A stretch of DNA of 64,000 nucleotides, from contig JAJYIF010000017.1 in NCBI GenBank assembly GCA_021790195.1, positions 1,798 to 65,797 of the forward strand. Reading direction: 5' to 3'. Position numbers and translations under genes: made by a program. Under the pieces are notes generated by a model. It was not told the DNA's origin. It made no database searches and worked only from the letters and a program-made list of their open reading frames with translations. Shown in pieces: positions 1 to 64,000 of this stretch (positions within the stretch are counted from its first letter, which is position 1; each line of letters opens with the position of its first letter). Source of the stretch: Nitrospirota bacterium. GTDB lineage: Bacteria; Nitrospirota; Thermodesulfovibrionia; Thermodesulfovibrionales; UBA9159.

Positions 1-840
1 AGAACCGAGGCTGTCTATGATCTTTGCCGTAAGGTCCATGACCCCGACAGAACTGCCGCCCGAGATGAGGACCATCGAGCATTCCTTCAGGGATTCTTCG
101 ACCACGTTCCTTATATCCTCGTACACGTCCTGGATTATCCCCTTTTTCACAGGCTCTCCACCGTTTTCAAAAATGAGTCCCGCAAGGTTGTAAGAGTTTA
201 TATCGCGGACCTGGCCCGGCCTCAGGGGTCCACCCAAGGGAACAATCTCGTCTCCGGTCGAAACGACCGCAACTTTGGGCCTCTCGTATATCGCAACCTC
301 CTGCACTCCTACGCCTGCGATCGCCGCAACATCCTGAGGTCTGAGAAGACTGCCCCTCTTAAGGACGATCTCGCCTTTCCTTATATCGTCCCCGGCTGAA
401 ATCACGTTCTCGCCCGGGGCCACCGGCTTCAGTATCTCTATCAGGCTCCCATCGACAGACTGGACGTGCTCGAACATGACGACTGCATCCGCCCCCTCGG
501 GGAGCATCCCGCCCGTCGGGATCTTCGCGGCAGTTCCGCCTTTCAATGCTAAAAGAGACTCCTTGCCCATGACAATCTCTTGACTCACGTTCAGATAGGA
601 AGGAAGGGTCTCGCTTGCTCCGAAGGTGTCCGAGGACTTCACGGCAAAGCCGTCGACTGTGGAGCGCGAAAAAGCCGGGAGGTCTTCGGGAGAAGACAGG
701 TCTTCGGCCAGGACCCTCTCGTAGCAATCCCCGATCTCTAACTTTTCGACCGGAGGCGTCCTGACCGGAACATGCCGTGCAATGAGTTCCCGCGCCTCAT
801 CTACCGAGACAGCGTTCTCTCTCCCCAGCATGTCACGCAT
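1..840 (-). CDS. moeA: Molybdopterin molybdenumtransferase MoeA, N-terminal ~280 aa; the gene runs off the left edge of the window
   Basis: Not in the ORF track because there is no stop inside the window. My own minus-strand translation from ATG at 840-838 reads MRDMLGRENAVSVDEARELIARHV...FSRSTVDGFAVKSSDT...KIPTGGMLPEGADAVVMFEH...KVAVVSTGDEIVPLG...GQVRDINSYNLAGL...MVLISGGSSVG. This is the typical MoeA domain pattern. The tracked ORF 359..727(-) is a wrong-frame shadow of it. Confidence 0.85.
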   Translation of the reverse strand, partial: MRDMLGRENAVSVDEARELIARHVPVRTPPVEKLEIGDCYERVLAEDLSSPEDLPAFSRSTVDGFAVKSSDTFGASETLPSYLNVSQEIVMGKESLLALKGGTAAKIPTGGMLPEGADAVVMFEHVQSVDGSLIEILKPVAPGENVISAGDDIRKGEIVLKRGSLLRPQDVAAIAGVGVQEVAIYERPKVAVVSTGDEIVPLGGPLRPGQVRDINSYNLAGLIFENGGEPVKKGIIQDVYEDIRNVVEESLKECSMVLISGGSSVGVMDLTAKIIDSLGS

Positions 841-848
841 GGGAGGTC

Positions 849-1628
849 TTAAAGATTGCTCCTTTGAGACAAAAGCCAGGAGCTCAGAGCAGGGCGGCGG
901 ACCGCCACCATCGGGCTCCTGGTCGTAACTTCCGAGGACTTGCCGTTACACAGGATGTCCACCATCCTCTCCACGGATTCCAGCTGAAGACGCTCGATAT
1001 TCTTCTTCGTCAGAACCGTGGGATCGACGGAATTCCTCTGGATAAAATCGCCGACGCGCTCCTTATTGAAGCAGGAAAGGAGGAGCATGCCCCGGAATAT
1101 CCTCTTGTTCGTCTTGAAAGAGAACAACGCCCTGTCCAGAGACTTTTCGAGGAATAGATCGTTCCGGGCCTGAACGGCCCTGTCTATCCTTATCGCCTGG
1201 GACCAATACTTCTTGTCGATAATACTGTCCGCCCTCAGCTCCACAAGGGTATGGGCGATGTTCCTCTTCTTGCTGGTAAAGCTGCCGTGCGCAACCGTGT
1301 CCGCAGCCAAATGGCTCATATACCCATAAACAAAGGCCTTCTGCTGGCGCGTCTTTGCGGAGTCGAGAAGGCCCAGAGCAACCTCCCAGCTATGGGAATT
1401 CTTGTCCTTCGGCAGGAACTTCTTGCCTATGATAATGTCGGCCATAAGATTTCCGTACAGAAAATCGTTTCTGTATTTCTTGATTATCGCGTACACGCTC
1501 GCGGGCAGCAGCGGCCCGAGCGAAAAGATCTCATTGCCGAGATATATATGCGTGAGGGGTCCCCAGGCAAAGGCAAGAGAGGGAGTCAGGATAATCGAGA
1601 AGAAAAGCAAAAATTTAAATGTCCTCAT
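849..1628 (-). CDS. Secreted zinc-dependent phospholipase C-like family protein
   Basis: 259-aa ORF with an N-terminal signal peptide (MRTFKFLLFFSIILTPSLAFA) directly followed by WGPLTH. Later His-rich motif HLAADTVAH, as in the bacterial Zn-PLC / P1-nuclease-like fold. 4-nt overlap with pepA upstream. Confidence 0.55.
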   Translation of the reverse strand: MRTFKFLLFFSIILTPSLAFAWGPLTHIYLGNEIFSLGPLLPASVYAIIKKYRNDFLYGNLMADIIIGKKFLPKDKNSHSWEVALGLLDSAKTRQQKAFVYGYMSHLAADTVAHGSFTSKKRNIAHTLVELRADSIIDKKYWSQAIRIDRAVQARNDLFLEKSLDRALFSFKTNKRIFRGMLLLSCFNKERVGDFIQRNSVDPTVLTKKNIERLQLESVERMVDILCNGKSSEVTTRSPMVAVRRPALSSWLLSQRSNL

Positions 1629-3085
1629 TTCATCTCCTTAAATAAATTCAAGAGGAGTCTGACGCCTATGCCGGTGGCGCCTTTTGGAGTATAAGGTTTG
1701 TCCTTATCGGTCCAGGCGGTCCCTGCGATATCGAGGTGGACCCACGGGGCATCGCCCGCGAATTCTTTCAGGAAATATCCGGCAGTCACAAACGAACCGT
1801 TCCTGCCCCCGGAATTCTTGATATCCGCAAGATCGCTCTTTATATATTCCATGTATTCTTCATAAAGCGGCATCTGCCACACCCTCTCATAGGTCTCCTC
1901 CCCGGCAGTCTTCAGCCTGTCCATCCAATCGTCATTGTTGCCCATCATGCCGATAGCTTCGTTGCCGAGAGCGACCGAGCAGGCGCCGGTAAGCGTAGCT
2001 ATATCTATTATAACCTCAGGCTTCATCTTTTTGACATACCCGATCGCATCCGCAAGGACAAGCCTTCCTTCGGCATCGGTGTTGATTATCTCTATGGTCT
2101 TTCCGCTCATGGAGGTCACAATGTCTCCGGGTTTTGACGCAGAGCCGCCCGGAAGGTTCTCCGTCGCAGGCAGGACCCCGAGGATATTGACAGGCAGCTT
2201 AGCCTCAGACGCAGCCTTTATCACGGCAAGAACGACCGCCCCGCCGGCCATGTCATACTTCATCTTCTCCATGCCTTCGCTCGGCTTTATCGAGATGCCC
2301 CCGCTGTCAAAGGTTATTGATTTGCCGATTATCGCCACAGGCGCGCCCCTGCCGCCGTTATATCTCAGCACAATGAACTTGGGCGGCTCCTTGCTGCCCC
2401 TTGCAACCGAAAGAAAAGCGCCCATCCCCTCCCTTTCGGCGTCTCCCCTTTCGAGTACCTTTACCGACACCCTTCCTCCCGAAAGTGTCCGCGCTGTCTT
2501 GGCGAGGACAGAAGGAGTCATATCGTTTGAAGGAGTATTGATGAGGTCTTTCGCGAAATTGACGGCGGACGTTGTAGAAACAATCCATCGCATCGAGGCC
2601 GTAAGGGCCTTATCGTTTCTGCATATCAGGGCGACCTTGTTTATACCCTTCTTTCGGTCGACCTCCCTCCTGTAGCGGCCCATTTTATAAAGAGACAGCA
2701 GGCCTCCTTCGATAATGAAAGCGGGAGAATGTCTCAATGCAAGGACATGCCTTCCCGATACCGCAATGTCCTTGCATCCCGCAACGTAAAGCTGGCCAAA
2801 GGCCCTTCCCCCTGCCTGCCTCAGCTTCTCTTTTGTAAGTTCAGACTTCTTTCCGAGTCCGGCGAGCAGAATCCTGCGGGGTCTTATCCTGTTCACGGTA
2901 TGCAGCAAAGTTATCTGATCGGACTTGCCCTCGAACTCGCCAGAGGCGACTACTTTCGAAATCAGTCCGTTCAACAGCGAGTCGATCGCCTTATAAGGCG
3001 CCGCGCCTTCGCCCTCGCAGACAGGTAAAATGAGGGCGTCGGCAGCATAGTCCACATCTCTTATATCCTTTATAGCAACTTTCAT
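1625..3085 (-). CDS. pepA: Leucyl aminopeptidase (peptidase M17)
   Basis: 486 aa with M17 signatures GKSITFDSGGISIKP and NTDAEGRLVLADA. Confidence 0.9.
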   Translation of the reverse strand: MKVAIKDIRDVDYAADALILPVCEGEGAAPYKAIDSLLNGLISKVVASGEFEGKSDQITLLHTVNRIRPRRILLAGLGKKSELTKEKLRQAGGRAFGQLYVAGCKDIAVSGRHVLALRHSPAFIIEGGLLSLYKMGRYRREVDRKKGINKVALICRNDKALTASMRWIVSTTSAVNFAKDLINTPSNDMTPSVLAKTARTLSGGRVSVKVLERGDAEREGMGAFLSVARGSKEPPKFIVLRYNGGRGAPVAIIGKSITFDSGGISIKPSEGMEKMKYDMAGGAVVLAVIKAASEAKLPVNILGVLPATENLPGGSASKPGDIVTSMSGKTIEIINTDAEGRLVLADAIGYVKKMKPEVIIDIATLTGACSVALGNEAIGMMGNNDDWMDRLKTAGEETYERVWQMPLYEEYMEYIKSDLADIKNSGGRNGSFVTAGYFLKEFAGDAPWVHLDIAGTAWTDKDKPYTPKGATGIGVRLLLNLFKEMK

Positions 3086-3167
3086 CAGAACCGCGACAAA
3101 TATTACTCACTCATTGTATCATAAATCAGGATAACAGAGCGCCAAATCTCCCAGGAGGGAACAGGAA

Positions 3168-3401
3168 ATGAGTGATGACTGGGTCCAGGTTTTCCTCACC
3201 TATGACACGATTGAAGCCGAGATGATAAAGGACCTTCTCGAAAGCGGCGACATCGAAACCGTCCTGAGATCGTCAAAGGCAGGTCCCTTTCCGGTCAACA
3301 TCGGGAAGATGGGGGAGATAAAGGTCCTTGTGAGAAAAGAGTATGAGGAGACGGCCCGCAGGCTCATCGCCGGAGAACAGGATAGTCCCTCTTCATCTTG
3401 A
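3168..3401 (+). CDS. Small DUF2007-like (putative signal-transducing) protein
   Basis: 77 aa. The pattern WVQVFLTYDTIEAEMIKDLLESGDIE...VLV resembles the DUF2007 beta-alpha-beta fold family. GGAGG-like RBS (aggaggga) upstream. Its 3' end overlaps the convergent ResB-like gene by 38 nt. Confidence 0.45.
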   Translation: MSDDWVQVFLTYDTIEAEMIKDLLESGDIETVLRSSKAGPFPVNIGKMGEIKVLVRKEYEETARRLIAGEQDSPSSS

Positions 3402-4080
3402 ACGCCACGAGAGCAATAATGCCGATCATAAAGAGGACTCCTCCGATCAGCGCCCAAAGTGTCCCCGGTTCTCTGCTCACCTCGAGCAGGACCTCTTTGG
3501 AAGGATAAGCCCGGACGTCCCTGACATAAATGCCTATCCCCCGCTCGAAAAAAGGCTTATTGGGAAGGAGAACGTCCTTTTTCTCAGCGCCGCCGGCTTT
3601 GAAGTCCACATTGACAGACCAATCAACTATATAGCCCTTTGCATCTTCGGATACGTTGATTGCGGAAATCTCAAACACTCCCCCGTCAGGCAGCGTCAGG
3701 ACACCGCCCTCATCGGCTATGCCGAAGGACTTGAACGCCCCAAGAGAGCTAAGAAGGTGCGCAAGGAGCATAAAGAGAAATCCGATATGCACTATCTGCG
3801 GCGAGATTATCATGATCCATTGGTCCGCCTTCCTCTTCTTTATAAGGGACTCGGCGCTGCAGAAGAGCGTATTGAGCGTGAGTACGGCGAGGATGCCGAT
3901 GCAGCCCCACAGCCACCACGTTACCGACGGAGGCTGCTCACCCAGCCATTCAAAGAGCGGGATTGAATGAAGGAGCTGAAACGCCTCATCGGCCGGCATA
4001 ACAAAGGCCCCGACAAAGAACAGGGCCAGGAGAAGAGCGAGCAGCAATACAGTCGTCTTCAGCGAGAGGAAAAACCGCAT
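3364..4080 (-). CDS. Short ResB/CcsB-like cytochrome c biogenesis membrane protein
   Basis: Tracked ORF is 3364..4155. I prefer the internal ATG at 4080 (MRFFLSLKTTVLLLALLLALFFVG...), which is a ResB-like N-terminal TM start. Additional TM segments, and it lies downstream of ccsA on the same strand. Much shorter (~238 aa) than classical ResB. Confidence 0.45.
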   Translation of the reverse strand: MRFFLSLKTTVLLLALLLALFFVGAFVMPADEAFQLLHSIPLFEWLGEQPPSVTWWLWGCIGILAVLTLNTLFCSAESLIKKRKADQWIMIISPQIVHIGFLFMLLAHLLSSLGAFKSFGIADEGGVLTLPDGGVFEISAINVSEDAKGYIVDWSVNVDFKAGGAEKKDVLLPNKPFFERGIGIYVRDVRAYPSKEVLLEVSREPGTLWALIGGVLFMIGIIALVAFKMKRDYPVLRR

Positions 4081-4150
4081 TACGTATTTCAGTATCTTCA
4101 CAGAGTCTCCTGTCCCGGCAAAGCCTGAAAAAACCAAAAAGATCTTCCCG

Positions 4151-4349
4151 CGCAAAGGCGCAAAGAACGCAAAGTCAGAAGAACAACTTTTTCACACGAA
4201 GGCACGAAGCTCACAAAGAATATGAAAAGGTTAAGAAGCTTCAAGGTCAAGAAGTTCCAAGTCCGAAAAGTGACCTCGACCTGCTTAACCCATTTGCCCT
4301 TCTTGAACTGTTCGACCTTTCTTTGTGCCTTTGTGTCTCTGTGTGAGAA
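4151..4349. repeat. Intergenic cluster of short C(A/G)CAAAG-type micro-repeats forming an imperfect long inverted repeat
   Basis: cgcaaaggcgcaaagaacgcaaag (4151-4174). ttcacacgaaggcacgaagctcacaaagaa (4191-4220), with its approximate reverse complement tttctttgtgcctttgtgtctctgtgtgagaa (4318-4349). A related unit aacacagaggcacagggga occurs at 38420-38438. Confidence 0.6.
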
Positions 4350-4449
4350 TAATGTCTTTGCTATATTCTTTGTTATACATCTTTTTCTGCGCCCTATCGA
4401 CTTCGCGTCAGATATTTCGTTCATTTTGTACAAGACTATTCCCAAGGGA

Positions 4450-5160
4450 CTAAAAAGTGTGTGAGCTTTTCATCAGGAGACTCACTCCAAGATACGTGAA
4501 GATCACCACAGCGAAACCTGCGACGCCGAGGACCGATGACGGCCTTCCGCTCCATTGCTTCGTGAAACGCGCATGGAGATAAAGGCTGTAAAACACCCAT
4601 ACGATCGAAGTCCAAAGCTCTTTCGGCGTCCAGAGCCAGTAAGTGCCCCATGCGAGATATGCCCAGACACCCCCGAATATCATCGAAAGAGAAAACAGGC
4701 AATAACCGACGAGCAGCGACCTGTATTGAACGCCTTCAATCGCGTCATCTTTTTCCTTCAGATAAAGGAGCCCTATGATCGCCCCTATTCCGAAAAGGGC
4801 ATAAGAAAGAAACGCCGAGACGACATGAAGCTCGAACCAAAGCGTCTTCAATACCGGAGGGAGAGGGGCATTCTGCTGTTTCGAGAGGACCCCGGCTACG
4901 ACGAAGATTACGGCCGCGGCTGAGACCCCCTTATGGAATACAGGGTACTTCTTCAGGGCAATGCCGAAGGGGACCGAGAACGCCGCCACGCACGCAGAGA
5001 GGAAGATGAGGGTGTCGTGGGGTCCGATCAAGGGAAGTCTTCCGAGCTCCAGCCCTCTCGAAACAATATAAGCGACCTGCACGGCAAGCCCCAAATAAAG
5101 GAAGGGCCTTTTCCAGAGGCTCAGAAGATACAGGACACAGGCTGCATAGGCCATCGGCAT
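4450..5160 (-). CDS. ccsA: Cytochrome c assembly protein CcsA/ResC (system II heme handling)
   Basis: 236 aa, polytopic. Trp-rich WWD-type motif WAYLAWGTYWLWTPKELW; the canonical form is W-G-x-x-W-x-W-D-P-K-E. Confidence 0.7.
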   Translation of the reverse strand: MPMAYAACVLYLLSLWKRPFLYLGLAVQVAYIVSRGLELGRLPLIGPHDTLIFLSACVAAFSVPFGIALKKYPVFHKGVSAAAVIFVVAGVLSKQQNAPLPPVLKTLWFELHVVSAFLSYALFGIGAIIGLLYLKEKDDAIEGVQYRSLLVGYCLFSLSMIFGGVWAYLAWGTYWLWTPKELWTSIVWVFYSLYLHARFTKQWSGRPSSVLGVAGFAVVIFTYLGVSLLMKSSHTF

Positions 5161-5214
5161 CTGTTTATTTTACAGCAATGCGCGGCAGATTGTGCAAGGG
5201 CTGACGAGGATACT

Positions 5215-6513
5215 TCATTTCGCGTTATACGACTTTACGTCAAGCCTCATACCCTCGACCTCCTGCGGATCATATCCCGAATACAGATAACTGAAGACCG
5301 TGTTATTTGTCAGAAGCGGATCGAGGCCCTCGTCGATCACCCCGCTCCGGACCAGCTCTTCCCATGATTTCGTCCCCTTGATAGGGGAAAACTCCGTAAG
5401 GTTTATGCGGACATCGAGGTCCTTCAGGAATTCGACCCCTTCACGGACCTCATCAAGGGGCTGGCCGGGGAGGCCGTACATTAGATAGACCCCGATTTCG
5501 TCCTTGGTGAACCCCTCGTCCTTGAGATATTTGACTGCGCTCTTCATATCTTCATTGCCGACCTTGCCGCCAGTGACCTCCTGCCTCTGATGATCGACGG
5601 TTTCGAGACTCAATCGTATAGTCCTGAAGTTAGCCGCCTTCATCAGTCGCGCGATCTCCCTGTCCAGAAACCTTGCATGAAGCCCGTTCGGAGTATGAAA
5701 CCGGGCGTTGAGACCCTTTGCTACGATCTTCCGGAGGAGGGGTTTTATATGCTCTTCCGGATCAAAGAGAAGGGCGTCGTCATAGAAGGCGAAATCACGA
5801 ATGCCCGTGTTGAACAGTCCGCCCAGCTCGTCGATCACATCGTCTGCGGGCCGCCTCTCATATCCTTTTGAAAGAAGATCAGAGGCGCAATAATGACATC
5901 TGTACGGGCATCCGCTCGCCGTCAGCAGGGGGGCGAAGGGTTGTCCGCCCTGAAGGCCCGCCCGGAAGCGAGCGCTCACATGCCGTCTCTTTTTCGGTCT
6001 GAAACCGAAGGTCCTGATGGCAAAACCTATGCTGTCGCTCAAAGGCCCTTTATAAATAAAGTCGGCGCCCGAACAACGGGAGGCGTGTTCATGATAGAGA
6101 GTTGCATAGACGCCGCCGAGAATAATCGGCACGTCGCCCGCGGTCTCTCTGACCAGCTCCACGGCCCTCTGCGCCCCAGGGTACCAGTAGCTCATAACGC
6201 ACGTCATAAGAACGAGGTCGAGAGGCAGCTGTTCCTTTACCTTTCCGACAAACTCCTCAGCGGCGATCCCGTATCGTTTGTAACTCCTCGGAACTTGCCT
6301 GAGGAGCGAAGGCTTTTCTATCCTTTCGCTTCGGAACCTCCCGGTCCCGTATTTCCTTATTTCAATAGAATCTGTACAATCTATGAAGAAAAGCTCTGTT
6401 TCAAGGGAGTCCAGATACCCTGCGACCTTGAGCAGGCCGAGGGGCCTCGACCATAGATTATAGGCGGCAAAATCATGGATCCATGGGTTGACGAGGAGAA
6501 TGCGCAGATTCAT
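5215..6513 (-). CDS. B12-binding-domain radical SAM protein
   Basis: 432 aa. N-terminal Rossmann-like start MNLRILLVNPW..., then the radical SAM cluster motif GCPYRCHYC (CxxxCxxC). Confidence 0.75.
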   Translation of the reverse strand: MNLRILLVNPWIHDFAAYNLWSRPLGLLKVAGYLDSLETELFFIDCTDSIEIRKYGTGRFRSERIEKPSLLRQVPRSYKRYGIAAEEFVGKVKEQLPLDLVLMTCVMSYWYPGAQRAVELVRETAGDVPIILGGVYATLYHEHASRCSGADFIYKGPLSDSIGFAIRTFGFRPKKRRHVSARFRAGLQGGQPFAPLLTASGCPYRCHYCASDLLSKGYERRPADDVIDELGGLFNTGIRDFAFYDDALLFDPEEHIKPLLRKIVAKGLNARFHTPNGLHARFLDREIARLMKAANFRTIRLSLETVDHQRQEVTGGKVGNEDMKSAVKYLKDEGFTKDEIGVYLMYGLPGQPLDEVREGVEFLKDLDVRINLTEFSPIKGTKSWEELVRSGVIDEGLDPLLTNNTVFSYLYSGYDPQEVEGMRLDVKSYNAK

Positions 6514-6558
6514 AAAATTGTTTGAAGTTCTCGTTTACAAAGGTTATATTACACTACC

Positions 6559-7593
6559 ATGCCGGTGAATCTATATTCAAAGAACTACAGGAAGTTTGTC
6601 TGGGCCGGTCTGGCCATGGTTGTCATCATTACGGCCGGCACCACAGGATACTGGTTCATAGGAGGCGGCAGGTATTCTCTCGTGGATTGCCTCTATATGA
6701 CTATTATTACGGTTGCGACCATAGGATACGGAGAGATCATCGACATGTCTCATAGCCCTGCGGGCAGGATATTTACCATGTTCATTGCCGTATCGGGCAT
6801 AGGCACGGCAACATATATCCTCACCAACCTTACTGCCTTTATGGTGGAGGGAGAACTGAGCGAAGCCTTTCGGAGGAGAAAGATGGAGAAAGTGATCGGG
6901 AAACTCAAGGGACATTATATCGTCTGCGGCGTTGAAGGCGTGGGGTTCTATGTCTTGAACGAGCTCTGCGATACCAGGAGACCTTATGTTGCGGTGGATG
7001 TGGATAGGGAAAAGATAGATAAGACACTCGAGAGTTTATGTAATCAACTTTTCATAGTGGGCGACGCCACTGACAGCGACACTCTCGTCGAAGCCGGGAT
7101 CGGTGAGGCAAAGGGGTTGTTTGCAGTCACCGGAGATGACAATCAGAACCTTGTTATAAGTCTCACCGCCAAACAGCTCAATGCGGATGTGAGGGTCGTT
7201 GCGAGGTGCCGGGACCTGAGGAATGTCGAGAAGATGAAAAAGGCAGGGGCCGACGCCGTAGTCTCTCCTACCTTTATAGGGGGCTTGAGGATGGCCTCGG
7301 AGATGGTGAGGTCGACCGTTGTGTCTTTCCTCGATACCATGTTGCGGGACAGGGAGAAGAACCTCAGGATCGAGGAATTCATGGTGCCGAAGGCGTTCGC
7401 GGGAAGACCGATCGCAGAGATGTCCTGGAAGGAGCACCCCAACACGCTTCTCCTCGCCGTGAAGGCTGAAGGAGGCTGGCTCTACAACCCTCCCATCGAC
7501 TATATCCTTAAGTTGGGAGACGCCCTGATCTTCATGACTACCCCTGAAGAAAGGGACAGACTCGAAGCCGTCTTTAAAGCGGGAAGCGATTAG
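6559..7593 (+). CDS. Two-TM potassium channel with cytoplasmic RCK/TrkA-N and TrkA-C domains
   Basis: 344 aa. Selectivity filter TVATIGYGE, followed by a Rossmann-type HYIVCGVEGVG motif and a C-terminal TrkA-C-like region. Confidence 0.8.
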   Translation: MPVNLYSKNYRKFVWAGLAMVVIITAGTTGYWFIGGGRYSLVDCLYMTIITVATIGYGEIIDMSHSPAGRIFTMFIAVSGIGTATYILTNLTAFMVEGELSEAFRRRKMEKVIGKLKGHYIVCGVEGVGFYVLNELCDTRRPYVAVDVDREKIDKTLESLCNQLFIVGDATDSDTLVEAGIGEAKGLFAVTGDDNQNLVISLTAKQLNADVRVVARCRDLRNVEKMKKAGADAVVSPTFIGGLRMASEMVRSTVVSFLDTMLRDREKNLRIEEFMVPKAFAGRPIAEMSWKEHPNTLLLAVKAEGGWLYNPPIDYILKLGDALIFMTTPEERDRLEAVFKAGSD

Positions 7594-7601
7594 ATCCGTC
7601 C

Positions 7602-8453
7602 GTGGGTTACTACGAATTCAATCTTACAGTTCCGGACAGATCTAAGGAAGCGCTTCTGAACAAGGTGTCCGAGATGGGCTGCCTTGGAGTTACCGAGAAT
7701 AAAAATAGCCTTACCGCTTTCTTCCGGGACGGACAGGACGTCACAAAGCTGAGGGACGAGTTGAACTCCTTCAAGAAGGTCCTGAGGGAGTGCGACCTGG
7801 ACGACGGCTTTTCTTTCGACTATAACTATCTGTCCGAGAGGGACTGGAACGAAGCGTGGAAGAAGAAGTTTGTTCCCATCGACGTCGGGAAGAACCTCTC
7901 GATCCTTCCGCCGTGGGAAAAGGGGAACGGCAGCCGCATAGCCCTGATTATCGACCCAGGAATGGCCTTTGGGACCGGCCATCACGAGACAACAAAGACC
8001 TGCCTCATGCTCATCGAAAGATTTTCGGAGAAACAAGACGGTAAAAGGAAGTTCCTCGATGTCGGCACCGGAACTGGCATACTCTCCATCGCCGCATCAA
8101 AGCTCGGTTTTAATGAGGTTACAGGAGTGGACATCGACCCGCTTGCCATTGACGCGGCAACGCGAAATACTGCCTTGAATGGACTCGGGAACGTCCTCAT
8201 AAAATCCGGGAGCATCGCAGGAGTTGAGGGGCGCTTTGACATGATAGCCGCAAATCTGATGTCGGAAGTATTGATTTCTATAGCTTCAGATATCGCTTCG
8301 CATCTGAAGGAGGGCGGGACCGTTGTATTCTCAGGAATTCTCGTGGGCCAGGAGGACGGCGTCATAAAAGCAGCGAATGAAGCCTGTCTCGATATACTCG
8401 AAAAGGTGGCGGACGGAAGATGGGTGTCGCTTGTGGCAGGACATAGAACTTAA
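7602..8453 (+). CDS. prmA: Ribosomal protein L11 methyltransferase
   Basis: 283 aa with a GTG start. PrmA motif IDPGMAFGTGHHETT and SAM-binding DVGTGTGIL. Confidence 0.85.
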   Translation: MGYYEFNLTVPDRSKEALLNKVSEMGCLGVTENKNSLTAFFRDGQDVTKLRDELNSFKKVLRECDLDDGFSFDYNYLSERDWNEAWKKKFVPIDVGKNLSILPPWEKGNGSRIALIIDPGMAFGTGHHETTKTCLMLIERFSEKQDGKRKFLDVGTGTGILSIAASKLGFNEVTGVDIDPLAIDAATRNTALNGLGNVLIKSGSIAGVEGRFDMIAANLMSEVLISIASDIASHLKEGGTVVFSGILVGQEDGVIKAANEACLDILEKVADGRWVSLVAGHRT

Positions 8454-8632
8454 CATGGCGCAAGATGCCGGACAGCGGTGAGGGCATTCAATACTGCCCA
8501 TCACTTCCTTGTGGTCGCCGGACGCCTTGAATAATACTTGTCCACTTCAGTAAGTATCTCCCGCCGATAATATTTATTGTTAAAAATCGTTCCGGGATAT
8601 GAGATAATGAATATAGCACTGAAGGAGAGGAC

Positions 8633-9136
8633 ATGGATTTTGGGCTTGCCTTGAAACGTCTTGAGGACCTCGAAAATGCGATTGAGAAGCTCTATGTATG
8701 GTTTGCTGAATTGTGCCGACCCGACCCCTCTGTCGCATCTTTGTTTAACAGTCTGAGCCATGAGGAACACATGCACGCCGACATTATCAGGTATCAGTTT
8801 AGGATATATCAAAAGAACAAGGGGCACTTCCGGGACGTGGAGATCGACACGGAGGCGATATCCGCTCTTACCGGGAGGATCAGGGAGTTAATGATTGTCG
8901 GGAGGATTACAACATCGGAGGAGGCGCTGGAGGCCGCCTACAAGATAGAGAACAGCGCCTCGGAGCATTATTACGTACTGGCCGGCTCCCAGTCAAATCC
9001 GGAGATCAAGAATGTCCTTAAGGCCATGGCCTCAAGCTGCAACGAGCATCATGGACGATTGGCCAGATTCTTTACGAGCACGGGGCTGGATGTCCCTACG
9101 GATAAGGATTTTGAACCCCAAGGACCGCAGAGCTGA
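8633..9136 (+). CDS. Ferritin-like / rubrerythrin-like four-helix-bundle protein (tentative)
   Basis: 167 aa, helical, with spaced E/H pairs (LSHEEHMH, ENSASEHY, CNEHH) as in di-iron ferritin-like domains. No stronger match recognised. Confidence 0.35.
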   Translation: MDFGLALKRLEDLENAIEKLYVWFAELCRPDPSVASLFNSLSHEEHMHADIIRYQFRIYQKNKGHFRDVEIDTEAISALTGRIRELMIVGRITTSEEALEAAYKIENSASEHYYVLAGSQSNPEIKNVLKAMASSCNEHHGRLARFFTSTGLDVPTDKDFEPQGPQS

Positions 9137-9226
9137 TACCCTTTCCGCTTCGGGTTGATTTTCCGCGCTTAATGATATATGCTGTTTTAGTCGTATTTTA
9201 TCCTCTCGTTAAAGTGGCACGATAGA

Positions 9227-12200
9227 ATGACAGAGCAAAGGATGATAGCGAAAATCGTCCCGCCCCGCCCTCTTAAGGTACTTCACCGCCAACGCCTCTT
9301 CGGACTGCTGGATAAGGGACGCTCCTCAGAGGTCATCTGGATAAGCGGTCCGGCGGGTTCCGGAAAGACCACGCTCGCCTCAAGCTATCTTGCGGCTAAA
9401 GACATTCCATGTCTCTGGTATCATCTGGACGAGCGAGACAGCGACCTTGCCACCTTCTTCTACTATATGGGTTTGGCTGCGAAGAGGGCCGCGCCGCGCT
9501 ATAAGAAACCCTTGCCCCTTCTGACAGGCGAATACCTGCTGGGCGTGCCCGCCTTCTCCAGGAGGTATTTCGAAAACCTCTGCCTGCGTCTGAGACCGCC
9601 TTTTGTTATCGTCCTCGACAATTATCACCGCATTGCTCACGACTCCCTCCTGCATGCTGCGATAGTCGACGCCTTGTCTGTCATTCCCGACGGCTTCACC
9701 GTCATCGTAAACAGCCGAAGCCGTCCCCCGGAAAGCCTGGCGGCCCTCGTTGCCTATAACAGAATCCACTATATCGACTGGGACGATCTCAAATTCGACA
9801 TGGACGAAACGAGGGCCCTTATTGGACCTGAGGGCGCAGGTCCTGCTCTGAAGAGAACTGCGGAGCGGCTCCACCGCGTTACCGGGGGATGGGCTGCGGG
9901 TCTCGTGCTTCTGACTAACCGCATGAAGTCTGCAAGCGCGTCACCCGATGAGTCCGGACACTTCGGACCCGAAGAGTTGTTCGACTATTTCAGGACCGAG
10001 CTCTTCGAAAAGACGGATCAGGAAACGCAATCGTTCTTGCTCAAGACTTCCTTCCTCCCCAGCATGACGCCCCAGATAGCCGCTAGGCTTAGCGCAAATG
10101 AAAAGTCGGGTACTATACTTGCCTCTCTCGCCCGCAACCACCTCTTTACTGAGCGCCTCTCTGTCTCTGATCCCAGGTATCAGTATCATCCCCTCTTCAG
10201 GGACTTTCTTCAGTCGATGGCGAGGCAAAGCTATTCCGCTGAAGAACTGGCAGATATCATGCGCTCTGCCGCGGACCTGCTCGAAGGGATAGGGCAGATC
10301 GAAGAGGCCGCCTCACTATGGCGCATATCCCAACAATGGCACAGGCTTGTCGGTCTGACACTCGCGAATGCCGGGCCGATGATAGCGCAGGGCAGAAGTC
10401 GTCCTGTCGAGGAGTGGCTGAAGGCACTGCCTAAAGAAATACTGGAGAGCGATCCGTGGCTCCTCTACTGGATGGGCGTCTGCAGAATGCCCTTCAATCT
10501 CCCGGAGGGACGCAAGTATTTTGAGGCGTCATTATCGTTTTTCAGGCAACGATGCAATCCGGCAGGAGTCTATCTCGCCTGGTCTGGAGGAGTGGAGGCC
10601 GTCTTCCTGGAGATGGCCGGAATCAAGACACTGGAATCCTGGCTCTCTCTCTTTGATGAACTCGTGAAGAAACATGGCCCGCCGCCTGCCGGCGTTGAGG
10701 CGCAGGTTGCTATCCGCATCTTTGCCGCCCTGCCATGGCGACATGACAATAAGACCTTTCTCATGTGGAAAGAAAAGGTCCTTGGACTTATGGACAGCGC
10801 CGAGGATGCCGGACTGAGGATGCTGGCCGGTTTTTATCTTTGCCTCTATCACATCTGGTGGGTAGGAGATTACGTAACCGGCAGGCAAACTCTCGAAGTC
10901 ATAAGGCGTATAGCAAGGTCACATAATGATCTGCCGCCTCTGGCGCGCACGATGCAGAAATCCGCCGACGCCATATTCTCCCTGCTTACGGGCGACCATG
11001 AAGACTGCATGGCAAAAGTGGAAGAGGGCCTTGCCATATCGAACGAAAGCGGTGTGCATATATGGGACAATATACTCCTCATGACGGGGGCCGGCACATG
11101 CCTGTGCTTCCGCGATACATCCAGGGCGGCACAGTATCTCGATAAGATGGCCCCTTCGGTGGAGGCGGCCCGCCTTTTCGACAGATTTTATTTTCATCAT
11201 AAGTCGGCCTGGCGATACCTAGTGGCGAACAACATACCCGATGCCGTTGCCCATGAACAAAAGGCCCTCGACCTGGCGGTCAAAACAGGCTTCGAGATAG
11301 CCGAGGCCCAGGCTCATTTTATCATGACGCATCTTATGCGTAGGGAAGGCAGGAGAGTCAGGGCAGCGGAGCACGTACAATCCTGCCGAAATGTAGGGCA
11401 GAGGATAGGAAGCCCCATTGTGGAGTTCATGTCGCTTTTGTCGCTTGCCACCCTTGCCTTGGATGACAATAAGGAAAAAGACGGCCTCTCGTACCTTGGA
11501 GAAGCGATGACTCTGGGCAGGTCTAAGGGTTTTGTTTTTTTCTGCGGCTGGATCGCTTCCGTAATGTCTCCGCTATGCGTCAAAGCGCTCGAAGCCGGGA
11601 TTGAAACCGAATATGCTGCAGATTTGATCAGGAGATGCAGGCTGGTCCCAGACGAACTCCCCATCCATGTTGAGAATTGGCCATGGGCGGTGAAGATCTA
11701 CACTCTCGGCCGCTTCGATGTGATAATAGGCGGCAAGCCCCTGCGGTTTGACCGCAAGGTGCAGAAGAAGCCCCTTGAAATGCTTAAGGTGCTCGTGGCC
11801 CTCGGCGGACAAGATGTCGGCGAGCAGAGATTCATTGACGCTCTCTGGCCTGACGCCGACGGCGATGCTTCATACACCACTTTCAAGTCCACATTACACA
11901 GACTGCGCAGATTGCTCGGCGGAGAGGAATACATTCAACTTCAGGAAGGGAGGGTGACTTTAAACCCCCGGTATTGCTGGGTCGATTCCTCGGCTTTCGA
12001 GCAGTTGATAAAGAATGCCGGTGGCGGGGCGCCAGTGGACGCATCAGGGAGCCGAGATTATCACCGACAATATTCACGGACAGGCTCAGATAGAGTTTCT
12101 CTCGAGCGGGCTGTGGCATTATATCAGGGCCACTTCCTTGGTCATGAAGAAGATGCGCCATGGGCAGGCCCGTTCAGGGACCGCTTGCGGCGTAAATATG

Positions 12201-12517
12201 CTCAGGCCGTCCGCTCGCTATGTGGGTCCTGGCTTGCACAATGCGAGAGAGGTCTTAATGCCGCCGAAGGGAAGGTTTCGGAGACCGCTGTCAATAAGGC
12301 GGCTGAATGTCTTGAGCGCGCTATCGAAATAGACGACCTGGTTGAAGAGTTTTATCATGACCTTATGCTTTGTCGTCAAAAGCTCGGGGATAAGGCTGAA
12401 GCCGTAAAGGTTTACAAACGGTGCTGCGACAGGCTGTCTGCCGGCCTTGGGGTTGAACCATCCGAAAAGACACGCCTTCTATACAATAAGCTCACAGGAA
12501 GTTTGCCCAATTCATAG
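9227..12517 (+). CDS. Large STAND-type regulator: MalT-like N-terminal ATPase, helical/TPR-like middle, C-terminal SARP winged-helix plus BTAD domain
   Basis: 1096 aa. MalT-like N-terminus (KIVPPRPLKVLHRQRLFGLL...ISGPAGSGKTTL Walker A; FVIVLDNYH Walker B). C-terminus KIYTLGRFDVIIGGKPLRFDRKVQKKPLEMLKVLVALGGQDV...LWPD (OmpR/SARP-type DNA-binding), followed by a BTAD-like helical repeat (ALYQGHFL...EEFYHDLMLCRQKLGDKAEAVKVYKRCCDRLSAGLGVEPSEKT). Confidence 0.75.
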   Translation: MTEQRMIAKIVPPRPLKVLHRQRLFGLLDKGRSSEVIWISGPAGSGKTTLASSYLAAKDIPCLWYHLDERDSDLATFFYYMGLAAKRAAPRYKKPLPLLTGEYLLGVPAFSRRYFENLCLRLRPPFVIVLDNYHRIAHDSLLHAAIVDALSVIPDGFTVIVNSRSRPPESLAALVAYNRIHYIDWDDLKFDMDETRALIGPEGAGPALKRTAERLHRVTGGWAAGLVLLTNRMKSASASPDESGHFGPEELFDYFRTELFEKTDQETQSFLLKTSFLPSMTPQIAARLSANEKSGTILASLARNHLFTERLSVSDPRYQYHPLFRDFLQSMARQSYSAEELADIMRSAADLLEGIGQIEEAASLWRISQQWHRLVGLTLANAGPMIAQGRSRPVEEWLKALPKEILESDPWLLYWMGVCRMPFNLPEGRKYFEASLSFFRQRCNPAGVYLAWSGGVEAVFLEMAGIKTLESWLSLFDELVKKHGPPPAGVEAQVAIRIFAALPWRHDNKTFLMWKEKVLGLMDSAEDAGLRMLAGFYLCLYHIWWVGDYVTGRQTLEVIRRIARSHNDLPPLARTMQKSADAIFSLLTGDHEDCMAKVEEGLAISNESGVHIWDNILLMTGAGTCLCFRDTSRAAQYLDKMAPSVEAARLFDRFYFHHKSAWRYLVANNIPDAVAHEQKALDLAVKTGFEIAEAQAHFIMTHLMRREGRRVRAAEHVQSCRNVGQRIGSPIVEFMSLLSLATLALDDNKEKDGLSYLGEAMTLGRSKGFVFFCGWIASVMSPLCVKALEAGIETEYAADLIRRCRLVPDELPIHVENWPWAVKIYTLGRFDVIIGGKPLRFDRKVQKKPLEMLKVLVALGGQDVGEQRFIDALWPDADGDASYTTFKSTLHRLRRLLGGEEYIQLQEGRVTLNPRYCWVDSSAFEQLIKNAGGGAPVDASGSRDYHRQYSRTGSDRVSLERAVALYQGHFLGHEEDAPWAGPFRDRLRRKYAQAVRSLCGSWLAQCERGLNAAEGKVSETAVNKAAECLERAIEIDDLVEEFYHDLMLCRQKLGDKAEAVKVYKRCCDRLSAGLGVEPSEKTRLLYNKLTGSLPNS

Positions 12518-12711
12518 AGCAAAATCCTAAGAGGCCGAATAACCGCGGATCTTCGCGTGAAACCTCCGGGAAAGGCCCCGCCAGTGCAGACCGCCTTCCG
12601 TCTCTGCGTTTGATTCCTCAAAAGTATCCGATCTGCAACCTCCCTCATGATAATCTGTGATCAAGGAAGAAAAGGGAACGGTACAACTAACGAAGGACAA
12701 GGGAGGAGAAA

Positions 12712-13119
12712 ATGTATAAGGACACAAAGATTCGTTTGGGCTGGCTCAAGTTTATGTACTTCTACACTATCGTCGGGGCCGGAGGGTTCGGCCTCGGGAT
12801 GATATTTGTCCCTGGGGTCATACTGCCGGCCTTCCGGTTTCCTGCTCAGGACCCCGTTGTTCTCGGGATCGTGGGAAGCAGTTATGTCGCCTTCGGGCTT
12901 GCATCAGTATTGGGACTGCGCGCGCCCCTGAAATTCGCGCCGCTTCTGCTGCTGCAACTTACTTACAAGATAATTTGGTCAATTGTTGTTGCAATACCGC
13001 TTCTCCTGTCAAAGGGGCTGCCGGTACATGCCATTTTGCTTCTCGTCATCTTTTCCACCTATATCATCGGCGACCTCATCGCGGTCCCTTTTTCCTATGT
13101 CTTCTCGAGACACGAATGA
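12712..13119 (+). CDS. Small integral membrane protein, 4 predicted TM helices, unknown function
   Basis: 135 aa, strongly hydrophobic. GGGAGGAG RBS 5 nt upstream of the ATG. 17 nt before the next gene. Confidence 0.55.
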   Translation: MYKDTKIRLGWLKFMYFYTIVGAGGFGLGMIFVPGVILPAFRFPAQDPVVLGIVGSSYVAFGLASVLGLRAPLKFAPLLLLQLTYKIIWSIVVAIPLLLSKGLPVHAILLLVIFSTYIIGDLIAVPFSYVFSRHE

Positions 13120-13136
13120 CCTGAAAGGAGGAAGAT

Positions 13137-13997
13137 ATGAAAAAGGTGCTCATTGTCTATTTCTCCCAGGGGAAGACAAACATGCGGGTGGCGGAGGCGA
13201 TAAGCAAGGGGCTCATCGAAGCAGGCCACGAAATTAAGATATGGAACCTCATGGACGGGCGGCCACCCGATCCCCGCGAATATGACCTCTTCGGCATCGG
13301 GTCCCCGACGTATTATTTCCAGTTGCCCTTCATTGTGACCGACTATGTCAACGGCCTGCCGGACCTTTCCGGACTTCCCGCCTTTGTATTCGTGGTGAAC
13401 GGCAGCCACCGGGGCAACACCGGCAATAGCCTACGTCATGCCCTTAGCTTGAAGAATGCGCGCGAGTTGGGCTATTTCCATTGTCACGGAGCGTCATATT
13501 TCCTCGGTTACTTAAAAGTGGGATACCTGTTTTCCGCAGACCACCCCTCAACAGACGATTTGACACGTGCCGCAGAATTCGGGCGCGAAGTCGCCGCCCA
13601 CCTTGCCGGAGAGCGGTATGTAAAGCCCGGGGACGATCCCCCCGGAGCTCTGCTCTATCGCGTAGAGAGACTTGCCTTTAGCCGTTGTCTGGTGAAACAC
13701 GTCTATAGCAGGCTATTCAGGACAAATGCAAGATGCCGTCCTGATTGCGACCTCTGCATCAAGCAATGCCCTGCAAAGAACATCACCAGGGGGGAGGACG
13801 GACGACTGTTGAGGGGCAGGGACTGTCTGCTATGCCTGAGCTGCGAGAAGAACTGCCCGGAGGATGCCATTACCTCTTTGGTGGCCGGGCCTATTCTAAG
13901 GCCGGTAATGCTTCTGAATACGTTTCTCGGTTCCCGGGACCCCTCGCTGGATTATGCGAGAGTGATACACAAGAATGGGCAGACACAGAGATTATAA
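13137..13997 (+). CDS. Flavodoxin-like domain fused to a 2x[4Fe-4S] ferredoxin domain
   Basis: 286 aa. N-terminal MKKVLIVYFSQGKTN (flavodoxin-type FMN loop). C-terminal Cys clusters CRPDCDLCIKQCP and CLLCLSCEKNCP. Confidence 0.65.
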   Translation: MKKVLIVYFSQGKTNMRVAEAISKGLIEAGHEIKIWNLMDGRPPDPREYDLFGIGSPTYYFQLPFIVTDYVNGLPDLSGLPAFVFVVNGSHRGNTGNSLRHALSLKNARELGYFHCHGASYFLGYLKVGYLFSADHPSTDDLTRAAEFGREVAAHLAGERYVKPGDDPPGALLYRVERLAFSRCLVKHVYSRLFRTNARCRPDCDLCIKQCPAKNITRGEDGRLLRGRDCLLCLSCEKNCPEDAITSLVAGPILRPVMLLNTFLGSRDPSLDYARVIHKNGQTQRL

Positions 13998-14065
13998 TAT
14001 GTATTTCTTTCAGAACAGATAGAACCTGTTCTGAGATAGGTCATAGTCTGTTGTTCACGTCAGGT

Positions 14066-15175
14066 TCAGACGTTGAATCTGAAATTTATGATGTCCCCGT
14101 CCCTGACGGTGTATGTCTTCCCCTCGAGTCTCAAAAGGCCCTTCTCACGCGCGGAGTGCATGCCGCCCGAGGACATAAAGTCATCGTAGCCCACCACCTC
14201 GGCGCGTATGAATCCCCTCTCTATGTCGGAATGCACTTTGCCGGCTGCCTTCTGCGCGTTCGTGCCCCTCGCAATCGTCCATGCCCTGACTTCGTCCTCC
14301 CCCGCCGTAAGAAACGACATGAGACCCAAAAGGTCATAACTCACATGTATCAGCCTGTTGAGAGCAGGCTCTTTTATCCCAAGGTCGTCGAGAAACGCCT
14401 TGGCCTCTTCAGTAGACAGCTGGGCGATCTCCATCTCGATCTTTCCGCAGAGCGAGAGCACAGAACTGTGCACGGCGACCGAAGGGTCCGTGCGTTTGCC
14501 GGCGAAAAAGGAGGTGACGGATTCCTCAATGCTTCCTGCCTTTTCCGAATTCAGGTCGCCCTCCCCTATGTTAAGGACAACCACCTCCGGCTTTGTCGAA
14601 ATAAACTGGAGCGGCCTCATGGCCTTTTCCTCCTCCTCTGTGAAGGCCACGTTCCTCAGAGGGACTTCCTTTTCGAGGGCCTCTTTGCACTTAAGCAGAA
14701 GGTTCCTCTCTTTCTCGTCCGGCTTCTTGCCCTTCCTCTGGCTCTCCTCCATGCGGGCAAGCCTCTTTTCGACAAACTCCAGGTCTCCGAAAACAAGTTC
14801 GAGTTCAAGAGTCTCCACGTCCCTGAGCGGATCGATACTGTTAAGTGGGTGAGAGACGGCCTCGTCTTGAAAGGCTCGCACTACATGGACGATGGCGTCC
14901 GCGTCCTTTATAAGATCGAAGACCTTCCTGTTCTGCTCAACGTCTCCCTTCGTCAATCCTATGTAATCTACGTACTCCACAGAGGCATACGTGATCTTCT
15001 TGGGTCTGTAGATTTCTGATAATTTGTCTATCCTTGCATCGGGGACCTTTACGACGCCGAAATGCGGCTCTCCGCTTACCGTGGGATAAATCGTGGTCTC
15101 GAGGTTCTGCCGCGACAGTGCATTGAAGACAGTTGTCTTGCCCGAGTTGGAAAGTCCTATAATCGCCAATTTCAT
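14066..15175 (-). CDS. ychF: Ribosome-binding ATPase YchF
   Basis: 369 aa. P-loop IIGLSNSGKTT, and C-terminal TGS-like GFIRAEVV...DGDIINFRFNV. Confidence 0.9.
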   Translation of the reverse strand: MKLAIIGLSNSGKTTVFNALSRQNLETTIYPTVSGEPHFGVVKVPDARIDKLSEIYRPKKITYASVEYVDYIGLTKGDVEQNRKVFDLIKDADAIVHVVRAFQDEAVSHPLNSIDPLRDVETLELELVFGDLEFVEKRLARMEESQRKGKKPDEKERNLLLKCKEALEKEVPLRNVAFTEEEEKAMRPLQFISTKPEVVVLNIGEGDLNSEKAGSIEESVTSFFAGKRTDPSVAVHSSVLSLCGKIEMEIAQLSTEEAKAFLDDLGIKEPALNRLIHVSYDLLGLMSFLTAGEDEVRAWTIARGTNAQKAAGKVHSDIERGFIRAEVVGYDDFMSSGGMHSAREKGLLRLEGKTYTVRDGDIINFRFNV

Positions 15176-15208
15176 CGGGAGTCTCCTTATAGTTCAAATC
15201 TCTTTAAA

Positions 15209-15357
15209 GGATGGGCGCGCCGAAAAAGTTTTACCGGCGATACCTTGGATCTCACCAAAACGTCTCTATCCCCGATGTAGCTTGCCGTCAAGATAAGGCA
15301 AACTATAACTCAACTATAATATCTATCGCTTGGTAAAACTTTTGAGGTGTGCCCGTC
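15209..15357. repeat. 149-nt element closed by a ~34-nt imperfect inverted repeat (structured RNA or MITE-like element)
   Basis: Left arm 15209-15242 (ggatgggcgcgccgaaaaagttttaccggcgata) pairs with right arm 15324-15357 (tatcgcttggtaaaacttttgaggtgtgcccgtc). There is a 12-bp perfect core aaaagttttacc/ggtaaaactttt, a 9-bp outer stem gggcgcgcc/ggtgtgccc and a 6-bp inner stem gcgata/tatcgc. Confidence 0.6.
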
Positions 15358-15403
15358 TTTCAGAGCTATTAACAACCAAATAGAACTCTCACTATAGAAA
15401 TGC

Positions 15404-15997
15404 CTACATCTGTCTTCTTCCCTCAAGGGCCTTGCTCAGCGTCACCTCATCCGCGAACTCTATGTCACTGCCCATGGGAAGACCATACGCTATCCTCGTT
15501 ACCCTGACAGGAAGTCCTTCTAGGCGCTCCCTTATATATCTGGCCGTCACTTCCCCCTTCGTATTGGGGTTCGTGGCTATTATCACTTCTTCGACCTTGC
15601 CTGCCTGTATCCTCCGGACCAGCTCATTGATCTTGAGCCTCTCGGGCGTAACACCGTCCATAGGGGAAAGCGAGCCAAGGAGGACGTGGTAGAGGCCGTT
15701 ATAAAACCGTGAACGCTCTATTACAAGGATATTGCTCGGCTCCTCGACCACACATATCTTTCTGTCGTCCCTCTGTTCGTCCCTGCAAATCTCGCACATC
15801 TCCGAATCGGTGATATTGAAACACTGGGAGCAAAATCTCGCCTTGTCCTTTACCTCGGTAATGGATTTCGCGATAGACTTCGCCTCGCCCTCCGGCATGT
15901 TCAAGATGAAAAAGGCGAGCCTTTGCGCCGTCTTTCTGCCTATCCCGGGGAGGCGTGTAAGATCGTTAACGAGATTTTCGATAATGCCGAGCGTCAT
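15404..15997 (-). CDS. recR: Recombination protein RecR
   Basis: 197 aa. HhH motif [15 protein letters not shown], a Cys4 zinc finger ([16 protein letters not shown]) and a Toprim region. Confidence 0.92.
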
Positions 15998-16332
15998 CCG
16001 AATATGTTTCCGAGACCGCCTATACCCGGTATTTGAAGCCCTCCCGTCAGCTTCGCCATCTCGTCGTTTACCATCTGGTGCGCCCTTCTCAGTGCCTCGT
16101 TGGCCGCTGCCAATATAAGGTCCTGCAACATCTCCACGTCTTCGGGGTTGACTACGTCCTTTTCTATCTTCAACGAGACTATCTCCCCACCTCCGTTCGC
16201 CACAACCGTTACCATGCCCCCCCCCGAGGTAGCCTCGACGGTCTTGGTTTTGGCCTCCGCCTGAAGCCGCTGCATCTCGGCCTGGAGCTTCTGGGCCTCT
16301 CTCATGATATCACCAAGCATCTTTTTAGACAT
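15994..16332 (-). CDS. ybaB: Nucleoid-associated protein YbaB/EbfC
   Basis: 112 aa. Typical [20 protein letters not shown]...GGGMVTV...G motif pattern. Overlaps recR and dnaX in the conserved dnaX-ybaB-recR order. Confidence 0.9.
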
Positions 16333-17980
16333 CTGTGCCTCCCTTTCTCGGATTCTCTATCGGTCTCACATCAACAATCCTTCCGTCAAACAACTCTATC
16401 GCGTCTTTTACAAGTGGCTCCGACAGTATCTTCTCCTTGAGCTCCCTCTTGCGCTGCACCTTCTTCCGGACGATATCTATCAAAAGAGACGTCTTCCTGC
16501 CGAGGACCTCGGCCGCGATCTTTTCCAGCAGCTCCTGACTGCCCTTCACCGAATCGGCGTGTATCGCAGAACCACCGTCGAACGTCACGACAATACTCTC
16601 CCCTTCTATGCGCATCCCGGCGTCGGCCAGCTTGCACGCAAGCAGATGATTGACGCCCTCCACCTTTGCAAGGAACCGTTCCCTGAATTCATCACTTCCA
16701 TCTATGGGCTGCCCGGGAGCTTCGACCACTTCCGGGGATACAGGCGTATTCTTGGAAACAGAGACAACCGGCGCTTCCGCCTGCTGTATTACACTCTCTT
16801 CGCCAATCTTCCGAGAGCTCCCGGATCCGCCGGGGCGTGTGCCGCAGCTCCCGGCCAAAGACTCGATATTTGCCAGCGCGTCTTTGACCGGCTTCAGCAT
16901 ACTTAGAAAACTGGCCTTAATAAGCGCCATCTCAAGTGCGACCCGGGGCGAAAAAGCGGTCCTCACGTCGGACTCTGCCTCGATCATCCCGGACAAAAGC
17001 AGGGTCAGATGGTCTTCCGTTGTCAGTTTGAGGATCTCCTTTATGACAGTGAGCTCGCTGTCGCTCGCATCGAGGATCCCCTGTTTGCTCACGACCTTTG
17101 CGACAAGAAGGTCCCTGAAGAACTGCATGAGGTCCCGCATAAATGATTTCAGGTCCGTGCCCCTGTCGATAAGCTCGCTTATGATCGTCAAGATCCTCTC
17201 CCTGTCACCCCTGATCACCGCCTCGGCGATCTCCGACAATGCCCTGAAATCCGCAATCCCCAGAAGGTCCTTGACCTCAAACTCCTTTATGTCCGGAGAA
17301 AAGGCGGACAACTGGTCCAGGATGGTGAGGGAATCTCTCATGCTTCCCTCGGACGCCCTGGCTATAAGTTCTATAGCCGAATCGGATATCCGTATTGCCT
17401 CGGAGTCCGCTATCATTTTCAAGCGGTCCTTGATCTTCTGGATCGGGATCCTCCTGAACGGCAGGTGCTGGCATCTCGAAAGAACTGTTGCCGGGACCTT
17501 GCCGGCCGCTGTCGTCGCCAAAACAAAGACTACGTGTGAAGGGGGCTCCTCCAGGGTCTTCAGCAGGGCATTGAAGGCAGCCCCGGAAAGCATATGAGCC
17601 TCATCAATAATATAGACTTTATACCGGCCGCCGGCGGGCGCGTATTTCACGCGCTCCCTGAGATCCCTGATGTCATCGACGCTGTTATTTGAAGCCCCGT
17701 CGATCTCCATAACATCGACGGACGAGCCGTCTGCAATCCCCGCGCACGAAGCACAGACTCCGCAAGGCGAAACAGTAGGTCCTTTCGCGCAGTTTATCGC
17801 CTTTGCCAATATCCTCGCCGTCGTTGTCTTTCCCACACCCCTAGGACCGGAAAAGAGATAGGCGTGGGCAATCCTTGACTGGGAAATGGCATTGACGAGA
17901 ATACGGCTTATGGCCTCCTGACCAACGAGATCATCGAAGCCGGCCGGTCTCCATTTTCTTGCCAGTACGAGGTAGCTCAT
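16325..17980 (-). CDS. dnaX: DNA polymerase III subunit gamma/tau
   Basis: 551 aa. N-terminal [18 protein letters not shown]-loop GPRGVGKTT, Zn module CGVCASC, and Walker [10 protein letters not shown]. Confidence 0.92.
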
Positions 17981-18076
17981 ATTTCTATATGTGACAAGTG
18001 ATGAATGACAGATAACAGGTTTTCGAAATAATTCTTATCTTTCAATCTCGTTACTAAATAGCTTATGACTTTCTTT

Positions 18077-18195
18077 CTGCAACCAGGGAACAACTTGCTG
18101 CGGCACACAAAAGAAATGCTTACCGTTGCTTCCTTCCGGACCTGGCGGGGTTGGCACCCATCTGTTGCGCAGGGCCGTTCCCCGGCTGCAGAAAA
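18077..18195 (-). ncRNA. ffs: Signal recognition particle RNA (4.5S-like core; possible extra 5' hairpin up to ~18246)
   Basis: The minus strand contains the universal domain IV motif CCAGGUCCGGAAGGAAGCAAC (plus strand gttgcttccttccggacctgg at ~18125-18145). The closing helix is cugcagccgggGAAC / GUUcccugguugcag (18191-18177 with 18091-18077). Core length is ~115 nt. It sits immediately upstream of dnaX, the usual position. A further hairpin ccucgaac...guucgagg lies at 18197-18240. Confidence 0.8.
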
Positions 18196-18380
18196 CCCTC
18201 GAACAATGCCGCTAAGTTCAGCCCTGCAGACAGTTCGAGGCCGAAGAATATATTAGCATATCTTCTCATAGTTTTTCCGTCACCTGAACCGGCTTGATTA
18301 GACACCCGGAAGATATTTTTTAGACTTCATCCAATAGTTCTCGGCAACCATAAGCGTAAAATTAAATGCGCTACTTTCTT

Positions 18381-19115
18381 CTATGTGTGTCTAAGATTAA
18401 TAATTTTCCTGAACAGGTAATTAGGGTTCTTCATTACTAATTTATAGTTTCGGTTGCGTTCTATCTCCTTCATAAGTCTTGTCAAACCGAAATAATCCAT
18501 ATCGGATGAGTCATCAAATAGCACGTACCCGCCTGGTTCTATATACCGGTCTACGTTTTCGAAGTCCCTCTTGGCAAACTCATACGTGTGATTGCCATCT
18601 ATATAACAAAAACTGATCTTTCCCCCCAATGTAATATTCCTGCCAAAGATGTCATGTGTTGTTTCACCTTTTTCCCATAAGATAAAAAATTCATCGGATG
18701 TGCTTTCTATAGTGTAAGGTTTGTTATCTGGAGAAAAGAACTCCACATTCCTCACAAAAGCCGCCTTAACAAATTCACGGTATTTGGCGTGCGAGATTTG
18801 GCTGCTGCCAAGATTACCCCCCTTTTCAGCTCCTTCAAAAAGCCATTTGTCACAACTGATAATTCTGTTAGTTTTTCCGCGAGATGACAGCAAATAACTG
18901 ATCACATTGATAGAGAGACCACACAAGCTGCCGATTTCAAGCACAGGGGATGCTGACGGAAGATTTTCTATGGCAAGACTCATAGAGTAAATGTTTCCGC
19001 TGTTCAACATACCTGCATTGGCACGGGTAAGCCATTTTATGTACTCGTCGGATATATATTTAGTGTTCATGTATTGTAAGCCAGCATGGAACAATCTCTT
19101 AAGCCTTGGAATCAT
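18381..19115 (-). CDS. Class I SAM-dependent methyltransferase (Methyltransf_24-like)
   Basis: 244 aa. Motif I-like VLEIGSLCGLS, plus later CYIDGNHTYE and GGYVLFDD. The gene is visibly AT-richer than its surroundings. Confidence 0.6.
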   Translation of the reverse strand: MIPRLKRLFHAGLQYMNTKYISDEYIKWLTRANAGMLNSGNIYSMSLAIENLPSASPVLEIGSLCGLSINVISYLLSSRGKTNRIISCDKWLFEGAEKGGNLGSSQISHAKYREFVKAAFVRNVEFFSPDNKPYTIESTSDEFFILWEKGETTHDIFGRNITLGGKISFCYIDGNHTYEFAKRDFENVDRYIEPGGYVLFDDSSDMDYFGLTRLMKEIERNRNYKLVMKNPNYLFRKIINLRHT

Positions 19116-19172
19116 TTTTATCTCCCGTTCTGTTAACCAAACACTTGCCTTAAATCATATTCCCCATAAGTC

Positions 19173-19206
19173 CTGATTCCCCCCTCGCTTCGCTCGGCGG
19201 GAATGC
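19173..19206. repeat. Degenerate copy of the GATTCC...GGAATG hairpin repeat family
   Basis: ctgattcccccctcgcttcgctcggcgggaatgc has stem attccc/gggaat and the same ctgGATTCC...GGAATGc frame as the repeats at 45568, 45895 and 53218. Confidence 0.45.
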
Positions 19207-19236
19207 GGCGCTGAGCAGTGGTGCCGCATTAGTCGC

Positions 19237-20328
19237 TTACTCCTGAGCATTCATAAAACGATTTAAAAATGCAAGTTTCTTTTCCTCCTTAATGCTTACA
19301 TCTAAACAACGAATGTCATTGCGAGGAACTCTTTTGCCTCGCCACATACTTACGAATTTCTCTATCCGAGAAAAATTATTGATTATATTGTCGGGATCAT
19401 TTCCAATCTGCAACAGAAAAGGCGCTCCCTCCGGAAAATCCATGTCCTGATACCCTACTATCGTTGGTAGCCCGTAAGCAAGATATTCTCGAACCTTTAA
19501 GGGAGACGATTCTTTCTTGCCGATAAGATAAAGGGAGAGAGGTCCTATGGCTACGTCGGCTTGTGCAAGAAGCAATTCATATTGGGACTGGTTCAAAAAA
19601 CCATGAAAAAAAACGTTTCTGGGTGAGCCCCTGAAATCTGCTGGATCAGGGCCGATCAAGTCAAATCTCCATGTCTTAAGACGATGAGCGAGCCACAAAA
19701 TCTTATCAATTCCGTGCCAGGGTTGGTTAGGTGAACCCATGAAAATGAGTATAGGGTCAAAATTGCGTGGGGCGTCAAGCTGGCGAAAACGTTTTAAGTC
19801 GATACCATTACCGATCGCAATATATGGCTTGCCGAACCTTGCAAGATGTGGAAGTTTAGCCAGCTGATGAGATTCAAGAATGAGACCCTTGCTATTGAGA
19901 AAAATGTATCGCCTTGTAAGATAATTGTACCAGCGCCTAAAGCGGTTTCCCATACGGAATTCTGCAATATCATCAGAATTTATCTCCACGAACACTGGAA
20001 TTTTTTTTGAAAGATGTCTAAAAGCGGGATGATAGAGATCATACCGATAATAAACAATGCTCGGCAGGTAATCAACTACACTAGCGAAAAGCTGAGAAAG
20101 TCGCCTTGATCGCTTAGCGATCCCCTCATATTCATAAACAAATGTGGGGATTCCCGCTGCTCTATCAATGAACGACTTAGCCAACCCTGTCTGTGTCAAT
20201 ATAAAAAAAGCAACCTTGTTACCATGATTGATCCATTGGTGGGATTGATCCATAATTTTTTTGAATACACCGCTTTCCGGTCCGTCAATTAAGTGGAAAA
20301 TATACGCTATTAGCATAACCCCCTGCAC
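19237..20328 (-). CDS. GT-B fold glycosyltransferase (GT4-like)
   Basis: 363 aa. The C-terminal half carries the retaining-GT pattern ...ESSPLKVREYLAYGLPTIV.... AT-rich relative to the flanks. Confidence 0.6.
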   Translation of the reverse strand: MQGVMLIAYIFHLIDGPESGVFKKIMDQSHQWINHGNKVAFFILTQTGLAKSFIDRAAGIPTFVYEYEGIAKRSRRLSQLFASVVDYLPSIVYYRYDLYHPAFRHLSKKIPVFVEINSDDIAEFRMGNRFRRWYNYLTRRYIFLNSKGLILESHQLAKLPHLARFGKPYIAIGNGIDLKRFRQLDAPRNFDPILIFMGSPNQPWHGIDKILWLAHRLKTWRFDLIGPDPADFRGSPRNVFFHGFLNQSQYELLLAQADVAIGPLSLYLIGKKESSPLKVREYLAYGLPTIVGYQDMDFPEGAPFLLQIGNDPDNIINNFSRIEKFVSMWRGKRVPRNDIRCLDVSIKEEKKLAFLNRFMNAQE

Positions 20329-20578
20329 AATTTCTGAATATTCAGGACAGTGTAATTATAAGAAAAGATCTTTGTGAATATCCAGTATTATCAGAAGCTT
20401 AACAGAACCTCAGATTGACGAACTGATCAGCGTCATGTTAGACCCCCAAAGCGCATTTTGCAGTCAGCGGTCAGAAAGCATACAGAACTCAAGTCAGACT
20501 ATTCATCGCTGGTAATTTACCGGCGGTCTTTTTAGGGGTCCTGAAGGGTCTCAGTGCTTGTTTTTAAAGGTAAAAGAA

Positions 20579-20669
20579 TGGCGGAGAGAGTGGGATTTGA
20601 ACCCACGGTGCGGTATTAGCGCACACACGATTTCCAGTCGTGCTCCTTCAGCCGCTCGGACATCTCTCC
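20579..20669 (-). tRNA. tRNA-Ser (anticodon GGA)
   Basis: Minus-strand sequence GGAGAGATGTCCGAGCGGCTGAAGGAGCACGACTGGAAATCGTGTGTGCGCTAATACCGCACCGTGGGTTCAAATCCCACTCTCTCCGCCA. It has a 7-bp acceptor stem, anticodon loop CUGGAAA, a long variable arm, a GGTTCAAATCC T-loop and an encoded CCA. Confidence 0.95.
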
Positions 20670-21101
20670 ACGCCCAAAAAAGTTTCTTATTATAAATTAG
20701 GATCTTCAAAAACAACAAGCGCTCCCAATTGCTCTTGATAGCTGTGACATGAAGACCGGCGATGCCTGTTCGCTAATGCCACTGGATTTTTTTTTAGACT
20801 TGCGTTAATATTAAGCATTACCCCATAGGGGCTGGCGAATCCCCTCCCAAGAAAGCGCCAGCCCCTCCCCACTTTCACCCTTCCCTTACTTGCACCCTTC
20901 GAGTGAATGCGTCCCTGTCGATGACGGCACTTCTGAAGACGGTAAATAGAAGGACTTTACAGTATAAGAAGAGGCGCTCACCCTCAATCCTGCGACAGGA
21001 TAGTTCAGACAAATATCAAGATGCTCAAGAAGAAGCCCGGACTCGTCCCTGACGCCTGAAGATCAGGCACGTTAGAGGCGCATAGACAATACCCGGCAGC
21101 C

Positions 21102-22919
21102 TTAAGGCGCTAATATACTGCCGGACTGAAGGATTGTCCCCCAATCTCCCACAGCTACAAAGGTGCCGTTGCCGTAAGTTACACTGCGAAGTGTCTCGGT
21201 AGTCGCGGAAGGCTGCACTGTCCATGTTTTTCCATCGCGGGACGCAAGTATCGTGCCGCCCCCTACAGCCACAAAAGTGCCGTCGCCGTAGGTCGCTCCA
21301 TAAAGCCCGCCCTCGGTCGTCCCCGACTGAGTTGTCCATGTTGATCCGTCAGGAGAAGTAAAAATACCATATTCTCCAACGGCCACAAAAGTGCCGTTGC
21401 CGTAAGTCACTCCTGCGAGATAACTAATCCCCGCCGGGGAGTGGGCTGTCCATGTTGTTCCATCAGTAGACGTGAGGATCTTATCATAGCTTCCAACACC
21501 CACAAAAGCGCCGCTACCGTAAGTAACGCTGACGAGGTGAGCACCGCCCGACGATTGGGTTGACCAGGTCCTTACATTAGTAGACGTGAGGATTGTGCCA
21601 ACGCCTCCTCCGACAGCCACAAAAACACCATTACCGCAAACCACTCCTGCGAGTGAATCGGAACTTCCAGAGGCTTGAGCTGCCCATGTCTTTGCATCTG
21701 AGGAAGTGAGTATCGTCCCGGAGCTTCCCACGGCCACAAATGTACCGTCACCATACGTCACGCCAAAAAGGTCTTCCACAGTTCCTGAGATTTGAACCGA
21801 CCATGTCTTTCCATCGGGAGACGTAAGTAGCGTGCCACCTGCTCCTACAGCTACGAAAGTGCCATTGCCATAAGCCACGCCATATAAGAAATTAGTGGTC
21901 CCCAACGGGGCTATCCATGTCTTCCCATCAGGAGAGGTAAGGATCGTGCCATGTTCTCCCACAGCCACAAAGATGCCGTTGCCATAGGTCACTCCAGTCA
22001 GAGCAGCGGCAGCCCCGGACGATTGAGTCGTCCACGTCTTTCCATCGGGAGATGTGATCATGCAGCTCTTTCCCGATTCTCCAAATGTTTCCCCCACAGC
22101 AACAAAAGTGCCATTGCCATAGGCCACGCCGGAGAGATAATCAGAACCTCCCATGGATTGCTCTGTCCACGTCTTTCCATCGGGAGATGTAACTATTAGG
22201 CCATGGTACAAGTATCCTACAGCTACGAAAGTGCCGTTGCCATAGGTCACGTCAGAGAGCTGACTGACTCCTGACGATTGTGTGGCCCATGTCTTTCCAT
22301 CTGGAGAAGTGAGGACCACACCATGTTCTCCCACGGCTACAAAAGTGCCGTTGCCATAGGTCACTGACAAAAAGTGGTCGGTACTGCCCGATGACTGGAC
22401 CGTCCAGGTCTTTCCATCGGGAGAAGTGAGAATCGTGTAGTGTACTTCCATCTCCCCGGTCGTACCCCCGACAGCCACAAAAGTGCCGTCAGCGTATGCT
22501 ACCCCAGAGAGTGTTTCGCTAATGCCGGAAGATCGCCCTGTCCACGCGCTTCCATCAGGAGAAGTGAGGATCGCACCGAGTGATCCCACCGCTACAAAAA
22601 TGCCATTGCCATAGGTCACCTTATAGAGATTGACTGCGGTAGTCCCGGATTGCAGTGACCAGCTCTTTCCATCGGGAGACGTAAGAATTGTACTGGCATC
22701 TCCCACAGCCACGAACGTACCGTTGCCATAGGTCACGCCATTGAGAGTGTTTCCCTGACGGGCAGGATCACCCAAAGTCCAACTATAGAGAGCCGATGTC
22801 ACTGGTGGCGTCGGTTGGGCAGTGGTCTCGTTGCCCCCTCCGCCTCCACAACTTACCACAAAAAAGGATATGCAGACATATATTATGAGAGTGAATATCG
22901 ACCTATCACGCTTTTTCAT
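21102..22919 (-). CDS. Lipoprotein built from ~14 tandem Asp-box (BNR-like) beta-propeller repeats
   Basis: 605 aa. Signal peptide plus lipobox (FFVVSC GGGGG). Then 13 full repeats of ~40-42 aa with consensus (V)TYGNGTFVAVG..GTILTSPDGKTWT.QSSG, where SxDxGxTW is the Asp-box, plus one terminal partial repeat. Confidence 0.8.
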   Translation of the reverse strand: MKKRDRSIFTLIIYVCISFFVVSCGGGGGNETTAQPTPPVTSALYSWTLGDPARQGNTLNGVTYGNGTFVAVGDASTILTSPDGKSWSLQSGTTAVNLYKVTYGNGIFVAVGSLGAILTSPDGSAWTGRSSGISETLSGVAYADGTFVAVGGTTGEMEVHYTILTSPDGKTWTVQSSGSTDHFLSVTYGNGTFVAVGEHGVVLTSPDGKTWATQSSGVSQLSDVTYGNGTFVAVGYLYHGLIVTSPDGKTWTEQSMGGSDYLSGVAYGNGTFVAVGETFGESGKSCMITSPDGKTWTTQSSGAAAALTGVTYGNGIFVAVGEHGTILTSPDGKTWIAPLGTTNFLYGVAYGNGTFVAVGAGGTLLTSPDGKTWSVQISGTVEDLFGVTYGDGTFVAVGSSGTILTSSDAKTWAAQASGSSDSLAGVVCGNGVFVAVGGGVGTILTSTNVRTWSTQSSGGAHLVSVTYGSGAFVGVGSYDKILTSTDGTTWTAHSPAGISYLAGVTYGNGTFVAVGEYGIFTSPDGSTWTTQSGTTEGGLYGATYGDGTFVAVGGGTILASRDGKTWTVQPSATTETLRSVTYGNGTFVAVGDWGTILQSGSILAP

Positions 22920-23039
22920 ATTTTTCCTCCAATAGATAGAAAGATGCTGAAGCGCGGACTACCCTGTTTGACATATGCAGTTTCATATTATCCCCTCATG
23001 CCAATTATGCCTGATGATACAGTTCGGAAACGATAAAGT

Positions 23040-23061
23040 AAATACCCTTGGCGGGGTATTT
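23040..23061 (-). terminator. Hairpin downstream of cca (probable intrinsic terminator)
   Basis: aaataccc ttggcg gggtattt forms an 8-bp stem with A/T-rich flanks on both sides, 28 nt after the cca stop. Confidence 0.35.
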
Positions 23062-23088
23062 TTGGGGTACATTCGACATTATCGCGAG

Positions 23089-24273
23089 TTACGGAATCTT
23101 ATCATTTGCCCGACTCGACAGCCACCTTATAGCGTCATTTTCATTTCTGAGCTTTCCCAGAAATTGCATCTTCCTCACTTCTCTCAACAGGGAGCCGAGT
23201 TCGGGACCCGCGCCAACTCCCGTTATCTCCATGATCTTCCCGGCGGACAGGAGGCCTTTCATAGCAAGGAACCTTCGCGCTTCTCTTACGAATCCCTTTC
23301 TCCGTGTCAACAGGGCAAAATCCATGGCGCCCTCCCCGGCCGCAGCTAACAGATCATACAACTTCGTTCTATTTATTCTTCTATTCTTTTCATACACACT
23401 CAACAAGGGACCAATGACATTTAATCTATTGAGAGAGGCCCTGCTCAGTCTCAAGAGGTTCTTCCCTGCAGTTGAGCCACTAAGAAGCTGCTCGGCCCTC
23501 AGCAGACCGATATGTGAGAGCCCTTGTGAGAACTCGTCTCCAAAAGAGATCGGCAGGCCCTCTCTCCTCTTCTCAATAAAAGAGTCGAGCCTTGAGAGCT
23601 TACGTATGTTATCGCCCAACCTGGCCGCATCCAGTGATATAATCTCACCCAACAGACCGTCGGCAGCGGCCATCTTCACCGCCTTCACGCAATAGCGGGA
23701 GTTCAACAGTCTGATCGATTCCGAAGTTGTTCTTTCAAGGGCCGGGAGTTTGATCGATCCCGCAAGCTCCTTCACTATCTTTCTCGTCTTACCCTCAATC
23801 CTCCAGCCCAGCTCCCCCGCAAAACGATACGCCCTGAGAAGCCTCAGAGGATCGTTGACAAAGTTGCTTTCGCAGATCGCCCTGATCCTCTGCTTCACAA
23901 TATCTTCTCGCCCCTTCAGCGGGTCGATGATCCCCCGCCCAGCCGACCAGGCTACGGCGTTCATAGTAAAATCCCGTCCGGACAGGTCGTCTTCAAGGCT
24001 CCCGCGCAATTCCGAGAAGTCCATAGTGTAATCGTCTACGACGACTCTCACCGTCATTGCCTTCTTAAATATGATTACAGTGGCCCGCTCCTCTGGAAAA
24101 ATTTTCGATATGAGTCCCCTCACATCCCCTCTCACTATGAAGTCAATATCCCTCGATCTTGTCCCAATCAAGAGATCCCTGATGAAACCACCGACCAGAA
24201 ACACGTCTGCGCAAGCGTCAAGGACCCCCGCAATCAGCGGGTCGCCGAGGATTGTCTCTCTCATGCCCTCCAT
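23089..24273 (-). CDS. cca: tRNA nucleotidyltransferase / poly(A) polymerase family protein (CCA-adding enzyme-like)
   Basis: 394 aa. Head-domain motifs VGGFIRDLLIG..SRDIDF and RDFTMNA, followed by DPLRLLRAYRFA. Confidence 0.75.
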   Translation of the reverse strand: MEGMRETILGDPLIAGVLDACADVFLVGGFIRDLLIGTRSRDIDFIVRGDVRGLISKIFPEERATVIIFKKAMTVRVVVDDYTMDFSELRGSLEDDLSGRDFTMNAVAWSAGRGIIDPLKGREDIVKQRIRAICESNFVNDPLRLLRAYRFAGELGWRIEGKTRKIVKELAGSIKLPALERTTSESIRLLNSRYCVKAVKMAAADGLLGEIISLDAARLGDNIRKLSRLDSFIEKRREGLPISFGDEFSQGLSHIGLLRAEQLLSGSTAGKNLLRLSRASLNRLNVIGPLLSVYEKNRRINRTKLYDLLAAAGEGAMDFALLTRRKGFVREARRFLAMKGLLSAGKIMEITGVGAGPELGSLLREVRKMQFLGKLRNENDAIRWLSSRANDKIP

Positions 24274-24407
24274 AACTCATATTATGTTGATGTCTTTGGC
24301 CTTAATCAACAGATTTCCTCCAAAACTTATTCCTCTTTGTCATCTATTAATGAATGAATTATGTTACAATCTATTGCCATGTTCACCGTCTGCAGGGAGG
24401 AACAATA

Positions 24408-25175
24408 ATGAAGATCAAGGTGCTGGGCTGTTCCGGCGCTGAATTCCCGGGACACAATACGCCCGGTTTTCTTCTTGACGATGAGATCTTGCTGGACGCC
24501 GGAAGCCTCACGAATGTTCTTAATGGAAACAGGCAATGGAAGATAAAGAACATCTTCATTACCCACGCCCACCTGGACCATATAAAAGGCATCCCTTTTC
24601 TTGCAGATAACCTGATTATGAGGAACCAAGGCCATAAGGTAACCATAGCGGGCATTGCCCGCGTTATCGACACAATCAAGAAAAACCTTCTCAACGGCTA
24701 CCTCTGGCCCGATTTCACGATAATTCCGGACCCTAAGAGCGGCGTATTGAGATTCACGCGTTTGCGTGAAGGGCTCCCGGTCCAGGTCAACGGTTATTCT
24801 GTCACGCCCTTCAGAGTAAATCATTCGGTCCCCGCAACGGGATACCTTGTTGAAGACAACGCGGGCAGGACTCTTTTCTACACAGGCGATACAGGCCCTA
24901 CGCGATCAACCTGGCAAAAGATCGGCGACAGGAAAATCAACTGTCTGATAATAGAGTCTTCTTTCCCTGACAAGATGCGCGCCACCGCTATGGCCACCGG
25001 CCATCTCACCGCGTCCCTGATGAAGGAAGAAATATCCAGGATTGAAAAGATGCCCGAAAAGATATATGTCACTCACACCAAGCCGCAGTATTTCAAGACG
25101 ATCCGGGCCGAGGTCTCGGCGCTCGGGCTGAAGAACCTGAGACTCCTGCGGGACGGCGAAGTGATCAGAGTGTAA
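24408..25175 (+). CDS. MBL-fold hydrolase resembling class II 3',5'-cyclic-nucleotide phosphodiesterase
   Basis: The tracked ORF starts at 24354. I prefer ATG 24408 (MKIKVLGCSG...), preceded by GGGAGG. The motif ITHAHLDHIKGIPFLAD matches the class-II PDE signature HxHLDH.... Confidence 0.5.
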   Translation: MKIKVLGCSGAEFPGHNTPGFLLDDEILLDAGSLTNVLNGNRQWKIKNIFITHAHLDHIKGIPFLADNLIMRNQGHKVTIAGIARVIDTIKKNLLNGYLWPDFTIIPDPKSGVLRFTRLREGLPVQVNGYSVTPFRVNHSVPATGYLVEDNAGRTLFYTGDTGPTRSTWQKIGDRKINCLIIESSFPDKMRATAMATGHLTASLMKEEISRIEKMPEKIYVTHTKPQYFKTIRAEVSALGLKNLRLLRDGEVIRV

Positions 25176-25243
25176 AGAAGACCATGTCTGTAAGAGCCGC
25201 AATGCGGTATTCTGATAAAATTTGGAGGGGCCTGATTCTCTTC

Positions 25244-25271
25244 TTGACAAACGCTCGGGACCATATATAAG
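25244..25271 (+). promoter_or_regulatory. Candidate sigma70-type promoter for the TPR/barrel-FecR operon
   Basis: TTGACA (25244-25249), a 16-nt spacer, then TATAAG (25266-25271). The ATG at 25282 is only ~11 nt downstream with no Shine-Dalgarno, which implies a very short leader or none. Confidence 0.3.
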
Positions 25272-25281
25272 GTATTAATCA

Positions 25282-26592
25282 ATGCATATAAGAGCAAAGA
25301 TATTATTTATCGCATCGCTTATGGCTTTCTTTCTTTGTTTTTTCCCATCGGGTTCCCGCGCCTCCGAAGCGTCCTATGAAAAACATCTTGCAAAGGGCGT
25401 AGCAGGCCTCGACGCAAACGATTTCGGTGCTGCCGTAAGAGAATTCAAGGCGGCGCTCAATGAGAAACCGGATGATGCCGTGGCGACGCTTTATCTCGGA
25501 ATTGTCCTTAGCCGCTCCGGCGATAAGGATGCCGGAGCAGTCCTAAGGAAGGCCCTCTCAATGCGGCCCTCTGATCCTCGCGCGAACCTCGAACTCGGCG
25601 TATATGATTTTGATGTGATGCTATATACGCAGGCCCGAGAATATTTTGAAAGCGCGGCAAGGCTCGCACCAGGCACCGAAATCTCTGCGACGGCGGAAGA
25701 GTATCTCGAACGCATGAAGCAACGCGGCATTGCCCGCCGCTGGTCGCTGGACTTATCCTTGGGAGGCCAGTACGACAGCAATGTAATATTGAATCCGGAT
25801 GTCGGCCCCCTGCCCCAGGGCATCTCCGGAAAATCGGACTGGAGGGCGGTGGCATATCTGAGAGGCAGATACACGATTTTTGCGAGCAACAGTGTGGAAA
25901 GTTCGGTGGGCTATAACCTTTACCAGAGCCTCCATGCGAAACTGTCGGATTTCAACGTTTCGCAGCATGTCTTTGACTTGTCCACGACATATCGCATTAC
26001 CCCTGTGCTTCGCCTGAGGGGCATCTACTCCTTCGAATACGTCCTTGTAGGCGGGAACGGGTATGACTTCGCCCATATGCTCGCGCCGGCCCTCGTCTTT
26101 GACGAGGGCAAGGGCTTCTCCTCGACAATTGAATACAGGTACAGGAAGGAGCATTTCATGAACGCGAGCTTCTTTACCGACAACTCGGACAGGACAGGCT
26201 CTGATAATCTGATAGAGATAAGCCAGGTCGTTCCGCTTCATAGGACCGTCCTTGCCCGCGCTGCCTATTCCTATGACGTTGACTCTACCGAAAAGGACTT
26301 CTGGCATTACAACGGCAACAGGGTAGCGGCCGGACTGACCGTAACGCTCCCCTGGAGGATGTTGATGAACGCAGACGGGGAATACTATAATAAGAACTAC
26401 GAGGGCATAAGTCCGCTGTCGGGCAGCAGAAGAAAGGACGACATTTATACCGCATCCTTATCGCTCACAAAAGCCTTGGATGACAGATACAGCGTTACAG
26501 CGGGCCAGATATACGTGAGGAATAAATCAAACATAAGCGATTTTGATTACAAGCGCAACATTACAAGTCTCTTTCTTAACGCGAGGTTTTAG
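25282..26592 (+). CDS. Signal-peptide protein with N-terminal TPR repeats and a C-terminal outer-membrane beta-barrel (DUF560/Slam-like architecture)
   Basis: 436 aa. Signal peptide, then TPR-like helices (AVREFKAALNEKPDDAVATLYLGIVL...). After that comes alternating amphipathic beta-strand sequence rich in Y/G/S, ending in ...SLFLNARF (terminal aromatic typical of OMPs). Confidence 0.55.
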   Translation: MHIRAKILFIASLMAFFLCFFPSGSRASEASYEKHLAKGVAGLDANDFGAAVREFKAALNEKPDDAVATLYLGIVLSRSGDKDAGAVLRKALSMRPSDPRANLELGVYDFDVMLYTQAREYFESAARLAPGTEISATAEEYLERMKQRGIARRWSLDLSLGGQYDSNVILNPDVGPLPQGISGKSDWRAVAYLRGRYTIFASNSVESSVGYNLYQSLHAKLSDFNVSQHVFDLSTTYRITPVLRLRGIYSFEYVLVGGNGYDFAHMLAPALVFDEGKGFSSTIEYRYRKEHFMNASFFTDNSDRTGSDNLIEISQVVPLHRTVLARAAYSYDVDSTEKDFWHYNGNRVAAGLTVTLPWRMLMNADGEYYNKNYEGISPLSGSRRKDDIYTASLSLTKALDDRYSVTAGQIYVRNKSNISDFDYKRNITSLFLNARF

Positions 26593-27435
26593 ATGAGGTT
26601 CCGCCGGAAGCTTTCAATGTTTTTAATTATACTTGTCGCTTTTTTCTCCTCATCCGCTGTTGTTTCCGCGGCAAACGAGGTAGGAACCGTCATTGCTCTC
26701 CGGGGAAAGGCCGTGATCCATAGAGACAAGAAAGACATTCATGCCCGTTTGAGGGATGGCCTGTTGCTTTCGGACGCCGTTTCTACTCTTGAGGCCTCCA
26801 GGGCCAAGATGCTCTTCAGAGACGACAGCGTTCTGACCATGGGTGAAAAATCCAGCGTTTTGATCAAGGAGTTTCTGTCCGCAGGCCAAAAGAAGGGCAG
26901 ATCGATCTTCAACCTCGTCGACGGCAAGATGAAGGCTGTCGTCGGGGGAGGTCAATTTGAAGTCCATACGCCTACGGCTGTAGCGGCTGCCCGGGGAACC
27001 GTGATCTACTTCTCCGTGGAGACGGTGAAGGGGAGACAATGCACCACTATATTCACTTCTGAAGGGACAGTCATTGCCAGGAGTTCTTCCAAGAAGATCA
27101 AGGGCAGCATAACTCTGACCAGAGACCTTGTCGCGACCATATGTCTGGGTGAACCCCTTCCCAAGCCGGTTGCAATATCTCCGTTGGAAAAGGAATCACT
27201 GATCAAGGATACCGATATTACGGGATATGAAATATCTATGCCGGTTCCTGCCGGGACAGGAATGGGAGCAGGGGCCGCTGTCTCAACAGCTGGTACCCCT
27301 CCTGTGAATCAACAGCCGATCACGATATCCGGCGCAACCGTACCTCCGCCCCCTCCACCGCCTCCGCCGCCCCCGCCCATAACGCCACCTTCATCCGGGG
27401 GACATGTTTATTACGGCTTGCCTCGCTACGACTAA
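26593..27435 (+). CDS. Secreted FecR-domain protein with a C-terminal poly-proline tract
   Basis: 280 aa. The start codon abuts the stop of the upstream gene (TAG ATG). Signal peptide, then a FecR-like core (GTVIALRGKAVIHR...LLLSDAVSTLEASRAKMLFRDDSVLTMGEKSSV). 12 consecutive Pro at 27343-27378. Confidence 0.65.
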   Translation: MRFRRKLSMFLIILVAFFSSSAVVSAANEVGTVIALRGKAVIHRDKKDIHARLRDGLLLSDAVSTLEASRAKMLFRDDSVLTMGEKSSVLIKEFLSAGQKKGRSIFNLVDGKMKAVVGGGQFEVHTPTAVAAARGTVIYFSVETVKGRQCTTIFTSEGTVIARSSSKKIKGSITLTRDLVATICLGEPLPKPVAISPLEKESLIKDTDITGYEISMPVPAGTGMGAGAAVSTAGTPPVNQQPITISGATVPPPPPPPPPPPPITPPSSGGHVYYGLPRYD

Positions 27436-27564
27436 GACGCGCGTACAAGTGAAGTTGCCAGCCCTGAAGAGAGAAAGTTGTCGCTGTCGGTAAGAACAGC
27501 GCTCTCCGGGCTTCGGTCTCTTCAAATACGTATTCCGCACTGTTTTCATTTATTTGGCCGACTC

Positions 27565-27572
27565 TGTATAAT
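27565..27572 (+). promoter_or_regulatory. Extended -10 element (TGTATAAT) placed for a leaderless cyclase transcript
   Basis: tgTATAAT at 27565-27572. The ATG of the cyclase gene begins 7 nt after the hexamer (27579), and there is no SD sequence in between. Confidence 0.35.
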
Positions 27573-27578
27573 CCAATT

Positions 27579-29537
27579 ATGAAGAAGACCCTGCTGCTCT
27601 TTTATCTGATCTCCCTGTTATCCACTTCCTTATTCGTTCTCCTGCAGTGGATCAACCCGAAAATAATCGATGAGCAGCTCGAAAGCAAAACGTATGACCT
27701 CAGACTTCGGCTGAGAAATTACTTAAAACAGCAAGCACCCCCGCATGACATCGTTATCGTAGCCGTTGATGAAAAGAGCATCGATGAGATCGGGAGGTGG
27801 CCGTGGAACCGAGGCATTCAGGCGACTCTTATAGATAACATCTCGAAAGACAAGCCTAAGGTCATCGGCATCGATATCATGTATACGGAGAAAGAGAGTC
27901 CGGAGGCGGATGAAAAGCTTGCGTCTGCCATCAAAAAGGCCGGGAATGTGGTCCTCGCCACGAGATTTGACATGCCCGAAGGCAGGAATGTCGCCACCGT
28001 CCCCAAGGACGTCCCGGATTTTCTGTGGGACTCTGCCTTCATGGAGGTCAAGACCGTAAAGGGTATACCCTGGAAGACGTTCGCCCTTAAGCCCGACCGG
28101 GTCAAGCCTTCACTTGCAGAATTCTCGACGGCTGCCACCCTGGGTCATGTTTATACGCATCCGGACCTCGATGGCTGCCTGAGGTCCGAATTCCTTTATC
28201 TTAATTTCGGTGACGACTGCTATCCCCAGTTTGCCCTTCAGATCGCTAGGATTGCCCTCGGTGTCGAGATGAAGAACATGGTCCTCTATGGGGGCTCCGG
28301 CATAGGACTCGGCAACATGTTCATTCCCACTGACCTGCGCGGACGTGTTGTCATTAATTACAGGGGGAAAGACCACAGCTTCCCATACGTTTCCGCCGCT
28401 GATGTAATCAAGGGAAGGACCCCTGCCGGCTCTTTTAGAAACAGGATAGTCCTTATCGGGACTTCCGCAGTGGCCACCTACGACGAGAAGGTCACGCCTT
28501 TTTCGACCAACATGCCGGGTGTCGAGAAGAACGCGAATGTCGTCGATAACATCCTCTCAAACAACTTTATCAGAAGAAGTCCGGGCGTCATCGAGTTGGT
28601 CGTCATCATTATCACCGGAATCCTTTTGGGATTTACCCTGCCCAAACTGAAGGCGCTGTCCAGCGCCCTCCTCGCCGCAGCTCTTCTGGTCCTTTATGTC
28701 GCGGTGAGTTGTTATCTGCTGATCTACCAAAACCTCTGGATAAACTTTCTCTACCCGTTCACGAACATGTTGAGCATATTTTCGATCCAGACGGTCATAA
28801 GGTTTTTTCATGAAGAAAGAAAGGCAAAAGAGATCCGCCAGATGTTTTCGAGTTATGTCTCTCCCAAGATCGTACAGGAGCTGATCGAGAACCCCGAGAA
28901 GGCAAAGCTCGGCGGAGAACGAAGGATCGTGACCGTCCTTTTCTCGGACGTAATGGGCTTTACAACGCTCTCTGAAAGGAAGCAGCCGGAAGAGGTCGTG
29001 TCGCTCCTCAATGAGTACTTCAAAGAGATGGCGGACATAATCTTCAGATGGGACGGCACCCTCGACAAGTTCGTAGGAGACGAGATAATGGCGCTGTGGG
29101 GCGCCCCCCTGGATCAGCCGGATCACGCTGAGCTCGCCTTGAGGTGCGCGCTCAACATGTCGGACAAGCTGGACCAGCTTCAGGAGATGTGGCGCTCAAG
29201 AGGCTCCGATATTTTGGACGTGGGCATAGGCCTCAACACGGGCGAGGTGCTCATCGGCAACATAGGCGCCCAGGGCAAGAAGATGGACTACACCGCGATA
29301 GGAGACCACGTCAATTTGGCCGCCAGGGTGGAGAAGTTGACAAGACAGTATGGGACAAGGATCCTTCTTACAGAGAACACCCGCGAGCACATCGTCGAGG
29401 TGGTCGGAAGAGGCAGATTGGGACACGTTGAACTGAAGGAGCTGGCCTCGGTAAAGGTCAAGGGAAAAGAAAAGGAAGCGAAAATATTCGGCCTCAGGGC
29501 ATTAAAGAGCCCGCAGCGTGCAAAGGGCGTTTCGTGA
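27579..29537 (+). CDS. CHASE2 sensor domain - transmembrane - class III adenylate/guanylate cyclase
   Basis: 652 aa. N-terminal TM, then the periplasmic CHASE2 pattern (VIVAVDEKSIDEIGRWPWNRG...VIGIDIMYTE). Three TM helices follow, then the cyclase core (RRIVTVLFSDVMGFTTLSE...GDEIMALWGAP...GLNTGEVLIGNIG...DYTAIGDHVNLAARVE). Confidence 0.85.
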   Translation: MKKTLLLFYLISLLSTSLFVLLQWINPKIIDEQLESKTYDLRLRLRNYLKQQAPPHDIVIVAVDEKSIDEIGRWPWNRGIQATLIDNISKDKPKVIGIDIMYTEKESPEADEKLASAIKKAGNVVLATRFDMPEGRNVATVPKDVPDFLWDSAFMEVKTVKGIPWKTFALKPDRVKPSLAEFSTAATLGHVYTHPDLDGCLRSEFLYLNFGDDCYPQFALQIARIALGVEMKNMVLYGGSGIGLGNMFIPTDLRGRVVINYRGKDHSFPYVSAADVIKGRTPAGSFRNRIVLIGTSAVATYDEKVTPFSTNMPGVEKNANVVDNILSNNFIRRSPGVIELVVIIITGILLGFTLPKLKALSSALLAAALLVLYVAVSCYLLIYQNLWINFLYPFTNMLSIFSIQTVIRFFHEERKAKEIRQMFSSYVSPKIVQELIENPEKAKLGGERRIVTVLFSDVMGFTTLSERKQPEEVVSLLNEYFKEMADIIFRWDGTLDKFVGDEIMALWGAPLDQPDHAELALRCALNMSDKLDQLQEMWRSRGSDILDVGIGLNTGEVLIGNIGAQGKKMDYTAIGDHVNLAARVEKLTRQYGTRILLTENTREHIVEVVGRGRLGHVELKELASVKVKGKEKEAKIFGLRALKSPQRAKGVS

Positions 29538-29676
29538 AGATGAAGAGGGAGAAGAAACGGTCGCTCGCCTGAGTCGTCACCTTTTCGCCTGCAAAGTGAT
29601 AAAATAGAATGTCCTCACGGGGCAGGTCTTCTGTTCCCTGCGGGGACGTCTCATAAAACTAAGCGAGGGTCTCAAT

Positions 29677-30168
29677 ATGAGCGAAGACACGCCTTCTGTT
29701 ACGCGTGCAACGGAAGTGCTCCGGTCTGCCGGGGTTGCATTTACCAATCATCTCTACACCTCTGATGAAAAAGGCTCTACGGAGGTCTGCGCAAAGCAGC
29801 TCAACATAGACGAGCACGCTATTGTGAAGACAATCATCGTCGAAGCTGACGGGAAACCATACATGGTCCTTATGCACGGGGACATGAGGGCGTCTGCCAA
29901 AGTGCTTGCCGCCGTAATCGGGGCCAAGGCCGTTACACCGTGCCTTTCCGAAAAGGCCGAGGAATACACAGGCTACCAGCCGGGAGGCATCTCGCCCTTC
30001 GGCGCGCGTATGAAGATCCCCGTATGCATGGAAGAGACTATCCTCAATCTCAGGAAGGTCTATATCAATGGCGGAAAGAAAGGCTATTTCGTCGGCATGG
30101 ACCCATACGACGCAGTCAAGATACTCCATCCCGTCCTCGTGAAGGTCGGCTCTGCGCGGGCCGCATGA
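29677..30168 (+). CDS. ybaK: Cys-tRNA(Pro)/Cys-tRNA(Cys) deacylase YbaK/EbsC family
   Basis: 163 aa with YbaK pattern ...VKTIIVEADGKPYMVLMHGD... and TGYQPGGISPFG. Confidence 0.8.
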   Translation: MSEDTPSVTRATEVLRSAGVAFTNHLYTSDEKGSTEVCAKQLNIDEHAIVKTIIVEADGKPYMVLMHGDMRASAKVLAAVIGAKAVTPCLSEKAEEYTGYQPGGISPFGARMKIPVCMEETILNLRKVYINGGKKGYFVGMDPYDAVKILHPVLVKVGSARAA

Positions 30169-30376
30169 GTGGTGCACATTTCTGGGAGTTCCCAGACCGA
30201 AAAGGCCGGCAGCTAATTTCAGACCGGCGAAGAAACTCTCCCTAACAATAACAATTAGAAATGTTAATACCAATATAGCCGCGTTGATTAGACCTCTCGA
30301 GTGTGATAGATTCATATACTCCGGACGTTCAATGGGGCGTCTCCGACAACCAAGTCTGCCGGAAGGAGGTAGAGAG

Positions 30377-30787
30377 ATGACGCTTAAATATCTGCTGCAA
30401 TCGAAGCCTTCGAAGATGATCACCTGCAAGACGACATGCCTGGTTGCGGACGCCGTTACTGTTATGGACGGCCACAATGTGGGTTCGATACTGATACTTG
30501 ACGATGACGAAAAACTTGTCGGCATCTTCACAGAGCGCGACATCATGCACTGCTTTGCGAAGAACATATCCTTCAGGGACGTCACTATGGACAAGATCAT
30601 GACGCCAAACCCGATAACGTTTGATTCGTCGACGGAGATCAGTCATGCGATCACGGTCATGTCGGAAAAGAAGATCAGACACCTCCCGGTGACGGAGGGC
30701 GGAAAGATCGCAGGCATAGTCTCTTACAGGGACCTGGTTTCGTACTTGCTGCCTCAGGTCATCTTCGCTTCGGAGGACATCTTTTAG
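30377..30787 (+). CDS. CBS-pair domain protein
   Basis: The tracked ORF starts at 30284. I prefer ATG 30377, preceded by GGAAGGAGG. Two CBS repeats (VGSILILDDDEKLVGIFTERDI; IRHLPVTEGGKIAGIVSYRDL). Confidence 0.75.
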   Translation: MTLKYLLQSKPSKMITCKTTCLVADAVTVMDGHNVGSILILDDDEKLVGIFTERDIMHCFAKNISFRDVTMDKIMTPNPITFDSSTEISHAITVMSEKKIRHLPVTEGGKIAGIVSYRDLVSYLLPQVIFASEDIF

Positions 30788-31004
30788 CAGGTTGAGGCTC
30801 AATTTTTTCGTTCCGATTGATTGAGTCAAACCCGCTGTGTTAAATTAAATATAAGCGGTTTTTGGGGGGCCGTGGGGAAAGAACGAGAGCGCTTAGGGAC
30901 CGAATTGGAATATAGCCTGTCTTCCGTGCTTCGGACTTTCCATCCCCGTGGTTCAAGAGAGTTCAAGAACGAGTAACTATAATGATATGCTTGAGGAAAA
31001 AGAC

Positions 31005-31484
31005 ATGAACGATGTCCTCGACAGGATAATAGCCAAATACAGGGAAGACGAGGGCAACGTCATATTCCTCCTCCAGGAGACGCAGGACGCCCTTGGATAT
31101 ATCCCCGAAGAGGCCGTCGCGTATTTTTCTAAGAAACTCGATATCCCGTCGAGCCGTTTCTACGGCGTCTTGACCTTCTATTCCCAGTTCCACCTGAAAC
31201 CCAGGGGCAAGAACATTCTTTCGGTCTGCTGCGGCACGGCATGCCATGTCAAGGGCGGGACAAAGATAGCCGAGCGGATACAGAGGGACCTGGGTCTTGC
31301 GTCGGACGGCGAGACGACAGAGGACGGTAAGTTCACCTTCGAGATCGTCCGTTGTGTCGGCGCCTGCAGCATAGCCCCCGTGGTCCTTGTCAATAACAAG
31401 GCCCATGCCGAGATGTCGGCGGACAGCGCATCGAAGCTCGTCACGGAATTAAAGAAGAAGGAGACCGGCGTTGGCGCAAAGTGA
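31005..31484 (+). CDS. NuoE/HndA-like [2Fe-2S] thioredoxin-fold subunit of an NAD(P)-linked formate dehydrogenase
   Basis: Cys motif ...SVCCGTACHVKG...VRCVGACSIAP.... Start chosen at ATG 31005 (GAGGA 7 nt upstream); alternative starts are at 30987 and 30948. Confidence 0.8.
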   Translation: MNDVLDRIIAKYREDEGNVIFLLQETQDALGYIPEEAVAYFSKKLDIPSSRFYGVLTFYSQFHLKPRGKNILSVCCGTACHVKGGTKIAERIQRDLGLASDGETTEDGKFTFEIVRCVGACSIAPVVLVNNKAHAEMSADSASKLVTELKKKETGVGAK

Positions 31485-33267
31485 TGAGACCAAGAAAAAG
31501 GTAGTCGTCAGGGTATGCATAGGCACCGGCGGACTTGCAGCCGGGGGCAAAGAGGTAATCGAGGCCTTTAAGAAGGCGATCAGCGATTTTTGCGTAGATA
31601 TCGAGCTTGATTTCACCTGCCATTACCAGAAGGTCGGATGCCGCGGCTTCTGCGCCAGGGACGTGCTTGTGGACGTGGTCGACGGCGACACGAGCGTCAC
31701 ATATCAGGGGATAAAGCCCGACATTGCAAAAAGGATAGTCCAGGAGCACCTCATAAACGGCCAGCCTGTGAAAGAGTGGCTCATCGATGATTCTTACTAC
31801 TCCTTCCATTCCAAGCAGATGAAGGTGCTCCTGAAGGACTGCGGCACTATCGATCCCGAGGACATCCAGGCATATAGCAAAGTGGGAGGATATACAGGCA
31901 TAAGAAAGATCCTCTCCACAATGACGCCCGAGGATGTGATAGCCGAGATAAAGGCATCAGGCATACGCGGCAGGGGCGGGGCCGGCTTTCCTACCGGAGT
32001 AAAATGGGAGGCATGCCGCAAGGCGCAGGGCGACGTTAAATATATCGTATGCAATGCCGATGAAGGCGACCCCGGGGCGTTCATGGACAGGTCGATAATT
32101 GAAGGTAATCCCCATTCGGTCATTGAAGGCATGATGATCGCCGCATACGCCATCGGCGCCGGACTCGGATATGTTTACATCAGGGCGGAGTATCCTGCGG
32201 CAGTGGAAAGACTGAAGCTCGCGATTGCACAGGCCCACGAAACCGGACATCTCGGCAAAGGACTTTTCGGCTCGGACTTCAGTTTCGATCTTCGGATAAA
32301 ACTCGGCGCGGGCGCATTTGTCTGCGGCGAAGAGACGGCCCTTATCGCATCCATTGAGGGAGAGAGAGGCATGCCGAGGGCGAAGCCGCCCTTCCCCGTT
32401 CACAGAGGTCTGTGGGGGAGACCCACAGTCATCAATAACGTCGAGACGCTCTCGAATATTCCCTACATCATAAGAAACGGCGCTTCCTGGTATTCCTCCA
32501 TCGGCACCGATAAGAGCAAGGGGACTAAGGTCTTTGCATTGACCGGCAAGATCAGGAACACCGGTCTGATAGAGGTACCTATGGGCATAAGGCTGGGCGA
32601 GATCATCTATGATATCGGCGGCGGCATCATAGGCGATAAGAAGTTCAAGGCGGTCCAGCTCGGCGGGCCTTCGGGGGGCTGCATTCCCGATCACCTTCTC
32701 GACACCCCGGTCACGTACGAAGACATTGTGCGAACCGGAGCAATCGTGGGCTCAGGGGGGATGGTGGTTCTTGATGAGACGGACTGTATGGTGAATATCG
32801 CCAAGTTCTTCCTCGAGTTCACTCAGGCTGAATCGTGCGGCAAGTGCGTTCCCTGCAGGATCGGCACCAAGAGGCTGCTCGAAATACTCGACAGGATCAC
32901 AAGGGGTCTCGGCAAGGAGGGCGACATCGAACTCCTCGAAGCCCTCTGCTCGGATATCAAGGTGGCGTCCCTTTGCGGGCTAGGGCAAACGGCCCCGAAT
33001 CCCGTCCTCAGCACCCTCAAGTACTTTCGCCATGAATATGAGGCCCATATTAAAGACAAGAAATGTCCGGCGAAGGCGTGCAAAGACCTTCTGATTTACA
33101 GTATCCTTGAAGACATATGCAAGGGCTGCGGGGTCTGCAAGCGGGCATGCCCTGCGGGTGCGATCTCGGGAGACAAGAAGAAGCCTCACAAGATTAATGC
33201 CGACCTCTGCATCAGGTGCGGGGCCTGCTTCGATGTATGCAAATTCAATTCTGTCAACAGGGAATAG
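31471..33267 (+). CDS. NuoF-like flavoprotein subunit (FMN/NAD-binding, [4Fe-4S]) with N-terminal thioredoxin-like and C-terminal 2x[4Fe-4S] extensions
   Basis: 598 aa. TTG start overlapping the upstream stop. Motifs GRGGAGFPTG, CNADEGDPGAF, GAGAFVCGEETALIASIEG, ESCGKCVPCR, and C-terminal CKGCGVCKRACP / CIRCGACFDVC. Confidence 0.85.
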   Translation: MAQSDETKKKVVVRVCIGTGGLAAGGKEVIEAFKKAISDFCVDIELDFTCHYQKVGCRGFCARDVLVDVVDGDTSVTYQGIKPDIAKRIVQEHLINGQPVKEWLIDDSYYSFHSKQMKVLLKDCGTIDPEDIQAYSKVGGYTGIRKILSTMTPEDVIAEIKASGIRGRGGAGFPTGVKWEACRKAQGDVKYIVCNADEGDPGAFMDRSIIEGNPHSVIEGMMIAAYAIGAGLGYVYIRAEYPAAVERLKLAIAQAHETGHLGKGLFGSDFSFDLRIKLGAGAFVCGEETALIASIEGERGMPRAKPPFPVHRGLWGRPTVINNVETLSNIPYIIRNGASWYSSIGTDKSKGTKVFALTGKIRNTGLIEVPMGIRLGEIIYDIGGGIIGDKKFKAVQLGGPSGGCIPDHLLDTPVTYEDIVRTGAIVGSGGMVVLDETDCMVNIAKFFLEFTQAESCGKCVPCRIGTKRLLEILDRITRGLGKEGDIELLEALCSDIKVASLCGLGQTAPNPVLSTLKYFRHEYEAHIKDKKCPAKACKDLLIYSILEDICKGCGVCKRACPAGAISGDKKKPHKINADLCIRCGACFDVCKFNSVNRE

Positions 33268-33302
33268 GAAGAAACGGACAAAGAGATGAACCGGGGTGAC
33301 CG

Positions 33303-35969
33303 ATGATAAAGCTGATGATAGACGGCAAGACGCTATCTGTCCCGGACGGGACGACGGTATTGGATGCTGCAAGAAGATTTCACATAAATATACCTACGCT
33401 CTGCCATCATCCGAAACTTACCCCTTTCGGCGGATGCAGGCTCTGCCTGGTCGAGATCAAGGGGATTCCGAGGCCCGTGACATCCTGCACGACCCCGGCC
33501 GCCGAAGGCATGGAGGTGACGACTACAAGTCCGAACCTCGAAAGTCTCAGGAAGACCGTGCTTGAGCTGATCCTGTCGGACCATCCCAACGATTGCATGA
33601 TATGCGAGAGGGCGGGAGATTGCACCCTCCAGGAGCTTGCTTATTTCTATGGGATAAGGAAGAACAGGTTCTCAGGTGAGAGAAGGACATACTCAAAGAG
33701 AGACGGCAACCCTTTCATAGAAAGGGACATGGAGAAATGCATCCTTTGCGGAAGATGCGTTAAGGTCTGCGACGAGGTCGAAGGCGTAGCAGCAATTGAT
33801 TTCGCGTACAGAGGATTTAAGTCCAAGATCTGTCCCCCATACGAGAAGGACCTTAATTGCGAGTTCTGCGGCCAATGCGTTGCCGTATGTCCGACAGGCG
33901 CGCTCACGGGCAAGGCATGGAAGCAGAGGGGAAGACAGAAAGACGTCAGAGAGGTGGATACGACCTGTGCTTACTGCGGCTGCGGCTGCAGTCTCACCCT
34001 CCATGTGCAGGGCAACGAGGTGATAAGGGTCACGTCGAGGGAAGACACCCTCAACGAGGGGTGGCTGTGTGTAAAAGGAAGGTTCGGCTACAACTTCATA
34101 AACAGTCCGGAGAGACTGAAGAAACCCCTGATCAGGAAAGACGGGAAGCTCGAGGAAGCCTCCTGGGAGACCGCCCTCGATTATGTCGCAGGCAGATTGA
34201 AAGACGTACGCGATAAATATGGGCCCAACGCCATAGCAGGCCTTTCGTCGGCGCGCTGCACGAACGAGGAGAATTACCTCTTTCAGAAGTTCATCAGGGG
34301 CGTAATAGGAACTAATAACGTAGACCACTGCGCACGTTACTGACACAGCGCTACGGTGGCCGGTCTGGCCACGGTCTTCGGCTCCGGGGCGATGACGAAC
34401 TCGATGCCCGAGATAGAGAACAACGACCTCCTCTTCGTTATCGGCTCGAACACTACCGAAACTCACCCTATCATAGGCCTGAAGATGAAGAAGGCCTTCA
34501 GAAAAGGCGCGAAGCTCATCGTTGCAGATCCGAGGAAGATAGACCTTGTAAGGTTTGCCGACTTATGGCTCAGACAGAGGCCAGGAACGGACGTGGCCCT
34601 TCTCAACTCCATCATGCACGTCATCCTCCGTGAGGGTCTCGAAGACACTGAGTTCATCAATACGTGGACGGACGATTTTGAGTCCTTCAGGGGTTCGCTT
34701 GCTGAATTCACCCCCGAGACAGGCGAAAGGATCACGGGAGTTCCCAAGGAAAAGATAATCCAGGCGGCCCTTCTTTACGGAAACGCCGAGCGCCCCGGCA
34801 TCTATTACACCATGGGGATAACGCAACATACCCACGGCACAGAGAACGTGTACGCTATAGCAAACCTCGCTCTTATGACCGGTAACCTCGGCAAGGAAAG
34901 CACCGGCGTAAATCCTCTCAGGGGACAGAACAATGTCCAGGGCGCGACGGACATGGGCTGCACGCCCAACATGTACCCGGGGTACCAAAGGGTCGATGTC
35001 CCGGCAGTCAAAGAGAAGTTTGAGCGCGAGTGGAACGTGAGGCTTTCCGAGAAAGTAGGCCTCACGGCTACGGAGATGCTCCAGGCCATAACAAACGGCT
35101 CGCTTAAGGCAATGTATATAATGGGAGAGAATCCGGTCCTGAGCGATCCGGACATGGGCCATACGATAAAGGCGCTGAAAGAACTCGATCTTCTTGTCGT
35201 GCAGGACATTTTCATGACCGAGACGGCCGAGCTTGCCGACGTGGTGCTGCCTGCCGCCTCCTTTGCCGAAAAGGACGGCACCTTCACCAACACCGAAAGA
35301 AGGGTCCAGCGCGTGAGAAGGGCCGTGAATTCTCCGGGAGAAGCAAAGAGGGATTCGGCTATTATCGCAGAGCTCAGCAGACTCTTCGGCTACGATATGA
35401 CGTACCATTCCGATGAGGCGGTCTTCCGGGAGATCGGCAGACTCTGGCCCGCCACGGCAGGCATAAGTTACAGGCGCATAAGAAAGATAGGCGTTCAATG
35501 GCCCTGCCCCACCCCGGACCATCCCGGAACGCAGTATCTTTTCAAAGGCGGTTTTCCAAGAGGAAAAGGGAGATTCACGGCGGTGAGCTACAGGCCCTCC
35601 GCAGAAGTCCCTGATAACGAGTATCCTTATATTCTCTCAACAGGAAGACAGCTGTTCCAGTACCATACCGGAACGATGACGAGAAAGACGTCTGCTATAG
35701 AGACAGTGGCCCCCGGGCCCTATGTCGAGATGAACGACGAAGACGCGCAGGGTCTTGCCGTAGAGGACGGCCAGAAAGTGAGAGTCTCTTCCCGCAGGGG
35801 CAGCATCGAGGTCAGCGCCCATGTTTCCGAAAAGACCTTGAGAGGCATGGTCTTCATTCCTTTCCATTTTAAGGAAGCGGCCGCAAATGTCCTGACGAAT
35901 CCCGCAACCGATCCGGTCTGCAGCATTCCTGAATTCAAGGTCTGCGCGGTCAAGATAGAGTCTTTGTAG
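33303..35969 (+). CDS. fdhA: Selenocysteine-containing formate dehydrogenase alpha subunit; one 888-residue CDS read through in-frame UGA at 34341-34343
   Basis: Tracked ORFs 33303..34343 and 34356..35969 are in the same frame (offset 1053 = 351x3). Across the junction the sequence reads [32 protein letters not shown]. The Cys-type paralog in this window (40426..42516) has [30 protein letters not shown] at the same place. The N-terminus has NuoG-like 2Fe-2S/4Fe-4S Cys motifs. Confidence 0.9.
34344..34375 (+). promoter_or_regulatory. Bacterial SECIS hairpin directing Sec insertion at the fdhA UGA
   Basis: UGA CAC AGC GCU ACG, then a perfect stem GUGGCC (34356-34361) / GGCCAC (34367-34372) around loop GGUCU. 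Counting the U of UGA as +1, positions +23/+24 are G and U. From memory, this mirrors the GGUC apical loop and spacing of the E. coli fdhF SECIS. Confidence 0.8.
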
Positions 35970-36067
35970 GCCGCGTGAGGAATATGACGCCCGGCGACCT
36001 GTAACGACTTGAAAAAAAAAGTCTTTTGCCCTATAGTAATAATCCATCTTATTCCGGAGGTATTATT

Positions 36068-36523
36068 ATGGTCAGCCCAAATATATTAAAAGAGCAGGCC
36101 CTTCTTGCAGACCTGAACGACTCCGAACTGAAGAACATCGGCGGCATTATAAAAGAAATAACCGTCAGGAAAAGCGAGCATATCTTTAAGGAAAAGGAAG
36201 ACACAAAGGGCGTTTTCCTTATCCGTTCCGGCAAGGTCGAGATCTCCAAGATGACGACGGACGGCTGGAAGCAGACCCTCGCAGTCCTGACGAAGGGCAG
36301 TTTCTTCGGTGAACTCTCCATCGTCGAGCACAGATTGCACGAGGCCAACGCAGTCGCGCTTGAAGATACGGCCCTGCTCCTCATCAAGAAAGAGGATTTT
36401 GAGAGGATGGAGAACGAAGACCTTCAACTCGCGTCAAAGATCATGAAGAAGCTCATCCTCGTTCTCAGCAAGAACCTCAGGCAGATGAACGAGAAGTTCC
36501 TCAAAGCGCTGATAAGTTACTAA
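36068..36523 (+). CDS. Stand-alone cyclic-nucleotide-binding (cNMP/CAP-effector) domain protein with no recognisable HTH
   Basis: The tracked ORF starts at 36026. I prefer ATG 36068 after GGAGG. ~151 aa with the cNMP beta-roll pattern (FKEKEDTKGVFLIRSGKVEI...GSFFGELSIV...ANAVALEDTALLLI). Confidence 0.7.
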   Translation: MVSPNILKEQALLADLNDSELKNIGGIIKEITVRKSEHIFKEKEDTKGVFLIRSGKVEISKMTTDGWKQTLAVLTKGSFFGELSIVEHRLHEANAVALEDTALLLIKKEDFERMENEDLQLASKIMKKLILVLSKNLRQMNEKFLKALISY

Positions 36524-36536
36524 GCAAGCATATAGC

Positions 36537-36598
36537 AAACAGTAGACAGTAGAAAGCATTAAGAAGAGAATCCCTGTCTACTGTCTATTGTCTACTAT
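36537..36598 (+). terminator. AT-rich hairpin with tandem TGTCTA(C/T) heptads between the cNMP gene and fhs (terminator or operator)
   Basis: cagtagacagtaga (36540-36553) pairs with tctactgtctattg (about 36577-36590). The 3' arm reads ctgtcta ctgtcta ttgtcta ct and is followed by a T-rich tract. Confidence 0.4.
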
Positions 36599-36626
36599 AT
36601 TCTTTATTTGAAGGAGGATTCAAGAG

Positions 36627-38390
36627 ATGCCGTACGATGCAACGAAGTTAGCCGATTGGCAGATTTCCGAAGAAGCCGAAAAGCACATGCCCACGCCGGA
36701 GCAGTGGCGTGAAAAACTGGGACTGCAAAAGGACGAGATGTTGCCTATGGGCCGCCTCGCCAAGATCGACTTTCTCAAAGTCATCAACCGCCTGAAGGAC
36801 AGACCCGACGGGCAATACATCGAAGTGACCGCCATCACCCCCACCCCTCTTGGTGAAGGCAAGAGCACGACCTCGTGCGGTCTTATGGAAGGTCTGGGCA
36901 AGCGCGGCGTGAACGTCGGCGGGGCCCTGCGTCAGCCCTCAGGCGGTCCGACCATGAACGTCAAAGGCACTGCGGCGGGCGGAGGGAATTCACTGCTGAT
37001 CCCGATGACGGAGTTTTCTCTCGGGCTCACGGGCGACATCAATGACATAATGAACGCGCACAATCTGGCCATGGTCGCTCTGACTGCGAGGATGCAGCAC
37101 GAGCGTAATTACAATAACGAGCAGCTGGACCGCCTTACCAAGATGAAACGCCTCGACATAGATCCGACCCGTGTCGAGATGGGATGGGTCATGGACTTCT
37201 GCGCCCAGAGTCTGCGCAATATCATAATAGGCATAGGAGGCAGGCAGGACGGCTTCATGATGCAATCCAAATTCGGTATAGCCGTCGGCTCCGAGTGCAT
37301 GGCGATCCTCTCGGTGGCCAACGACCTCGCCGACCTCAAACACCGCCTCAACAATATCACTGTCGCCTTTGATAAGAGCGGCAAGCCCGTCACCACTGGT
37401 GATCTCGAAGTCGGCAACGCCATGGCCGCATTTATGCGGAACACAATAAACCCGACACTCATGTGCACGGCCGAATACAATCCGTGCTTCGTGCATGCCG
37501 GGCCTTTTGCCAACATCGCGGTGGGCCAGTCCTCCATCATTGCCGACCGCGTCGGCCTTAAACTCTTCGACTACCACGTGACCGAGTCTGGCTTCGCCGC
37601 GGACATCGGCTTCGAGAAGTTCTGGAACGTCAAATGCCGTTTCAGCGGACTGAAGCCGCATGTTTCGGTGCTCACGACCACTGTCCGTGCCCTGAAGATG
37701 CACGGCGGCGGTCCAAAGGTCGTTGCCGGCAAGGCGCTTCCGGAAGAGTACACGAAAGAGAACCTGGCCCTGGTCGAAAAGGGCTGTGCCAACATGGTGC
37801 ACATGATCAACGTCATTCGCAAGTCCGGCATAAACCCGGTCGTTTGCGTAAACCGCTTCTATACTGACACGGATGCCGAAGTGGCGCTGGTCAAGAAGGC
37901 CGCAGAGGCCGCCGGCGCGCGCTGCGCGGAATCCCAGCACTGGCTCAAGGGCGGCGAAGGGGCTCTTGAACTGGCCGATGCGGTCATCGACGCTTGCAAG
38001 GAGAAGAACGCCTTCAAGTACCTCTATCCTCTTGAGATGAAACTGCGCGACCGTGTGGCCCTCATCGCCAGGGAAGTGTACGGGGCCGACGGCGTCTCCT
38101 GGCTGCCCGAGGCGGAGGCCAAGGCCAAAATGCTCGAAGACGATCCCAAGTACGCAGACTTCGCCACCATGATGGTGAAGACCCATCTAAGTCTCACTCA
38201 TGATCCCACCCTTAAGGGAGTGCCCAAGGGCTGGACCCTTCCGATCAGAGACGTTTTGATTTACTCCGGCGCAAAATTCCTTTGTCCGTGCGCCGGGACG
38301 ATCAGCCTCATGCCCGGGACAAGCTCGAACCCGGCCTTCAGGAGGGTGGATGTGGATGTGAATACAGGAAAAGTGAGCGGGTTGTTTTAA
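36627..38390 (+). CDS. fhs: Formate--tetrahydrofolate ligase
   Basis: 587 aa with the FTHFS signatures [11 protein letters not shown] and [10 protein letters not shown], plus full-length collinearity with the family. Confidence 0.93.
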
Positions 38391-38480
38391 GCCGCGACCT
38401 TACTTCAAAGAAAGGTTTTAACACAGAGGCACAGGGGACGGAAAGAAACCGACAACCGGAAAGAAGTGCCGAGTTATAAA

Positions 38481-38510
38481 AAGGCCCCCGAAAATTATCC
38501 CGGGGGCCTT
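38481..38510. terminator. Bidirectional intrinsic terminator between convergent fhs and the AsrB-like gene
   Basis: aaggcccccg aaaattatc cgggggcctt forms a 10-bp GC-rich stem, flanked by an A-run upstream and a T-run downstream. Confidence 0.7.
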
Positions 38511-38528
38511 TTAGTCAGATTGCGAATA

Positions 38529-39365
38529 TCACCCCAACAAAGAATACTCCTTGATCTCCTTATACGAAAAGACCGGACCGTCGGTGCATATATATTTCGG
38601 GCCTGAATAGCAATGTCCGCACTTGCCCACGCCGCATTTCATATGGGCTTCGAGAGTGGTAATGATTCTCTCATCGGGCATACCGAAGAGCGACAGGTCT
38701 CTCATAACGGATTTGATCATGATCTCCGGACCGCAGATATAGGCTGTCGCCCTCGAGAAGTCCACCCGTGCTCTATGCCAGAGGTCAGTGACAAGACCGG
38801 CGCTGCCTCTCCAGTCGCAGTTGGCCCTGTCTACAGTCAGAATTACATCTATCCCCCCCGACCTCCAGACCTGGACTTCATCCATAAAGACCACGTCCTG
38901 AGGGCCCTTCGAGCCGTAGAGGAGCGTGACGCTCCCTGCGGACCCGTCCTTTGCAAACATCTGAATTATCGGCCTTAACGGTGCAATGCCGATACCCCCC
39001 GCCACAAGCAACACGTCCCCGTTCGCTCTCCTCCCGACTGCAAAGCCGTTTCCATAGGGACCTCTGAGCCAGAGTCGGTCCCCTTCCTGAAGCGAATGAA
39101 TTGCGCCTGTGACGGTCCCTGCCTTTCTCACGCAGAATTCCACGAATAAGTCATCCTCGCACAAAGACGCGGTCGAGATCGGGACCTCTCCCGCCCCCCA
39201 CACGGAGACCATAAAGAATTGTCCCGGCGTATAGCGGAGAGGAGAAGCGGTGCTCACTCTGAACAGACTGACGTCCTCGGTCTTCTTTCTTATTTCTTCG
39301 ATCCTTCCACTTACAGGGAGGTAAATGTTCTCCGCCTTGGTCCGTTTTCCTGATGCGGTCCTCAT
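38529..39365 (-). CDS. FAD/NAD(P)-binding oxidoreductase with C-terminal [2Fe-2S] (AsrB / sulfhydrogenase gamma / PyrK-like)
   Basis: 278 aa. FNR-like fold motifs (PGQFFMV, LRGPYG, LLVAGGIGIAPL) and the terminal cluster CGVGKCGHC. Confidence 0.7.
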   Translation of the reverse strand: MRTASGKRTKAENIYLPVSGRIEEIRKKTEDVSLFRVSTASPLRYTPGQFFMVSVWGAGEVPISTASLCEDDLFVEFCVRKAGTVTGAIHSLQEGDRLWLRGPYGNGFAVGRRANGDVLLVAGGIGIAPLRPIIQMFAKDGSAGSVTLLYGSKGPQDVVFMDEVQVWRSGGIDVILTVDRANCDWRGSAGLVTDLWHRARVDFSRATAYICGPEIMIKSVMRDLSLFGMPDERIITTLEAHMKCGVGKCGHCYSGPKYICTDGPVFSYKEIKEYSLLG

Positions 39366-40429
39366 TCGACCTCTTCCTTAAGGGCCAGCCCCTTTATCTT
39401 GGTCGCCGTTCTTGCCATATCGATCTTGCCGGGGCAGGCAACGGCACATCTGCCGCAGCCTACGCAGCCGAACTTCCCTGTCGTCCGGGGATAATGAACC
39501 AGCTTGTGATAGTACCACCTCTTGGTTCTCTGCACCCTCTTCTCATTCGGCAGGACACCGCCCGCCATCCTTGTGAAGCCTTTGAACATACACGAATCCC
39601 AGAGCCTCGCCCTCTCGATCCCTTCAGGATTTATCCTGTCGGTTACCGTAAAACAGGTGCATACGGGACAGCTGTAGGAGCATCCGCCGCACTCGAAGCA
39701 TCTATCCGTGACCTCCTGCCAGAAATCGTCCCCAACCTTTCCCGACAGGATCGCCTGTCTCGGTCCCTCGAGATTGATCCTTTTCCGGAACCTGGCCTTT
39801 GAGCTCAGGAATACTTCATATTGGTCTTCATAATCGACCTTCCGGGGCTTGCGGAAAAAAAAGTTCATGGCCCTGACCGTGCGGACCGCTTCCGGTGAGC
39901 CGGCCTGGACAAAATAGCGGTCGCCGAGGTCCGTCATCTGGATGTCGAACCCCTCCTCCAGATAGGGACCGGTCCCGAGTCCGAGACAGAAACATGTGGG
40001 GTCCGGGTTGTTGCAGACGAGCGATATGAGAAATGTGTTTCTTCTTCTCTCCTCATAATAGGGATCGCGGAGCTTCCCAAGACAGAAAGCATCGAGGAGC
40101 CTCACGGCGGAGACATCGCAGGACCTCACTCCGAAAATCACTCTCCTTGTGCGATCGCGCAAGTCCGAAATCTCTCTCTTGCCGTCAGAACCATCTGAAA
40201 GAGACAAGCCCCTGCAGCTGAACATCGCCTCGTACTGCGGGAAAAGGAACCCTTTAGGGGAAGGCAGAGACGAAGGACATTCAAGGACTATCTCGTGGAG
40301 CATGTCAACCGTCCTGAAAAGGATGTCCTTTCCTCCATCCCTCAGAGGACCGATAAGCTCCCTCTCATTCCGGAGCTGCCGCAGCCAATAGGACAGATGG
40401 TCCTTGCTGAGGACCCATTCGCTCTTCAT
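39362..40429 (-). CDS. 4Fe-4S dicluster protein (AsrA / sulfhydrogenase beta-like electron-transfer subunit)
   Basis: 355 aa. Cys motifs CFECGGCSYSCPVCTC and CVGCGRCAVACP. 4-nt overlaps with both neighbours. Confidence 0.65.
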   Translation of the reverse strand: MKSEWVLSKDHLSYWLRQLRNERELIGPLRDGGKDILFRTVDMLHEIVLECPSSLPSPKGFLFPQYEAMFSCRGLSLSDGSDGKREISDLRDRTRRVIFGVRSCDVSAVRLLDAFCLGKLRDPYYEERRRNTFLISLVCNNPDPTCFCLGLGTGPYLEEGFDIQMTDLGDRYFVQAGSPEAVRTVRAMNFFFRKPRKVDYEDQYEVFLSSKARFRKRINLEGPRQAILSGKVGDDFWQEVTDRCFECGGCSYSCPVCTCFTVTDRINPEGIERARLWDSCMFKGFTRMAGGVLPNEKRVQRTKRWYYHKLVHYPRTTGKFGCVGCGRCAVACPGKIDMARTATKIKGLALKEEVE

Positions 40430-42516
40430 GTTATCCTCAGGTCCTCCAGGTCCACGACAGGCGGCTTCTCAACTTCCCTCGGGGCATGGAGAGGCTCCAC
40501 TCTTACGGCGCAGACCTTGTACTCTGGTATCTTTGCGTTCGGGTCCACTGCCGGATTCGTAAGGATGTTTGCGGCAGCCTCCTTGAAATGGAACGGAATA
40601 AAGACACTTCCTTCAGGGATTCTCGGCGTGACATAAAGTCTCACCTTGATCGACCCTCTTCTGGACGTGACCTTCACCATGGAGCGGTGTTTGAGTCCGA
40701 GCCTGTCGGCGTCCAGGGGATTCATCTCAAGGTAGCATTCGGGCTCTTCCCTGTCAAGGACCATCGTCCGTCTGCACATAGTGCCCGTGTGGTAATGAAA
40801 GGATATGCGTCCGGTAGTGAGCAGCAAGGGGAACTCCCTGTCGGGCGGCTCGTCGGGCGGAACGAAATCGATCGGGATAAATGTGCCGAGTCCGCGCGCG
40901 AACTTCCTCCTGTGGAGGTACGGTGTTCCGGGGTGGTTTCCATCGGGACAGGGCCACTGAAGACCAAACCCCTCCTGCAGCCGGTGATGGTGAATGCCTC
41001 CGTAGGACGGGGTCAGAAGAGCGATCTCCTCCATTATCTCATACGCGCCCCGGTAATTCATCCTGTAACCCATCCTCGTCATGAGGTCGCCGAGGATCTC
41101 CCAGTCAGGTCTCGACTCGTATACGGGCGGAATCGCTTTTCTGAGAAGCTGCACTCTCCTCTCGGTATTGGTAAAGGTGCCGTCCTTCTCGGCAAAAGAT
41201 GAGGCCGGAAGAACGACATCCGCATATTCGGCCGTCTCAGTCGGAAAGATGTCCTGTACCACGAGGAACTCCAATCTCTTCATCGCCTCCCTGACGTGAC
41301 TCAGGTCAGGGTCCGAAAGAAGAGGGTTTTCGCCCATTATATACATGCCCTTGAGTCTCCCCTCATATGCCGAATCCGTCATTTCCATGACTGTCAGGCC
41401 GGGCCCTCCCGGAAGCTTCCTGCGCCATGCCCTCTCGAATTTGGTCCTCGTTTTTGAATCGGATACAGGCTGATAACCGGTGAAGACATTGGGCAGAGCG
41501 CCCATATCGCAGGCACCCTGGACGTTATTCTGCCCCCTCAGGGGATTAAGGCCGGACATCGGAAGACCTATGTGACCGGTAAGCATGACAAGGTCCGCAC
41601 ACGCCCTTACGTTATCGATGCCCGTTATGTGCTGCGTGATCCCCATCGCATAAAAAAGCATGGAGCGTTTTTCCATGGAGTATATCCGCGCCACTCGTCT
41701 GACATCATGGGCCTTGACTCCTGTAATGCCCTCTACCACGTCCGGAGGGAAGCGCCGGAGGATCTCTTCGAAGGCGTCAAAATTCTCGGTCCTTCTCCTG
41801 ACGAAGTCAACATCGACAAGGCCTTCATTCACTATCACATTCATAATCCCCATGAGCAGCGCCACGTCAGTGCCGCACTTGTGCCTGATGTGGATGTGGG
41901 CGAATTCCGCTATCTGCGTCCTTCTCGGGTCGGCGACGATCAGGACCGCTCCCCTGTCGACGGCTTCGAGCATGTGCTTGCCTATCATGGGATGCTGCTC
42001 GGTTGTGTTCGAGCCGATAACAAAGAGGACCTTTGCCTCGGGGATTTCATTTATCGAATTCGTCATGGCCCCGGAACCGAAGGCCGCGGCAAGACCGCCC
42101 ACAGTGGAGGAATGACAAAGCCGGGCGCAGTGATCGATATTATTGGTCCCGAGCACCGCCCTTGTGAATTTCATCATGAGGTAGTTTTCTTCGTTGGTGC
42201 ATTTGGCGGAGCTCAGTATGCCTATGGAATCCGGTCCGTAAGAGGTCTTTATCCCGGACAGCTTCCTCGCGACCAGGTCCAGAGCTTCATCCCATGAGGC
42301 CCGTCTCAGTCTTCCGTCTTCTCTGATCATCGGAAACTTCAGCCTGTCCGGGTGTGAGACAAACTCATGGGCGTTCCAGCCCTTGACGCAAAGGCTTCCA
42401 CCGTTCACAGGATGCAGCTTGCTTGGTGAGGTCCCCTCAATACGGCCTGCTTCGACGTGGAGATAAAGACCGCAGCCGCAACCACAGTATGGACACACTG
42501 TCTGTATCGTATTCAT
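40426..42516 (-). CDS. Cysteine-type formate dehydrogenase catalytic subunit (FdhF-like molybdopterin/tungstopterin oxidoreductase)
   Basis: 696 aa. N-terminal 4Fe-4S CPYCGCGCGL...C, the active-site region HCARLCHSSTV (Cys where the paralog has UGA), and a C-terminal FIPFHFKEAAANILTNPAVDP...KVCAVRVEP. Confidence 0.85.
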   Translation of the reverse strand: MNTIQTVCPYCGCGCGLYLHVEAGRIEGTSPSKLHPVNGGSLCVKGWNAHEFVSHPDRLKFPMIREDGRLRRASWDEALDLVARKLSGIKTSYGPDSIGILSSAKCTNEENYLMMKFTRAVLGTNNIDHCARLCHSSTVGGLAAAFGSGAMTNSINEIPEAKVLFVIGSNTTEQHPMIGKHMLEAVDRGAVLIVADPRRTQIAEFAHIHIRHKCGTDVALLMGIMNVIVNEGLVDVDFVRRRTENFDAFEEILRRFPPDVVEGITGVKAHDVRRVARIYSMEKRSMLFYAMGITQHITGIDNVRACADLVMLTGHIGLPMSGLNPLRGQNNVQGACDMGALPNVFTGYQPVSDSKTRTKFERAWRRKLPGGPGLTVMEMTDSAYEGRLKGMYIMGENPLLSDPDLSHVREAMKRLEFLVVQDIFPTETAEYADVVLPASSFAEKDGTFTNTERRVQLLRKAIPPVYESRPDWEILGDLMTRMGYRMNYRGAYEIMEEIALLTPSYGGIHHHRLQEGFGLQWPCPDGNHPGTPYLHRRKFARGLGTFIPIDFVPPDEPPDREFPLLLTTGRISFHYHTGTMCRRTMVLDREEPECYLEMNPLDADRLGLKHRSMVKVTSRRGSIKVRLYVTPRIPEGSVFIPFHFKEAAANILTNPAVDPNAKIPEYKVCAVRVEPLHAPREVEKPPVVDLEDLRIT

Positions 42517-42645
42517 ATAAGCCGGGTCTCCTTGTTTATTATAGCACTTAGGTCGGGTCCGTTATAGAACGCGGGGGTTCCCTGATTCGTTGGATAATGG
42601 CCCTTAGAAAGAATTATAATATAAGGACTTTCCTGAGATAAGGTT

Positions 42646-43743
42646 ATGAGGAAAAGACATTTCGGACATATCGCTATTCCCCTTCAGAGGGTGCACATAG
42701 AACTCACCAATATCTGTGATTTCAACTGTGTCTTCTGTCCCAAGTCCGAGATGAAGAGGCCGTTCGGCTATATGGATACCGCCCTCGCAAAGCGGATAAT
42801 CAGCGAGATCAAGGAAAATGAGATAGCAGATAAGATCACGTTTCATGTCATGGGCGAGCCGACGCTGCATCCTGACTTCTTCGACATCCTGTCCTACGCA
42901 CGGGATACGGGCATAAAGGTCGGTCTGACTACGAACGGCGGAGGTCTCGGCGGCAAGGCTGGGAAGGGACTTCTTGATTACAGCCTTCATCAGATTGACG
43001 TTTCTTTGCAGACACCTGACGTCCGTTCTTTCGAATTAAGAAAGGCAAAAAAACTTACCTTCGATGCTTACCTTCGAGGAGTTCTCGATTTCTTCAATGA
43101 TTACCATTCGAGATGGCCGGAGACGATCTTCAAGTTTCGTTTTCTCAACACGAGATTCGCCAAGAAGTCCCTGGAGGAGAGAAAGGGTCGGATACGGGTC
43201 ATTTCTTCCACTGAGGAACTGAGGGAGACCTTTCGGACATGGGCCAATCGCATCTATGATTTAATCGGCGTGCAAGAGGAGAAGAGACAGGACGCATTCA
43301 GGAAGATCCAAGAACTAGTCTCTTTCAAATGGAATGTCGTGGAGATCAGTCCCAAAATCTTCTTCGAGACTTACGTCCTCGAAGACTGGGGACATGCCTT
43401 CTCGGATGAAAGGATTCTCAAGGCATGGGCAGGATATTGCTTTGGCATGAGGGACCACTTCAGCATTCTCTGGAACGGAGACGTGACCCTCTGCTGCATA
43501 GATTATGACGGCAACACCCGCATCGGCAATCTGAAAGGGTCCTCACTAAGGGAGGTCCTTTCCTCCAGCCAACTGGGCGAGATTGTGGACGGATTCAAGA
43601 AATATCGCCTTGTGCATCCTTATTGCAAGAGATGTCTCGGAAGCAGGTCCTTCGGCTCATGGCTCTTCAAGCCCGTGGCTTCTGTAGCCGCCCTTAAATT
43701 ACTGAAGCCTTTCTTTTACAAAAAGACAAAGCTCTTGCAGTAG
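42646..43743 (+). CDS. Radical SAM / SPASM-domain protein
   Basis: 365 aa. CDFNCVFC (CxxxCxxC) near the N-terminus, and C-terminal Cys-rich SPASM-like LCCIDYDGN...HPYCKRC. Confidence 0.7.
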   Translation: MRKRHFGHIAIPLQRVHIELTNICDFNCVFCPKSEMKRPFGYMDTALAKRIISEIKENEIADKITFHVMGEPTLHPDFFDILSYARDTGIKVGLTTNGGGLGGKAGKGLLDYSLHQIDVSLQTPDVRSFELRKAKKLTFDAYLRGVLDFFNDYHSRWPETIFKFRFLNTRFAKKSLEERKGRIRVISSTEELRETFRTWANRIYDLIGVQEEKRQDAFRKIQELVSFKWNVVEISPKIFFETYVLEDWGHAFSDERILKAWAGYCFGMRDHFSILWNGDVTLCCIDYDGNTRIGNLKGSSLREVLSSSQLGEIVDGFKKYRLVHPYCKRCLGSRSFGSWLFKPVASVAALKLLKPFFYKKTKLLQ

Positions 43744-43762
43744 AAGGGTCAGTTTCTGAAGA

Positions 43763-45367
43763 TCAAAAGCTGATGTCGGTCCCTTTGTCCATGCTGTATA
43801 TAGGATAAAGTCTGTAATTCTTGACCCACGGCTGCCTCACAGTATAGTCATTCCTGTGCCAGAAGAAGATCCACGGCGCCTCCTGCACGATAATACTCTC
43901 GGCCCTCCTGTAGTATTGGTCCCTTTCTTTCTCGTTCTGCGCGGCCTGACCGAGCTCTATAAGTCTGTCCACCTCCGGGTTTTTATATCTCGACCTGTTT
44001 CCGGCAGGTCCCATATTCGACGAATGAAATAACGGAAAGAGAAAGTCCTCTGCGTCGGGGTAATCCGCCCACCAGCCAAGCCAGAACATATCGGGCTCTC
44101 CCTTATCGATCGCTTCCTTGTATGCGCTCCATTCCAGCTGATGTATCCTTATGTTCAGTCCGGTCTTCCGGATATAAGACTGAATGAGTTCAGCCATGTC
44201 CACTACTTCCTGGTCCGACGTGACATAGAGATTCACCGTCCTGCCGGTCATGCCCTGTCTCGCCACTATCTCTTTGGCCTTTTCCGGATCATAGTCGTAG
44301 ACTGGGGGCATTTCCCACTTACGAAGAAGATCAGGCACCGGACCGAGCGCCAGTCTTCCCCTGTTTTCAAAGAAAGTCCTGAGCAGTTTCTTCCGGTCTA
44401 TGGCGAAATTCATCGCCCTTCTCAGCTCGACATTGTCAAACGGCGGCCTCGAACAGTTCAGGCCCACATAATAAGTATCGATCGCCTCGACAGAGGTCAT
44501 AAGGTTGCGCCATCTTTTGGACTTCCTGAACCATGAATACTCTGACCCCGGAACGGAAATCACGTCAAGGTTACCCGATTCAAATTCGGTCGTTGCAGTA
44601 AGATCTTCGGGGATGACCCTGTAGATGATGCCGCTGATCCTGGCCTTTTTATCGAAATAGTCCTCCCTTCTTTCAAGCCTTATCTCCCTGTCGGGCAGCC
44701 ATTGCGAAAGAACAAAAGGCCCTGTGCCGACGGGATGGGTCCCGAAATCGGGTCCCAATCTCATGACCTCGTCTCTTGGGACGACGTATGCGGCGGTCAT
44801 TGTGAGGAGATAGAGAAAAGGTCCAAAGGGTTTTTCGAGCCTGATTTCAAGGCTGTGGTCATTGATGACCCTGAGTCCCCTGAGATCATCCGCCTTGCCT
44901 TTCATGAAATCTCTTGCGCCTGCTATCTTCTCCAATACCCATGTATTCGGCGAGTGCGTCTTAGGGTCCAGAATACGCATAAAGGAATACTTGAAGTCTG
45001 CTGCCGTAACTGCTTGATTATCCGAGAACTTGATATTGTTCTTCAGCCAAAAGGTATACGTGAGTCCGTCCTTTGAAATACTCCACCTTTCCGCAATGTC
45101 GGGGATGACATTCAGCTTATCTCCCAGCCTGACAAGACCGTTGAATATCTTGGCTGAAATGGTCCCGCCGGTCACGTCCACCACATGCGCAGGGTCGAGA
45201 GTTGTAGGGTTCGCATTGAGGCGATAATAGACATAACCTTCAAGACGGTTCTTGCGGGAACAGGACAGGGTTAACACGGAGAGAATAGATAAAAGAAAGA
45301 CTGCCAGCTCAAGATAGCAGCTACCCCCTCCCCGCCTATAAAGAAGACTATGCTTTCGCATGGTCAA
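43763..45367 (-). CDS. Family-5 ABC-transporter substrate-binding lipoprotein (peptide/nickel type), with no adjacent permease or ATPase
   Basis: 534 aa. Lipobox LTLSC. SBP_bac_5-like pattern (YRLNANPTTLDPAHV..., WLKNNIKFSD, ...GTGPFVL...). Confidence 0.75.
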   Translation of the reverse strand: MTMRKHSLLYRRGGGSCYLELAVFLLSILSVLTLSCSRKNRLEGYVYYRLNANPTTLDPAHVVDVTGGTISAKIFNGLVRLGDKLNVIPDIAERWSISKDGLTYTFWLKNNIKFSDNQAVTAADFKYSFMRILDPKTHSPNTWVLEKIAGARDFMKGKADDLRGLRVINDHSLEIRLEKPFGPFLYLLTMTAAYVVPRDEVMRLGPDFGTHPVGTGPFVLSQWLPDREIRLERREDYFDKKARISGIIYRVIPEDLTATTEFESGNLDVISVPGSEYSWFRKSKRWRNLMTSVEAIDTYYVGLNCSRPPFDNVELRRAMNFAIDRKKLLRTFFENRGRLALGPVPDLLRKWEMPPVYDYDPEKAKEIVARQGMTGRTVNLYVTSDQEVVDMAELIQSYIRKTGLNIRIHQLEWSAYKEAIDKGEPDMFWLGWWADYPDAEDFLFPLFHSSNMGPAGNRSRYKNPEVDRLIELGQAAQNEKERDQYYRRAESIIVQEAPWIFFWHRNDYTVRQPWVKNYRLYPIYSMDKGTDISF

Positions 45368-45567
45368 TTATACCAGATGTTATCCGGAGCGCTTCCTTAA
45401 GACCCTTCCCCCTTTATCCTCATCTAGACTCAGGAGTCTCCCAACAATTGATCCTCAAACGGCATAATTCTTTAAAGTTAGGAAGGAACTTGATTTTCAC
45501 GAGTGATCTGGTTCTTTTTTCTTAAATGGAAAACTATTTGCGCGGGAAGGAGCTATAATAGGTGCCG

Positions 45568-45594
45568 TCATTCCGGCGGAAGCCGGAATCCAGA
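45568..45594. repeat. Left hairpin repeat of the GIY-YIG unit
   Basis: Stem attccggc (45571-45578) / gccggaat (45583-45590), loop GGAA. Confidence 0.85.
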
Positions 45595-45603
45595 GGGACG
45601 ACA

Positions 45604-45894
45604 GTGAATAAACAACCTGCGGTATATATTCTAGCAAGCAAGAAGAACGGTACTCTTTATACTGGCGTGACTTCAGCCCTTGCCAAAAGGATATGGGAGC
45701 ACAAGAACAATGTAGTAGAAGGATTTACTAAGCGCTATGGGGTCCACCAGTTGGTTTGGTATGAATTACACGAAACCCTGGAATCTGCCATTCGTAGAGA
45801 GAAACAGATTAAGGGACGGAAACGGAAATGGAAACTTGAATTGATTGAGAGTGTAAATGCGAATTGGCAGGATCTATATCATCTGCTTACTTGA
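45604..45894 (+). CDS. GIY-YIG nuclease family protein (small YhbQ/UPF0213-like)
   Basis: The tracked ORF starts at 45562, but its first 14 codons (PSFRRKPESRGTT) are simply the translation of the hairpin repeat. The family-typical start VNKQPAVYILASKKNGTLYTGVTSALAKRIWEHK begins at GTG 45604. The C-terminal REKQIKG.KRKWK motif is present. Confidence 0.8.
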   Translation: MNKQPAVYILASKKNGTLYTGVTSALAKRIWEHKNNVVEGFTKRYGVHQLVWYELHETLESAIRREKQIKGRKRKWKLELIESVNANWQDLYHLLT

Positions 45895-45921
45895 CTGGAT
45901 TCCGGCTTTCGCCGGAATGAC
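45895..45921. repeat. Right hairpin repeat of the GIY-YIG unit (starts the base after the stop codon)
   Basis: Stem attccggc / gccggaat, loop TTTC (GAAA on the other strand). Confidence 0.85.
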
Positions 45922-46128
45922 GAAAAATTAGCGGAAGTCCTGACCATTTTCTCTTGACTCGGCATTATTGGTAGGGTATAAAATATCTGAAGAACAGCAG
46001 GGTAAAGTAACTCAACTGGAGGGGTTCATGTCTGCACACTCTTCGGCTTACCGGCATCAACTATCCTGCAGGAATCGCGCCATTCCCATCAATTTCCCAT
46101 GCATCGGCCCTGAAGAAAAGGAGGAAGT

Positions 46129-47076
46129 ATGAGTTTTATGACAAGGCTTAATAACAGCTGGCATTTGTTCACACAATCGTTGACGGTTATGAGGGATCAC
46201 AAAAAGCTGATGGTTTTTCCCCTCGTTACAGCGGCATTGACTCTCCTCATCATTCTCTTTTTCATAGCGCCGGTGGCCCTCCAGTCGACTGGATACAACT
46301 ACACCGATATTCAGCACTGGAAAGCCGTTGCTGGGACAATCTTTATACCGGCGTCGATAGAAGCGCCCCATACTCCTCATACCGCCGACAGACAGTCGTC
46401 GCCCGTACTGACTAATTATGGTGTCATATATTTTGCGATAATCTATTTCGCGGCCATGTTTTTGGCCACCTTCTTTTCCGTGGCGTTTTATCACGAAATC
46501 CTGCGGGCATTGAATGGGCAGGACGTATCCATTACTGGCGGCCTGAGGTTTGCCGGAACAAAACTTCCTTCTATCCTTATCTGGTCCCTCTTCGCAGGAT
46601 TGGTCGGCTATATAATCAGGACATTGGAAGAAAAAGTAGGCATAATAGGCAAGATCATTTTAAGCATTGTAGGGATTGCCTGGAGCGTTGCTTCTGTGTT
46701 CGTCATTCCTTTTATTATCACCGACACCAGCCTTAATCCTTTGCATCTATTGCAGGAATCCGCGGCGACCCTTAAGAAGACCTGGGGAGAATCATTGATC
46801 GGATACCTGGGTATACAATTCGGCAGTCTTATAGTTGCCCTCTCATCGCTCTTTCTTCTCGGAGGCGTAGTGATCATCGCCATCCAATTGCACAGCATCG
46901 TGACCTTCCTGGTCGCTTGCGCCCTTTGGTTCGTCGGTATTCTGGCTTTCGCTTATCTCACTAATATTGCAAACCATATCTATCGATGCGCGCTCTTCAT
47001 ATTTGCTTCCGCCGGGAAGATCCCCGCCCCGTTTGATCAGGTTGCCATGCAGTCAGCATGGAAGATGAAAAAATAG
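46129..47076 (+). CDS. Polytopic membrane protein (DUF6159-like)
   Basis: 315 aa. AGGAGGAAG RBS. The N-terminus TRLNNSWHLFTQSLTVMRDHKKLMVFPLVTA resembles the DUF6159 start pattern. Multiple TM helices. Confidence 0.6.
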   Translation: MSFMTRLNNSWHLFTQSLTVMRDHKKLMVFPLVTAALTLLIILFFIAPVALQSTGYNYTDIQHWKAVAGTIFIPASIEAPHTPHTADRQSSPVLTNYGVIYFAIIYFAAMFLATFFSVAFYHEILRALNGQDVSITGGLRFAGTKLPSILIWSLFAGLVGYIIRTLEEKVGIIGKIILSIVGIAWSVASVFVIPFIITDTSLNPLHLLQESAATLKKTWGESLIGYLGIQFGSLIVALSSLFLLGGVVIIAIQLHSIVTFLVACALWFVGILAFAYLTNIANHIYRCALFIFASAGKIPAPFDQVAMQSAWKMKK

Positions 47077-47084
47077 GATGTCGA
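47019..47084 (+). repeat. Direct repeat copy A (last 18 codons, stop and 8 nt downstream of the membrane-protein gene)
   Basis: gatccccgccccgtttgatcaggttgccatgcagtcagcatggaagatgaaaaaataggatgtcga matches 48242-48307 at about 60 of 66 positions. Confidence 0.85.
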
Positions 47085-47244
47085 GAATCAGGGACTGAAA
47101 GTTGTTAATTGCGGAAAGCCAAACCAGCTTTATTCCGCGACGGCAGCTTATCATGTTGCAAAAAATGGCGACAATTTGTAAAAACTTGCCTTAACCATCT
47201 GCCGTATCGTATACTTATTGTAGATACCATGTCAAGGAGGAACC

Positions 47245-47487
47245 ATGAACACAAAGATTCAGCAATGGGGTAACAGTCTCGCTCTGAGAATTCCGAAGGC
47301 TTTTGCCGTGGAAGCTAAGCTTCACAAGGGGGCCGTTGTGGATGTCTCGGAGGAAGGCGGCAAAATAGTCCTTACGCCTATCAAGAAAAGGAAGATGACC
47401 TTGAAGAGCCTACTGGACGGTGTGACAAAGGACAACATTCACGGTGAGATAAGCACTGGGAAGAGAGTGGGCAAAGAGATATGGTAA
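47245..47487 (+). CDS. mazE: MazE/AbrB-fold antitoxin
   Basis: 80 aa. The signature KIQQWGNSLALRIPKAF is typical of SpoVT/AbrB-type MazE. AGGAGG RBS. Overlaps mazF by 7 nt. Confidence 0.85.
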   Translation: MNTKIQQWGNSLALRIPKAFAVEAKLHKGAVVDVSEEGGKIVLTPIKKRKMTLKSLLDGVTKDNIHGEISTGKRVGKEIW

Positions 47488-47822
47488 GCAAAGCCTTTGT
47501 TCCTAAACGTGGTGATATCGTATGGATAGACTTTGATCCGCAATCGGGGCATGAACAGGCAGGAAGAAGGCCCGCTCTTGTGATATCGCCAGTTGCGTAT
47601 AACGAGAAGATTGGATTGGCCCTGTTGTGTCCCATAACGAGTCAGGTGAAGGGCTATCCTTTCGAGGTGGCGATTCCGAGAGGGCTGAGTGTATCGGGTG
47701 TCATCCTTGCCGATCAGATCAAAAGCCTTGATTGGAGGAGCAGGGAGGCCGAATTCGGGTGCGACGCCCCTCACGAAACCGTCGATCTTGTCCTGGAGAA
47801 ATTATCGACGCTTTTATCGTAA
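47481..47822 (+). CDS. mazF: MazF endoribonuclease toxin
   Basis: 113 aa. PKRGDIVWIDFDPQSGHEQAGRRPALVIS...LCPITSQVKGYPFEV is the canonical MazF/PemK pattern. Confidence 0.9.
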   Translation: MVSKAFVPKRGDIVWIDFDPQSGHEQAGRRPALVISPVAYNEKIGLALLCPITSQVKGYPFEVAIPRGLSVSGVILADQIKSLDWRSREAEFGCDAPHETVDLVLEKLSTLLS

Positions 47823-47889
47823 TCCCCACAAATTTTGCAGCTTCCTTTAATCCTTCCCCTAACGATTCAACCGACATGCTCAAGAAGAG

Positions 47890-48259
47890 GTGATTTATGT
47901 CATGAATGATGAGGAGCCGGAACAATCCAGGATTCCCGAAGTCGGAGGAATTCAGGTCAATTTCTGCAAAAACGTAAGATGCCCCAACTTCGGCGTGCCT
48001 GCGAGTACACAGGAACAGCCGCGAGGCTCTAAGGTCCATGAAGGAGGGCGCGATACCCATACCGTTTCGGGTGCCGGCGGCCACCGGAGCTACACTACCG
48101 CGATCCGCTGTAATCTTTGCAGAGAAAGCCCACCGCTTAAAAGCAACGGGGAGATTGTCGAAGAGATTAACAGGTTGTCGGGGCTATCTGATAGAAGCTC
48201 CTATAACGTGTCCGAATGAACGCTGTGAGAATCATAGTGTCGATCCCCGCGCCGCTTGA
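47890..48259 (+). pseudogene. Truncated/frameshifted zinc-ribbon ORF of unknown family (possible remnant of a mobile-element gene)
   Basis: 109-aa ORF (47890..48219) with paired Cys motifs FCKNVRCPNFG and RCNLCRES. A second frame (48038..48259) continues with CPNERCENH and runs into direct-repeat copy B. No intact full-length reading frame. Confidence 0.3.
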
Positions 48260-48307
48260 TCAGGTGGCCATGCAGTCAGCCTGGAAGATGAAAAGATAGG
48301 ATGTGGA
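48242..48307 (+). repeat. Direct repeat copy B (orphan 3' gene tail)
   Basis: It still encodes IPAPLDQVAMQSAWKMKR-stop, against IPAPFDQVAMQSAWKMKK-stop in copy A. 3 of the 5 coding-part substitutions are silent. Confidence 0.85.
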
Positions 48308-48387
48308 AACTATTGAGGATTTACGGAAGAAACTGACTGATATAACGCGGCGCTGACTTGCCGCTTTTTGGCGAGTCGATGTTGAAA

Positions 48388-48711
48388 TCAGTAGATATCG
48401 AGCTGGATCTTGATCGTCTCGCTGATTTTGAGCAAATCTTCTTCCGAAAGAACGCCGGTACGCTTGAATAGGCGCATCTTGCTCACCGTGGCCAATTGAT
48501 CAGCCATGGCCTTGCTTTCTTTGCCGTTGAGAAGAACGAGCGCTTCGCTCGGATAGAGACGATCTGTTTTGCTTGTAAGGGGGACGACTTGAACTCTGTT
48601 GAGAAATTTGTTTGAGGCGTCATTGCTGACGATGACGGCGGGACGTTTCTTTTTGATTTCGCCGCCGTCGGAAGGATCAAAATTTACCCACCAAACCTCA
48701 CCTCTTTTCAC
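48388..48711 (-). CDS. PemK/MazF-family toxin (second copy, divergent from 47481..47822)
   Basis: 107 aa. [31 protein letters not shown]...VVPLTS pattern. Confidence 0.85.
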
Positions 48712-48928
48712 GTGCTATATCCTTGAAGGTGGCCTCTGCCCATTCAAGAGCGTCTGATTCCCGCTTCTTGTCTTTGGACATCTGGGAGTAGGCCAATTCC
48801 AGGTTGGTACGCACTACATGTGGCCGCACAAGTTCCTCAATAAATTTGCTGATCTTACGCGGACCGATAGTTTTATGAAGACCTTTGTACACCGCTTCGT
48901 CAACTGTTATGGTCAGTTTTTTCTGCAT
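48698..48928 (-). CDS. Cognate antitoxin of the PemK-like toxin
   Basis: 76 aa. 14-nt overlap with the toxin gene. N-terminal [17 protein letters not shown] suggests a ribbon-helix-helix-like DNA-binding start. Upstream there are two TATACGT direct repeats 11 nt apart (48944-48950, 48955-48961), a possible operator. Confidence 0.6.
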
Positions 48929-49200
48929 TATTCTCTCTCCTTTTATACGTGTAGTATACGTATTTGAGGCAGATATATCAATAGCAGAACTGCTGTCCTT
49001 ATTTTGCTATTCCTTAGTCACGTTTTCAAACGAGCGGACGCTACACGCCGTCGCCTGGATGCCGTTGATACGATCTTATTGATAATTCCAAATTGATCTT
49101 TTTTTCGTGTGAGCCATCCCTAGAAATCGACATATCATTTACCTCCTTCTTCTCGGCATAGATAAAAAAGTAAGTTAAAAGGATACATCTTCTTAGGATT

Positions 49201-49229
49201 TTGACAGCTCATTCTGCATATGTTAAATT
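49201..49229 (+). promoter_or_regulatory. Candidate sigma70 promoter of hicB
   Basis: TTGACA (49201-49206), a 17-nt spacer, then TAAATT (49224-49229). AAGGAGG RBS at 49264-49270 before GTG 49275. Confidence 0.4.
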
Positions 49230-49274
49230 TAATCATAGTCTCGCAAGGCGACTCGCACCTATCAAGGAGGTTTT

Positions 49275-49475
49275 GTGAAACTGCATGTAATCATAGAAAA
49301 GGACGAAGCCGGCTATTATGTTGCTGAAGTTCCAGCATTGCCCGGCTGTCTTTCTCAGGGGAAGACTTACGAAGACGCCCTTGCCAATATTAAAGAAGCC
49401 ATAGAAGGCTGGCTTGAAGTGATGGAATCCAAGCAGCCGGTTGATCCTTCCAGACTCATTGAAGTTGCGGTCTGA
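49275..49475 (+). CDS. hicB: HicB-family antitoxin (UPF0150), with no HicA partner detectable
   Basis: 66 aa. MKLHVIIEKDEAGYYVAEVPALPGCLSQGKTYEDALANIKEAIEGWLE is the classic HicB N-terminal domain. Confidence 0.8.
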   Translation: MKLHVIIEKDEAGYYVAEVPALPGCLSQGKTYEDALANIKEAIEGWLEVMESKQPVDPSRLIEVAV

Positions 49476-49582
49476 TGCCGGGAGCGTTCCTGTCGCTACT
49501 CTTGCTTTTTCCATTTATTGGGGATCTGTCCCGCATATTCCGTGACGCGTCGCCTTATGACGTGTCACTGTTGACGCGATGG

Positions 49583-50536
49583 TTAGTGCTTCTTATTTAT
49601 CCGTTTGGCGTAGTCTGCCAGAAATTCTAAGGCAGCACATTCGCCAGAATCCAGAAATATTTTGTCATATTTAAGATCAGCTTCTTCGGTTACATCCTCT
49701 GCTTTTAACCAAACACGTCCAACACAATTCATTACTTTCTCTCTTCTGCTTTTGATTTCTTTCAGCCTGCTTTCGCTATCTGGCAAACCTTTCAATGCAA
49801 TTCTTTGGATCCCAAGACTCTGAAGTTTATCAAGGAGTGTTATGCTCGATCTTTCCAAATTTAGCCCCATCGCCGCACAAGCTTTCTTCGCTTCAGGGTC
49901 ATTTGTTTCAGTAAGTCTTTCGCATAGTTTTCGTGCTTTGAAAATGAGACTTGTATTAAATGATTGCCAAAGGGCATGGCGCTGGATTTGAACTTTAGTG
50001 CAGTCTGTTTTTATCCCTGCCTCAACAATTGCATGAAACCGCTGCTTAGAATATCCGTTAAACTGCTTTGCATTTCCTTTATATATTTGAGCGATTGACT
50101 CTTGACGGTTGCCATCTTCCATTAACAAAAGAGCGTTAGCGTAATATGGCAATGCATTTTCTTTGTCATCCTTCAAAAATTGAGCGATATTGTCCCGAAA
50201 CGGTTTTAAGGACAAACCACTATTTAATTGATTTATTATGAGAGCAGCTGTTGCGACTCCTTTTGGTGATTCCCTTTTAGATCCCAATGCAAGTAGGTCC
50301 CTGCCTGCTGTCGAGGTTGGGCTTATGCCAAGCTCGACTATTCCTGCTCCTGCTATAAATCCGGGGTTATTACTGGCTTTAATGGCATTTAATTCTTCTA
50401 CTGTATAGGGCATGCAGTTGATAATCTCAGCGCTGCCTGTTTGACTGCTTTCGATGTCAGACGCTTCTATTGAGGGCGAAATAAGAACAAGCGACAATAA
50501 GACCGTAAATGCGATGGATATCGATTTAATCTTCAT
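49583..50536 (-). CDS. Secreted helical protein of unknown function
   Basis: 317 aa. Signal peptide MKIKSISIAFTVLLSLVLISPSIEA. AT-rich relative to neighbours. No motif recognised. Confidence 0.5.
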   Translation of the reverse strand: MKIKSISIAFTVLLSLVLISPSIEASDIESSQTGSAEIINCMPYTVEELNAIKASNNPGFIAGAGIVELGISPTSTAGRDLLALGSKRESPKGVATAALIINQLNSGLSLKPFRDNIAQFLKDDKENALPYYANALLLMEDGNRQESIAQIYKGNAKQFNGYSKQRFHAIVEAGIKTDCTKVQIQRHALWQSFNTSLIFKARKLCERLTETNDPEAKKACAAMGLNLERSSITLLDKLQSLGIQRIALKGLPDSESRLKEIKSRREKVMNCVGRVWLKAEDVTEEADLKYDKIFLDSGECAALEFLADYAKRINKKH

Positions 50537-50645
50537 CTTTCTTCCAGACTAACGCTGAGTTCGGCGGGTTCACCGCTGGAACAGATGATTGGAAATCACA
50601 GGCGGCCCCTGTACCCCCTTCCATTCATAGGATGGCTTGTTCGTG

Positions 50646-51092
50646 TCAAGTGTCATGTTGATACGCGACCGCCTCGACGACCTCAATGCGGAAACATCGA
50701 AAAGCAACTTCGAGCGATCCCCCAATGCGAACGGTCAGATACGGGGGCAACGGAGTCCCGTCCCTGTAGGTTCCTCTTTCCTGTGACTCGACATGGAACT
50801 CGTCAATGATGTTGATGTGGTCGAAGTGTTCTATTGTGATGGTATCAACGTCGTGGAAGCGGAATGTTGCGAGAATGTCGTGTCCGTGGCCGGTGGCACC
50901 CGATTGAGTAGCCTCAAGAATACGGATCTTGAGCGTCACCCTTGGAAAGACATTGCGACTGTCCCATCCCGCCCCCGGCTTGAGCCACCCTCGCCATAGG
51001 TGCACGTCCAGCACTTCGGCGTCATGGAATGATGGCCAATTGCCCTCATAGCACTTTGTGAGTATTTCACTCTTGTCGATCAGTCCCACCAT
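50646..51092 (-). CDS. Imm50-like polymorphic-toxin immunity protein (tentative), orphan
   Basis: 148 aa. The pattern NWPSFHDAEVLDVHL...FRFHDVDTITIEHFDHINII...FRCFRIEVVEA resembles my recollection of the immunity-protein-50 family (WPSFHDAE motif). No toxin gene is adjacent. Confidence 0.45.
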   Translation of the reverse strand: MVGLIDKSEILTKCYEGNWPSFHDAEVLDVHLWRGWLKPGAGWDSRNVFPRVTLKIRILEATQSGATGHGHDILATFRFHDVDTITIEHFDHINIIDEFHVESQERGTYRDGTPLPPYLTVRIGGSLEVAFRCFRIEVVEAVAYQHDT

Positions 51093-51157
51093 GATAGCCC
51101 TTCTTCTGCACCCAACCAGTCAATAGATACCCACGGGCAAGCCCCATAGGTGTTAAC

Positions 51158-52459
51158 TTAAGCGGCATCAAGCATATTTTTTTCTTTCTTTTGGCGGAGC
51201 GGACCGTATTTGATTATTTCGAGGGTAGTTCGTCGGGATCTCTGGCGAGATTTCAGGCAGTTTTTTATCAATCGGGGAAGTTCTTCACGAAGATAATCTA
51301 TGGCCTTTTGTAGTGACACCAGAAGAAGTTCAAGAAGAATAAAGGCACGCTCCTGAATTCGCTTGTAGAGCTTTTCCATGCTGAGTTCTCTCCGCTTGCT
51401 GTTCCAGAGCCTGATGTTTATATCTGCGTGAAGCCGATGAATAAGAACAGCCATAATCAATTTGCCATAAATTTCACAGAGCAACCGATTGTGTTTGCCT
51501 GTATTGGATTTATGTATACACAAGACTGACTTTATCTGCTTAAACAACAGTTCGATTTGCCATCTGAGACTGTAAAACGGTCTAACCATTTCTGAAGGCA
51601 GCCATTGTTGAGGTACATTGGTGATCATTAACGTCCAGTCTGCCAAGAGTAAATGATATTGGCTCGGGGTCCTTCCTCGTTCCCGTGAGGATTTCTTGAG
51701 CTTTCGTCGTCTTGCATTTGCCACATCCCGACTTACTCTGAGGCAGATAAGCCTACAACAAACCTGGGTTTCCTTATCCCCACCCACAATGATCTGCATT
51801 TCATGAATGTTCCCCTTGATTTTCTTCAATGCGCCCAGCAAATCAATAGAGCTGAACGACTTAGGGTCAAGCAGTCTTATCCCAATAGATAACCGGGAAA
51901 GAAAATATGCCCCTATCACCCCTATCTCACGAAATATTTTAATGTTGAAATATCCCAGGTCAACCAGCACCAAATCTCCACGCTGTACATGACTTGGGAC
52001 CTGGTACGCATAGGCTCCGTCAGGCGTGATACCCGAAGTTATTTCAAAAAAACTGAGTTCTCCCTGTTTATATTCATAGCAGGCTTGCAGTTTGCAACTT
52101 GCCTCAGATGCACTGCCGCCGCACCCCGGCAAAACAGTCTTAAGCTTGGGGTCAATATTCCAGCTTGAGCTATCGAAAATCAGAATACGTTTAAAATGTC
52201 CGAGTAAATCAACCCGGATCGAAGTGAATGTCGATATTTTCTGGCTCAGGACGGATTCTGAACACCGCTTCATGAATGCAACAGCACCGGATGAAAACCT
52301 TCGATGCATGCCTTCTCTACTCATTTTTACCTTTATGGCTTCGACCATACCGGCCAATGAAGGATGTTTCATCCCTAATTGGCCAACAGTCATAAGAGCA
52401 AGAAAGTCAAAGGCACCCAAGACCTTCTTGCGGTGAATAAACCCACTTTGTCGTGCCAA
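51158..52459 (-). CDS. IS4-family DDE transposase
   Basis: 433 aa from a TTG start. Candidate catalytic residues in ILIFDSS, LVLVDLGYF and the Y-2-R-3-E-6-K block YSLRWQIELLFKQIK. Confidence 0.85.
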   Translation of the reverse strand: MARQSGFIHRKKVLGAFDFLALMTVGQLGMKHPSLAGMVEAIKVKMSREGMHRRFSSGAVAFMKRCSESVLSQKISTFTSIRVDLLGHFKRILIFDSSSWNIDPKLKTVLPGCGGSASEASCKLQACYEYKQGELSFFEITSGITPDGAYAYQVPSHVQRGDLVLVDLGYFNIKIFREIGVIGAYFLSRLSIGIRLLDPKSFSSIDLLGALKKIKGNIHEMQIIVGGDKETQVCCRLICLRVSRDVANARRRKLKKSSRERGRTPSQYHLLLADWTLMITNVPQQWLPSEMVRPFYSLRWQIELLFKQIKSVLCIHKSNTGKHNRLLCEIYGKLIMAVLIHRLHADINIRLWNSKRRELSMEKLYKRIQERAFILLELLLVSLQKAIDYLREELPRLIKNCLKSRQRSRRTTLEIIKYGPLRQKKEKNMLDAA

Positions 52460-52498
52460 CTCATCAAGTGTTTTTTTTAAAGAATGACATCAGTTCAT

Positions 52499-52831
52499 CT
52501 ACCATGATCTGCTCCCAAAGCCTTTTTCTCGGACTAGCTCGACATTGACCTGAATCAATTCCGTGATTAGCTTCTTAAGTTCCTGATAGTTATTGACTCT
52601 CTTTCGTGCTTCTGATACGTCTTCTTTCCGGACGAACATCGATGAGCTTCGACCGCCGACACTAAAGCTAAGCTGATAATAGGGGCCGTGCTTTTGGGGG
52701 TTTACGGGGTCTTTGCACTTACAGCCAGGCGTTCCGCACACGTTCCACTGCTCACTGATACTCCCTGGTAGAACCGGTCCAAGGTTCAATATCTTTTGCT
52801 TTACCTTGCCAACACTGTTCTTTTTTGGCAT
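52499..52831 (-). CDS. Small IS-encoded DUF6788-like protein (zinc-knuckle CGxPxCxC)
   Basis: Preferred start is ATG 52831 (MPKKNSV...), preceded by AAGGAGG. Motifs GSISEQWNVCGTPGCKCKD...HGPYYQLSF...NYQELKKLITELIQVN. Confidence 0.6.
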   Translation of the reverse strand: MPKKNSVGKVKQKILNLGPVLPGSISEQWNVCGTPGCKCKDPVNPQKHGPYYQLSFSVGGRSSSMFVRKEDVSEARKRVNNYQELKKLITELIQVNVELVREKGFGSRSW

Positions 52832-53217
52832 GTCGTATCCTCCTTGTACCGATAGCATACATAATGCTATCGGGTACATACAAGAAAAAAAGTGGTCCGC
52901 AAACCACTTTTCTCAATTTCTTAAGTTAACACCTATGGGGCATGCCCGTGGAACTCTGATAGGGTGTTAGATACTTAACTCGCTAACTACGGCATTTTTC
53001 ATTTTCCACAATCCACATAGATGTCATGTCGGGTGGGGTTACTTGATTTATCGAATTATCACGGCAGGCTAATATTACTCTTGTGATGTTATCGAGTTTT
53101 CCGTCTAACATGAGTCCCCTCCCAAAGAATTACCTCTTTTATACTCCGATTATCGGCCAGCTGTCAAGAGGAAACGCGTTGATTTCCGGGCTTAAGGCTT
53201 GGTCGCTGACAAAGTCG

Positions 53218-53245
53218 CTGGATTCCGGGTCAGGCCAGGAATGAC
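53218..53245. repeat. Degenerate solo copy of the GIY-YIG-associated hairpin repeat
   Basis: ctggattccgggtcaggccaggaatgac has the same ctgGATTCC...GGAATGAC frame as 45895-45921. A still weaker copy (gatttccgggcttaaggc) lies just upstream at ~53181-53198. Confidence 0.6.
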
Positions 53246-53318
53246 AAAAACTTTTTCGACGTAATGGCAAATTGTATGGACTTACTCGTAGGCTCCCCAG
53301 TATGTTACGATACGAACT

Positions 53319-53681
53319 ATGGAATATCAGGGTGAGTTCTATACGTCCGAGAGGTGTTACATTACCGAGTTGTCCAACACCCCGGACGACCCAGGGGCCT
53401 CGATAGCCCGCACAAGAGTGGAGCCCGGGGTGACAACCAGATGGCATCGTCTAAAGGGAACCTGCGAGCGCTATTACATTCTTAGCGGCAAAGGTCAAAT
53501 GGAAATCGGAAAACTGCCTCCAAAGGAGGTAAGCGCAGGCGACATTGTGCTCATTCCCTCCATGGAGCCACAACGTATTACGAATACAGGACCGGACGAT
53601 CTGGTCTTCCTCGCTATCTGCACGCCCCGGTTTTCTATCGATGCCTATGAAGATATATACGATAGTCCCGTTCCGGAGTGA
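53319..53681 (+). CDS. Cupin-domain protein
   Basis: 120 aa with cupin_2-like motifs (G.TTRWHRL....ERYYILSGKG.MEIG, GDIVLIP......ITNTG). Confidence 0.65.
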   Translation: MEYQGEFYTSERCYITELSNTPDDPGASIARTRVEPGVTTRWHRLKGTCERYYILSGKGQMEIGKLPPKEVSAGDIVLIPSMEPQRITNTGPDDLVFLAICTPRFSIDAYEDIYDSPVPE

Positions 53682-53685
53682 GTCT

Positions 53686-54297
53686 TTAGCAGTACTTCTC
53701 TGATAGATGCCTGAACAACCTTATCTGCCAATACCATAACAGAACTACGGTTCCAAATCCGCCGAGGATCGTAGGTAACAAGAGGAAGGAACTCAATTCC
53801 AATAGGTATAGGAGAAGGCCGACAAGCGCAATAATCAGCAGGTACAGATTCATTCTTGCCAGTTTTCTAAAAAAGTTGACATCGTCATTTTTAATTAGAC
53901 CGAAGGCATAAAAGTACACCGGCGTGGATATCAGCAAAGTAACGCCAAGGAGGATATTGTACATTGCCTGATAAAAAACAACTACCGCGTCAAGAGTAAT
54001 AATAAGGGACTGAATGATCGAAATAACGATAGCGACGGATATTATCTTTCGGAATCGCTCTTCCTGTTTGATGTATGAGTATTTGACATATCCAAGTGAG
54101 GCGTACAGGTTCAGCAGTTGGATTAATACTGTTACGGCCAGGTGGAAAAGTCTATGAGTGCCTATCTTGAACGGATACAAAATAATCGAGACTATTATGA
54201 CGGCCGCATTCAGGAGAAGACAACGATAGCAGGTACCGAAGTTGATTCTCTTTATTACTTTCTCTTTCAGGAAATCCAATACTACTTCTTTTAGCAT
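53686..54297 (-). CDS. Polytopic membrane protein, unknown function
   Basis: 203 aa, 5-6 hydrophobic helices, AT-rich. No motif recognised. Confidence 0.45.
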   Translation of the reverse strand: MLKEVVLDFLKEKVIKRINFGTCYRCLLLNAAVIIVSIILYPFKIGTHRLFHLAVTVLIQLLNLYASLGYVKYSYIKQEERFRKIISVAIVISIIQSLIITLDAVVVFYQAMYNILLGVTLLISTPVYFYAFGLIKNDDVNFFRKLARMNLYLLIIALVGLLLYLLELSSFLLLPTILGGFGTVVLLWYWQIRLFRHLSEKYC

Positions 54298-54361
54298 GGG
54301 ACATTATAGGGGCACAGGGCCTTTGGGTCAATCTAAAAAGTGAGTTGAGGATATTGCGGGA

Positions 54362-55813
54362 TTAAACGGGTGATTCTTTCTTCTTCTTGAACAGCTCGTC
54401 CTTTTTCCAGACCCAGAAGAGGCTCTTCGCGCTCTTCGCCGCCACTCTGACGTCATTAAGACTCCTGAGTTCGAGTATCCTTCTGAGAATAAACGACGGC
54501 CTCGAGTAAAACTTCTTGAAGGCCAATTGGCGGAGCTTCAGGATATCTTCCCTTGTCATTGTCTTGGGGATAAAGGCCGCACCCTGATAGGTGAAGTCAC
54601 TGAGGTCTTCAGATATAGTTCCATACTCCTCCAGGTGGTCGTGAAGATACGTACCCGGGAAGGGCGTTATGGCATGAAAATTAGCAATATCCGGGTTAAG
54701 GTCTACAGCGAATTCAATGGTCTTAAGCCCCTCCTCGAAGGTCTCTCCCGGTATGCCGAACATGAAAGGCGTGCTCACCCTGATTCCGACGTCCTTGGCA
54801 GCCTTCACGGCTTTCCGTATCTGTTCGAGTGTTGTCCCTTTCCTGATCGTGTTCAGGTTCTTCTGAACGCCGCTCTCGGCGCCGAAAAGGATGGCCCAGC
54901 AGCCGGCCTCCCTGAACGCCTTCAGCAAAGGCTTGTCCACCTGGTTTACGCAGGCCGAGGCAAACCAGGTAAAATCCAGACGCCTGCTCTTTATCTCCTG
55001 CGCGATATTCATGGCCCTGTCGTAGTCGGCGGCCAGAGTGTCGTCGATAAATTTTATCTCCCTATACCCGCTCTTAAGGCAGTGCTCAATCTCTTTCACA
55101 ACGCCTTCCACACTGCGATAACGGATCCCCCGCTTCCTCTCTTTGTCTATCTGGAAGCAATAGATGCACCTCCTGTTGCAGCCGCGCGATGTCATAAGGA
55201 CCGCAACCGGTTTTCTCTTGTATGTGGCAGGAGGCGGTATATACAGGTTCGCGTCCCCCAGCAGTTCCCTCGCGGGGAAAGGGAGCGAATCGAGGTCCTC
55301 GATCAGCGGCCTCTGAGGGGTCTTCACGATTCTTCCATTCGCCCTAAAGACAATACCCTCAATATCATCGATAATCTTCCCGGCTGTCAGCCTCTCGACC
55401 AGATCGAGAACCGCAAACTCGCCTTCCCCGGTCACAACCGCGTCAAACAACTCTCCTGCATCTTCAAGGCAGCGCTCCTGAACGGCAATCGGATAAGGCC
55501 CGCCGGCACAGATAAACGCACTTCCGCCGAACATCTTCCTGAAATCTCCTGCGGTCTTCTTGGCCTTCTGCCATCCAAACGTAGTCGAATATATCCCTAC
55601 AAAGGAGGGGGCAAAATCCCTCACCTGGCGCAGCACCTCTTCATGCGTCATGAAGGCGCCGTTGAAAAACCTGACCTGATGGCCTGCCCTGAGGAGAACT
55701 GCGGCGACATACAGGGTCCCGAGCGGTTGCCAGTAGTTTATCTGGGAGCTCGCGGTCTTCGAAGAAAAGATGTCTTCAGGGACCCAGGATGGTATTACTA
55801 ATGCGCATTTCAT
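54362..55813 (-). CDS. B12-binding-domain radical SAM protein
   Basis: The tracked ORF starts at 55873 and overlaps the upstream gene. I prefer ATG 55813 (MKCALVIPSW...), 22 nt after the upstream stop. Cluster motif SRGCNRRCIYC. Confidence 0.75.
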   Translation of the reverse strand: MKCALVIPSWVPEDIFSSKTASSQINYWQPLGTLYVAAVLLRAGHQVRFFNGAFMTHEEVLRQVRDFAPSFVGIYSTTFGWQKAKKTAGDFRKMFGGSAFICAGGPYPIAVQERCLEDAGELFDAVVTGEGEFAVLDLVERLTAGKIIDDIEGIVFRANGRIVKTPQRPLIEDLDSLPFPARELLGDANLYIPPPATYKRKPVAVLMTSRGCNRRCIYCFQIDKERKRGIRYRSVEGVVKEIEHCLKSGYREIKFIDDTLAADYDRAMNIAQEIKSRRLDFTWFASACVNQVDKPLLKAFREAGCWAILFGAESGVQKNLNTIRKGTTLEQIRKAVKAAKDVGIRVSTPFMFGIPGETFEEGLKTIEFAVDLNPDIANFHAITPFPGTYLHDHLEEYGTISEDLSDFTYQGAAFIPKTMTREDILKLRQLAFKKFYSRPSFILRRILELRSLNDVRVAAKSAKSLFWVWKKDELFKKKKESPV

Positions 55814-55835
55814 AGGTTTGTCTCTTAGCTCAAAT

Positions 55836-57287
55836 TCAGAGGACGGAATCCAGAACGGCAACGACCTCTTCATCCCCGCTCCCTGACACCGACCCGGGGT
55901 CTCCCACTTCCCACTTCTGTTTCGCTATGATCTTTTCCGCCGTACTTATACCGGACGCTATAGCATGGTCCATATTGTAGTACCTGAACATGCCGGACCT
56001 TCCGGCAAGATGAAGATTTTTGAAACCGTCGAGGTATTCGTACAGCCTTTCGCAGGTCTCCTTATACCCCACCTCGAAGAGAGGATATGCCTTCGGTACC
56101 CTTACTACGGCGCCGCCGAGCACCTCGCCCTTCTTGACAAAACCGAGTTTCTCAAGGTGTTCCACAGTTATATCGACAAGCCTGCCGTCGCTCTCGTTCC
56201 AGATACTGTCGCCGGCAAAGCTGAAGTACTCGATCACAAGGAGCGTCTTTCCATCCGGCGCCATGCTCTCGCTCCAGTTCGTAGGTTCATGGATCCTTCC
56301 AAAAGGTATCTTCTGTTCAGGGATGTATATCCAGGTCTGGTCCGTTACCCTCTCCCTGTCCACCATGACCGCAACTACAACAAGGTCTCTGAAATTCAGC
56401 CTTGAAGCCGCATCGAGGACATCCTCAGGAGGGGCCGGACGAAGAAGGCCGATCAATTTGGTCAAGGGAATGCTCGATATAAATTCTCTTCCCTCAACCA
56501 CGTCAAAACAGCCGCCGACGTCAACACCTATGTCTTCCACAACAGAACCGGAGTGATTAATATACCTGACCTCGGCCCCGGTATAAACATCGTTTTCCTT
56601 CTCTATCTCCTCCGTGAGCCTGTCGGAAATCCGTCCTATTCCCAGCCGCGGATAAATGAATCTGTCGGCAAGCGTCGGCATGTCCCTGCCGCTGAACTTG
56701 AAAAAGGCACTCTTGGCCGCCTTCGCAAGCGAAAGTCCGCTGATCCTCTTTTCCACCCATTCTGCGCTTATCCTGCTGCAGTCGATGCCCCAGACCTTCT
56801 CGCTGTAAACCTTGAAGTATATATCGAACATCTTCCGTCCGAAATTTCCGACCACCCAGTCTTCAAGGGAAACGTTTGCAGGTCTTTTCACCAATCTCTT
56901 GATCCTCTCGGTTCCGTAATCGAATACTATCTTCAGTGTGGTCGGAATGCCGAGGCCGAAAACGGCGTTAAGAGGTTTCAGGGGATAATCAAAATACCTG
57001 CCGCACATATATATCTTGCTCTTTCTCGGCACAGATACCAATTCGCCGTCGAGCAGGTCCCTGACAAAAGCCTCGACTGTCTTGTCTTTCGTGAAAAACC
57101 TATGGCCCCCGAGATCGAAGCGAAAACCGCCCCTCGCGATCGTCTTTGAAAGTCCGCCCACCTCGGAATCACGCTCGAAGACCTTGACCTTCAAACCCGC
57201 CTTTGTCAACACATGACCTGCGGACAGGCCGGTCAGCCCGCCGCCTAATATCACCGTCTGATTCTCCTGGTTAATGAACCTTCCCAT
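55836..57287 (-). CDS. FAD-dependent oxidoreductase (amine-oxidase / protoporphyrinogen-oxidase-like fold)
   Basis: 483 aa. Dinucleotide motif VILGGGLTGLSAG...VFERDSEVGGL, then GGHRFF and YSEKVWG motifs. Confidence 0.7.
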   Translation of the reverse strand: MGRFINQENQTVILGGGLTGLSAGHVLTKAGLKVKVFERDSEVGGLSKTIARGGFRFDLGGHRFFTKDKTVEAFVRDLLDGELVSVPRKSKIYMCGRYFDYPLKPLNAVFGLGIPTTLKIVFDYGTERIKRLVKRPANVSLEDWVVGNFGRKMFDIYFKVYSEKVWGIDCSRISAEWVEKRISGLSLAKAAKSAFFKFSGRDMPTLADRFIYPRLGIGRISDRLTEEIEKENDVYTGAEVRYINHSGSVVEDIGVDVGGCFDVVEGREFISSIPLTKLIGLLRPAPPEDVLDAASRLNFRDLVVVAVMVDRERVTDQTWIYIPEQKIPFGRIHEPTNWSESMAPDGKTLLVIEYFSFAGDSIWNESDGRLVDITVEHLEKLGFVKKGEVLGGAVVRVPKAYPLFEVGYKETCERLYEYLDGFKNLHLAGRSGMFRYYNMDHAIASGISTAEKIIAKQKWEVGDPGSVSGSGDEEVVAVLDSVL

Positions 57288-57421
57288 TGTCCCTCGTGAA
57301 GTTTTATACCACCTCTTTATTATATGACATTCGGCATCGCGAAAGCTGCGAGATTCGCTGAGGCGACAACTTCAGGGCAAAAGAGTTCCGCACTTCCCCT
57401 TCTCATTCCAACCAAGCCGAC

Positions 57422-57454
57422 AAAAAACGCCCCGCGCAATAAACGCAGGGCGTT
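57422..57454 (-). terminator. Intrinsic terminator after the usp gene
   Basis: The minus strand reads aacgccctgcgtttattgcgcggggcgtt followed by TTTTTTG. This separates the yeeE-tusA-GGYG-usp unit from the FAD/radical-SAM pair. Confidence 0.65.
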
Positions 57455-57476
57455 GACCCATCTGACGCCGCATCCG

Positions 57477-57956
57477 CTATAAGCCCGGAGAGTTCTTCAC
57501 TACCAGCACAGGAACCTCCGCGCTGTTCGCCACCTCCCTGCTCACGCTTCCCATGAACAGGTGCGTAGTCCTCTTGCCCCTTGCGCCGACGATTATCATA
57601 TCAACGCTTTCCTCTCTTGCAGCTGCAAGAATCTCCTCGGCAGGATGCCCCTTTCTGACAATGGTCTTGACCCCGGTCACTCCCTTATCCTCAAGCAAAC
57701 TCTTATAGTGACTCACAATCGTTTGCGCCTTCTTGTCCAGCGCCTCCTGGTATTCCGTTCCCTCAAGGGTATCCTTTAAGGTCTGCATCTCGGAGACACT
57801 CAGCAACGCTTCGTCCATCAGCGACCTGCCCTCCAATTTCTCGACATAAACCAGGAGCACCGTCTGGGGACTAATGCAGGAACACACATGGCTGCACATC
57901 GAAAAGGCATTCTTAGTACCCATTGTGTCGTCTACCGCAATCAATACCTTGTTCAT
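57477..57956 (-). CDS. Universal stress protein (UspA family)
   Basis: 159 aa. MNKVLIAVDD... start and C-terminal DMIIVGARG...GSVSREVANSAEVPVLVV ATP-binding motif. Confidence 0.85.
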   Translation of the reverse strand: MNKVLIAVDDTMGTKNAFSMCSHVCSCISPQTVLLVYVEKLEGRSLMDEALLSVSEMQTLKDTLEGTEYQEALDKKAQTIVSHYKSLLEDKGVTGVKTIVRKGHPAEEILAAAREESVDMIIVGARGKRTTHLFMGSVSREVANSAEVPVLVVKNSPGL

Positions 57957-57989
57957 TTCACACCCTTCATAACAGTATCGAGATCGTAC

Positions 57990-58382
57990 TCATTTCCCAT
58001 ACCCTCCGGTTGCGGGGGCCGGAGCTCCATAACCGCCGGCTGCGGACTGAGCACCTGTCGGCGCGCCGTATCCGCCCGCTGTGGGGGCCGCACCATATCC
58101 ACCCGACGCCGGGACCGCACCGTAACCGCCTGCTGCCTGGCCGGCGCCATATCCACCCGACGCCGGGACCGCACCGTAACCGCCTGCTGCCTGGCTGGCG
58201 CCATATCCACCCGACGCCGGTGCAGAACCATATCCGCCTGATGCAGAGGCCGTTCCATAACCTCCTGCCGTTCCATGGCCTTGACTAAGCTGGGCCGTCA
58301 TCTCATGTTGCTGGCTGTAAATTGTCAGAAAGCCCAGGATTCCTACGACAACGACGATCAGAACCGCTACAGGTGCCTTCAT
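57990..58382 (-). CDS. Membrane-anchored/secreted Gly-Tyr-Ala repeat protein (10 x GGYG nonapeptide-type repeats)
   Basis: 130 aa. AAGGAGGGAGC RBS before the ATG. Hydrophobic N-terminus MKAPVAVLIVVVVGILGFLTIY, then TAGGYG TASASGGYG SAPASGGYG ASQAAGGYG AVPASGGYG AGQAAGGYG AVPASGGYG AAPTAGGYG ... TGGYGK. Other frames are also open over the repeat. This frame was chosen for its RBS, signal-like start and operon spacing. Confidence 0.6.
   Translation of the reverse strand: MKAPVAVLIVVVVGILGFLTIYSQQHEMTAQLSQGHGTAGGYGTASASGGYGSAPASGGYGASQAAGGYGAVPASGGYGAGQAAGGYGAVPASGGYGAAPTAGGYGAPTGAQSAAGGYGAPAPATGGYGK
58094..58201. repeat. Near-perfect 54-bp tandem duplication inside the GGYG gene
   Basis: 58094-58147 and 58148-58201 differ at a single base (ctggccggcg versus ctggctggcg). 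Each unit encodes 18 aa (two nonapeptide repeats). Confidence 0.85.
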
Positions 58383-58402
58383 GCTCCCTCCTTCGGATTA
58401 AC

Positions 58403-58660
58403 CTATCCCTTCTTTATCCTCAAATAAATCTTGCCGCCCTCCGTCTTTCTTTCCAGCATCTCATTGCCTGCCTGATCACACATCTGGGCTATCGTCTCGA
58501 CTGATGAAGGGTTGTCGAGGACCACCTGCACAACTTCTCCCTCGCTAACTTTTTCCAGGGACTTCTTGGTGTATATCTGGGGATGCGGGCATACATATCC
58601 GCATACATCAAGCAAGTACGTCCCTTCGCCGGTCTTCTCGAATTTCATCGCCATGATCAA
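58403..58660 (-). CDS. tusA: TusA/SirA-family sulfurtransferase
   Basis: 85 aa. The motif LDVCGYVCPHP (CPxP active-site Cys). Located directly downstream of yeeE. Confidence 0.85.
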   Translation of the reverse strand: MIMAMKFEKTGEGTYLLDVCGYVCPHPQIYTKKSLEKVSEGEVVQVVLDNPSSVETIAQMCDQAGNEMLERKTEGGKIYLRIKKG

Positions 58661-58727
58661 CTTCCTCCTCTAAATTTTATTTCTTAATCTTTTAACCCGT
58701 CACGCATTACGTGTCACGCGCAACGAA

Positions 58728-60158
58728 TCAAAATGCCTCCAGCTCCTTCGCCATCTTCCTCTCCGACCACCAGTTGAAAAACTTAACTCCGACAAACGCA
58801 CCGCCTACCATCCCGACGCCGAACAACCAGCCACCCGGATCCCCTCCGGCGACCCTTATGAAAAAAGCTCCGATATTGCAACCAAGCGCCACTCTTGCGC
58901 CTAATCCCATAAACAGTCCGCCGAAGAGACCCCATGCGATCAATTCACCCTTGGGGAGCTTGAACTTGAACTCCTTGTTCAGGAGGGCCATAGCCATCGC
59001 GCCGAAGATAATGCCTAATGACATCCACAAGGCGGGGTTGCGCCATGGCTCGGGGATTCCGTTACTGACCCCGAAATATATATTGTCATGCATGTTCCAT
59101 CCGACCTTTTCAAGCACCCACGCTCCGAACTGAGCCTCTTGCGTTGTAATATACCAGTATCCCGGATCGAACACAGTCCCGTGGATCGAGAGATCGGCCG
59201 TGTGCCCCAACCTCGTCAGGATATTCCCAAAATTCGTAACGCCGAACTTCATCTGCATGCCCTTCAGGACAAATATGTGCAGGCCGGCCGTGATCCCTAT
59301 AAGTACGCCCATCAAAGAAGTCCTCTTAGAAGCCGTTATCATCGACCACACTCCGGACATCTCGGCGCCGAGACCGGTCGAAGCCCCACTCTTGGCCCTT
59401 TTCTTCATAAAACCCTTCCTGATGTAAAAGGTATAGATTGTACAGATGAGCAGTAGGGCCGGGATTATGGTATTGATAATCGCATCGCTCAACAGGTATT
59501 TCATTATGCCCTGCATCCCCGACACAAGACCGGTCTTGTCCAGCGTTATCATGGGCTTGTGAAAAACATCGCCCGCCAGGAAATAGTCGAACCATGCTGT
59601 AATCTTATCCTTGGGAATAAAGGTTTGGGCATTAGCTGTGTCTACCCACGACTGCGGAAGAAAGTTGTTGAACACACCTCCAACATCCGCAAAGATCGCC
59701 TGCCCGAAAGATATCCCCGCGATCGCGAGCATAGATGTCCCGTTTCCCTCGCCTATCTTGTAAAGGGAGCCGGATGCACAGCCTCCCGAAAGGACCATCC
59801 CGACCCCAAAAATCAGACCTCCTATGAACTCATGCATGCCTATCGGACCCGCGTGAAAAGTCGTCATATTAGTAGCGGTGAGAATGGCGGCAACCAAGCT
59901 GAAGAAGATAAGAGCCAGGAGGATTCCGACAGCCATTCTTGGAACACCTGCCGCAAACAAATCCCTTGATGCCGAAGCAAAACAGAACCTTCCATATTGA
60001 AGCATCATTCCGTAGGCAAATCCAAACCAGATGTACGCCACCACATACATGTAGTAAGGACTCACCTTGTAATACAGAAAGCTGATGAAAATGAGAAGAC
60101 CCGTGACGAGAAACGCCTTGACCTGATTCTTCTTACTGTTGTCTACCTGATCCGCCAC
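58728..60158 (-). CDS. YeeE/YedE-family (TsuA-like) thiosulfate/sulfur-compound transporter
   Basis: 476 aa from a GTG start after AGGAGGAGGG. Polytopic, with Sulf_transp-type Cys motifs (GRFCFASA, SGGCASGS, ALGCNIGAF). Confidence 0.8.
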   Translation of the reverse strand: MADQVDNSKKNQVKAFLVTGLLIFISFLYYKVSPYYMYVVAYIWFGFAYGMMLQYGRFCFASASRDLFAAGVPRMAVGILLALIFFSLVAAILTATNMTTFHAGPIGMHEFIGGLIFGVGMVLSGGCASGSLYKIGEGNGTSMLAIAGISFGQAIFADVGGVFNNFLPQSWVDTANAQTFIPKDKITAWFDYFLAGDVFHKPMITLDKTGLVSGMQGIMKYLLSDAIINTIIPALLLICTIYTFYIRKGFMKKRAKSGASTGLGAEMSGVWSMITASKRTSLMGVLIGITAGLHIFVLKGMQMKFGVTNFGNILTRLGHTADLSIHGTVFDPGYWYITTQEAQFGAWVLEKVGWNMHDNIYFGVSNGIPEPWRNPALWMSLGIIFGAMAMALLNKEFKFKLPKGELIAWGLFGGLFMGLGARVALGCNIGAFFIRVAGGDPGGWLFGVGMVGGAFVGVKFFNWWSERKMAKELEAF

Positions 60159-60214
60159 CTATTTACCCTCCTCCTGAGATTATTTAAACGAACAGGCTTG
60201 ACTAAGTTATAGAG

Positions 60215-60365
60215 AATTAATCTATCCCTCCGTGAAAGGCCCCCTACATCAACTTAATCCATGTTAATCCTTAACACCAGGAATTAACATTTATAGTACA
60301 AACTAATAAAATATTAATCTATAGACAATAAGGTCGTCAAATAAAAAAAATTAATCAATCTATTT
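60215..60365. promoter_or_regulatory. AT-rich yeeE upstream region with an array of TTAATC-containing repeats
   Basis: ATTAATCTAT occurs at 60216-60225 and 60313-60322 (exact 10-mer). TTAATCC occurs at 60254-60260 and 60264-60270 (10-nt phasing). TTAATCAATCTAT is at 60351-60363, and AATTAAC at 60282-60288. Confidence 0.45.
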
Positions 60366-60416
60366 CCCTTATTTTTCACAAAGATTATCCCTATCGCAAT
60401 CCTACTGCAAGTAGCA

Positions 60417-62114
60417 TCACTTGGCAGGACTCAGCCTACGATACACCGCAACAAAAGTCTTGAATTGAAAAACCCCCTCGTCATCAACGAATGCCCGGAC
60501 CGCGTAGTAGTCTCTCGTCTTCTGAGATACAGCTATAGGGAAGACATCACCAAGCTCGCCTCCTATGACCACAATAGCCGTATTTTCCTTCTCGGGGATA
60601 TTCGCTGCGCTGTAATAACGCGGGTTCTTGTATTCCCACGTGAATCGCAAAGGAGAGGTCTCTATGTCCTCCTTGGGATGGAAAATTGAGGGGTCGTAGC
60701 GATAGATAATCCGTTTGCCGGTATATAGATCCAGGAGAGGAACAGCCACAGCCGGATTCAGCACCTCCTCCCTAAGAGGGATCGTAAGCACCTCCACATT
60801 CTTCTCTTCGAGGGTATCGAGGAAGCTGCCGGCCCTCTTGAGATTCGCGGCGCTCATCTTATTGGTGAAGGGCAGATAAGCAAGATATGAAACAGAGAGA
60901 GACGAAAGTAAAATGCAGAGGGCGATAAATCTCCGGATTTCCCTGTCCCGGACCTGCTGCAGGCCGTACGACGCCATTAACGCTATCATCGGGAACAGAG
61001 GAATGATATATCGGATGCGCCTTACATGAAACAGAAGGACAAGCAGGACCAGCCAGCACACTATAGCATACTTCTTGTCTCTTCTCTTTACCGCAAACCA
61101 GAGGGAAGAGAGGGCCAGGACAGACACGAAGGGATGAATCTGGAACAAGTATATCGAGGCGAAGCTTTCCCCCCAGCGCCCCAGGCCCGGCTTTTGATAA
61201 CTCATCAGCAACCTGATCTGCCCCATAATGACGTCACGATAAAAAAAGACCACCGCCCCTATCAAGACTGCGTCTATCAAAAAGACGAGAAAGACTCTAA
61301 ACAAGTAACTCCGATAGGGCGCGTCCTGCTCCCGATATCGGATCACAAGGAAAATAACGGCCAGGACTGACAGCATAGGCCACGTGGAGTATTTGGAAAA
61401 AAAAGCCAGGAAGATTGCTACGGCGGCAAGAATGATGCTACAGATAGTCTTACCGGACAACGCCCTGATAAAGGCATAGATGGAAAAGGTCAGGAAAAAC
61501 ATGGTCGGAACGTCCACAAGCATAAGCGATGCCTGAGTCAAAAGATAGGGAATACCGAAGAGAAGGGCTGCTCCGTAAAGACCGGTCTCTTCGTCCCAAA
61601 GTTCCTTCCCGATCAGATACGTAAGGAAAACGGTCAGGGAAAACAGAAGGGTCGTGAATATCTGAATATAAAGTCTCACTTCTCCGGCCACCCTAAAAAT
61701 AAGGCCGAACAGGAATGGGACAAGGAGCATATCTGTCCATGCGGCGATATCCCTGCCCCATTGTTTGATGAAGTATCCTATGCCGTATATTTCGAGGTGC
61801 TTTGCCTGTGTAAAATACCGCGCGGAATCCACTATCACCTCGGGCTCGCTCCAGAAGGGAGCTATAGCGATGAAGGACAAAAGGAACAGAAGGAATGCGG
61901 GACGCCGGAGTGAGCAGGAAACCTTCGAAAATGCGATCAGCAAAACAACGCCCGCGGAAATAACAAGAAAAACGGCAGCTGCGCCGCTTTGGCCGAAGAC
62001 CCACTGCCAGCTTGTGAGTCCATTGTCATCGGCTCCCCGCAGCATAAAAAGCACCAGGAACGAAAGGAGCGTAAGGAGGGAAATAACCAGGAGATGGACG
62101 TTCTTTTTCAGCAA
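60417..62114 (-). CDS. ArnT/PMT-like (GT39/GT83-type) polytopic glycosyltransferase
   Basis: 565 aa. ~12 TM helices followed by a soluble C-terminal domain. The first-loop motif ...VIVDSARYFTQAKHL... resembles the PMT_2 family. Confidence 0.5.
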   Translation of the reverse strand: MLKKNVHLLVISLLTLLSFLVLFMLRGADDNGLTSWQWVFGQSGAAAVFLVISAGVVLLIAFSKVSCSLRRPAFLLFLLSFIAIAPFWSEPEVIVDSARYFTQAKHLEIYGIGYFIKQWGRDIAAWTDMLLVPFLFGLIFRVAGEVRLYIQIFTTLLFSLTVFLTYLIGKELWDEETGLYGAALLFGIPYLLTQASLMLVDVPTMFFLTFSIYAFIRALSGKTICSIILAAVAIFLAFFSKYSTWPMLSVLAVIFLVIRYREQDAPYRSYLFRVFLVFLIDAVLIGAVVFFYRDVIMGQIRLLMSYQKPGLGRWGESFASIYLFQIHPFVSVLALSSLWFAVKRRDKKYAIVCWLVLLVLLFHVRRIRYIIPLFPMIALMASYGLQQVRDREIRRFIALCILLSSLSVSYLAYLPFTNKMSAANLKRAGSFLDTLEEKNVEVLTIPLREEVLNPAVAVPLLDLYTGKRIIYRYDPSIFHPKEDIETSPLRFTWEYKNPRYYSAANIPEKENTAIVVIGGELGDVFPIAVSQKTRDYYAVRAFVDDEGVFQFKTFVAVYRRLSPAK

Positions 62115-62194
62115 TCTGCGATATTTACCTTCTCTACAGGAAAATGAACAGTCGTCCCGGGAGGCATCGCAGGACGCCTCCCGGGAAAGACCGA

Positions 62195-62692
62195 CTATTT
62201 TTCAACCGGATAATTTCTTGCTGCGGCATTCTGTATGGCCTGTTGCATCAACTGACCGCCGAAGTACCCCCTGATCCACGCCGGGTGGCCGAACGACATC
62301 GTGCGGGCATCATATCCCAGCGCCCTAAGCGCCAGGACGGGGAGGTTCTGCGTCTGGCCCGTGACGCATACAAGGACCAGTTTCTTGCTCTTCGGGAGCT
62401 TCCTCAGGTTGTCCGCCTTGAGAATTTCATTATAGGGGATAAAAAGGGCCCCCGGGATCTTGCCGCCCCGCTGCCCGGGCGGGTTAGGTCTCACGTCGAC
62501 TATCAAGAAGTCCGTCTTCTTTGCATGCATCCAGGCGGCGACTTCGTCCGCCTTCACCTGCCAGTTGCCTTCAGACGGACCCTTCAACAGTATATCGTTG
62601 AACTTCTTCACCCACTCCTCCGCCGCATAAGCCGGCACGACCAGCGCGACAGCCAGGACAACTCCTACAAAAACCGAGTAAAATCTCTTCAT
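62195..62692 (-). CDS. Periplasmic rhodanese-domain sulfurtransferase
   Basis: The tracked ORF starts at 62761. I prefer ATG 62692 (MKRFYSVFVGVVLAVALVVPAYA signal peptide) after GGAGGG. Rhodanese pattern LIVDVRP...G.IPGAL and active-site loop CVTGQTQ. Confidence 0.75.
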   Translation of the reverse strand: MKRFYSVFVGVVLAVALVVPAYAAEEWVKKFNDILLKGPSEGNWQVKADEVAAWMHAKKTDFLIVDVRPNPPGQRGGKIPGALFIPYNEILKADNLRKLPKSKKLVLVCVTGQTQNLPVLALRALGYDARTMSFGHPAWIRGYFGGQLMQQAIQNAAARNYPVEK

Positions 62693-62744
62693 CTCAGCAC
62701 CCTCCTTTTTCTTGCATGAGATTCCGTGATTCAAACGAGAGCCA

Positions 62745-62915
62745 ATCACCTCCTTCACCAAGAGATAACCTTACTGCTCGAGAAGATCTCATCGACGATC
62801 TCTTCATAAGACATCTGCTTCTTGGAGAGATCGACGACCTTCAGCTCGTGCTCCTTAGATTGCACTTTGATGACCTGATCTGCCAATGCGTTCGGACCGT
62901 CGTTCAATATATGAA
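62745..62915 (-). CDS. 56-aa DsrH/TusB-like mini-protein (below the ORF-track length cut-off)
   Basis: My own translation is MKILHILNDGPNALADQVIKVQSKEHELKVVDLSKKQMSYEEIVDEIFSSSKVISW. The N-terminus (ILHIL..GP) and C-terminus (SYEEIV......KVISW) mirror the two ends of TusB/DsrH, but the middle is missing. GGGGGG RBS. It lies between the DsrE-like and rhodanese genes. Confidence 0.45.
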
Positions 62916-62966
62916 GAATCTTCATTCTAATCCCCCCTTATATCCTCGTTGTTAACCGGCCATTCC

Positions 62967-63269
62967 CTAAAGGACGATCACCCTGTCGGCGTCATGCATC
63001 ATAACCGCGTTGTTGTACTGGCTGCCGCAGACCATCTCCTCCGGAAGTCCCTCCGTCGTGACGTTCATGTGCTTGGCGCTGTGGTCACAGAAGCTAAGAG
63101 AAACCCCCCTGGTCCTGCACAGTTCCCTGAACTCCGGAGTGCCGAGCAACTTCGTACCGCCGTCCATGTTAAACAAGATCACCTGATGGCCCTTCAATAT
63201 AGCCGCCTTCACAAAGCCGACCACATGAGCCAAATGCCTGTCGGTGTTAACAAAAATACCGAGCTTCAT
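62967..63269 (-). CDS. DsrE/DsrF-like sulfur-relay protein
   Basis: 100 aa. MKLGIFVNTD... Rossmann-like start typical of the DsrE family, and a conserved-looking Cys in SFCDHSAK. Confidence 0.6.
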   Translation of the reverse strand: MKLGIFVNTDRHLAHVVGFVKAAILKGHQVILFNMDGGTKLLGTPEFRELCRTRGVSLSFCDHSAKHMNVTTEGLPEEMVCGSQYNNAVMMHDADRVIVL

Positions 63270-63407
63270 AGATTCCCTCCTTTTATGGTATTTTGAAACA
63301 CAGCCAATAAAAGCGTTTTCCAGATTTATAACACGATTTATACCACAGGGCCGGAGCCAAAGTAAAGTCTTAGCAAGGGCTTCAAGAATTCGTCAATAAA
63401 GAAGGGC

Positions 63408-64000
63408 TTATAAAAGGCGCTGTCTCCTCAAGAAACCTTTAACCGTCTCAGCGACTTCCTTTGTCTCGATCATGTCCATGCAAATAGGCGCTTTGCAGAT
63501 CCTCTTGTAGCAGGGAGAACACTGCATCTCCTTCCTGATTATCGTATGCCCCGCCCCGTAAGGACCGGTCCTCAGCGGGTTGGCCGGTCCGAAAAGGGCA
63601 AAGACGGGGACACCGAGGGCCGCTGCAATGTGCATGGGCCCGGTATCATTTGTCACCATAAACCTTGCATCCCGGATCAGCGCGATCAAACCCCTCAAAT
63701 CCGTCTTGCCAGCCAAAGACATGGCCTTGCCGCCGGAAGTCCTCACGACTTCCTCTGCAATCTGCCTGTCGCCCTTACTTCCCACAACCACTGTTTTCAA
63801 AGGAAGCATGGCCGCCAATTCCCCAAATCTTTCGGCTGGCCAGCGGTTCGCAGGTTTCCTTGCGCCGGGACACATAACCGCATAGTCCTTACCAAAAGAG
63901 AGCATAAGTTCAGATTTCGGCCCGATCGGAGGAAAAGGGAACCGGACTTCCGCGACATCGCAACCCATAGAAGCCGGGACCTTGAGGTATCTCTCTACCG
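63408..64000 (-). CDS. Glycosyltransferase family 9 (heptosyltransferase-like), C-terminal part; the gene may continue past the right edge
   Basis: GT9 C-terminal pattern LAGKTDLRGLIALIRDARFMVTNDTGPMHIAAALGVPVFALFGP.NP..TGPYG. The reading frame is still open at position 64000. Confidence 0.8.
   Translation of the reverse strand, partial: VERYLKVPASMGCDVAEVRFPFPPIGPKSELMLSFGKDYAVMCPGARKPANRWPAERFGELAAMLPLKTVVVGSKGDRQIAEEVVRTSGGKAMSLAGKTDLRGLIALIRDARFMVTNDTGPMHIAAALGVPVFALFGPANPLRTGPYGAGHTIIRKEMQCSPCYKRICKAPICMDMIETKEVAETVKGFLRRQRLL

Follow-up and report, generated by a model that had tools for sequence, protein, structure and literature searches.

FecR domains and CHASE2 receptors in described systems

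CHASE2 sensors occur widely, in cyclases, kinases and diguanylate cyclases alike, and we know of no signal that has been established for these domains since the domain was defined. In Fec-type signalling, the transducer is a TonB-dependent 22-strand barrel with a plug and an N-terminal STN signalling domain, and FecR consists of a cytoplasmic N-terminal anti-sigma domain, one transmembrane (TM) segment, a periplasmic FecR domain and a C-terminal STN-like subdomain. A gene cluster of Campylobacterota encodes a phosphodiesterase, a FecR-domain protein, a TPR protein and a CHASE2 adenylate cyclase (PMC9239204, mBio 2022). The authors of that study concluded that these genes share one pathway and reached other phyla by horizontal transfer, and proposed that ECF-type components interact with the cAMP enzymes (their Fig. 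4B).

In Sinorhizobium meliloti, activation of CHASE2 cyclases depends on the outer-membrane barrel NsrA (PMC7529298, PMC13001267). The same bacterium possesses the FecR-domain gene smc02177, which is a cAMP/Clr target and whose mutation leaves signal perception intact (PMC5498481). Operons that combine LysM-FecR proteins with CHASE2 kinases are found in Burkholderiales and Pseudomonas aeruginosa (PMC5192318).

The gene cluster and its cAMP enzymes

The cluster studied here lies in a stretch of 64,000 nucleotides (the window). A sequencing-run search found the window DNA only in mine-drainage metagenome DNA runs, and no RNA run contained it. The following features were located:

24408..25175, + strand: predicted class II-like cyclic-nucleotide phosphodiesterase, cytoplasmic, 255 aa (PF02112, 7.6e-17)
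25244..25272, + strand: promoter-like TTGACA-N16-TATAAG preceding the barrel gene (match to the consensus only)
25282..26592, + strand: predicted TPR and beta-barrel outer-membrane protein with signal peptide (TPR matches, structure model)
26593..27435, + strand: predicted secreted FecR-fold protein (PF04773, 1.1e-11; structure model)
27343..27378, + strand: 12 proline codons in the tail of the FecR-like protein (translation, alignment, tail survey)
27579..29537, + strand: predicted inner-membrane CHASE2 receptor adenylate cyclase (CHASE2, 1.1e-62; Guanylate_cyc, 8.2e-26)
36068..36523, + strand: stand-alone cNMP-binding protein, 151 aa (PF00027, 5.6e-21)

A preliminary description had placed four open reading frames on one strand, and all of them were confirmed on the plus strand at these positions. 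Its domain assignments for the cluster genes were upheld by Pfam matches to PDEase_II, FecR, CHASE2 and Guanylate_cyc, and the cNMP-binding protein that it had named further downstream was recovered as well (cNMP_binding, 5.6e-21).

The match of the first gene product to PDEase_II reaches 61.9 bits, compared with a cut-off of 23.7; Lactamase_B_2 also matches (1.3e-16), and the nearest solved relative in a PDB sequence search is the yeast class II enzyme PDE1 (4OJV, E 9e-11). The protein contains the motif HAHLDH, which fits the HxHLDH of class II enzymes, and the combination of a metallo-beta-lactamase fold, this motif and PF02112 predicts a class II phosphodiesterase. A signal peptide was looked for in this protein and none was found. 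The start codon that yields 255 amino acids agrees with the orthologs, which measure 768 nucleotides in four related loci (L006, L007, L012 and L070). In 17 dereplicated loci, an ortholog of the phosphodiesterase gene was found in the neighbourhood of a CHASE2 cyclase gene, in an upstream, downstream or convergent position.

The cyclase possesses one N-terminal TM segment, followed by the CHASE2 domain (PF05226) and a hydrophobic block at residues 331-388, and its C-terminal part matches Guanylate_cyc (PF00211). The catalytic residues are intact (FSD457, K497, D501 and T572), and the metal-binding Asp residues are present. The Lys/Thr pair formed by K497 and T572 is invariant in 90 of 90 cyclase homologs and indicates adenylate cyclase specificity. 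Judged from its sequence, the protein would be an inner-membrane receptor adenylate cyclase with a periplasmic CHASE2 domain and a class IIIb catalytic domain. Orthologs of the 151-aa cNMP-binding protein (E 1e-56 to 1e-71) are encoded directly 3' of the cyclase gene in L003, L006 and L084, while L070 matches the window in having this gene at a spacing of about 6 kb; the protein is a candidate cAMP receptor.

The TPR-barrel and FecR-like proteins

The preliminary description had regarded the product of the second gene as an outer-membrane barrel, and the AlphaFold model (pLDDT 88.7) bears this out: TPR helices at approximately residues 30-148 are followed by 14 strands at residues 154-436, and the chain ends in NARF. 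Pfam reports TPR matches and a weak BBP2_2/EpsL C-terminus. Foldseek matches of the model include BcsC, PelBC, OmpG, FadL and CymA, and a PDB sequence search with the family profile returned generic TPR matches only. The family comprises 184 clusters at E<=1e-30. Among 56 homologs, BBP2_2 was detected in 28, TPR_Slam in 20 and SlipAM in 16; the PF04575 matches, in 16 of the 56, are weak, with the distant member P0421 at the cut-off, and BBP2_2 matches are equal or better. PF04575 gave no match at E<=0.01 in the barrel protein of the window. The model suggests an outer-membrane protein that consists of a periplasmic TPR domain and a 14-stranded barrel, a Slam-like architecture.

The stop codon of the barrel gene abuts the ATG of the FecR-like gene, as had been noted before (the junction reads AGG TTT TAG ATG). 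The FecR-like protein comprises a signal peptide (1-27), a beta domain (29-184), a helix (197-207) and a disordered Pro-rich tail, in which the previously noted run of 12 prolines was located at residues 251-262. This run is lineage-specific and stands in place of an amphipathic C-terminal strand motif (…VNINVxFP) of most homologs, as seen in an alignment and a tail survey. The structure model of the protein (pLDDT 83) has only two significant Foldseek matches among PDB structures, the PupR CCSSD (6OVK) and the anti-sigma factor BDI_1681; the match to 6OVK (E 5.6e-6) covers only about 147 columns. A PDB sequence search with the FecR family profile found nothing.

The cluster had initially been labelled Fec-style. 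Genuine Fec-type signalling would run from a TonB-dependent transducer via a FecR anti-sigma factor to an ECF sigma factor, and the only points in its favour are that PF04773 matches and that the fold resembles PupR. However, TonB_dep_Rec, Plug and STN gave no Pfam match in the barrel protein, and the model shows 14 strands with neither a plug nor an STN signalling domain. Where a FecR anti-sigma factor has its cytoplasmic domain and TM segment, the FecR-like protein starts with a cleavable signal peptide, and a search for an anti-sigma domain, a TM anchor and an STN-like subdomain in this protein found none. The annotation from 21102 to 38390 lists no sigma-70 family gene, and cyclases rather than sigma factors anchor the related loci. 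Fec-type cell-surface signalling has next to no probability here and is ruled out by the architecture of the barrel and FecR-like proteins; the label was abandoned, as the locus lacks a TonB-dependent transducer, its signalling domain, an anti-sigma domain and an ECF sigma factor.

Gene neighbourhood across relatives

The related loci recovered belong to Nitrospirota, Geobacteraceae, Deferribacteres and other groups, with no Campylobacterota locus among them. Carriers in culture include Geomesophilobacter sediminis Red875 (locus L029). In a scan anchored on CHASE2 cyclases, which used one genome per species and counted only loci with at least 9 kb upstream, a FecR-like gene was present upstream and on the same strand in 30 of 36 loci. 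The enrichment of barrel and FecR genes beside CHASE2 cyclases that had been anticipated earlier is real, strong and specific, and it is always upstream and on the same strand; the nearest FecR genes were upstream and co-oriented in 46 of 46 cases. The FecR and CHASE2 genes overlap or abut in Geobacteraceae loci (-4 to +6 bp) and lie within 260 bp of each other in 19 loci, and their linkage is spread over most CHASE2 clades. Behind more distant FecR-like genes, too, there is a CHASE2 cyclase gene (L147, L148 and L160). The barrel gene lies directly 5' of the FecR-like gene in 40 of 41 and 38 of 39 loci in two scans (78/80), usually overlapping or abutting it, with gaps of mostly -4 to +5 bp. 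The gene order of the window recurs in L007 and L012, and L005 and L070 contain the same genes with additional genes inserted. In L046 and L081, barrel-FecR pairs stand in tandem 5' of a single cyclase gene, which fits several inputs to one output. The clustering of the four genes is far beyond chance and recurs over dozens of species.

In two scans, a lipoprotein gene follows directly 3' of the FecR gene in 33 of 46 and 25 of 48 loci. The N-termini of these lipoproteins are conserved, and their C-termini vary. The tight unit is the barrel-FecR pair, often followed by this variable lipoprotein. A FecR-adjacent lipoprotein gene was looked for in the window and is absent; a beta-propeller lipoprotein encoded at 21102-22919 was considered and rejected, as it does not belong to that family. 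An automatic test of the FecR tail motif against the presence of the lipoprotein was not significant (p=0.14). After six regex misses had been corrected by hand, post hoc, strand-less tails occurred in 0 of 54 loci with and 8 of 33 loci without the lipoprotein (p=2e-4), i.e., with this manual correction they are confined to loci without it.

The lipoproteins and the Slam-like barrel raise the question of export. In a Slam-like (type XI-like) system, the barrel would move the FecR-like protein and, in relatives, the variable lipoprotein across the outer membrane to act as surface proteins or adhesins, and the link to cAMP would be indirect. In NCBIfam, the FecR-like protein comes closest to the Lsa33 and LipL45 models, and the Leptospira FecR-domain proteins of these names are reported as surface proteins or adhesins. 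A TPR domain of about 120 amino acids with 14 strands, the weak SlipAM and TPR_Slam matches of the homologs together with P0421, and the frequent lipoprotein gene after FecR are in line with export, and cargo or partner genes beside the barrel gene are typical of type XI secretion systems (T11SS; bioRxiv 10.1101/2020.01.20.912956). However, neither the FecR-like protein nor the lipoproteins carry the C-terminal 8-stranded barrel (TbpBBD or lipoprotein C), and the conservation pattern of the lipoproteins is the reverse of that of T11SS cargo. Furthermore, the barrel of the window reaches no SlipAM threshold, and the window has no lipoprotein gene. We consider export quite improbable.

The pair could also belong to the output side. 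The barrel-FecR(-lipoprotein) unit would then be an effector that acts downstream of cAMP and lies beside the cyclase gene for co-regulation, rather than providing the input of CHASE2. This would agree with S. meliloti, in which smc02177 is activated by cAMP/Clr and needed for a downstream phenotype, not for perception (PMC5498481). Likewise, among the 17 FecR-anchored loci that extend at least 6 kb downstream, 7 lack a nearby CHASE2 gene and run into genes for type II secretion or into trpBA/GAF-HD/PDE genes, and the barrel-FecR pair of the window has a promoter-like element of its own. This TTGACA-N16-TATAAG element was read directly from the sequence and was unreported by a stricter promoter/terminator scan, the result of which showed no significant difference from shuffled sequence. 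If the unit were an effector of cAMP, a CRP-type site might accompany it, but a de novo palindrome and CRP-box search 5' of 71 barrel, 85 CHASE2 and 17 phosphodiesterase genes found no conserved site, and CRP-like sites in 10 of 71 regions 5' of barrel genes are marginal compared with shuffled sequences (mean 6.2, maximum 9). The strict upstream, co-oriented and often overlapping position relative to CHASE2 also speaks against an effector role and is more typical of sensor-accessory pairs. Moreover, the FecR-CHASE2 pairing recurs with histidine kinases, the output of which is not cAMP (PMC5192318). On balance, the effector reading appears somewhat unlikely.

A possible route from the envelope to cAMP

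The barrel and FecR-like proteins are encoded as a translationally coupled pair upstream of the CHASE2 cyclase, with the phosphodiesterase gene adjacent and the cNMP-binding protein linked. The cluster is probably a conserved link from the cell envelope to cAMP, its mechanism being read from the genes. We favour a reading in which the four genes constitute a conserved envelope-to-cAMP signalling module with the barrel and FecR-like proteins feeding CHASE2, and assign it a probability of roughly 45%. In this module, the barrel and the FecR-like protein would assemble into a periplasmic complex that is anchored in the outer membrane. Most relatives have a beta-strand motif at the end of the FecR tail, and there the variable lipoprotein would be the third partner; in the window, a polyproline spacer would serve as the tail, with no lipoprotein. 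The FecR-fold domain may touch the periplasmic CHASE2 domain and, upon an event at the cell surface or outer membrane, alter cyclase activity. cAMP would be reset by the phosphodiesterase and read by the small cNMP-binding protein. Such a route would be independent of TonB and a sigma factor, and its likeness to Fec would be restricted to the FecR fold.

Several observations argue against a role of the pair as CHASE2 input. The 7 CHASE2-less loci among the 17 have been mentioned, and the barrel-FecR pair was sought about 5.4-10 kb 5' of the cyclases and is absent in a coherent cyclase clade (L040-L044) and in several scattered loci. The S. meliloti gene smc02177 is cAMP/Clr-induced, and its mutation left signal perception unaffected (PMC5498481). 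In the window, 143 bp separate the FecR and cyclase genes, and the scan assigned a promoter-like site of its own to the cyclase gene.

If a dedicated periplasmic FecR-fold partner tethered to an outer-membrane barrel is the input, the question of the CHASE2 signal would be open to experiment, and a new way of carrying information across the Gram-negative envelope would be defined. A broader proposal is that a Slam-like TPR-barrel and a FecR-fold adaptor, joined by a variable lipoprotein in most relatives, represent an unrecognised TonB- and sigma-independent surface-signalling route with CHASE2 as the receiver. The long-sought input of CHASE2, in cyclases here and in kinases elsewhere, would then be a protein partner and not a small molecule. 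This proposal is unlikely as it stands.

Comparison with known systems

The FecA-FecR-FecI and PupB-PupR systems share with the window the FecR-fold periplasmic domain and the concept of trans-envelope signalling. In contrast to these systems, the window has no TonB-dependent transducer, STN, anti-sigma domain, TM anchor or ECF sigma factor.

The Slam/T11SS proteins (DUF560: NilB, Slam1/2 and HrpB) combine an N-terminal periplasmic TPR domain with a 14-stranded PF04575 barrel; the barrel of the window is modelled with 14 strands, and matches to PF04575 are weak or marginal. The N-terminal periplasmic TPR domain of about 140 amino acids by which T11SS members are recognized is present in the barrel protein of the window (helices at about 30-148), and adjacent partner genes, including lipoprotein genes in the relatives, are a further similarity. 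However, T11SS cargo is defined by a C-terminal 8-stranded barrel, which the adjacent proteins of the window and its relatives do not have, and a search for TbpBBD in the lipoproteins of related loci gave no match. The known T11SS members are proteobacterial, unlike the Nitrospirota/Thermodesulfovibrionales-like source of the window.

The S. meliloti cascade leads from NsrA via CyaD1/CyaD2/CyaK to Clr, and its regulon includes the FecR-domain gene smc02177. NsrA has about 1200 amino acids with its barrel at residues 600-1200, compared with 436 amino acids for the TPR-barrel of the window. The reader of cAMP in S. meliloti is the transcription factor Clr, whereas the window encodes a protein that consists of a cNMP-binding domain only. 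The Burkholderia BiofilmReg and P. aeruginosa operons have a secreted FecR-domain gene immediately 5' of the CHASE2 receptor gene, which is the order found in the window. Their output is a histidine kinase with a response regulator and not a cyclase, their FecR protein carries LysM, and they encode a DUF4136 protein but no TPR-barrel.

The Campylobacterota cluster contains the same four gene types, which are all adjacent on one strand here; the two are likened by gene content. On this basis, the window is a further example of the known cluster of phosphodiesterase, FecR, TPR and CHASE2 cyclase genes, from another phylum, as the window and its relatives are Nitrospirota/Thermodesulfovibrionales-like. 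This type of cluster has already been published for other bacteria and is thus not a new idea, and the window alone adds little because of this publication. In the earlier study, the FecR protein is described as an outer-membrane protein, and the TPR protein is not said to be a barrel (PMC9239204). The comparison of relatives adds that the "TPR protein" is predicted to be a 14-strand Slam-like barrel coupled to FecR, that a lipoprotein is a frequent partner and that cultured carriers are available.

Architecture of the CHASE2 cyclase gene cluster

The cluster consists of four open reading frames, whose coordinates and common strand agree with the preliminary description:

24408-25175 (+): class-II-like cyclic nucleotide phosphodiesterase (PDE)
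25282-26592 (+): outer-membrane barrel protein with TPR repeats
26593-27435 (+): FecR-like protein
27579-29537 (+): CHASE2-class III cyclase

Domain searches recovered the expected CHASE2 (1.1e-62) and class III catalytic (8.2e-26) domains in the cyclase. Since its set of catalytic residues is complete and the substrate pair Lys497/Thr572 is invariant among 90 homologs, it is predicted to be an active class IIIb adenylate cyclase.

The product of 25282-26592 carries a signal peptide, TPR matches and weak barrel matches (BBP2_2, EpsL). Its AlphaFold model (56 homologs, mean pLDDT 88.7) places TPR helices at residues ~30-148 and 14 strands at residues 154-435, bearing out the beta-barrel proposed earlier. 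Foldseek searches of the PDB returned the TPR-plus-barrel exporters BcsC and PelBC as well as the 14-stranded barrels OmpG (TM 0.68-0.69), FadL and CymA. Within the family, BBP2_2 (28/56), TPR_Slam (20/56) and the Slam barrel model SlipAM (16/56) all match weakly. When the profile was restricted to the barrel, an exhaustive search clustered at 50% identity yielded 184 clusters at E<=1e-30 and 1102 at E<=1e-10, nearly all with an N-terminal TPR extension. The TPR helices and 14 strands of the model, together with the Foldseek and family matches, indicate that the modelled architecture is Slam-like, with the BBP2_2 and DUF560 models both matching the family weakly. The features that define type XI secretion were drawn from two bioRxiv papers. 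A Slam-like device that exports the FecR-like protein and the lipoproteins is a further, improbable reading.

In the FecR-like protein the signal peptide is cleavable and a run of 12 prolines spans 27343-27378, as had been noted for this secreted protein. In its model (pLDDT 83), a beta domain (29-184) is followed by a helix (197-207), and the tail is disordered. The only significant PDB matches are to FecR-family anti-sigma factors, namely to the periplasmic domains of PupR (6OVK) and BDI_1681. Neither sequence nor model contains an anti-sigma domain, a membrane anchor or an STN-like subdomain, and the barrel consists of TPR repeats and 14 strands; this architecture excludes the true Fec-type system suggested by the term "Fec-style". 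In most homologs the C-terminal end is an amphipathic strand motif (…QQP…VNINVxFP); in a few, including the window protein, a Pro-rich, Tyr/Gly-rich tail takes its place.

Conservation of gene order

A scan with a CHASE2-only profile, using one genome per species, gave 80 loci from Nitrospirota, Geobacteraceae/Desulfuromonadales, Deferribacteres and others. Enrichment beside CHASE2 cyclases was evident where 9 kb or more of upstream sequence was available (36 loci): 30 contain a FecR-like gene and 29 a barrel gene, all upstream of CHASE2 and co-oriented. In 40/41 cases FecR is immediately preceded by the barrel gene (the sole exception being a frameshifted barrel), mostly with gaps of -4 to +5 bp; in the window, the FecR ATG indeed abuts the barrel stop codon (…AGG TTT TAG ATG…). 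FecR and CHASE2 are separated by less than 260 bp in 19 loci, 0.9-4.3 kb in 26 and ~9 kb in one, and the two genes overlap in Geobacteraceae. The linkage is found in most CHASE2 clades and is missing from clade L040-L044, with scattered absences besides. Because this gene order is conserved, oriented and often overlapping, a functional link between the barrel-FecR pair and the cyclase is well supported at the genomic level.

In a reverse scan of metagenomes anchored on FecR, the barrel was directly upstream in 38/39 loci; among the 17 loci extending 6 kb or more downstream, only 10 had a CHASE2 cyclase there. What follows in the other seven is either a set of type II secretion genes (GspC/D/E) or trpBA together with a GAF-HD protein and the same PDE. 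In the CHASE2-less loci L110 (13025-17667), L117 and L120, genes for GspC, the secretin GspD and the ATPase GspE come after a barrel-FecR-lipoprotein unit; a subtilase gene lies 5' of the unit in L110. Two barrel-FecR pairs occur in tandem in L046, L081 and L137 and convergently in L094; both pairs precede a single CHASE2 cyclase in L046 and L081, and three cNMP-binding-domain genes precede the array in L137.

We tentatively favor a model, with a probability of about 45%, in which a FecR-fold partner anchored at the outer membrane would modulate the CHASE2 domain of the cyclase. The barrel-FecR unit could conversely be an output controlled by cAMP, which is rated less likely; a search upstream of the barrel genes revealed no conserved CRP-type site, which speaks against it.

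A putative lipoprotein partner

Where genes intervene between FecR and CHASE2, the first usually encodes a lipoprotein, with a Gly-rich linker after the lipobox Cys. This gene directly follows FecR in 25/48 genome and 33/46 metagenome loci. Its product has a conserved N-terminal domain of ~100 residues without Pfam match, whereas the C-terminus varies (DUF5122 propeller, DUF1565/NosD beta-helix or fn3). Examples, with ~55 further loci, are:

L001: 8770-10452
L062: 7948-9891
L024: 7236-9863

FecR tails lacking the strand occur in 0/54 loci with the lipoprotein versus 8/33 without it (p=2e-4, a post hoc comparison with manually corrected motif calls). This lipoprotein is absent from the window. 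A 605-aa lipoprotein (21102-22919, -; lipobox …VVSCGGGGG), 1.5 kb upstream of the cluster on the opposite strand, is built from beta-propeller blades (DUF6242 and related) that repeat 'YGNGTFVAVG…ILTSPDGKTW', and is unrelated to that family.

Phosphodiesterase and cNMP-binding protein

The class-II-like PDE is corroborated by matches to PDEase_II (7.6e-17) and MBL models; its nearest solved structure is yeast class II PDE1 (4OJV), with RNase Z and PhnP ranking lower. Translation from 24408 gives 255 aa, identical in length to the orthologs, and no signal peptide was found. Orthologs near the cyclase (17 dereplicated loci) lie upstream, directly downstream or convergent, and these varied positions argue for selection on proximity; overall, the PDE is present in just 7/38 fully flanked loci. 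Six loci (L055, L064, L067, L077, L081, L082) encode a metallo-beta-lactamase-fold protein of 483-507 aa between the lipoprotein and cyclase genes, which may be an alternative phosphodiesterase, for example:

L055: 5727-7187
L064: 4199-5659
L067: 8490-9950

The product of 36068-36523, proposed earlier as a candidate receptor, was confirmed by domain search as a stand-alone cNMP-binding protein. Its orthologs directly follow the cyclase in L003, L006 and L084, and a spacing of ~6 kb, as in the window, is found in L070.

Other features of the window

29677-30787 (+): YbaK/aminoacyl-tRNA-editing domain protein and tandem-CBS protein, separating the cyclase from the formate dehydrogenase block
30948-38390: block with NuoE/NuoF-like proteins, FdhA and formate-tetrahydrofolate ligase
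33303-35969 (+): formate dehydrogenase alpha subunit (FdhA)

FdhA, listed as two ORFs, is one frame split by TGA at 34344-34346 (…NVDHCARY*HSATVAGL…). Selenocysteine is usually found at this position in FdhA, so the window protein is probably a selenoprotein. Segments 18001-20000 (G+C 0.43) and 44001-54000 (0.46-0.48) fall below the typical 0.52-0.55 and may be acquired DNA.

Comparison with known systems

In Burkholderiales and P. aeruginosa, CHASE2 histidine kinase genes are immediately preceded by LysM-FecR genes (PMC5192318). In S. meliloti, the CHASE2 cyclases CyaK and CyaD1/D2 depend on the outer-membrane barrel protein NsrA for their activation, and Clr is the cAMP receptor (PMC7529298, PMC13001267); the FecR-domain gene smc02177 is induced by cAMP/Clr and needed for infection control, and is dispensable for signal perception (PMC5498481). 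In Campylobacterota, most CHASE2 adenylate cyclases belong to a cluster whose other members are a cAMP phosphodiesterase, a TPR protein and one with a FecR domain, and it was proposed that the four genes probably share one pathway and that the cluster was transferred between phyla (PMC9239204). The gene cluster itself is thus already published, though uncharacterized, and the window adds a new member with the same gene types from a Nitrospirota-like genome from mine drainage. New here are the identity of the barrel and its modelled 14-strand Slam-like architecture, along with the observations that barrel and FecR are predicted to be translationally coupled, that a lipoprotein is a putative further partner, that FecR tails come in two types, and that the barrel-FecR unit can occur with no CHASE2 gene next to it.

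Follow-up and report, generated by a model that had tools for sequence, protein, structure and literature searches.

The Ssn family (cd10448) was described by Chenal et al. 2025 as GIY-YIG enzymes of ~94 amino acids (aa), single-strand-specific nucleases associated with NTS/SRM hairpins (PMC11893778). For four Ssn homologs, the hairpin was bound in ssDNA alone and the cut was made a few nt 5′ to it, with binding restricted to the strand that reads CGTC-stem-loop-stem-CCAG (PMC11893778). Binding depends on the C directly after the palindrome and cutting on the three nt that precede it, the identity of the SRM loop is inessential, and dsDNA, RNA and the complementary strand are left uncut; the homologs do not bind RNA (PMC11893778). 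The NTS-ssnA-NTS layout has been published, including its comparison with IS200/IS605 and with REP/BIME/RAYT, and the authors themselves raised the idea of REPtron-like Ssn mobility (PMC11893778). The initial annotation of the DNA analyzed here described a REPtron-like unit built on a GIY-YIG nuclease and was not aware that such a unit had been characterized; with the family, its hairpin partner, the flanking layout and the REP/IS analogy in print since 2025, the unit carries little weight as a discovery.

The 64-kb stretch of DNA analyzed (the window) is from a Nitrospirota-like organism in mine drainage. It contains a locus that, judged from the features described below, is very probably an Ssn-SRM module, a gene for a 96-aa GIY-YIG nuclease together with two inverted copies of the hairpin that this enzyme is predicted to recognize. 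As in the N. meningitidis SsnA/NTS system, there is a single-domain GIY-YIG protein of ~95 aa with catalytic Tyr, Tyr and Glu residues, and a 28-nt hairpin frame with CGTC and CCAG flanks, an 8-bp stem and a 4-nt loop, present on both sides of the gene. One stem pair is, however, flipped in the window, ATTCCGGC versus ATTCCCGC in Neisseria, which may mean a shifted specificity and makes this new member a candidate new enzyme/hairpin specificity pair for the ssDNA tools now being developed from the family.

The nuclease gene and its flanking hairpins

The ssn gene occupies 45604..45894 on the + strand, from a GTG at 45604 to a TGA at 45892-45894, and is the only GIY-YIG gene detected by tblastn in the window. 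Residues 6-78 of the 96-aa product match PF01541 (E = 2.8e-15); no further domain was above threshold in Pfam, NCBIfam or PADLOC, and neither NCBIfam nor PADLOC returned a family or defence-system match. The Neisseria comparison was made with the N. gonorrhoeae ortholog in place of the N. meningitidis SsnA sequence. The window protein is 63% identical over 89 aa to this 94-aa protein (E = 2e-42), and tblastn against the N. gonorrhoeae record NZ_CP119140.1 gave a sole match (E = 8e-31); the criterion for homology within the Ssn family is E < 1e-10 (PMC11893778), and the window protein lies well within it. The N. gonorrhoeae ORF is embedded among NTS copies and shares Y6, Y17 and E64 with the published N. 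meningitidis enzyme. Residues Y8, Y19 and E66 of the window protein align with these three positions and are invariant across 29 relatives. The starts of the homologs align at M/V-NKQPAVY and, in a K-E-W-K-R-K-W motif, the window protein has an R where most relatives have a W that two other relatives also lack (alignment A1).

Public gene callers start instead at the upstream GTG at 45562, predicting a 110-aa product in which the first 14 residues, MPSFRRKPESRGTT, are translated hairpin, and an exact-protein look-up of the 96-aa product returned no match because the callers chose this 110-aa ORF. An ORF run through the hairpin, with a product beginning MPSFRRKPESR, is an annotation trap. A sequence search of the PDB found only remote matches, to UPF0213 and UvrC, and no Ssn structure; an AlphaFold2 model based on an alignment of 29 close relatives had a mean pLDDT of 50, too low for use. 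The UPF0213/YhbQ proteins (PDB 1ZG2, 1YWL) are also single-domain GIY-YIG proteins of ~100 aa, but the similarity is remote (E = 1e-4 and 0.13) and they constitute a separate subfamily without a known hairpin partner.

An inverted-repeat search identified two 28-nt arms, 301 nt apart, at 45566-45593 (+) and 45895-45922 (-), that are complementary at 27 of 28 positions (96%), the sole mismatch being a loop base (GGAA versus GAAA). The hairpin-bounded unit is 357 bp, and a motif scan confirmed that the arms are on opposite strands. The left hairpin (45566..45593, +) reads CGTCATTCCGGC-GGAA-GCCGGAATCCAG, with stem strands at 45570-45577 and 45582-45589 and the loop at 45578-45581; the right hairpin (45895..45922) reads CGTCATTCCGGC-GAAA-GCCGGAATCCAG on the - strand, and its first base directly follows the stop codon. 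As ssDNA, both fold into an 8-bp stem with a 4-nt loop (~-9 kcal/mol, z -3.4 to -4.9), and the motif GTCATTCCGGC-N4-GCCGGAATCCAG occurs exactly twice in the 64 kb, with 0.00 occurrences expected from 100 shuffles. The initial annotation was therefore correct in describing a GIY-YIG gene, here a 96-codon ORF, between inverted copies of an 8-bp hairpin with a GGAA or GAAA loop, the right copy beginning on the base after the stop. The coordinates that it gave for the left arm, 45568-45594, are off by one or two bases, and the distance from this arm to the GTG is 10 nt rather than 9.

This 10-nt spacer (45594..45603, +), AGGGACGACA, includes a Shine-Dalgarno-like AGGGA, and the hairpin-to-start distance in relatives is 9-13 nt. 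Both window hairpins point inward and adjoin the gene, lying 10 nt ahead of its start and 0 nt beyond its stop, whereas the nearest NTS copies in Neisseria face outward and the upstream one is ~105 nt away; hairpin orientation therefore varies within the family.

The hairpin frame is the same as that of the Neisseria NTS, CGTCATTCCCGCGMAVGCGGGAATCYRG, with 25 of 28 positions of the left arm and 26 of 28 of the right arm matching the NTS consensus. The two differences in the right arm constitute one compensated stem pair, C-G to G-C. Both arms have the GTC ahead of the palindrome and the C behind it. The right arm fits the published SRM pattern, HGTCWYN(0-2)YYVSBRHN(0-5)WNVSBRGN(0-2)RNCYNB, exactly, and the left arm departs from it at one loop base, a G where H is required. 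An SRM-flanked gene, which is a further criterion for the Ssn family, is thus present at 45604-45894. The palindromic core of the NTS is also the dRS3 repeat (ATTCCC-N8-GGGAAT) of the Neisseria dRS3/NIMEs, and the window hairpin is this core with one pair flipped; dRS3 is, however, defined in Neisseria only, and without oriented flanks.

Ssn genes and hairpins in other genomes

The same bracketing is seen around homologous nuclease genes from many phyla, and the hairpin, as had been anticipated, is not confined to this locus but belongs to a family dispersed well beyond it. In a survey of 77 usable homologous ssn loci from many phyla, an SRM was found ≤150 bp from the gene in 62 (81%), on both sides in 35 and with the same inward orientation in 26; of the 15 loci where the pattern has no match, 10 have variant ATTCCnnn hairpins. 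The downstream hairpin starts directly after the stop codon at 14 of the 77 loci. SRM density is 5.2/kb beside the gene versus 0.075/kb at distances >500 bp. Arm spacing has a sharp mode at 301-306 nt (11 pairs), and the exact 301 nt of the window recurs. The stem covaries, with GC, CG, TA and AT combinations at pair 6-15 in 50, 49, 17 and 8 copies, respectively, and 911 Watson-Crick cells versus 580 ± 15 in shuffles, and the loop across copies is G-N-A-N. These data support the gene and hairpins being a functional pair rather than a coincidence.

In the source metagenomes, the hairpin has 6-13x the depth of its flanks, although the extra copies may belong to other organisms. The exact window gene was found in public runs only from the two source samples, with no second context. 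A protein present in identical form on 23 contigs (P0055) is encoded in a single context, between a histidine kinase gene and one for a sigma-54 response regulator, and so provides no evidence for multiple sites.

Carrier elements and the spread of the cassette

The closest relatives of the window locus, L167 and L168, are 519-bp copies that are 99.0% identical and located at different sites; their right flanks are clearly unrelated, with the L168 left flank compared over 16 nt only. Both copies end in terminal inverted repeats that match at 13 of 14 positions, and the flanking direct repeats differ, TTATGGAG(CA) versus CAGACATAAA, consistent with 8-10 bp duplications. In a second family of carriers, ends of the sequence CATAAGCGCTAACTTAAG enclose the cassette at 8 of the closest genome loci, with exact or near-exact 10-12 bp flanking duplications at L085, L088, L089 and L092, and these ends match, at 12 of 15 positions, the ends of a DDE_Tnp_1 insertion sequence inside the window. 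There are two kinds of carrier end, CAGGAGTTCCCCC and CATAAGCGCTAACTTAAG, and in these 0.4-0.5 kb carriers the terminal repeats and 8-12 bp target duplications are always outside the hairpins.

At the window locus, the region to the left of the hairpin (45464..45559, +) is homologous to the left arm of the 519-bp element. Aligned with positions 110-211 of L167, it has a local score of 30, versus 15.9 ± 2.2 for shuffled sequences, none of which (0/1000) reached this score. It ends in a conserved -10 box, GCTATAAT (TATAAT at 45554-45559, +; alignments A6 and A7), which is likely the ssn promoter. At the expected distance from this arm, a weak candidate for a decayed left terminal repeat is present at 45431..45448 (+), CAGGAGTCTCCCAACAAT versus CAGGAGTTCCCCCAAGAAT in L167, with 15 of 19 alignment columns matching. 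The 20 nt to the right of the unit (45923..45942, +), AAAAATTAGCGGAAGTCCTG, are conserved in the four closest relatives (alignment A6) and correspond to the right terminal repeat, AAAAAATGGGGGAACTTCTG, of the carrier in L167 and L168, a correspondence for which the pairwise score alone is marginal. No target duplication is visible at the window copy.

The near-identical copies at two sites indicate hitch-hiking on a MITE-like carrier. In this lineage, the cassette would then travel inside an element of ~0.5 kb that has terminal inverted repeats and generates target-site duplications, with a transposase acting in trans as its most likely means of movement. That it is a passenger of such a 0.4-0.5 kb element, moved in trans by a DDE-type transposase with the hairpins uninvolved, has in our view close to an even chance of being correct. 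This interpretation is compatible with the locus being an Ssn-SRM module, as it concerns only the spread of the cassette. It is consistent with the 13/14 terminal repeats and differing direct repeats of L167 and L168, with the left arm and right 20 nt that the window has in common with them, and with the duplications at four of the 8 loci and the DDE_Tnp_1-like ends of the second family. As in MITEs and cargo elements of IS4/IS5-type DDE transposases, close relatives of the cassette are bounded by terminal inverted repeats of 13-18 bp, with direct duplications of 8-12 bp beyond these, and one of the two types of end is similar to that of a DDE_Tnp_1 insertion sequence; the cassette carriers differ in holding a functional-looking gene with its own promoter, and the window copy in having no recognizable duplications. 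Against this interpretation, no transposase with ends matching those of the first carrier family was identified, the ends of the window copy are decayed and its duplication absent, and in many family members the hairpins are the only boundaries. The L168 copy might also be a tandem or circle junction, as its 16-nt left flank repeats 14 nt of the right junction. The position of the terminal repeats and duplications, outside the hairpins, is more in keeping with a transposase acting in trans than with REPtron-like movement, and suggests a nuclease that is carried along and is not itself the transposase. These carriers provide a concrete route for the spread of the ssn cassette, a subject only speculated on previously (PMC11893778).

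Predicted cleavage and other interpretations of the locus

In the proposed working of the Ssn-SRM module, ssn would be transcribed from the -10 box ~7 nt upstream of the left hairpin. The left copy should be cleavable on the + strand and the right copy on the - strand; the cuts are predicted a few nt to the left of the former and just to the right of 45922, respectively, both outside the 357-bp unit. With the left copy cleavable on + and the right on -, either strand, when exposed, would bear one cleavable site. Such exposure might occur in the lagging-strand template, during entry of conjugative or transforming DNA, or during repair. The likely effect would be to cut ssDNA that bears the hairpin and so to modulate recombination, for which N. 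meningitidis provides a demonstrated precedent, and the cassette would behave as a semi-selfish unit.

The architecture invites comparison with REPtrons (RAYT, the Y1/HUH TnpA-REP, with REP/BIME), in which a small nuclease gene also lies between inverted copies of a hairpin recognized in ssDNA, with hairpins dispersed elsewhere and inverted doublets common. The analogy drawn in the initial annotation is reasonable, but the signatures of mobility are the terminal repeats outside the hairpins and the 8-12 bp duplications. The resemblance is of architecture only. As the encoded protein is a GIY-YIG enzyme and not a Y1/HUH tyrosine transposase, membership of the REPtrons was rejected. IS200/IS605 elements likewise have subterminal hairpins recognized in ssDNA and lack long terminal inverted repeats where the hairpins end, but both of their hairpins occupy one strand, and excision by a Y1 transposase yields a single-strand circle; with hairpins on opposite strands and no Y1 enzyme, the window locus was also rejected as a member of this family.

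An autonomous REPtron-like transposon, in which the hairpins are the ends and Ssn cuts out the 357-bp unit, inserts it anew and gives rise to solo hairpins, nevertheless has several observations in its favor. The predicted cuts are just outside both hairpins, and the homology of distant copies stops at the hairpins, starting at YGTCATTCC and ending at GGAATGACG (alignment A2). DNA identity across phyla is limited to the unit (for example, 81% between MAGs of Bipolaricaulota and a deltaproteobacterium), inverted hairpin doublets that enclose no gene, with spacers of 7-139 nt, occur frequently, and the same idea has been raised before (PMC11893778). Orthologs in related genomes of both neighbors, SBP (L162-L165) and DUF6159 (L002-L004), have no ssn adjoining them. 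The neighboring gene, however, also differs, and the comparison of loci with and without the unit proposed in the initial annotation defined no clean empty site through the DUF6159 relatives and SBP orthologs, because synteny breaks exactly here (a baeRF-family gene in place of DUF6159 plus toxin-antitoxin genes). The two source DNA runs revealed neither population polymorphism nor a skipping joint at the window locus. The skipping joints in these runs are from other loci, with two hairpins 15-22 nt apart, and do not represent excision of the window unit. To our knowledge, GIY-YIG enzymes hydrolyze DNA without a covalent intermediate and so would not rejoin strands as do the Y1/HUH RAYT, tyrosine enzymes that act through such an intermediate. 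With only one cleavable site on each strand, a single-strand excision of the IS200/IS605 type is also impossible. The ssn gene is, in addition, stably syntenic in several genera, and the only clear insertion signatures are outside the hairpins. We therefore consider an autonomous transposon of this type unlikely. Distinctly unlikely is a variant in which the 0.36-0.52 kb hairpin-ssn-hairpin elements are autonomous with a hydrolytic GIY-YIG ssDNA nuclease as their sole protein; its nicks next to the hairpins would initiate copying or recombination by the replication and repair machinery of the host, by which cassette and hairpins would spread, and the terminal repeats and duplications of relatives would arise in this way instead of through a separate transposase.

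The hairpins could also act in RNA or transcription, as 5′- and 3′-stem-loops that stabilize, terminate or autoregulate the nuclease mRNA, their symmetry then being a by-product. Judged from the position of the -10 box, transcription is likely to begin on the first base of the left hairpin, and the stop codon is immediately followed by the right hairpin. The window locus is absent from the metatranscriptomes of the same study, but metatranscriptome contigs carry another copy of the hairpin. Neither hairpin is, however, followed by a T-run, a terminator scan found no terminator-like site, and Rfam matches in the window were limited to an SRP RNA and one tRNA, with none at the hairpin locus. The same hairpins are abundant away from ssn genes, in both orientations, and a G-N-A-N loop with a closing C-G pair is a classic stable DNA mini-hairpin. 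As homologous enzymes also do not bind RNA (PMC11893778), a function at the RNA level is very unlikely. A free-standing homing endonuclease, cutting double-stranded empty alleles and copied in by repair, would share the GIY-YIG catalytic domain and a weak similarity to group I intron endonucleases (TIGR01453 in NCBIfam, E = 7.6e-4) but can be dismissed as extremely improbable, and membership rejected, given a single domain of 96 aa with no DNA-binding domain, a TIGR01453 score of 19.6 bits versus a cut-off of 56, no intron or intein context and homologs without dsDNA activity (PMC11893778).

The SRMs in the window are the two that flank ssn and one solo copy of another subtype. Two sites had been proposed as degenerate solo copies. 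The sequence at 19173-19206 has only ATTCCC...GGGAAT, without GTC and CCAG flanks, gives no signal of folding (z -0.4), and was rejected. The second site, at 53221..53245 on the - strand, is a real relative, GTCATTCCTGG-CCTGA-CCCGGAATCCAG, in which the stem, ATTCCTGG/CCCGGAAT, has one mismatch, the loop is 5 nt and GTC and CCAG are retained. It folds weakly (z -1.1), and a hairpin of the same subtype, ATTCCGGG-CCTGA-CCCGGAAT, adjoins the Ssn gene of L095.

The hairpin-ssn-hairpin unit and the published Ssn/SRM system

The unit (357 bp, 45566-45922) consists of a left hairpin arm, CGTCATTCCGGCGGAAGCCGGAATCCAG (45566-45593), a spacer of 10 nt that includes the ribosome-binding motif AGGGA, an ssn ORF with a GTG start (45604-45894; TGA 45892-45894), and a right arm, the reverse complement of the left, that begins with the first base after the TGA (45895-45922). 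The arms are complementary at 27 of 28 positions, a loop base being the sole mismatch, and each folds as ssDNA into an 8-bp stem with a 4-nt loop (about -9 kcal/mol, z -3.4 to -4.9). The long hairpin motif has two exact occurrences in the 64 kb, with none expected from 100 shuffles. The ORF product consists of one GIY-YIG domain (PF01541, E 2.8e-15), and its gene is the only GIY-YIG gene in the 64-kb window. This bears out the hairpin-gene-hairpin layout described in the initial annotation, in which the left-arm positions were off by one to two bases. As for the two solo hairpin copies also listed there, that at 53221-53245 (-) is a true relative, of another stem/loop subtype, whereas the candidate at 19173-19206 was rejected as lacking both the diagnostic flanks and a fold signal.

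The initial annotation regarded such a nuclease-hairpin concept as uncharacterised, a view that is out of date with the publication of SsnA, a single-domain GIY-YIG protein of 94 aa (cd10448), and its hairpin, the Neisseria Transformation Sequence (NTS), CGTCATTCCCGCGMAVGCGGGAATCYRG, the core of which is the previously known dRS3 repeat (Chenal et al. 2025, Nat Commun 16:2388; PMC11893778). Ssn-related motifs (SRM) cluster round a single gene, ssnA, in many phyla. Ssn hairpins are bound only as ssDNA and on one strand only, and are cut a few nt 5′; strand-specific ssDNA-only binding with cleavage just 5′ of the hairpin is established for four homologs. SsnA has no activity on dsDNA or RNA, and its cutting is abolished by Y6A, Y17A and E64A. 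Binding depends critically on the C 3′ of the palindrome and cleavage on the three nt 5′ of it, loop identity being dispensable, and in N. meningitidis transformation by hairpin-bearing DNA is lowered (PMC11893778).

The window hairpins have the 28-nt frame of the NTS. The right arm matches the NTS consensus at 26 of 28 positions; the mismatches, positions 10 and 19, pair with each other, so that one C-G pair is turned into G-C. Both arms keep the GTC 5′ and the C 3′ of the palindrome. The degenerate SRM pattern of PMC11893778 is matched exactly by the right arm and missed at only one position by the left arm, whose loop opens with G. With an N. gonorrhoeae ORF in NZ_CP119140.1 standing in for N. 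meningitidis SsnA, the window protein has a single match in that sequence (E 8e-31), a 94-aa ORF with Y6, Y17 and E64, located inside a cluster of canonical NTS copies. Identity between the two proteins is 63% across 89 residues (E 2e-42). In the alignment Y6, Y17 and E64 have their counterparts in Y8, Y19 and E66 of the window protein, three residues that are invariant in 29 close relatives. Via this ortholog, we take the window protein to be homologous in the sense of PMC11893778, and the window locus, as judged from its sequence, is an Ssn/SRM family member and adds a new one to the published concept. In N. gonorrhoeae, the nearest NTS copies face outward, one on the - strand ~105 nt upstream of ssnA and one on the + strand 2 nt after its stop, the opposite of the inward-facing hairpins of the window. 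PLSDB lists NZ_CP119140.1, a 2.17-Mb chromosome, among its plasmids, and likewise NZ_CP119142.1.

The window enzyme would be expected to act on its two hairpins as its homologs do, binding ssDNA only and cutting just 5′. With the hairpins on opposite strands and their CGTC ends outward, either strand, when exposed, has one predicted cleavable site just outside the unit. Spurious ORFs run through the hairpin at 45562-45603 (+) and 45497-45637 (-); the latter, of 46 aa, includes WIPASAGMT, and the public 110-aa gene call begins with translated hairpin, MPSFRRKPESRGTT. Wherever SRMs occur, such hairpin-derived peptides probably reflect misannotation.

Generality of the layout and stem covariation

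A homolog scan with one genome per species gave 80 loci at 60-80% protein identity, 77 of them with enough flank, from Thermodesulfobacteriota, 'delta' MAGs, Beta- and Gammaproteobacteria, Dehalococcoidia, Anaerolineales, Planctomycetota, Bipolaricaulota, Acidobacteriota and one actinobacterial MAG. An SRM lies within 150 bp of the gene in 62 of the 77 loci (81%), and of the 15 loci in which the pattern finds nothing, 10 have variant hairpins of the ATTCCnnn-loop-nnnGGAAT type. SRMs occupy both flanks in 35/77 loci, have the inward orientation of the window in 26/77, and in 14/77 the downstream hairpin starts at the first base past the stop. Their density is 5.2/kb beside the gene versus 0.075/kb more than 500 bp away. 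These figures accord with the 71% and 42% of PMC11893778. Inward-facing neighbouring hairpins form either doublets without a gene, 7-139 nt apart, or pairs that enclose the gene and whose spacing peaks sharply at 301-306 nt; the 301-nt spacing of the window has five instances, the window included. In hairpins selected on their flanks alone, stem pair 6-15 is GC in 50, CG in 49, TA in 17 and AT in 8, and the stem covaries, with 911 Watson-Crick cells versus 580 +/- 15 in shuffles; the loop consensus is G-N-A-N.

A Thermodesulfobacteriota chromosome (OZ245366.1) has two ssn paralogs, ~124 kb apart (L116 and L117), each inside BIME-like arrays in which ATTCCTGC-GAAA-GCAGGAAT alternates with ATTCCGTG-TCAGG-CACGGAAT. 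A double compensatory change, ATACCGGC...GCCGGTAT versus ATTCCGGC...GCCGGAAT, distinguishes orthologous hairpins of two related betaproteobacterial MAGs (L094 and L101; ~2870-2900, 3310-3360), and a different hairpin of L101 has a 33-nt insertion in its loop.

Carrier elements and mobility

In distant copies, shared DNA homology starts at YGTCATTCC and stops at GGAATGACG (alignment A2), and unit-only homology extends across phyla, as exemplified by 81% between L089 and L104. Larger elements that enclose the cassette are apparent in relatives. Those of the first carrier family occur in the closest relatives: the Ssn protein P0004 (83% identical) is encoded on contigs L167 and L168 (ERZ27227667 / ERZ27227668), which share a 519 bp element (79-596 and 17-533, respectively; 99.0% identity) with a promoter and hairpin-ssn-hairpin; their right flanks are clearly unrelated. 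The element ends, CAGGAGTTCCCCCAAG... and ...ATGGGGGAACTTCTG, match at 13/14 as terminal inverted repeats and are flanked by direct repeats of 8-10 bp that are not alike between the copies, TTATGGAG(CA) at 69-78 and 597-606 of L167 and CAGACATAAA at 5-14 and 534-543 of L168. The pair looks like a recent transposition, and L168 might be a tandem or circle junction, as its left flank is just 16 nt. In L167 the right end is present once more internally (172-188), so that the left arm by itself forms a 116-bp pair of inverted ends.

Carriers of a second type, 416-515 bp long (around 2900-3420 of each locus), have CATAAGCGCTAACTTAAG terminal repeats that enclose the cassette in L082, L084, L085, L088, L089, L090, L092 and L104, of which one is from a Bipolaricaulota MAG and the others from 'delta' MAGs. 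Four have G-rich target duplications of 10-12 bp: L085 (GGGTTGGAAGGG / GGGTTGGGAGGG), L088 (CCCCCCAGCCC, with the motif in the opposite orientation to the others), L089 (GGGCTGGAGC) and L092 (GGATTGAGGGG). The L085 and L088 copies are in one MAG. IS4/IS5-type DDE transposases yield terminal inverted repeats and 8-12 bp duplications. A DDE_Tnp_1 insertion sequence in the window (~51131-52951; transposase ORF 51158-52459, - strand) ends in ~32-bp terminal inverted repeats, CCACGGGCA[A/T]GCCCCATAGGTGTTAACTTAAG, the inner 15 nt of which (ATAGGTGTTAACTTAAG) agree with the second-carrier ends at 12/15 positions.

Window positions 45464-45559 are homologous to the L167-type left arm (local score 30 versus 15.9 +/- 2.2; 0/1000 shuffles), and the 20 nt that follow the right hairpin are also common to the window and the first carrier family (alignment A6). 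Within this shared left arm, just upstream of the left hairpin, is a -10 box, GCTATAAT, from which ssn would be transcribed. A weak candidate for a carrier left end is at 45431-45448 and no target duplication is visible around the window copy, which thus looks like an old, decayed carrier member of ~510 bp.

In both families the clearest insertion signatures are outside the hairpins, and the cassette may have spread mainly as cargo of such small carriers with terminal inverted repeats. The REPtron analogy of the initial annotation captures the genetic logic of the locus, but does not extend to membership: by enzyme class and hairpin strandedness, the locus fails as a REPtron and as an IS200/IS605 element. 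REPtron-like self-transposition by Ssn is unlikely because a GIY-YIG hydrolase is not known to rejoin DNA. The evidence for carriage, which comes from relatives and not from the window, is the only step beyond PMC11893778. In other genera, ssn is stably syntenic within the genus. The Ssn protein P0055 is present on 23 contigs in one context; in L171-L178 the identical protein is always encoded between genes for a HAMP/HisKA histidine kinase and a sigma-54 response regulator, and this cassette appears fixed within a two-component operon.

Surroundings, synteny and read depth

The contig is k141_1391941 of a mine-drainage metagenome (assembly ERZ27233560), and the neighbouring SBP_bac_5 protein has its best named relatives in Thermodesulfovibrionales and Nitrospirota. 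The unit sits between two divergent promoters, an extended -10 promoter for the SBP gene (~45366-45385), conserved in L162, L164 and L165, and TTGACT-17-TATAAA for the DUF6159 gene (~45953-45981). Just downstream of DUF6159 come two oppositely oriented MazE/PemK (MazF-like) toxin-antitoxin pairs (47245-48928), which with the insertion sequence give 45.4-53.3 kb the look of a variable island. Genes for a small bacterial SRP RNA (18084-18181, -) and a tRNA (20582-20669, -), identified by Rfam, are unrelated to the unit.

In four related genomes (L162-L165), a baeRF_family10 gene, in some with cupin or UvrD, is upstream of the SBP_bac_5 gene; the 64-kb window has no baeRF gene, its place being taken by the ssn unit, DUF6159 and the toxin-antitoxin genes. 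No ssn is found beside the SBP gene in these four genomes or upstream of DUF6159 orthologs, so neither gene has the unit as a long-standing syntenic neighbour. In this comparison of orthologous loci, of the kind proposed initially, the whole right side differs from relatives, which makes the border a synteny break (45367-45565) rather than a clean empty site.

In two DNA runs with the organism, unit depth equals flank depth, whereas depth rises 6-13-fold in the hairpin bins and contigs end at hairpins; the community thus has multiple copies of the hairpin, not necessarily within this genome itself. In the same mine-drainage samples (runs X2 and X3, compared with 45593-45901 of the window), some contigs have inward hairpin pairs separated by only 15-22 nt of unrelated sequence. 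Such gene-less doublets may have arisen by deletion or may serve as landing sites.
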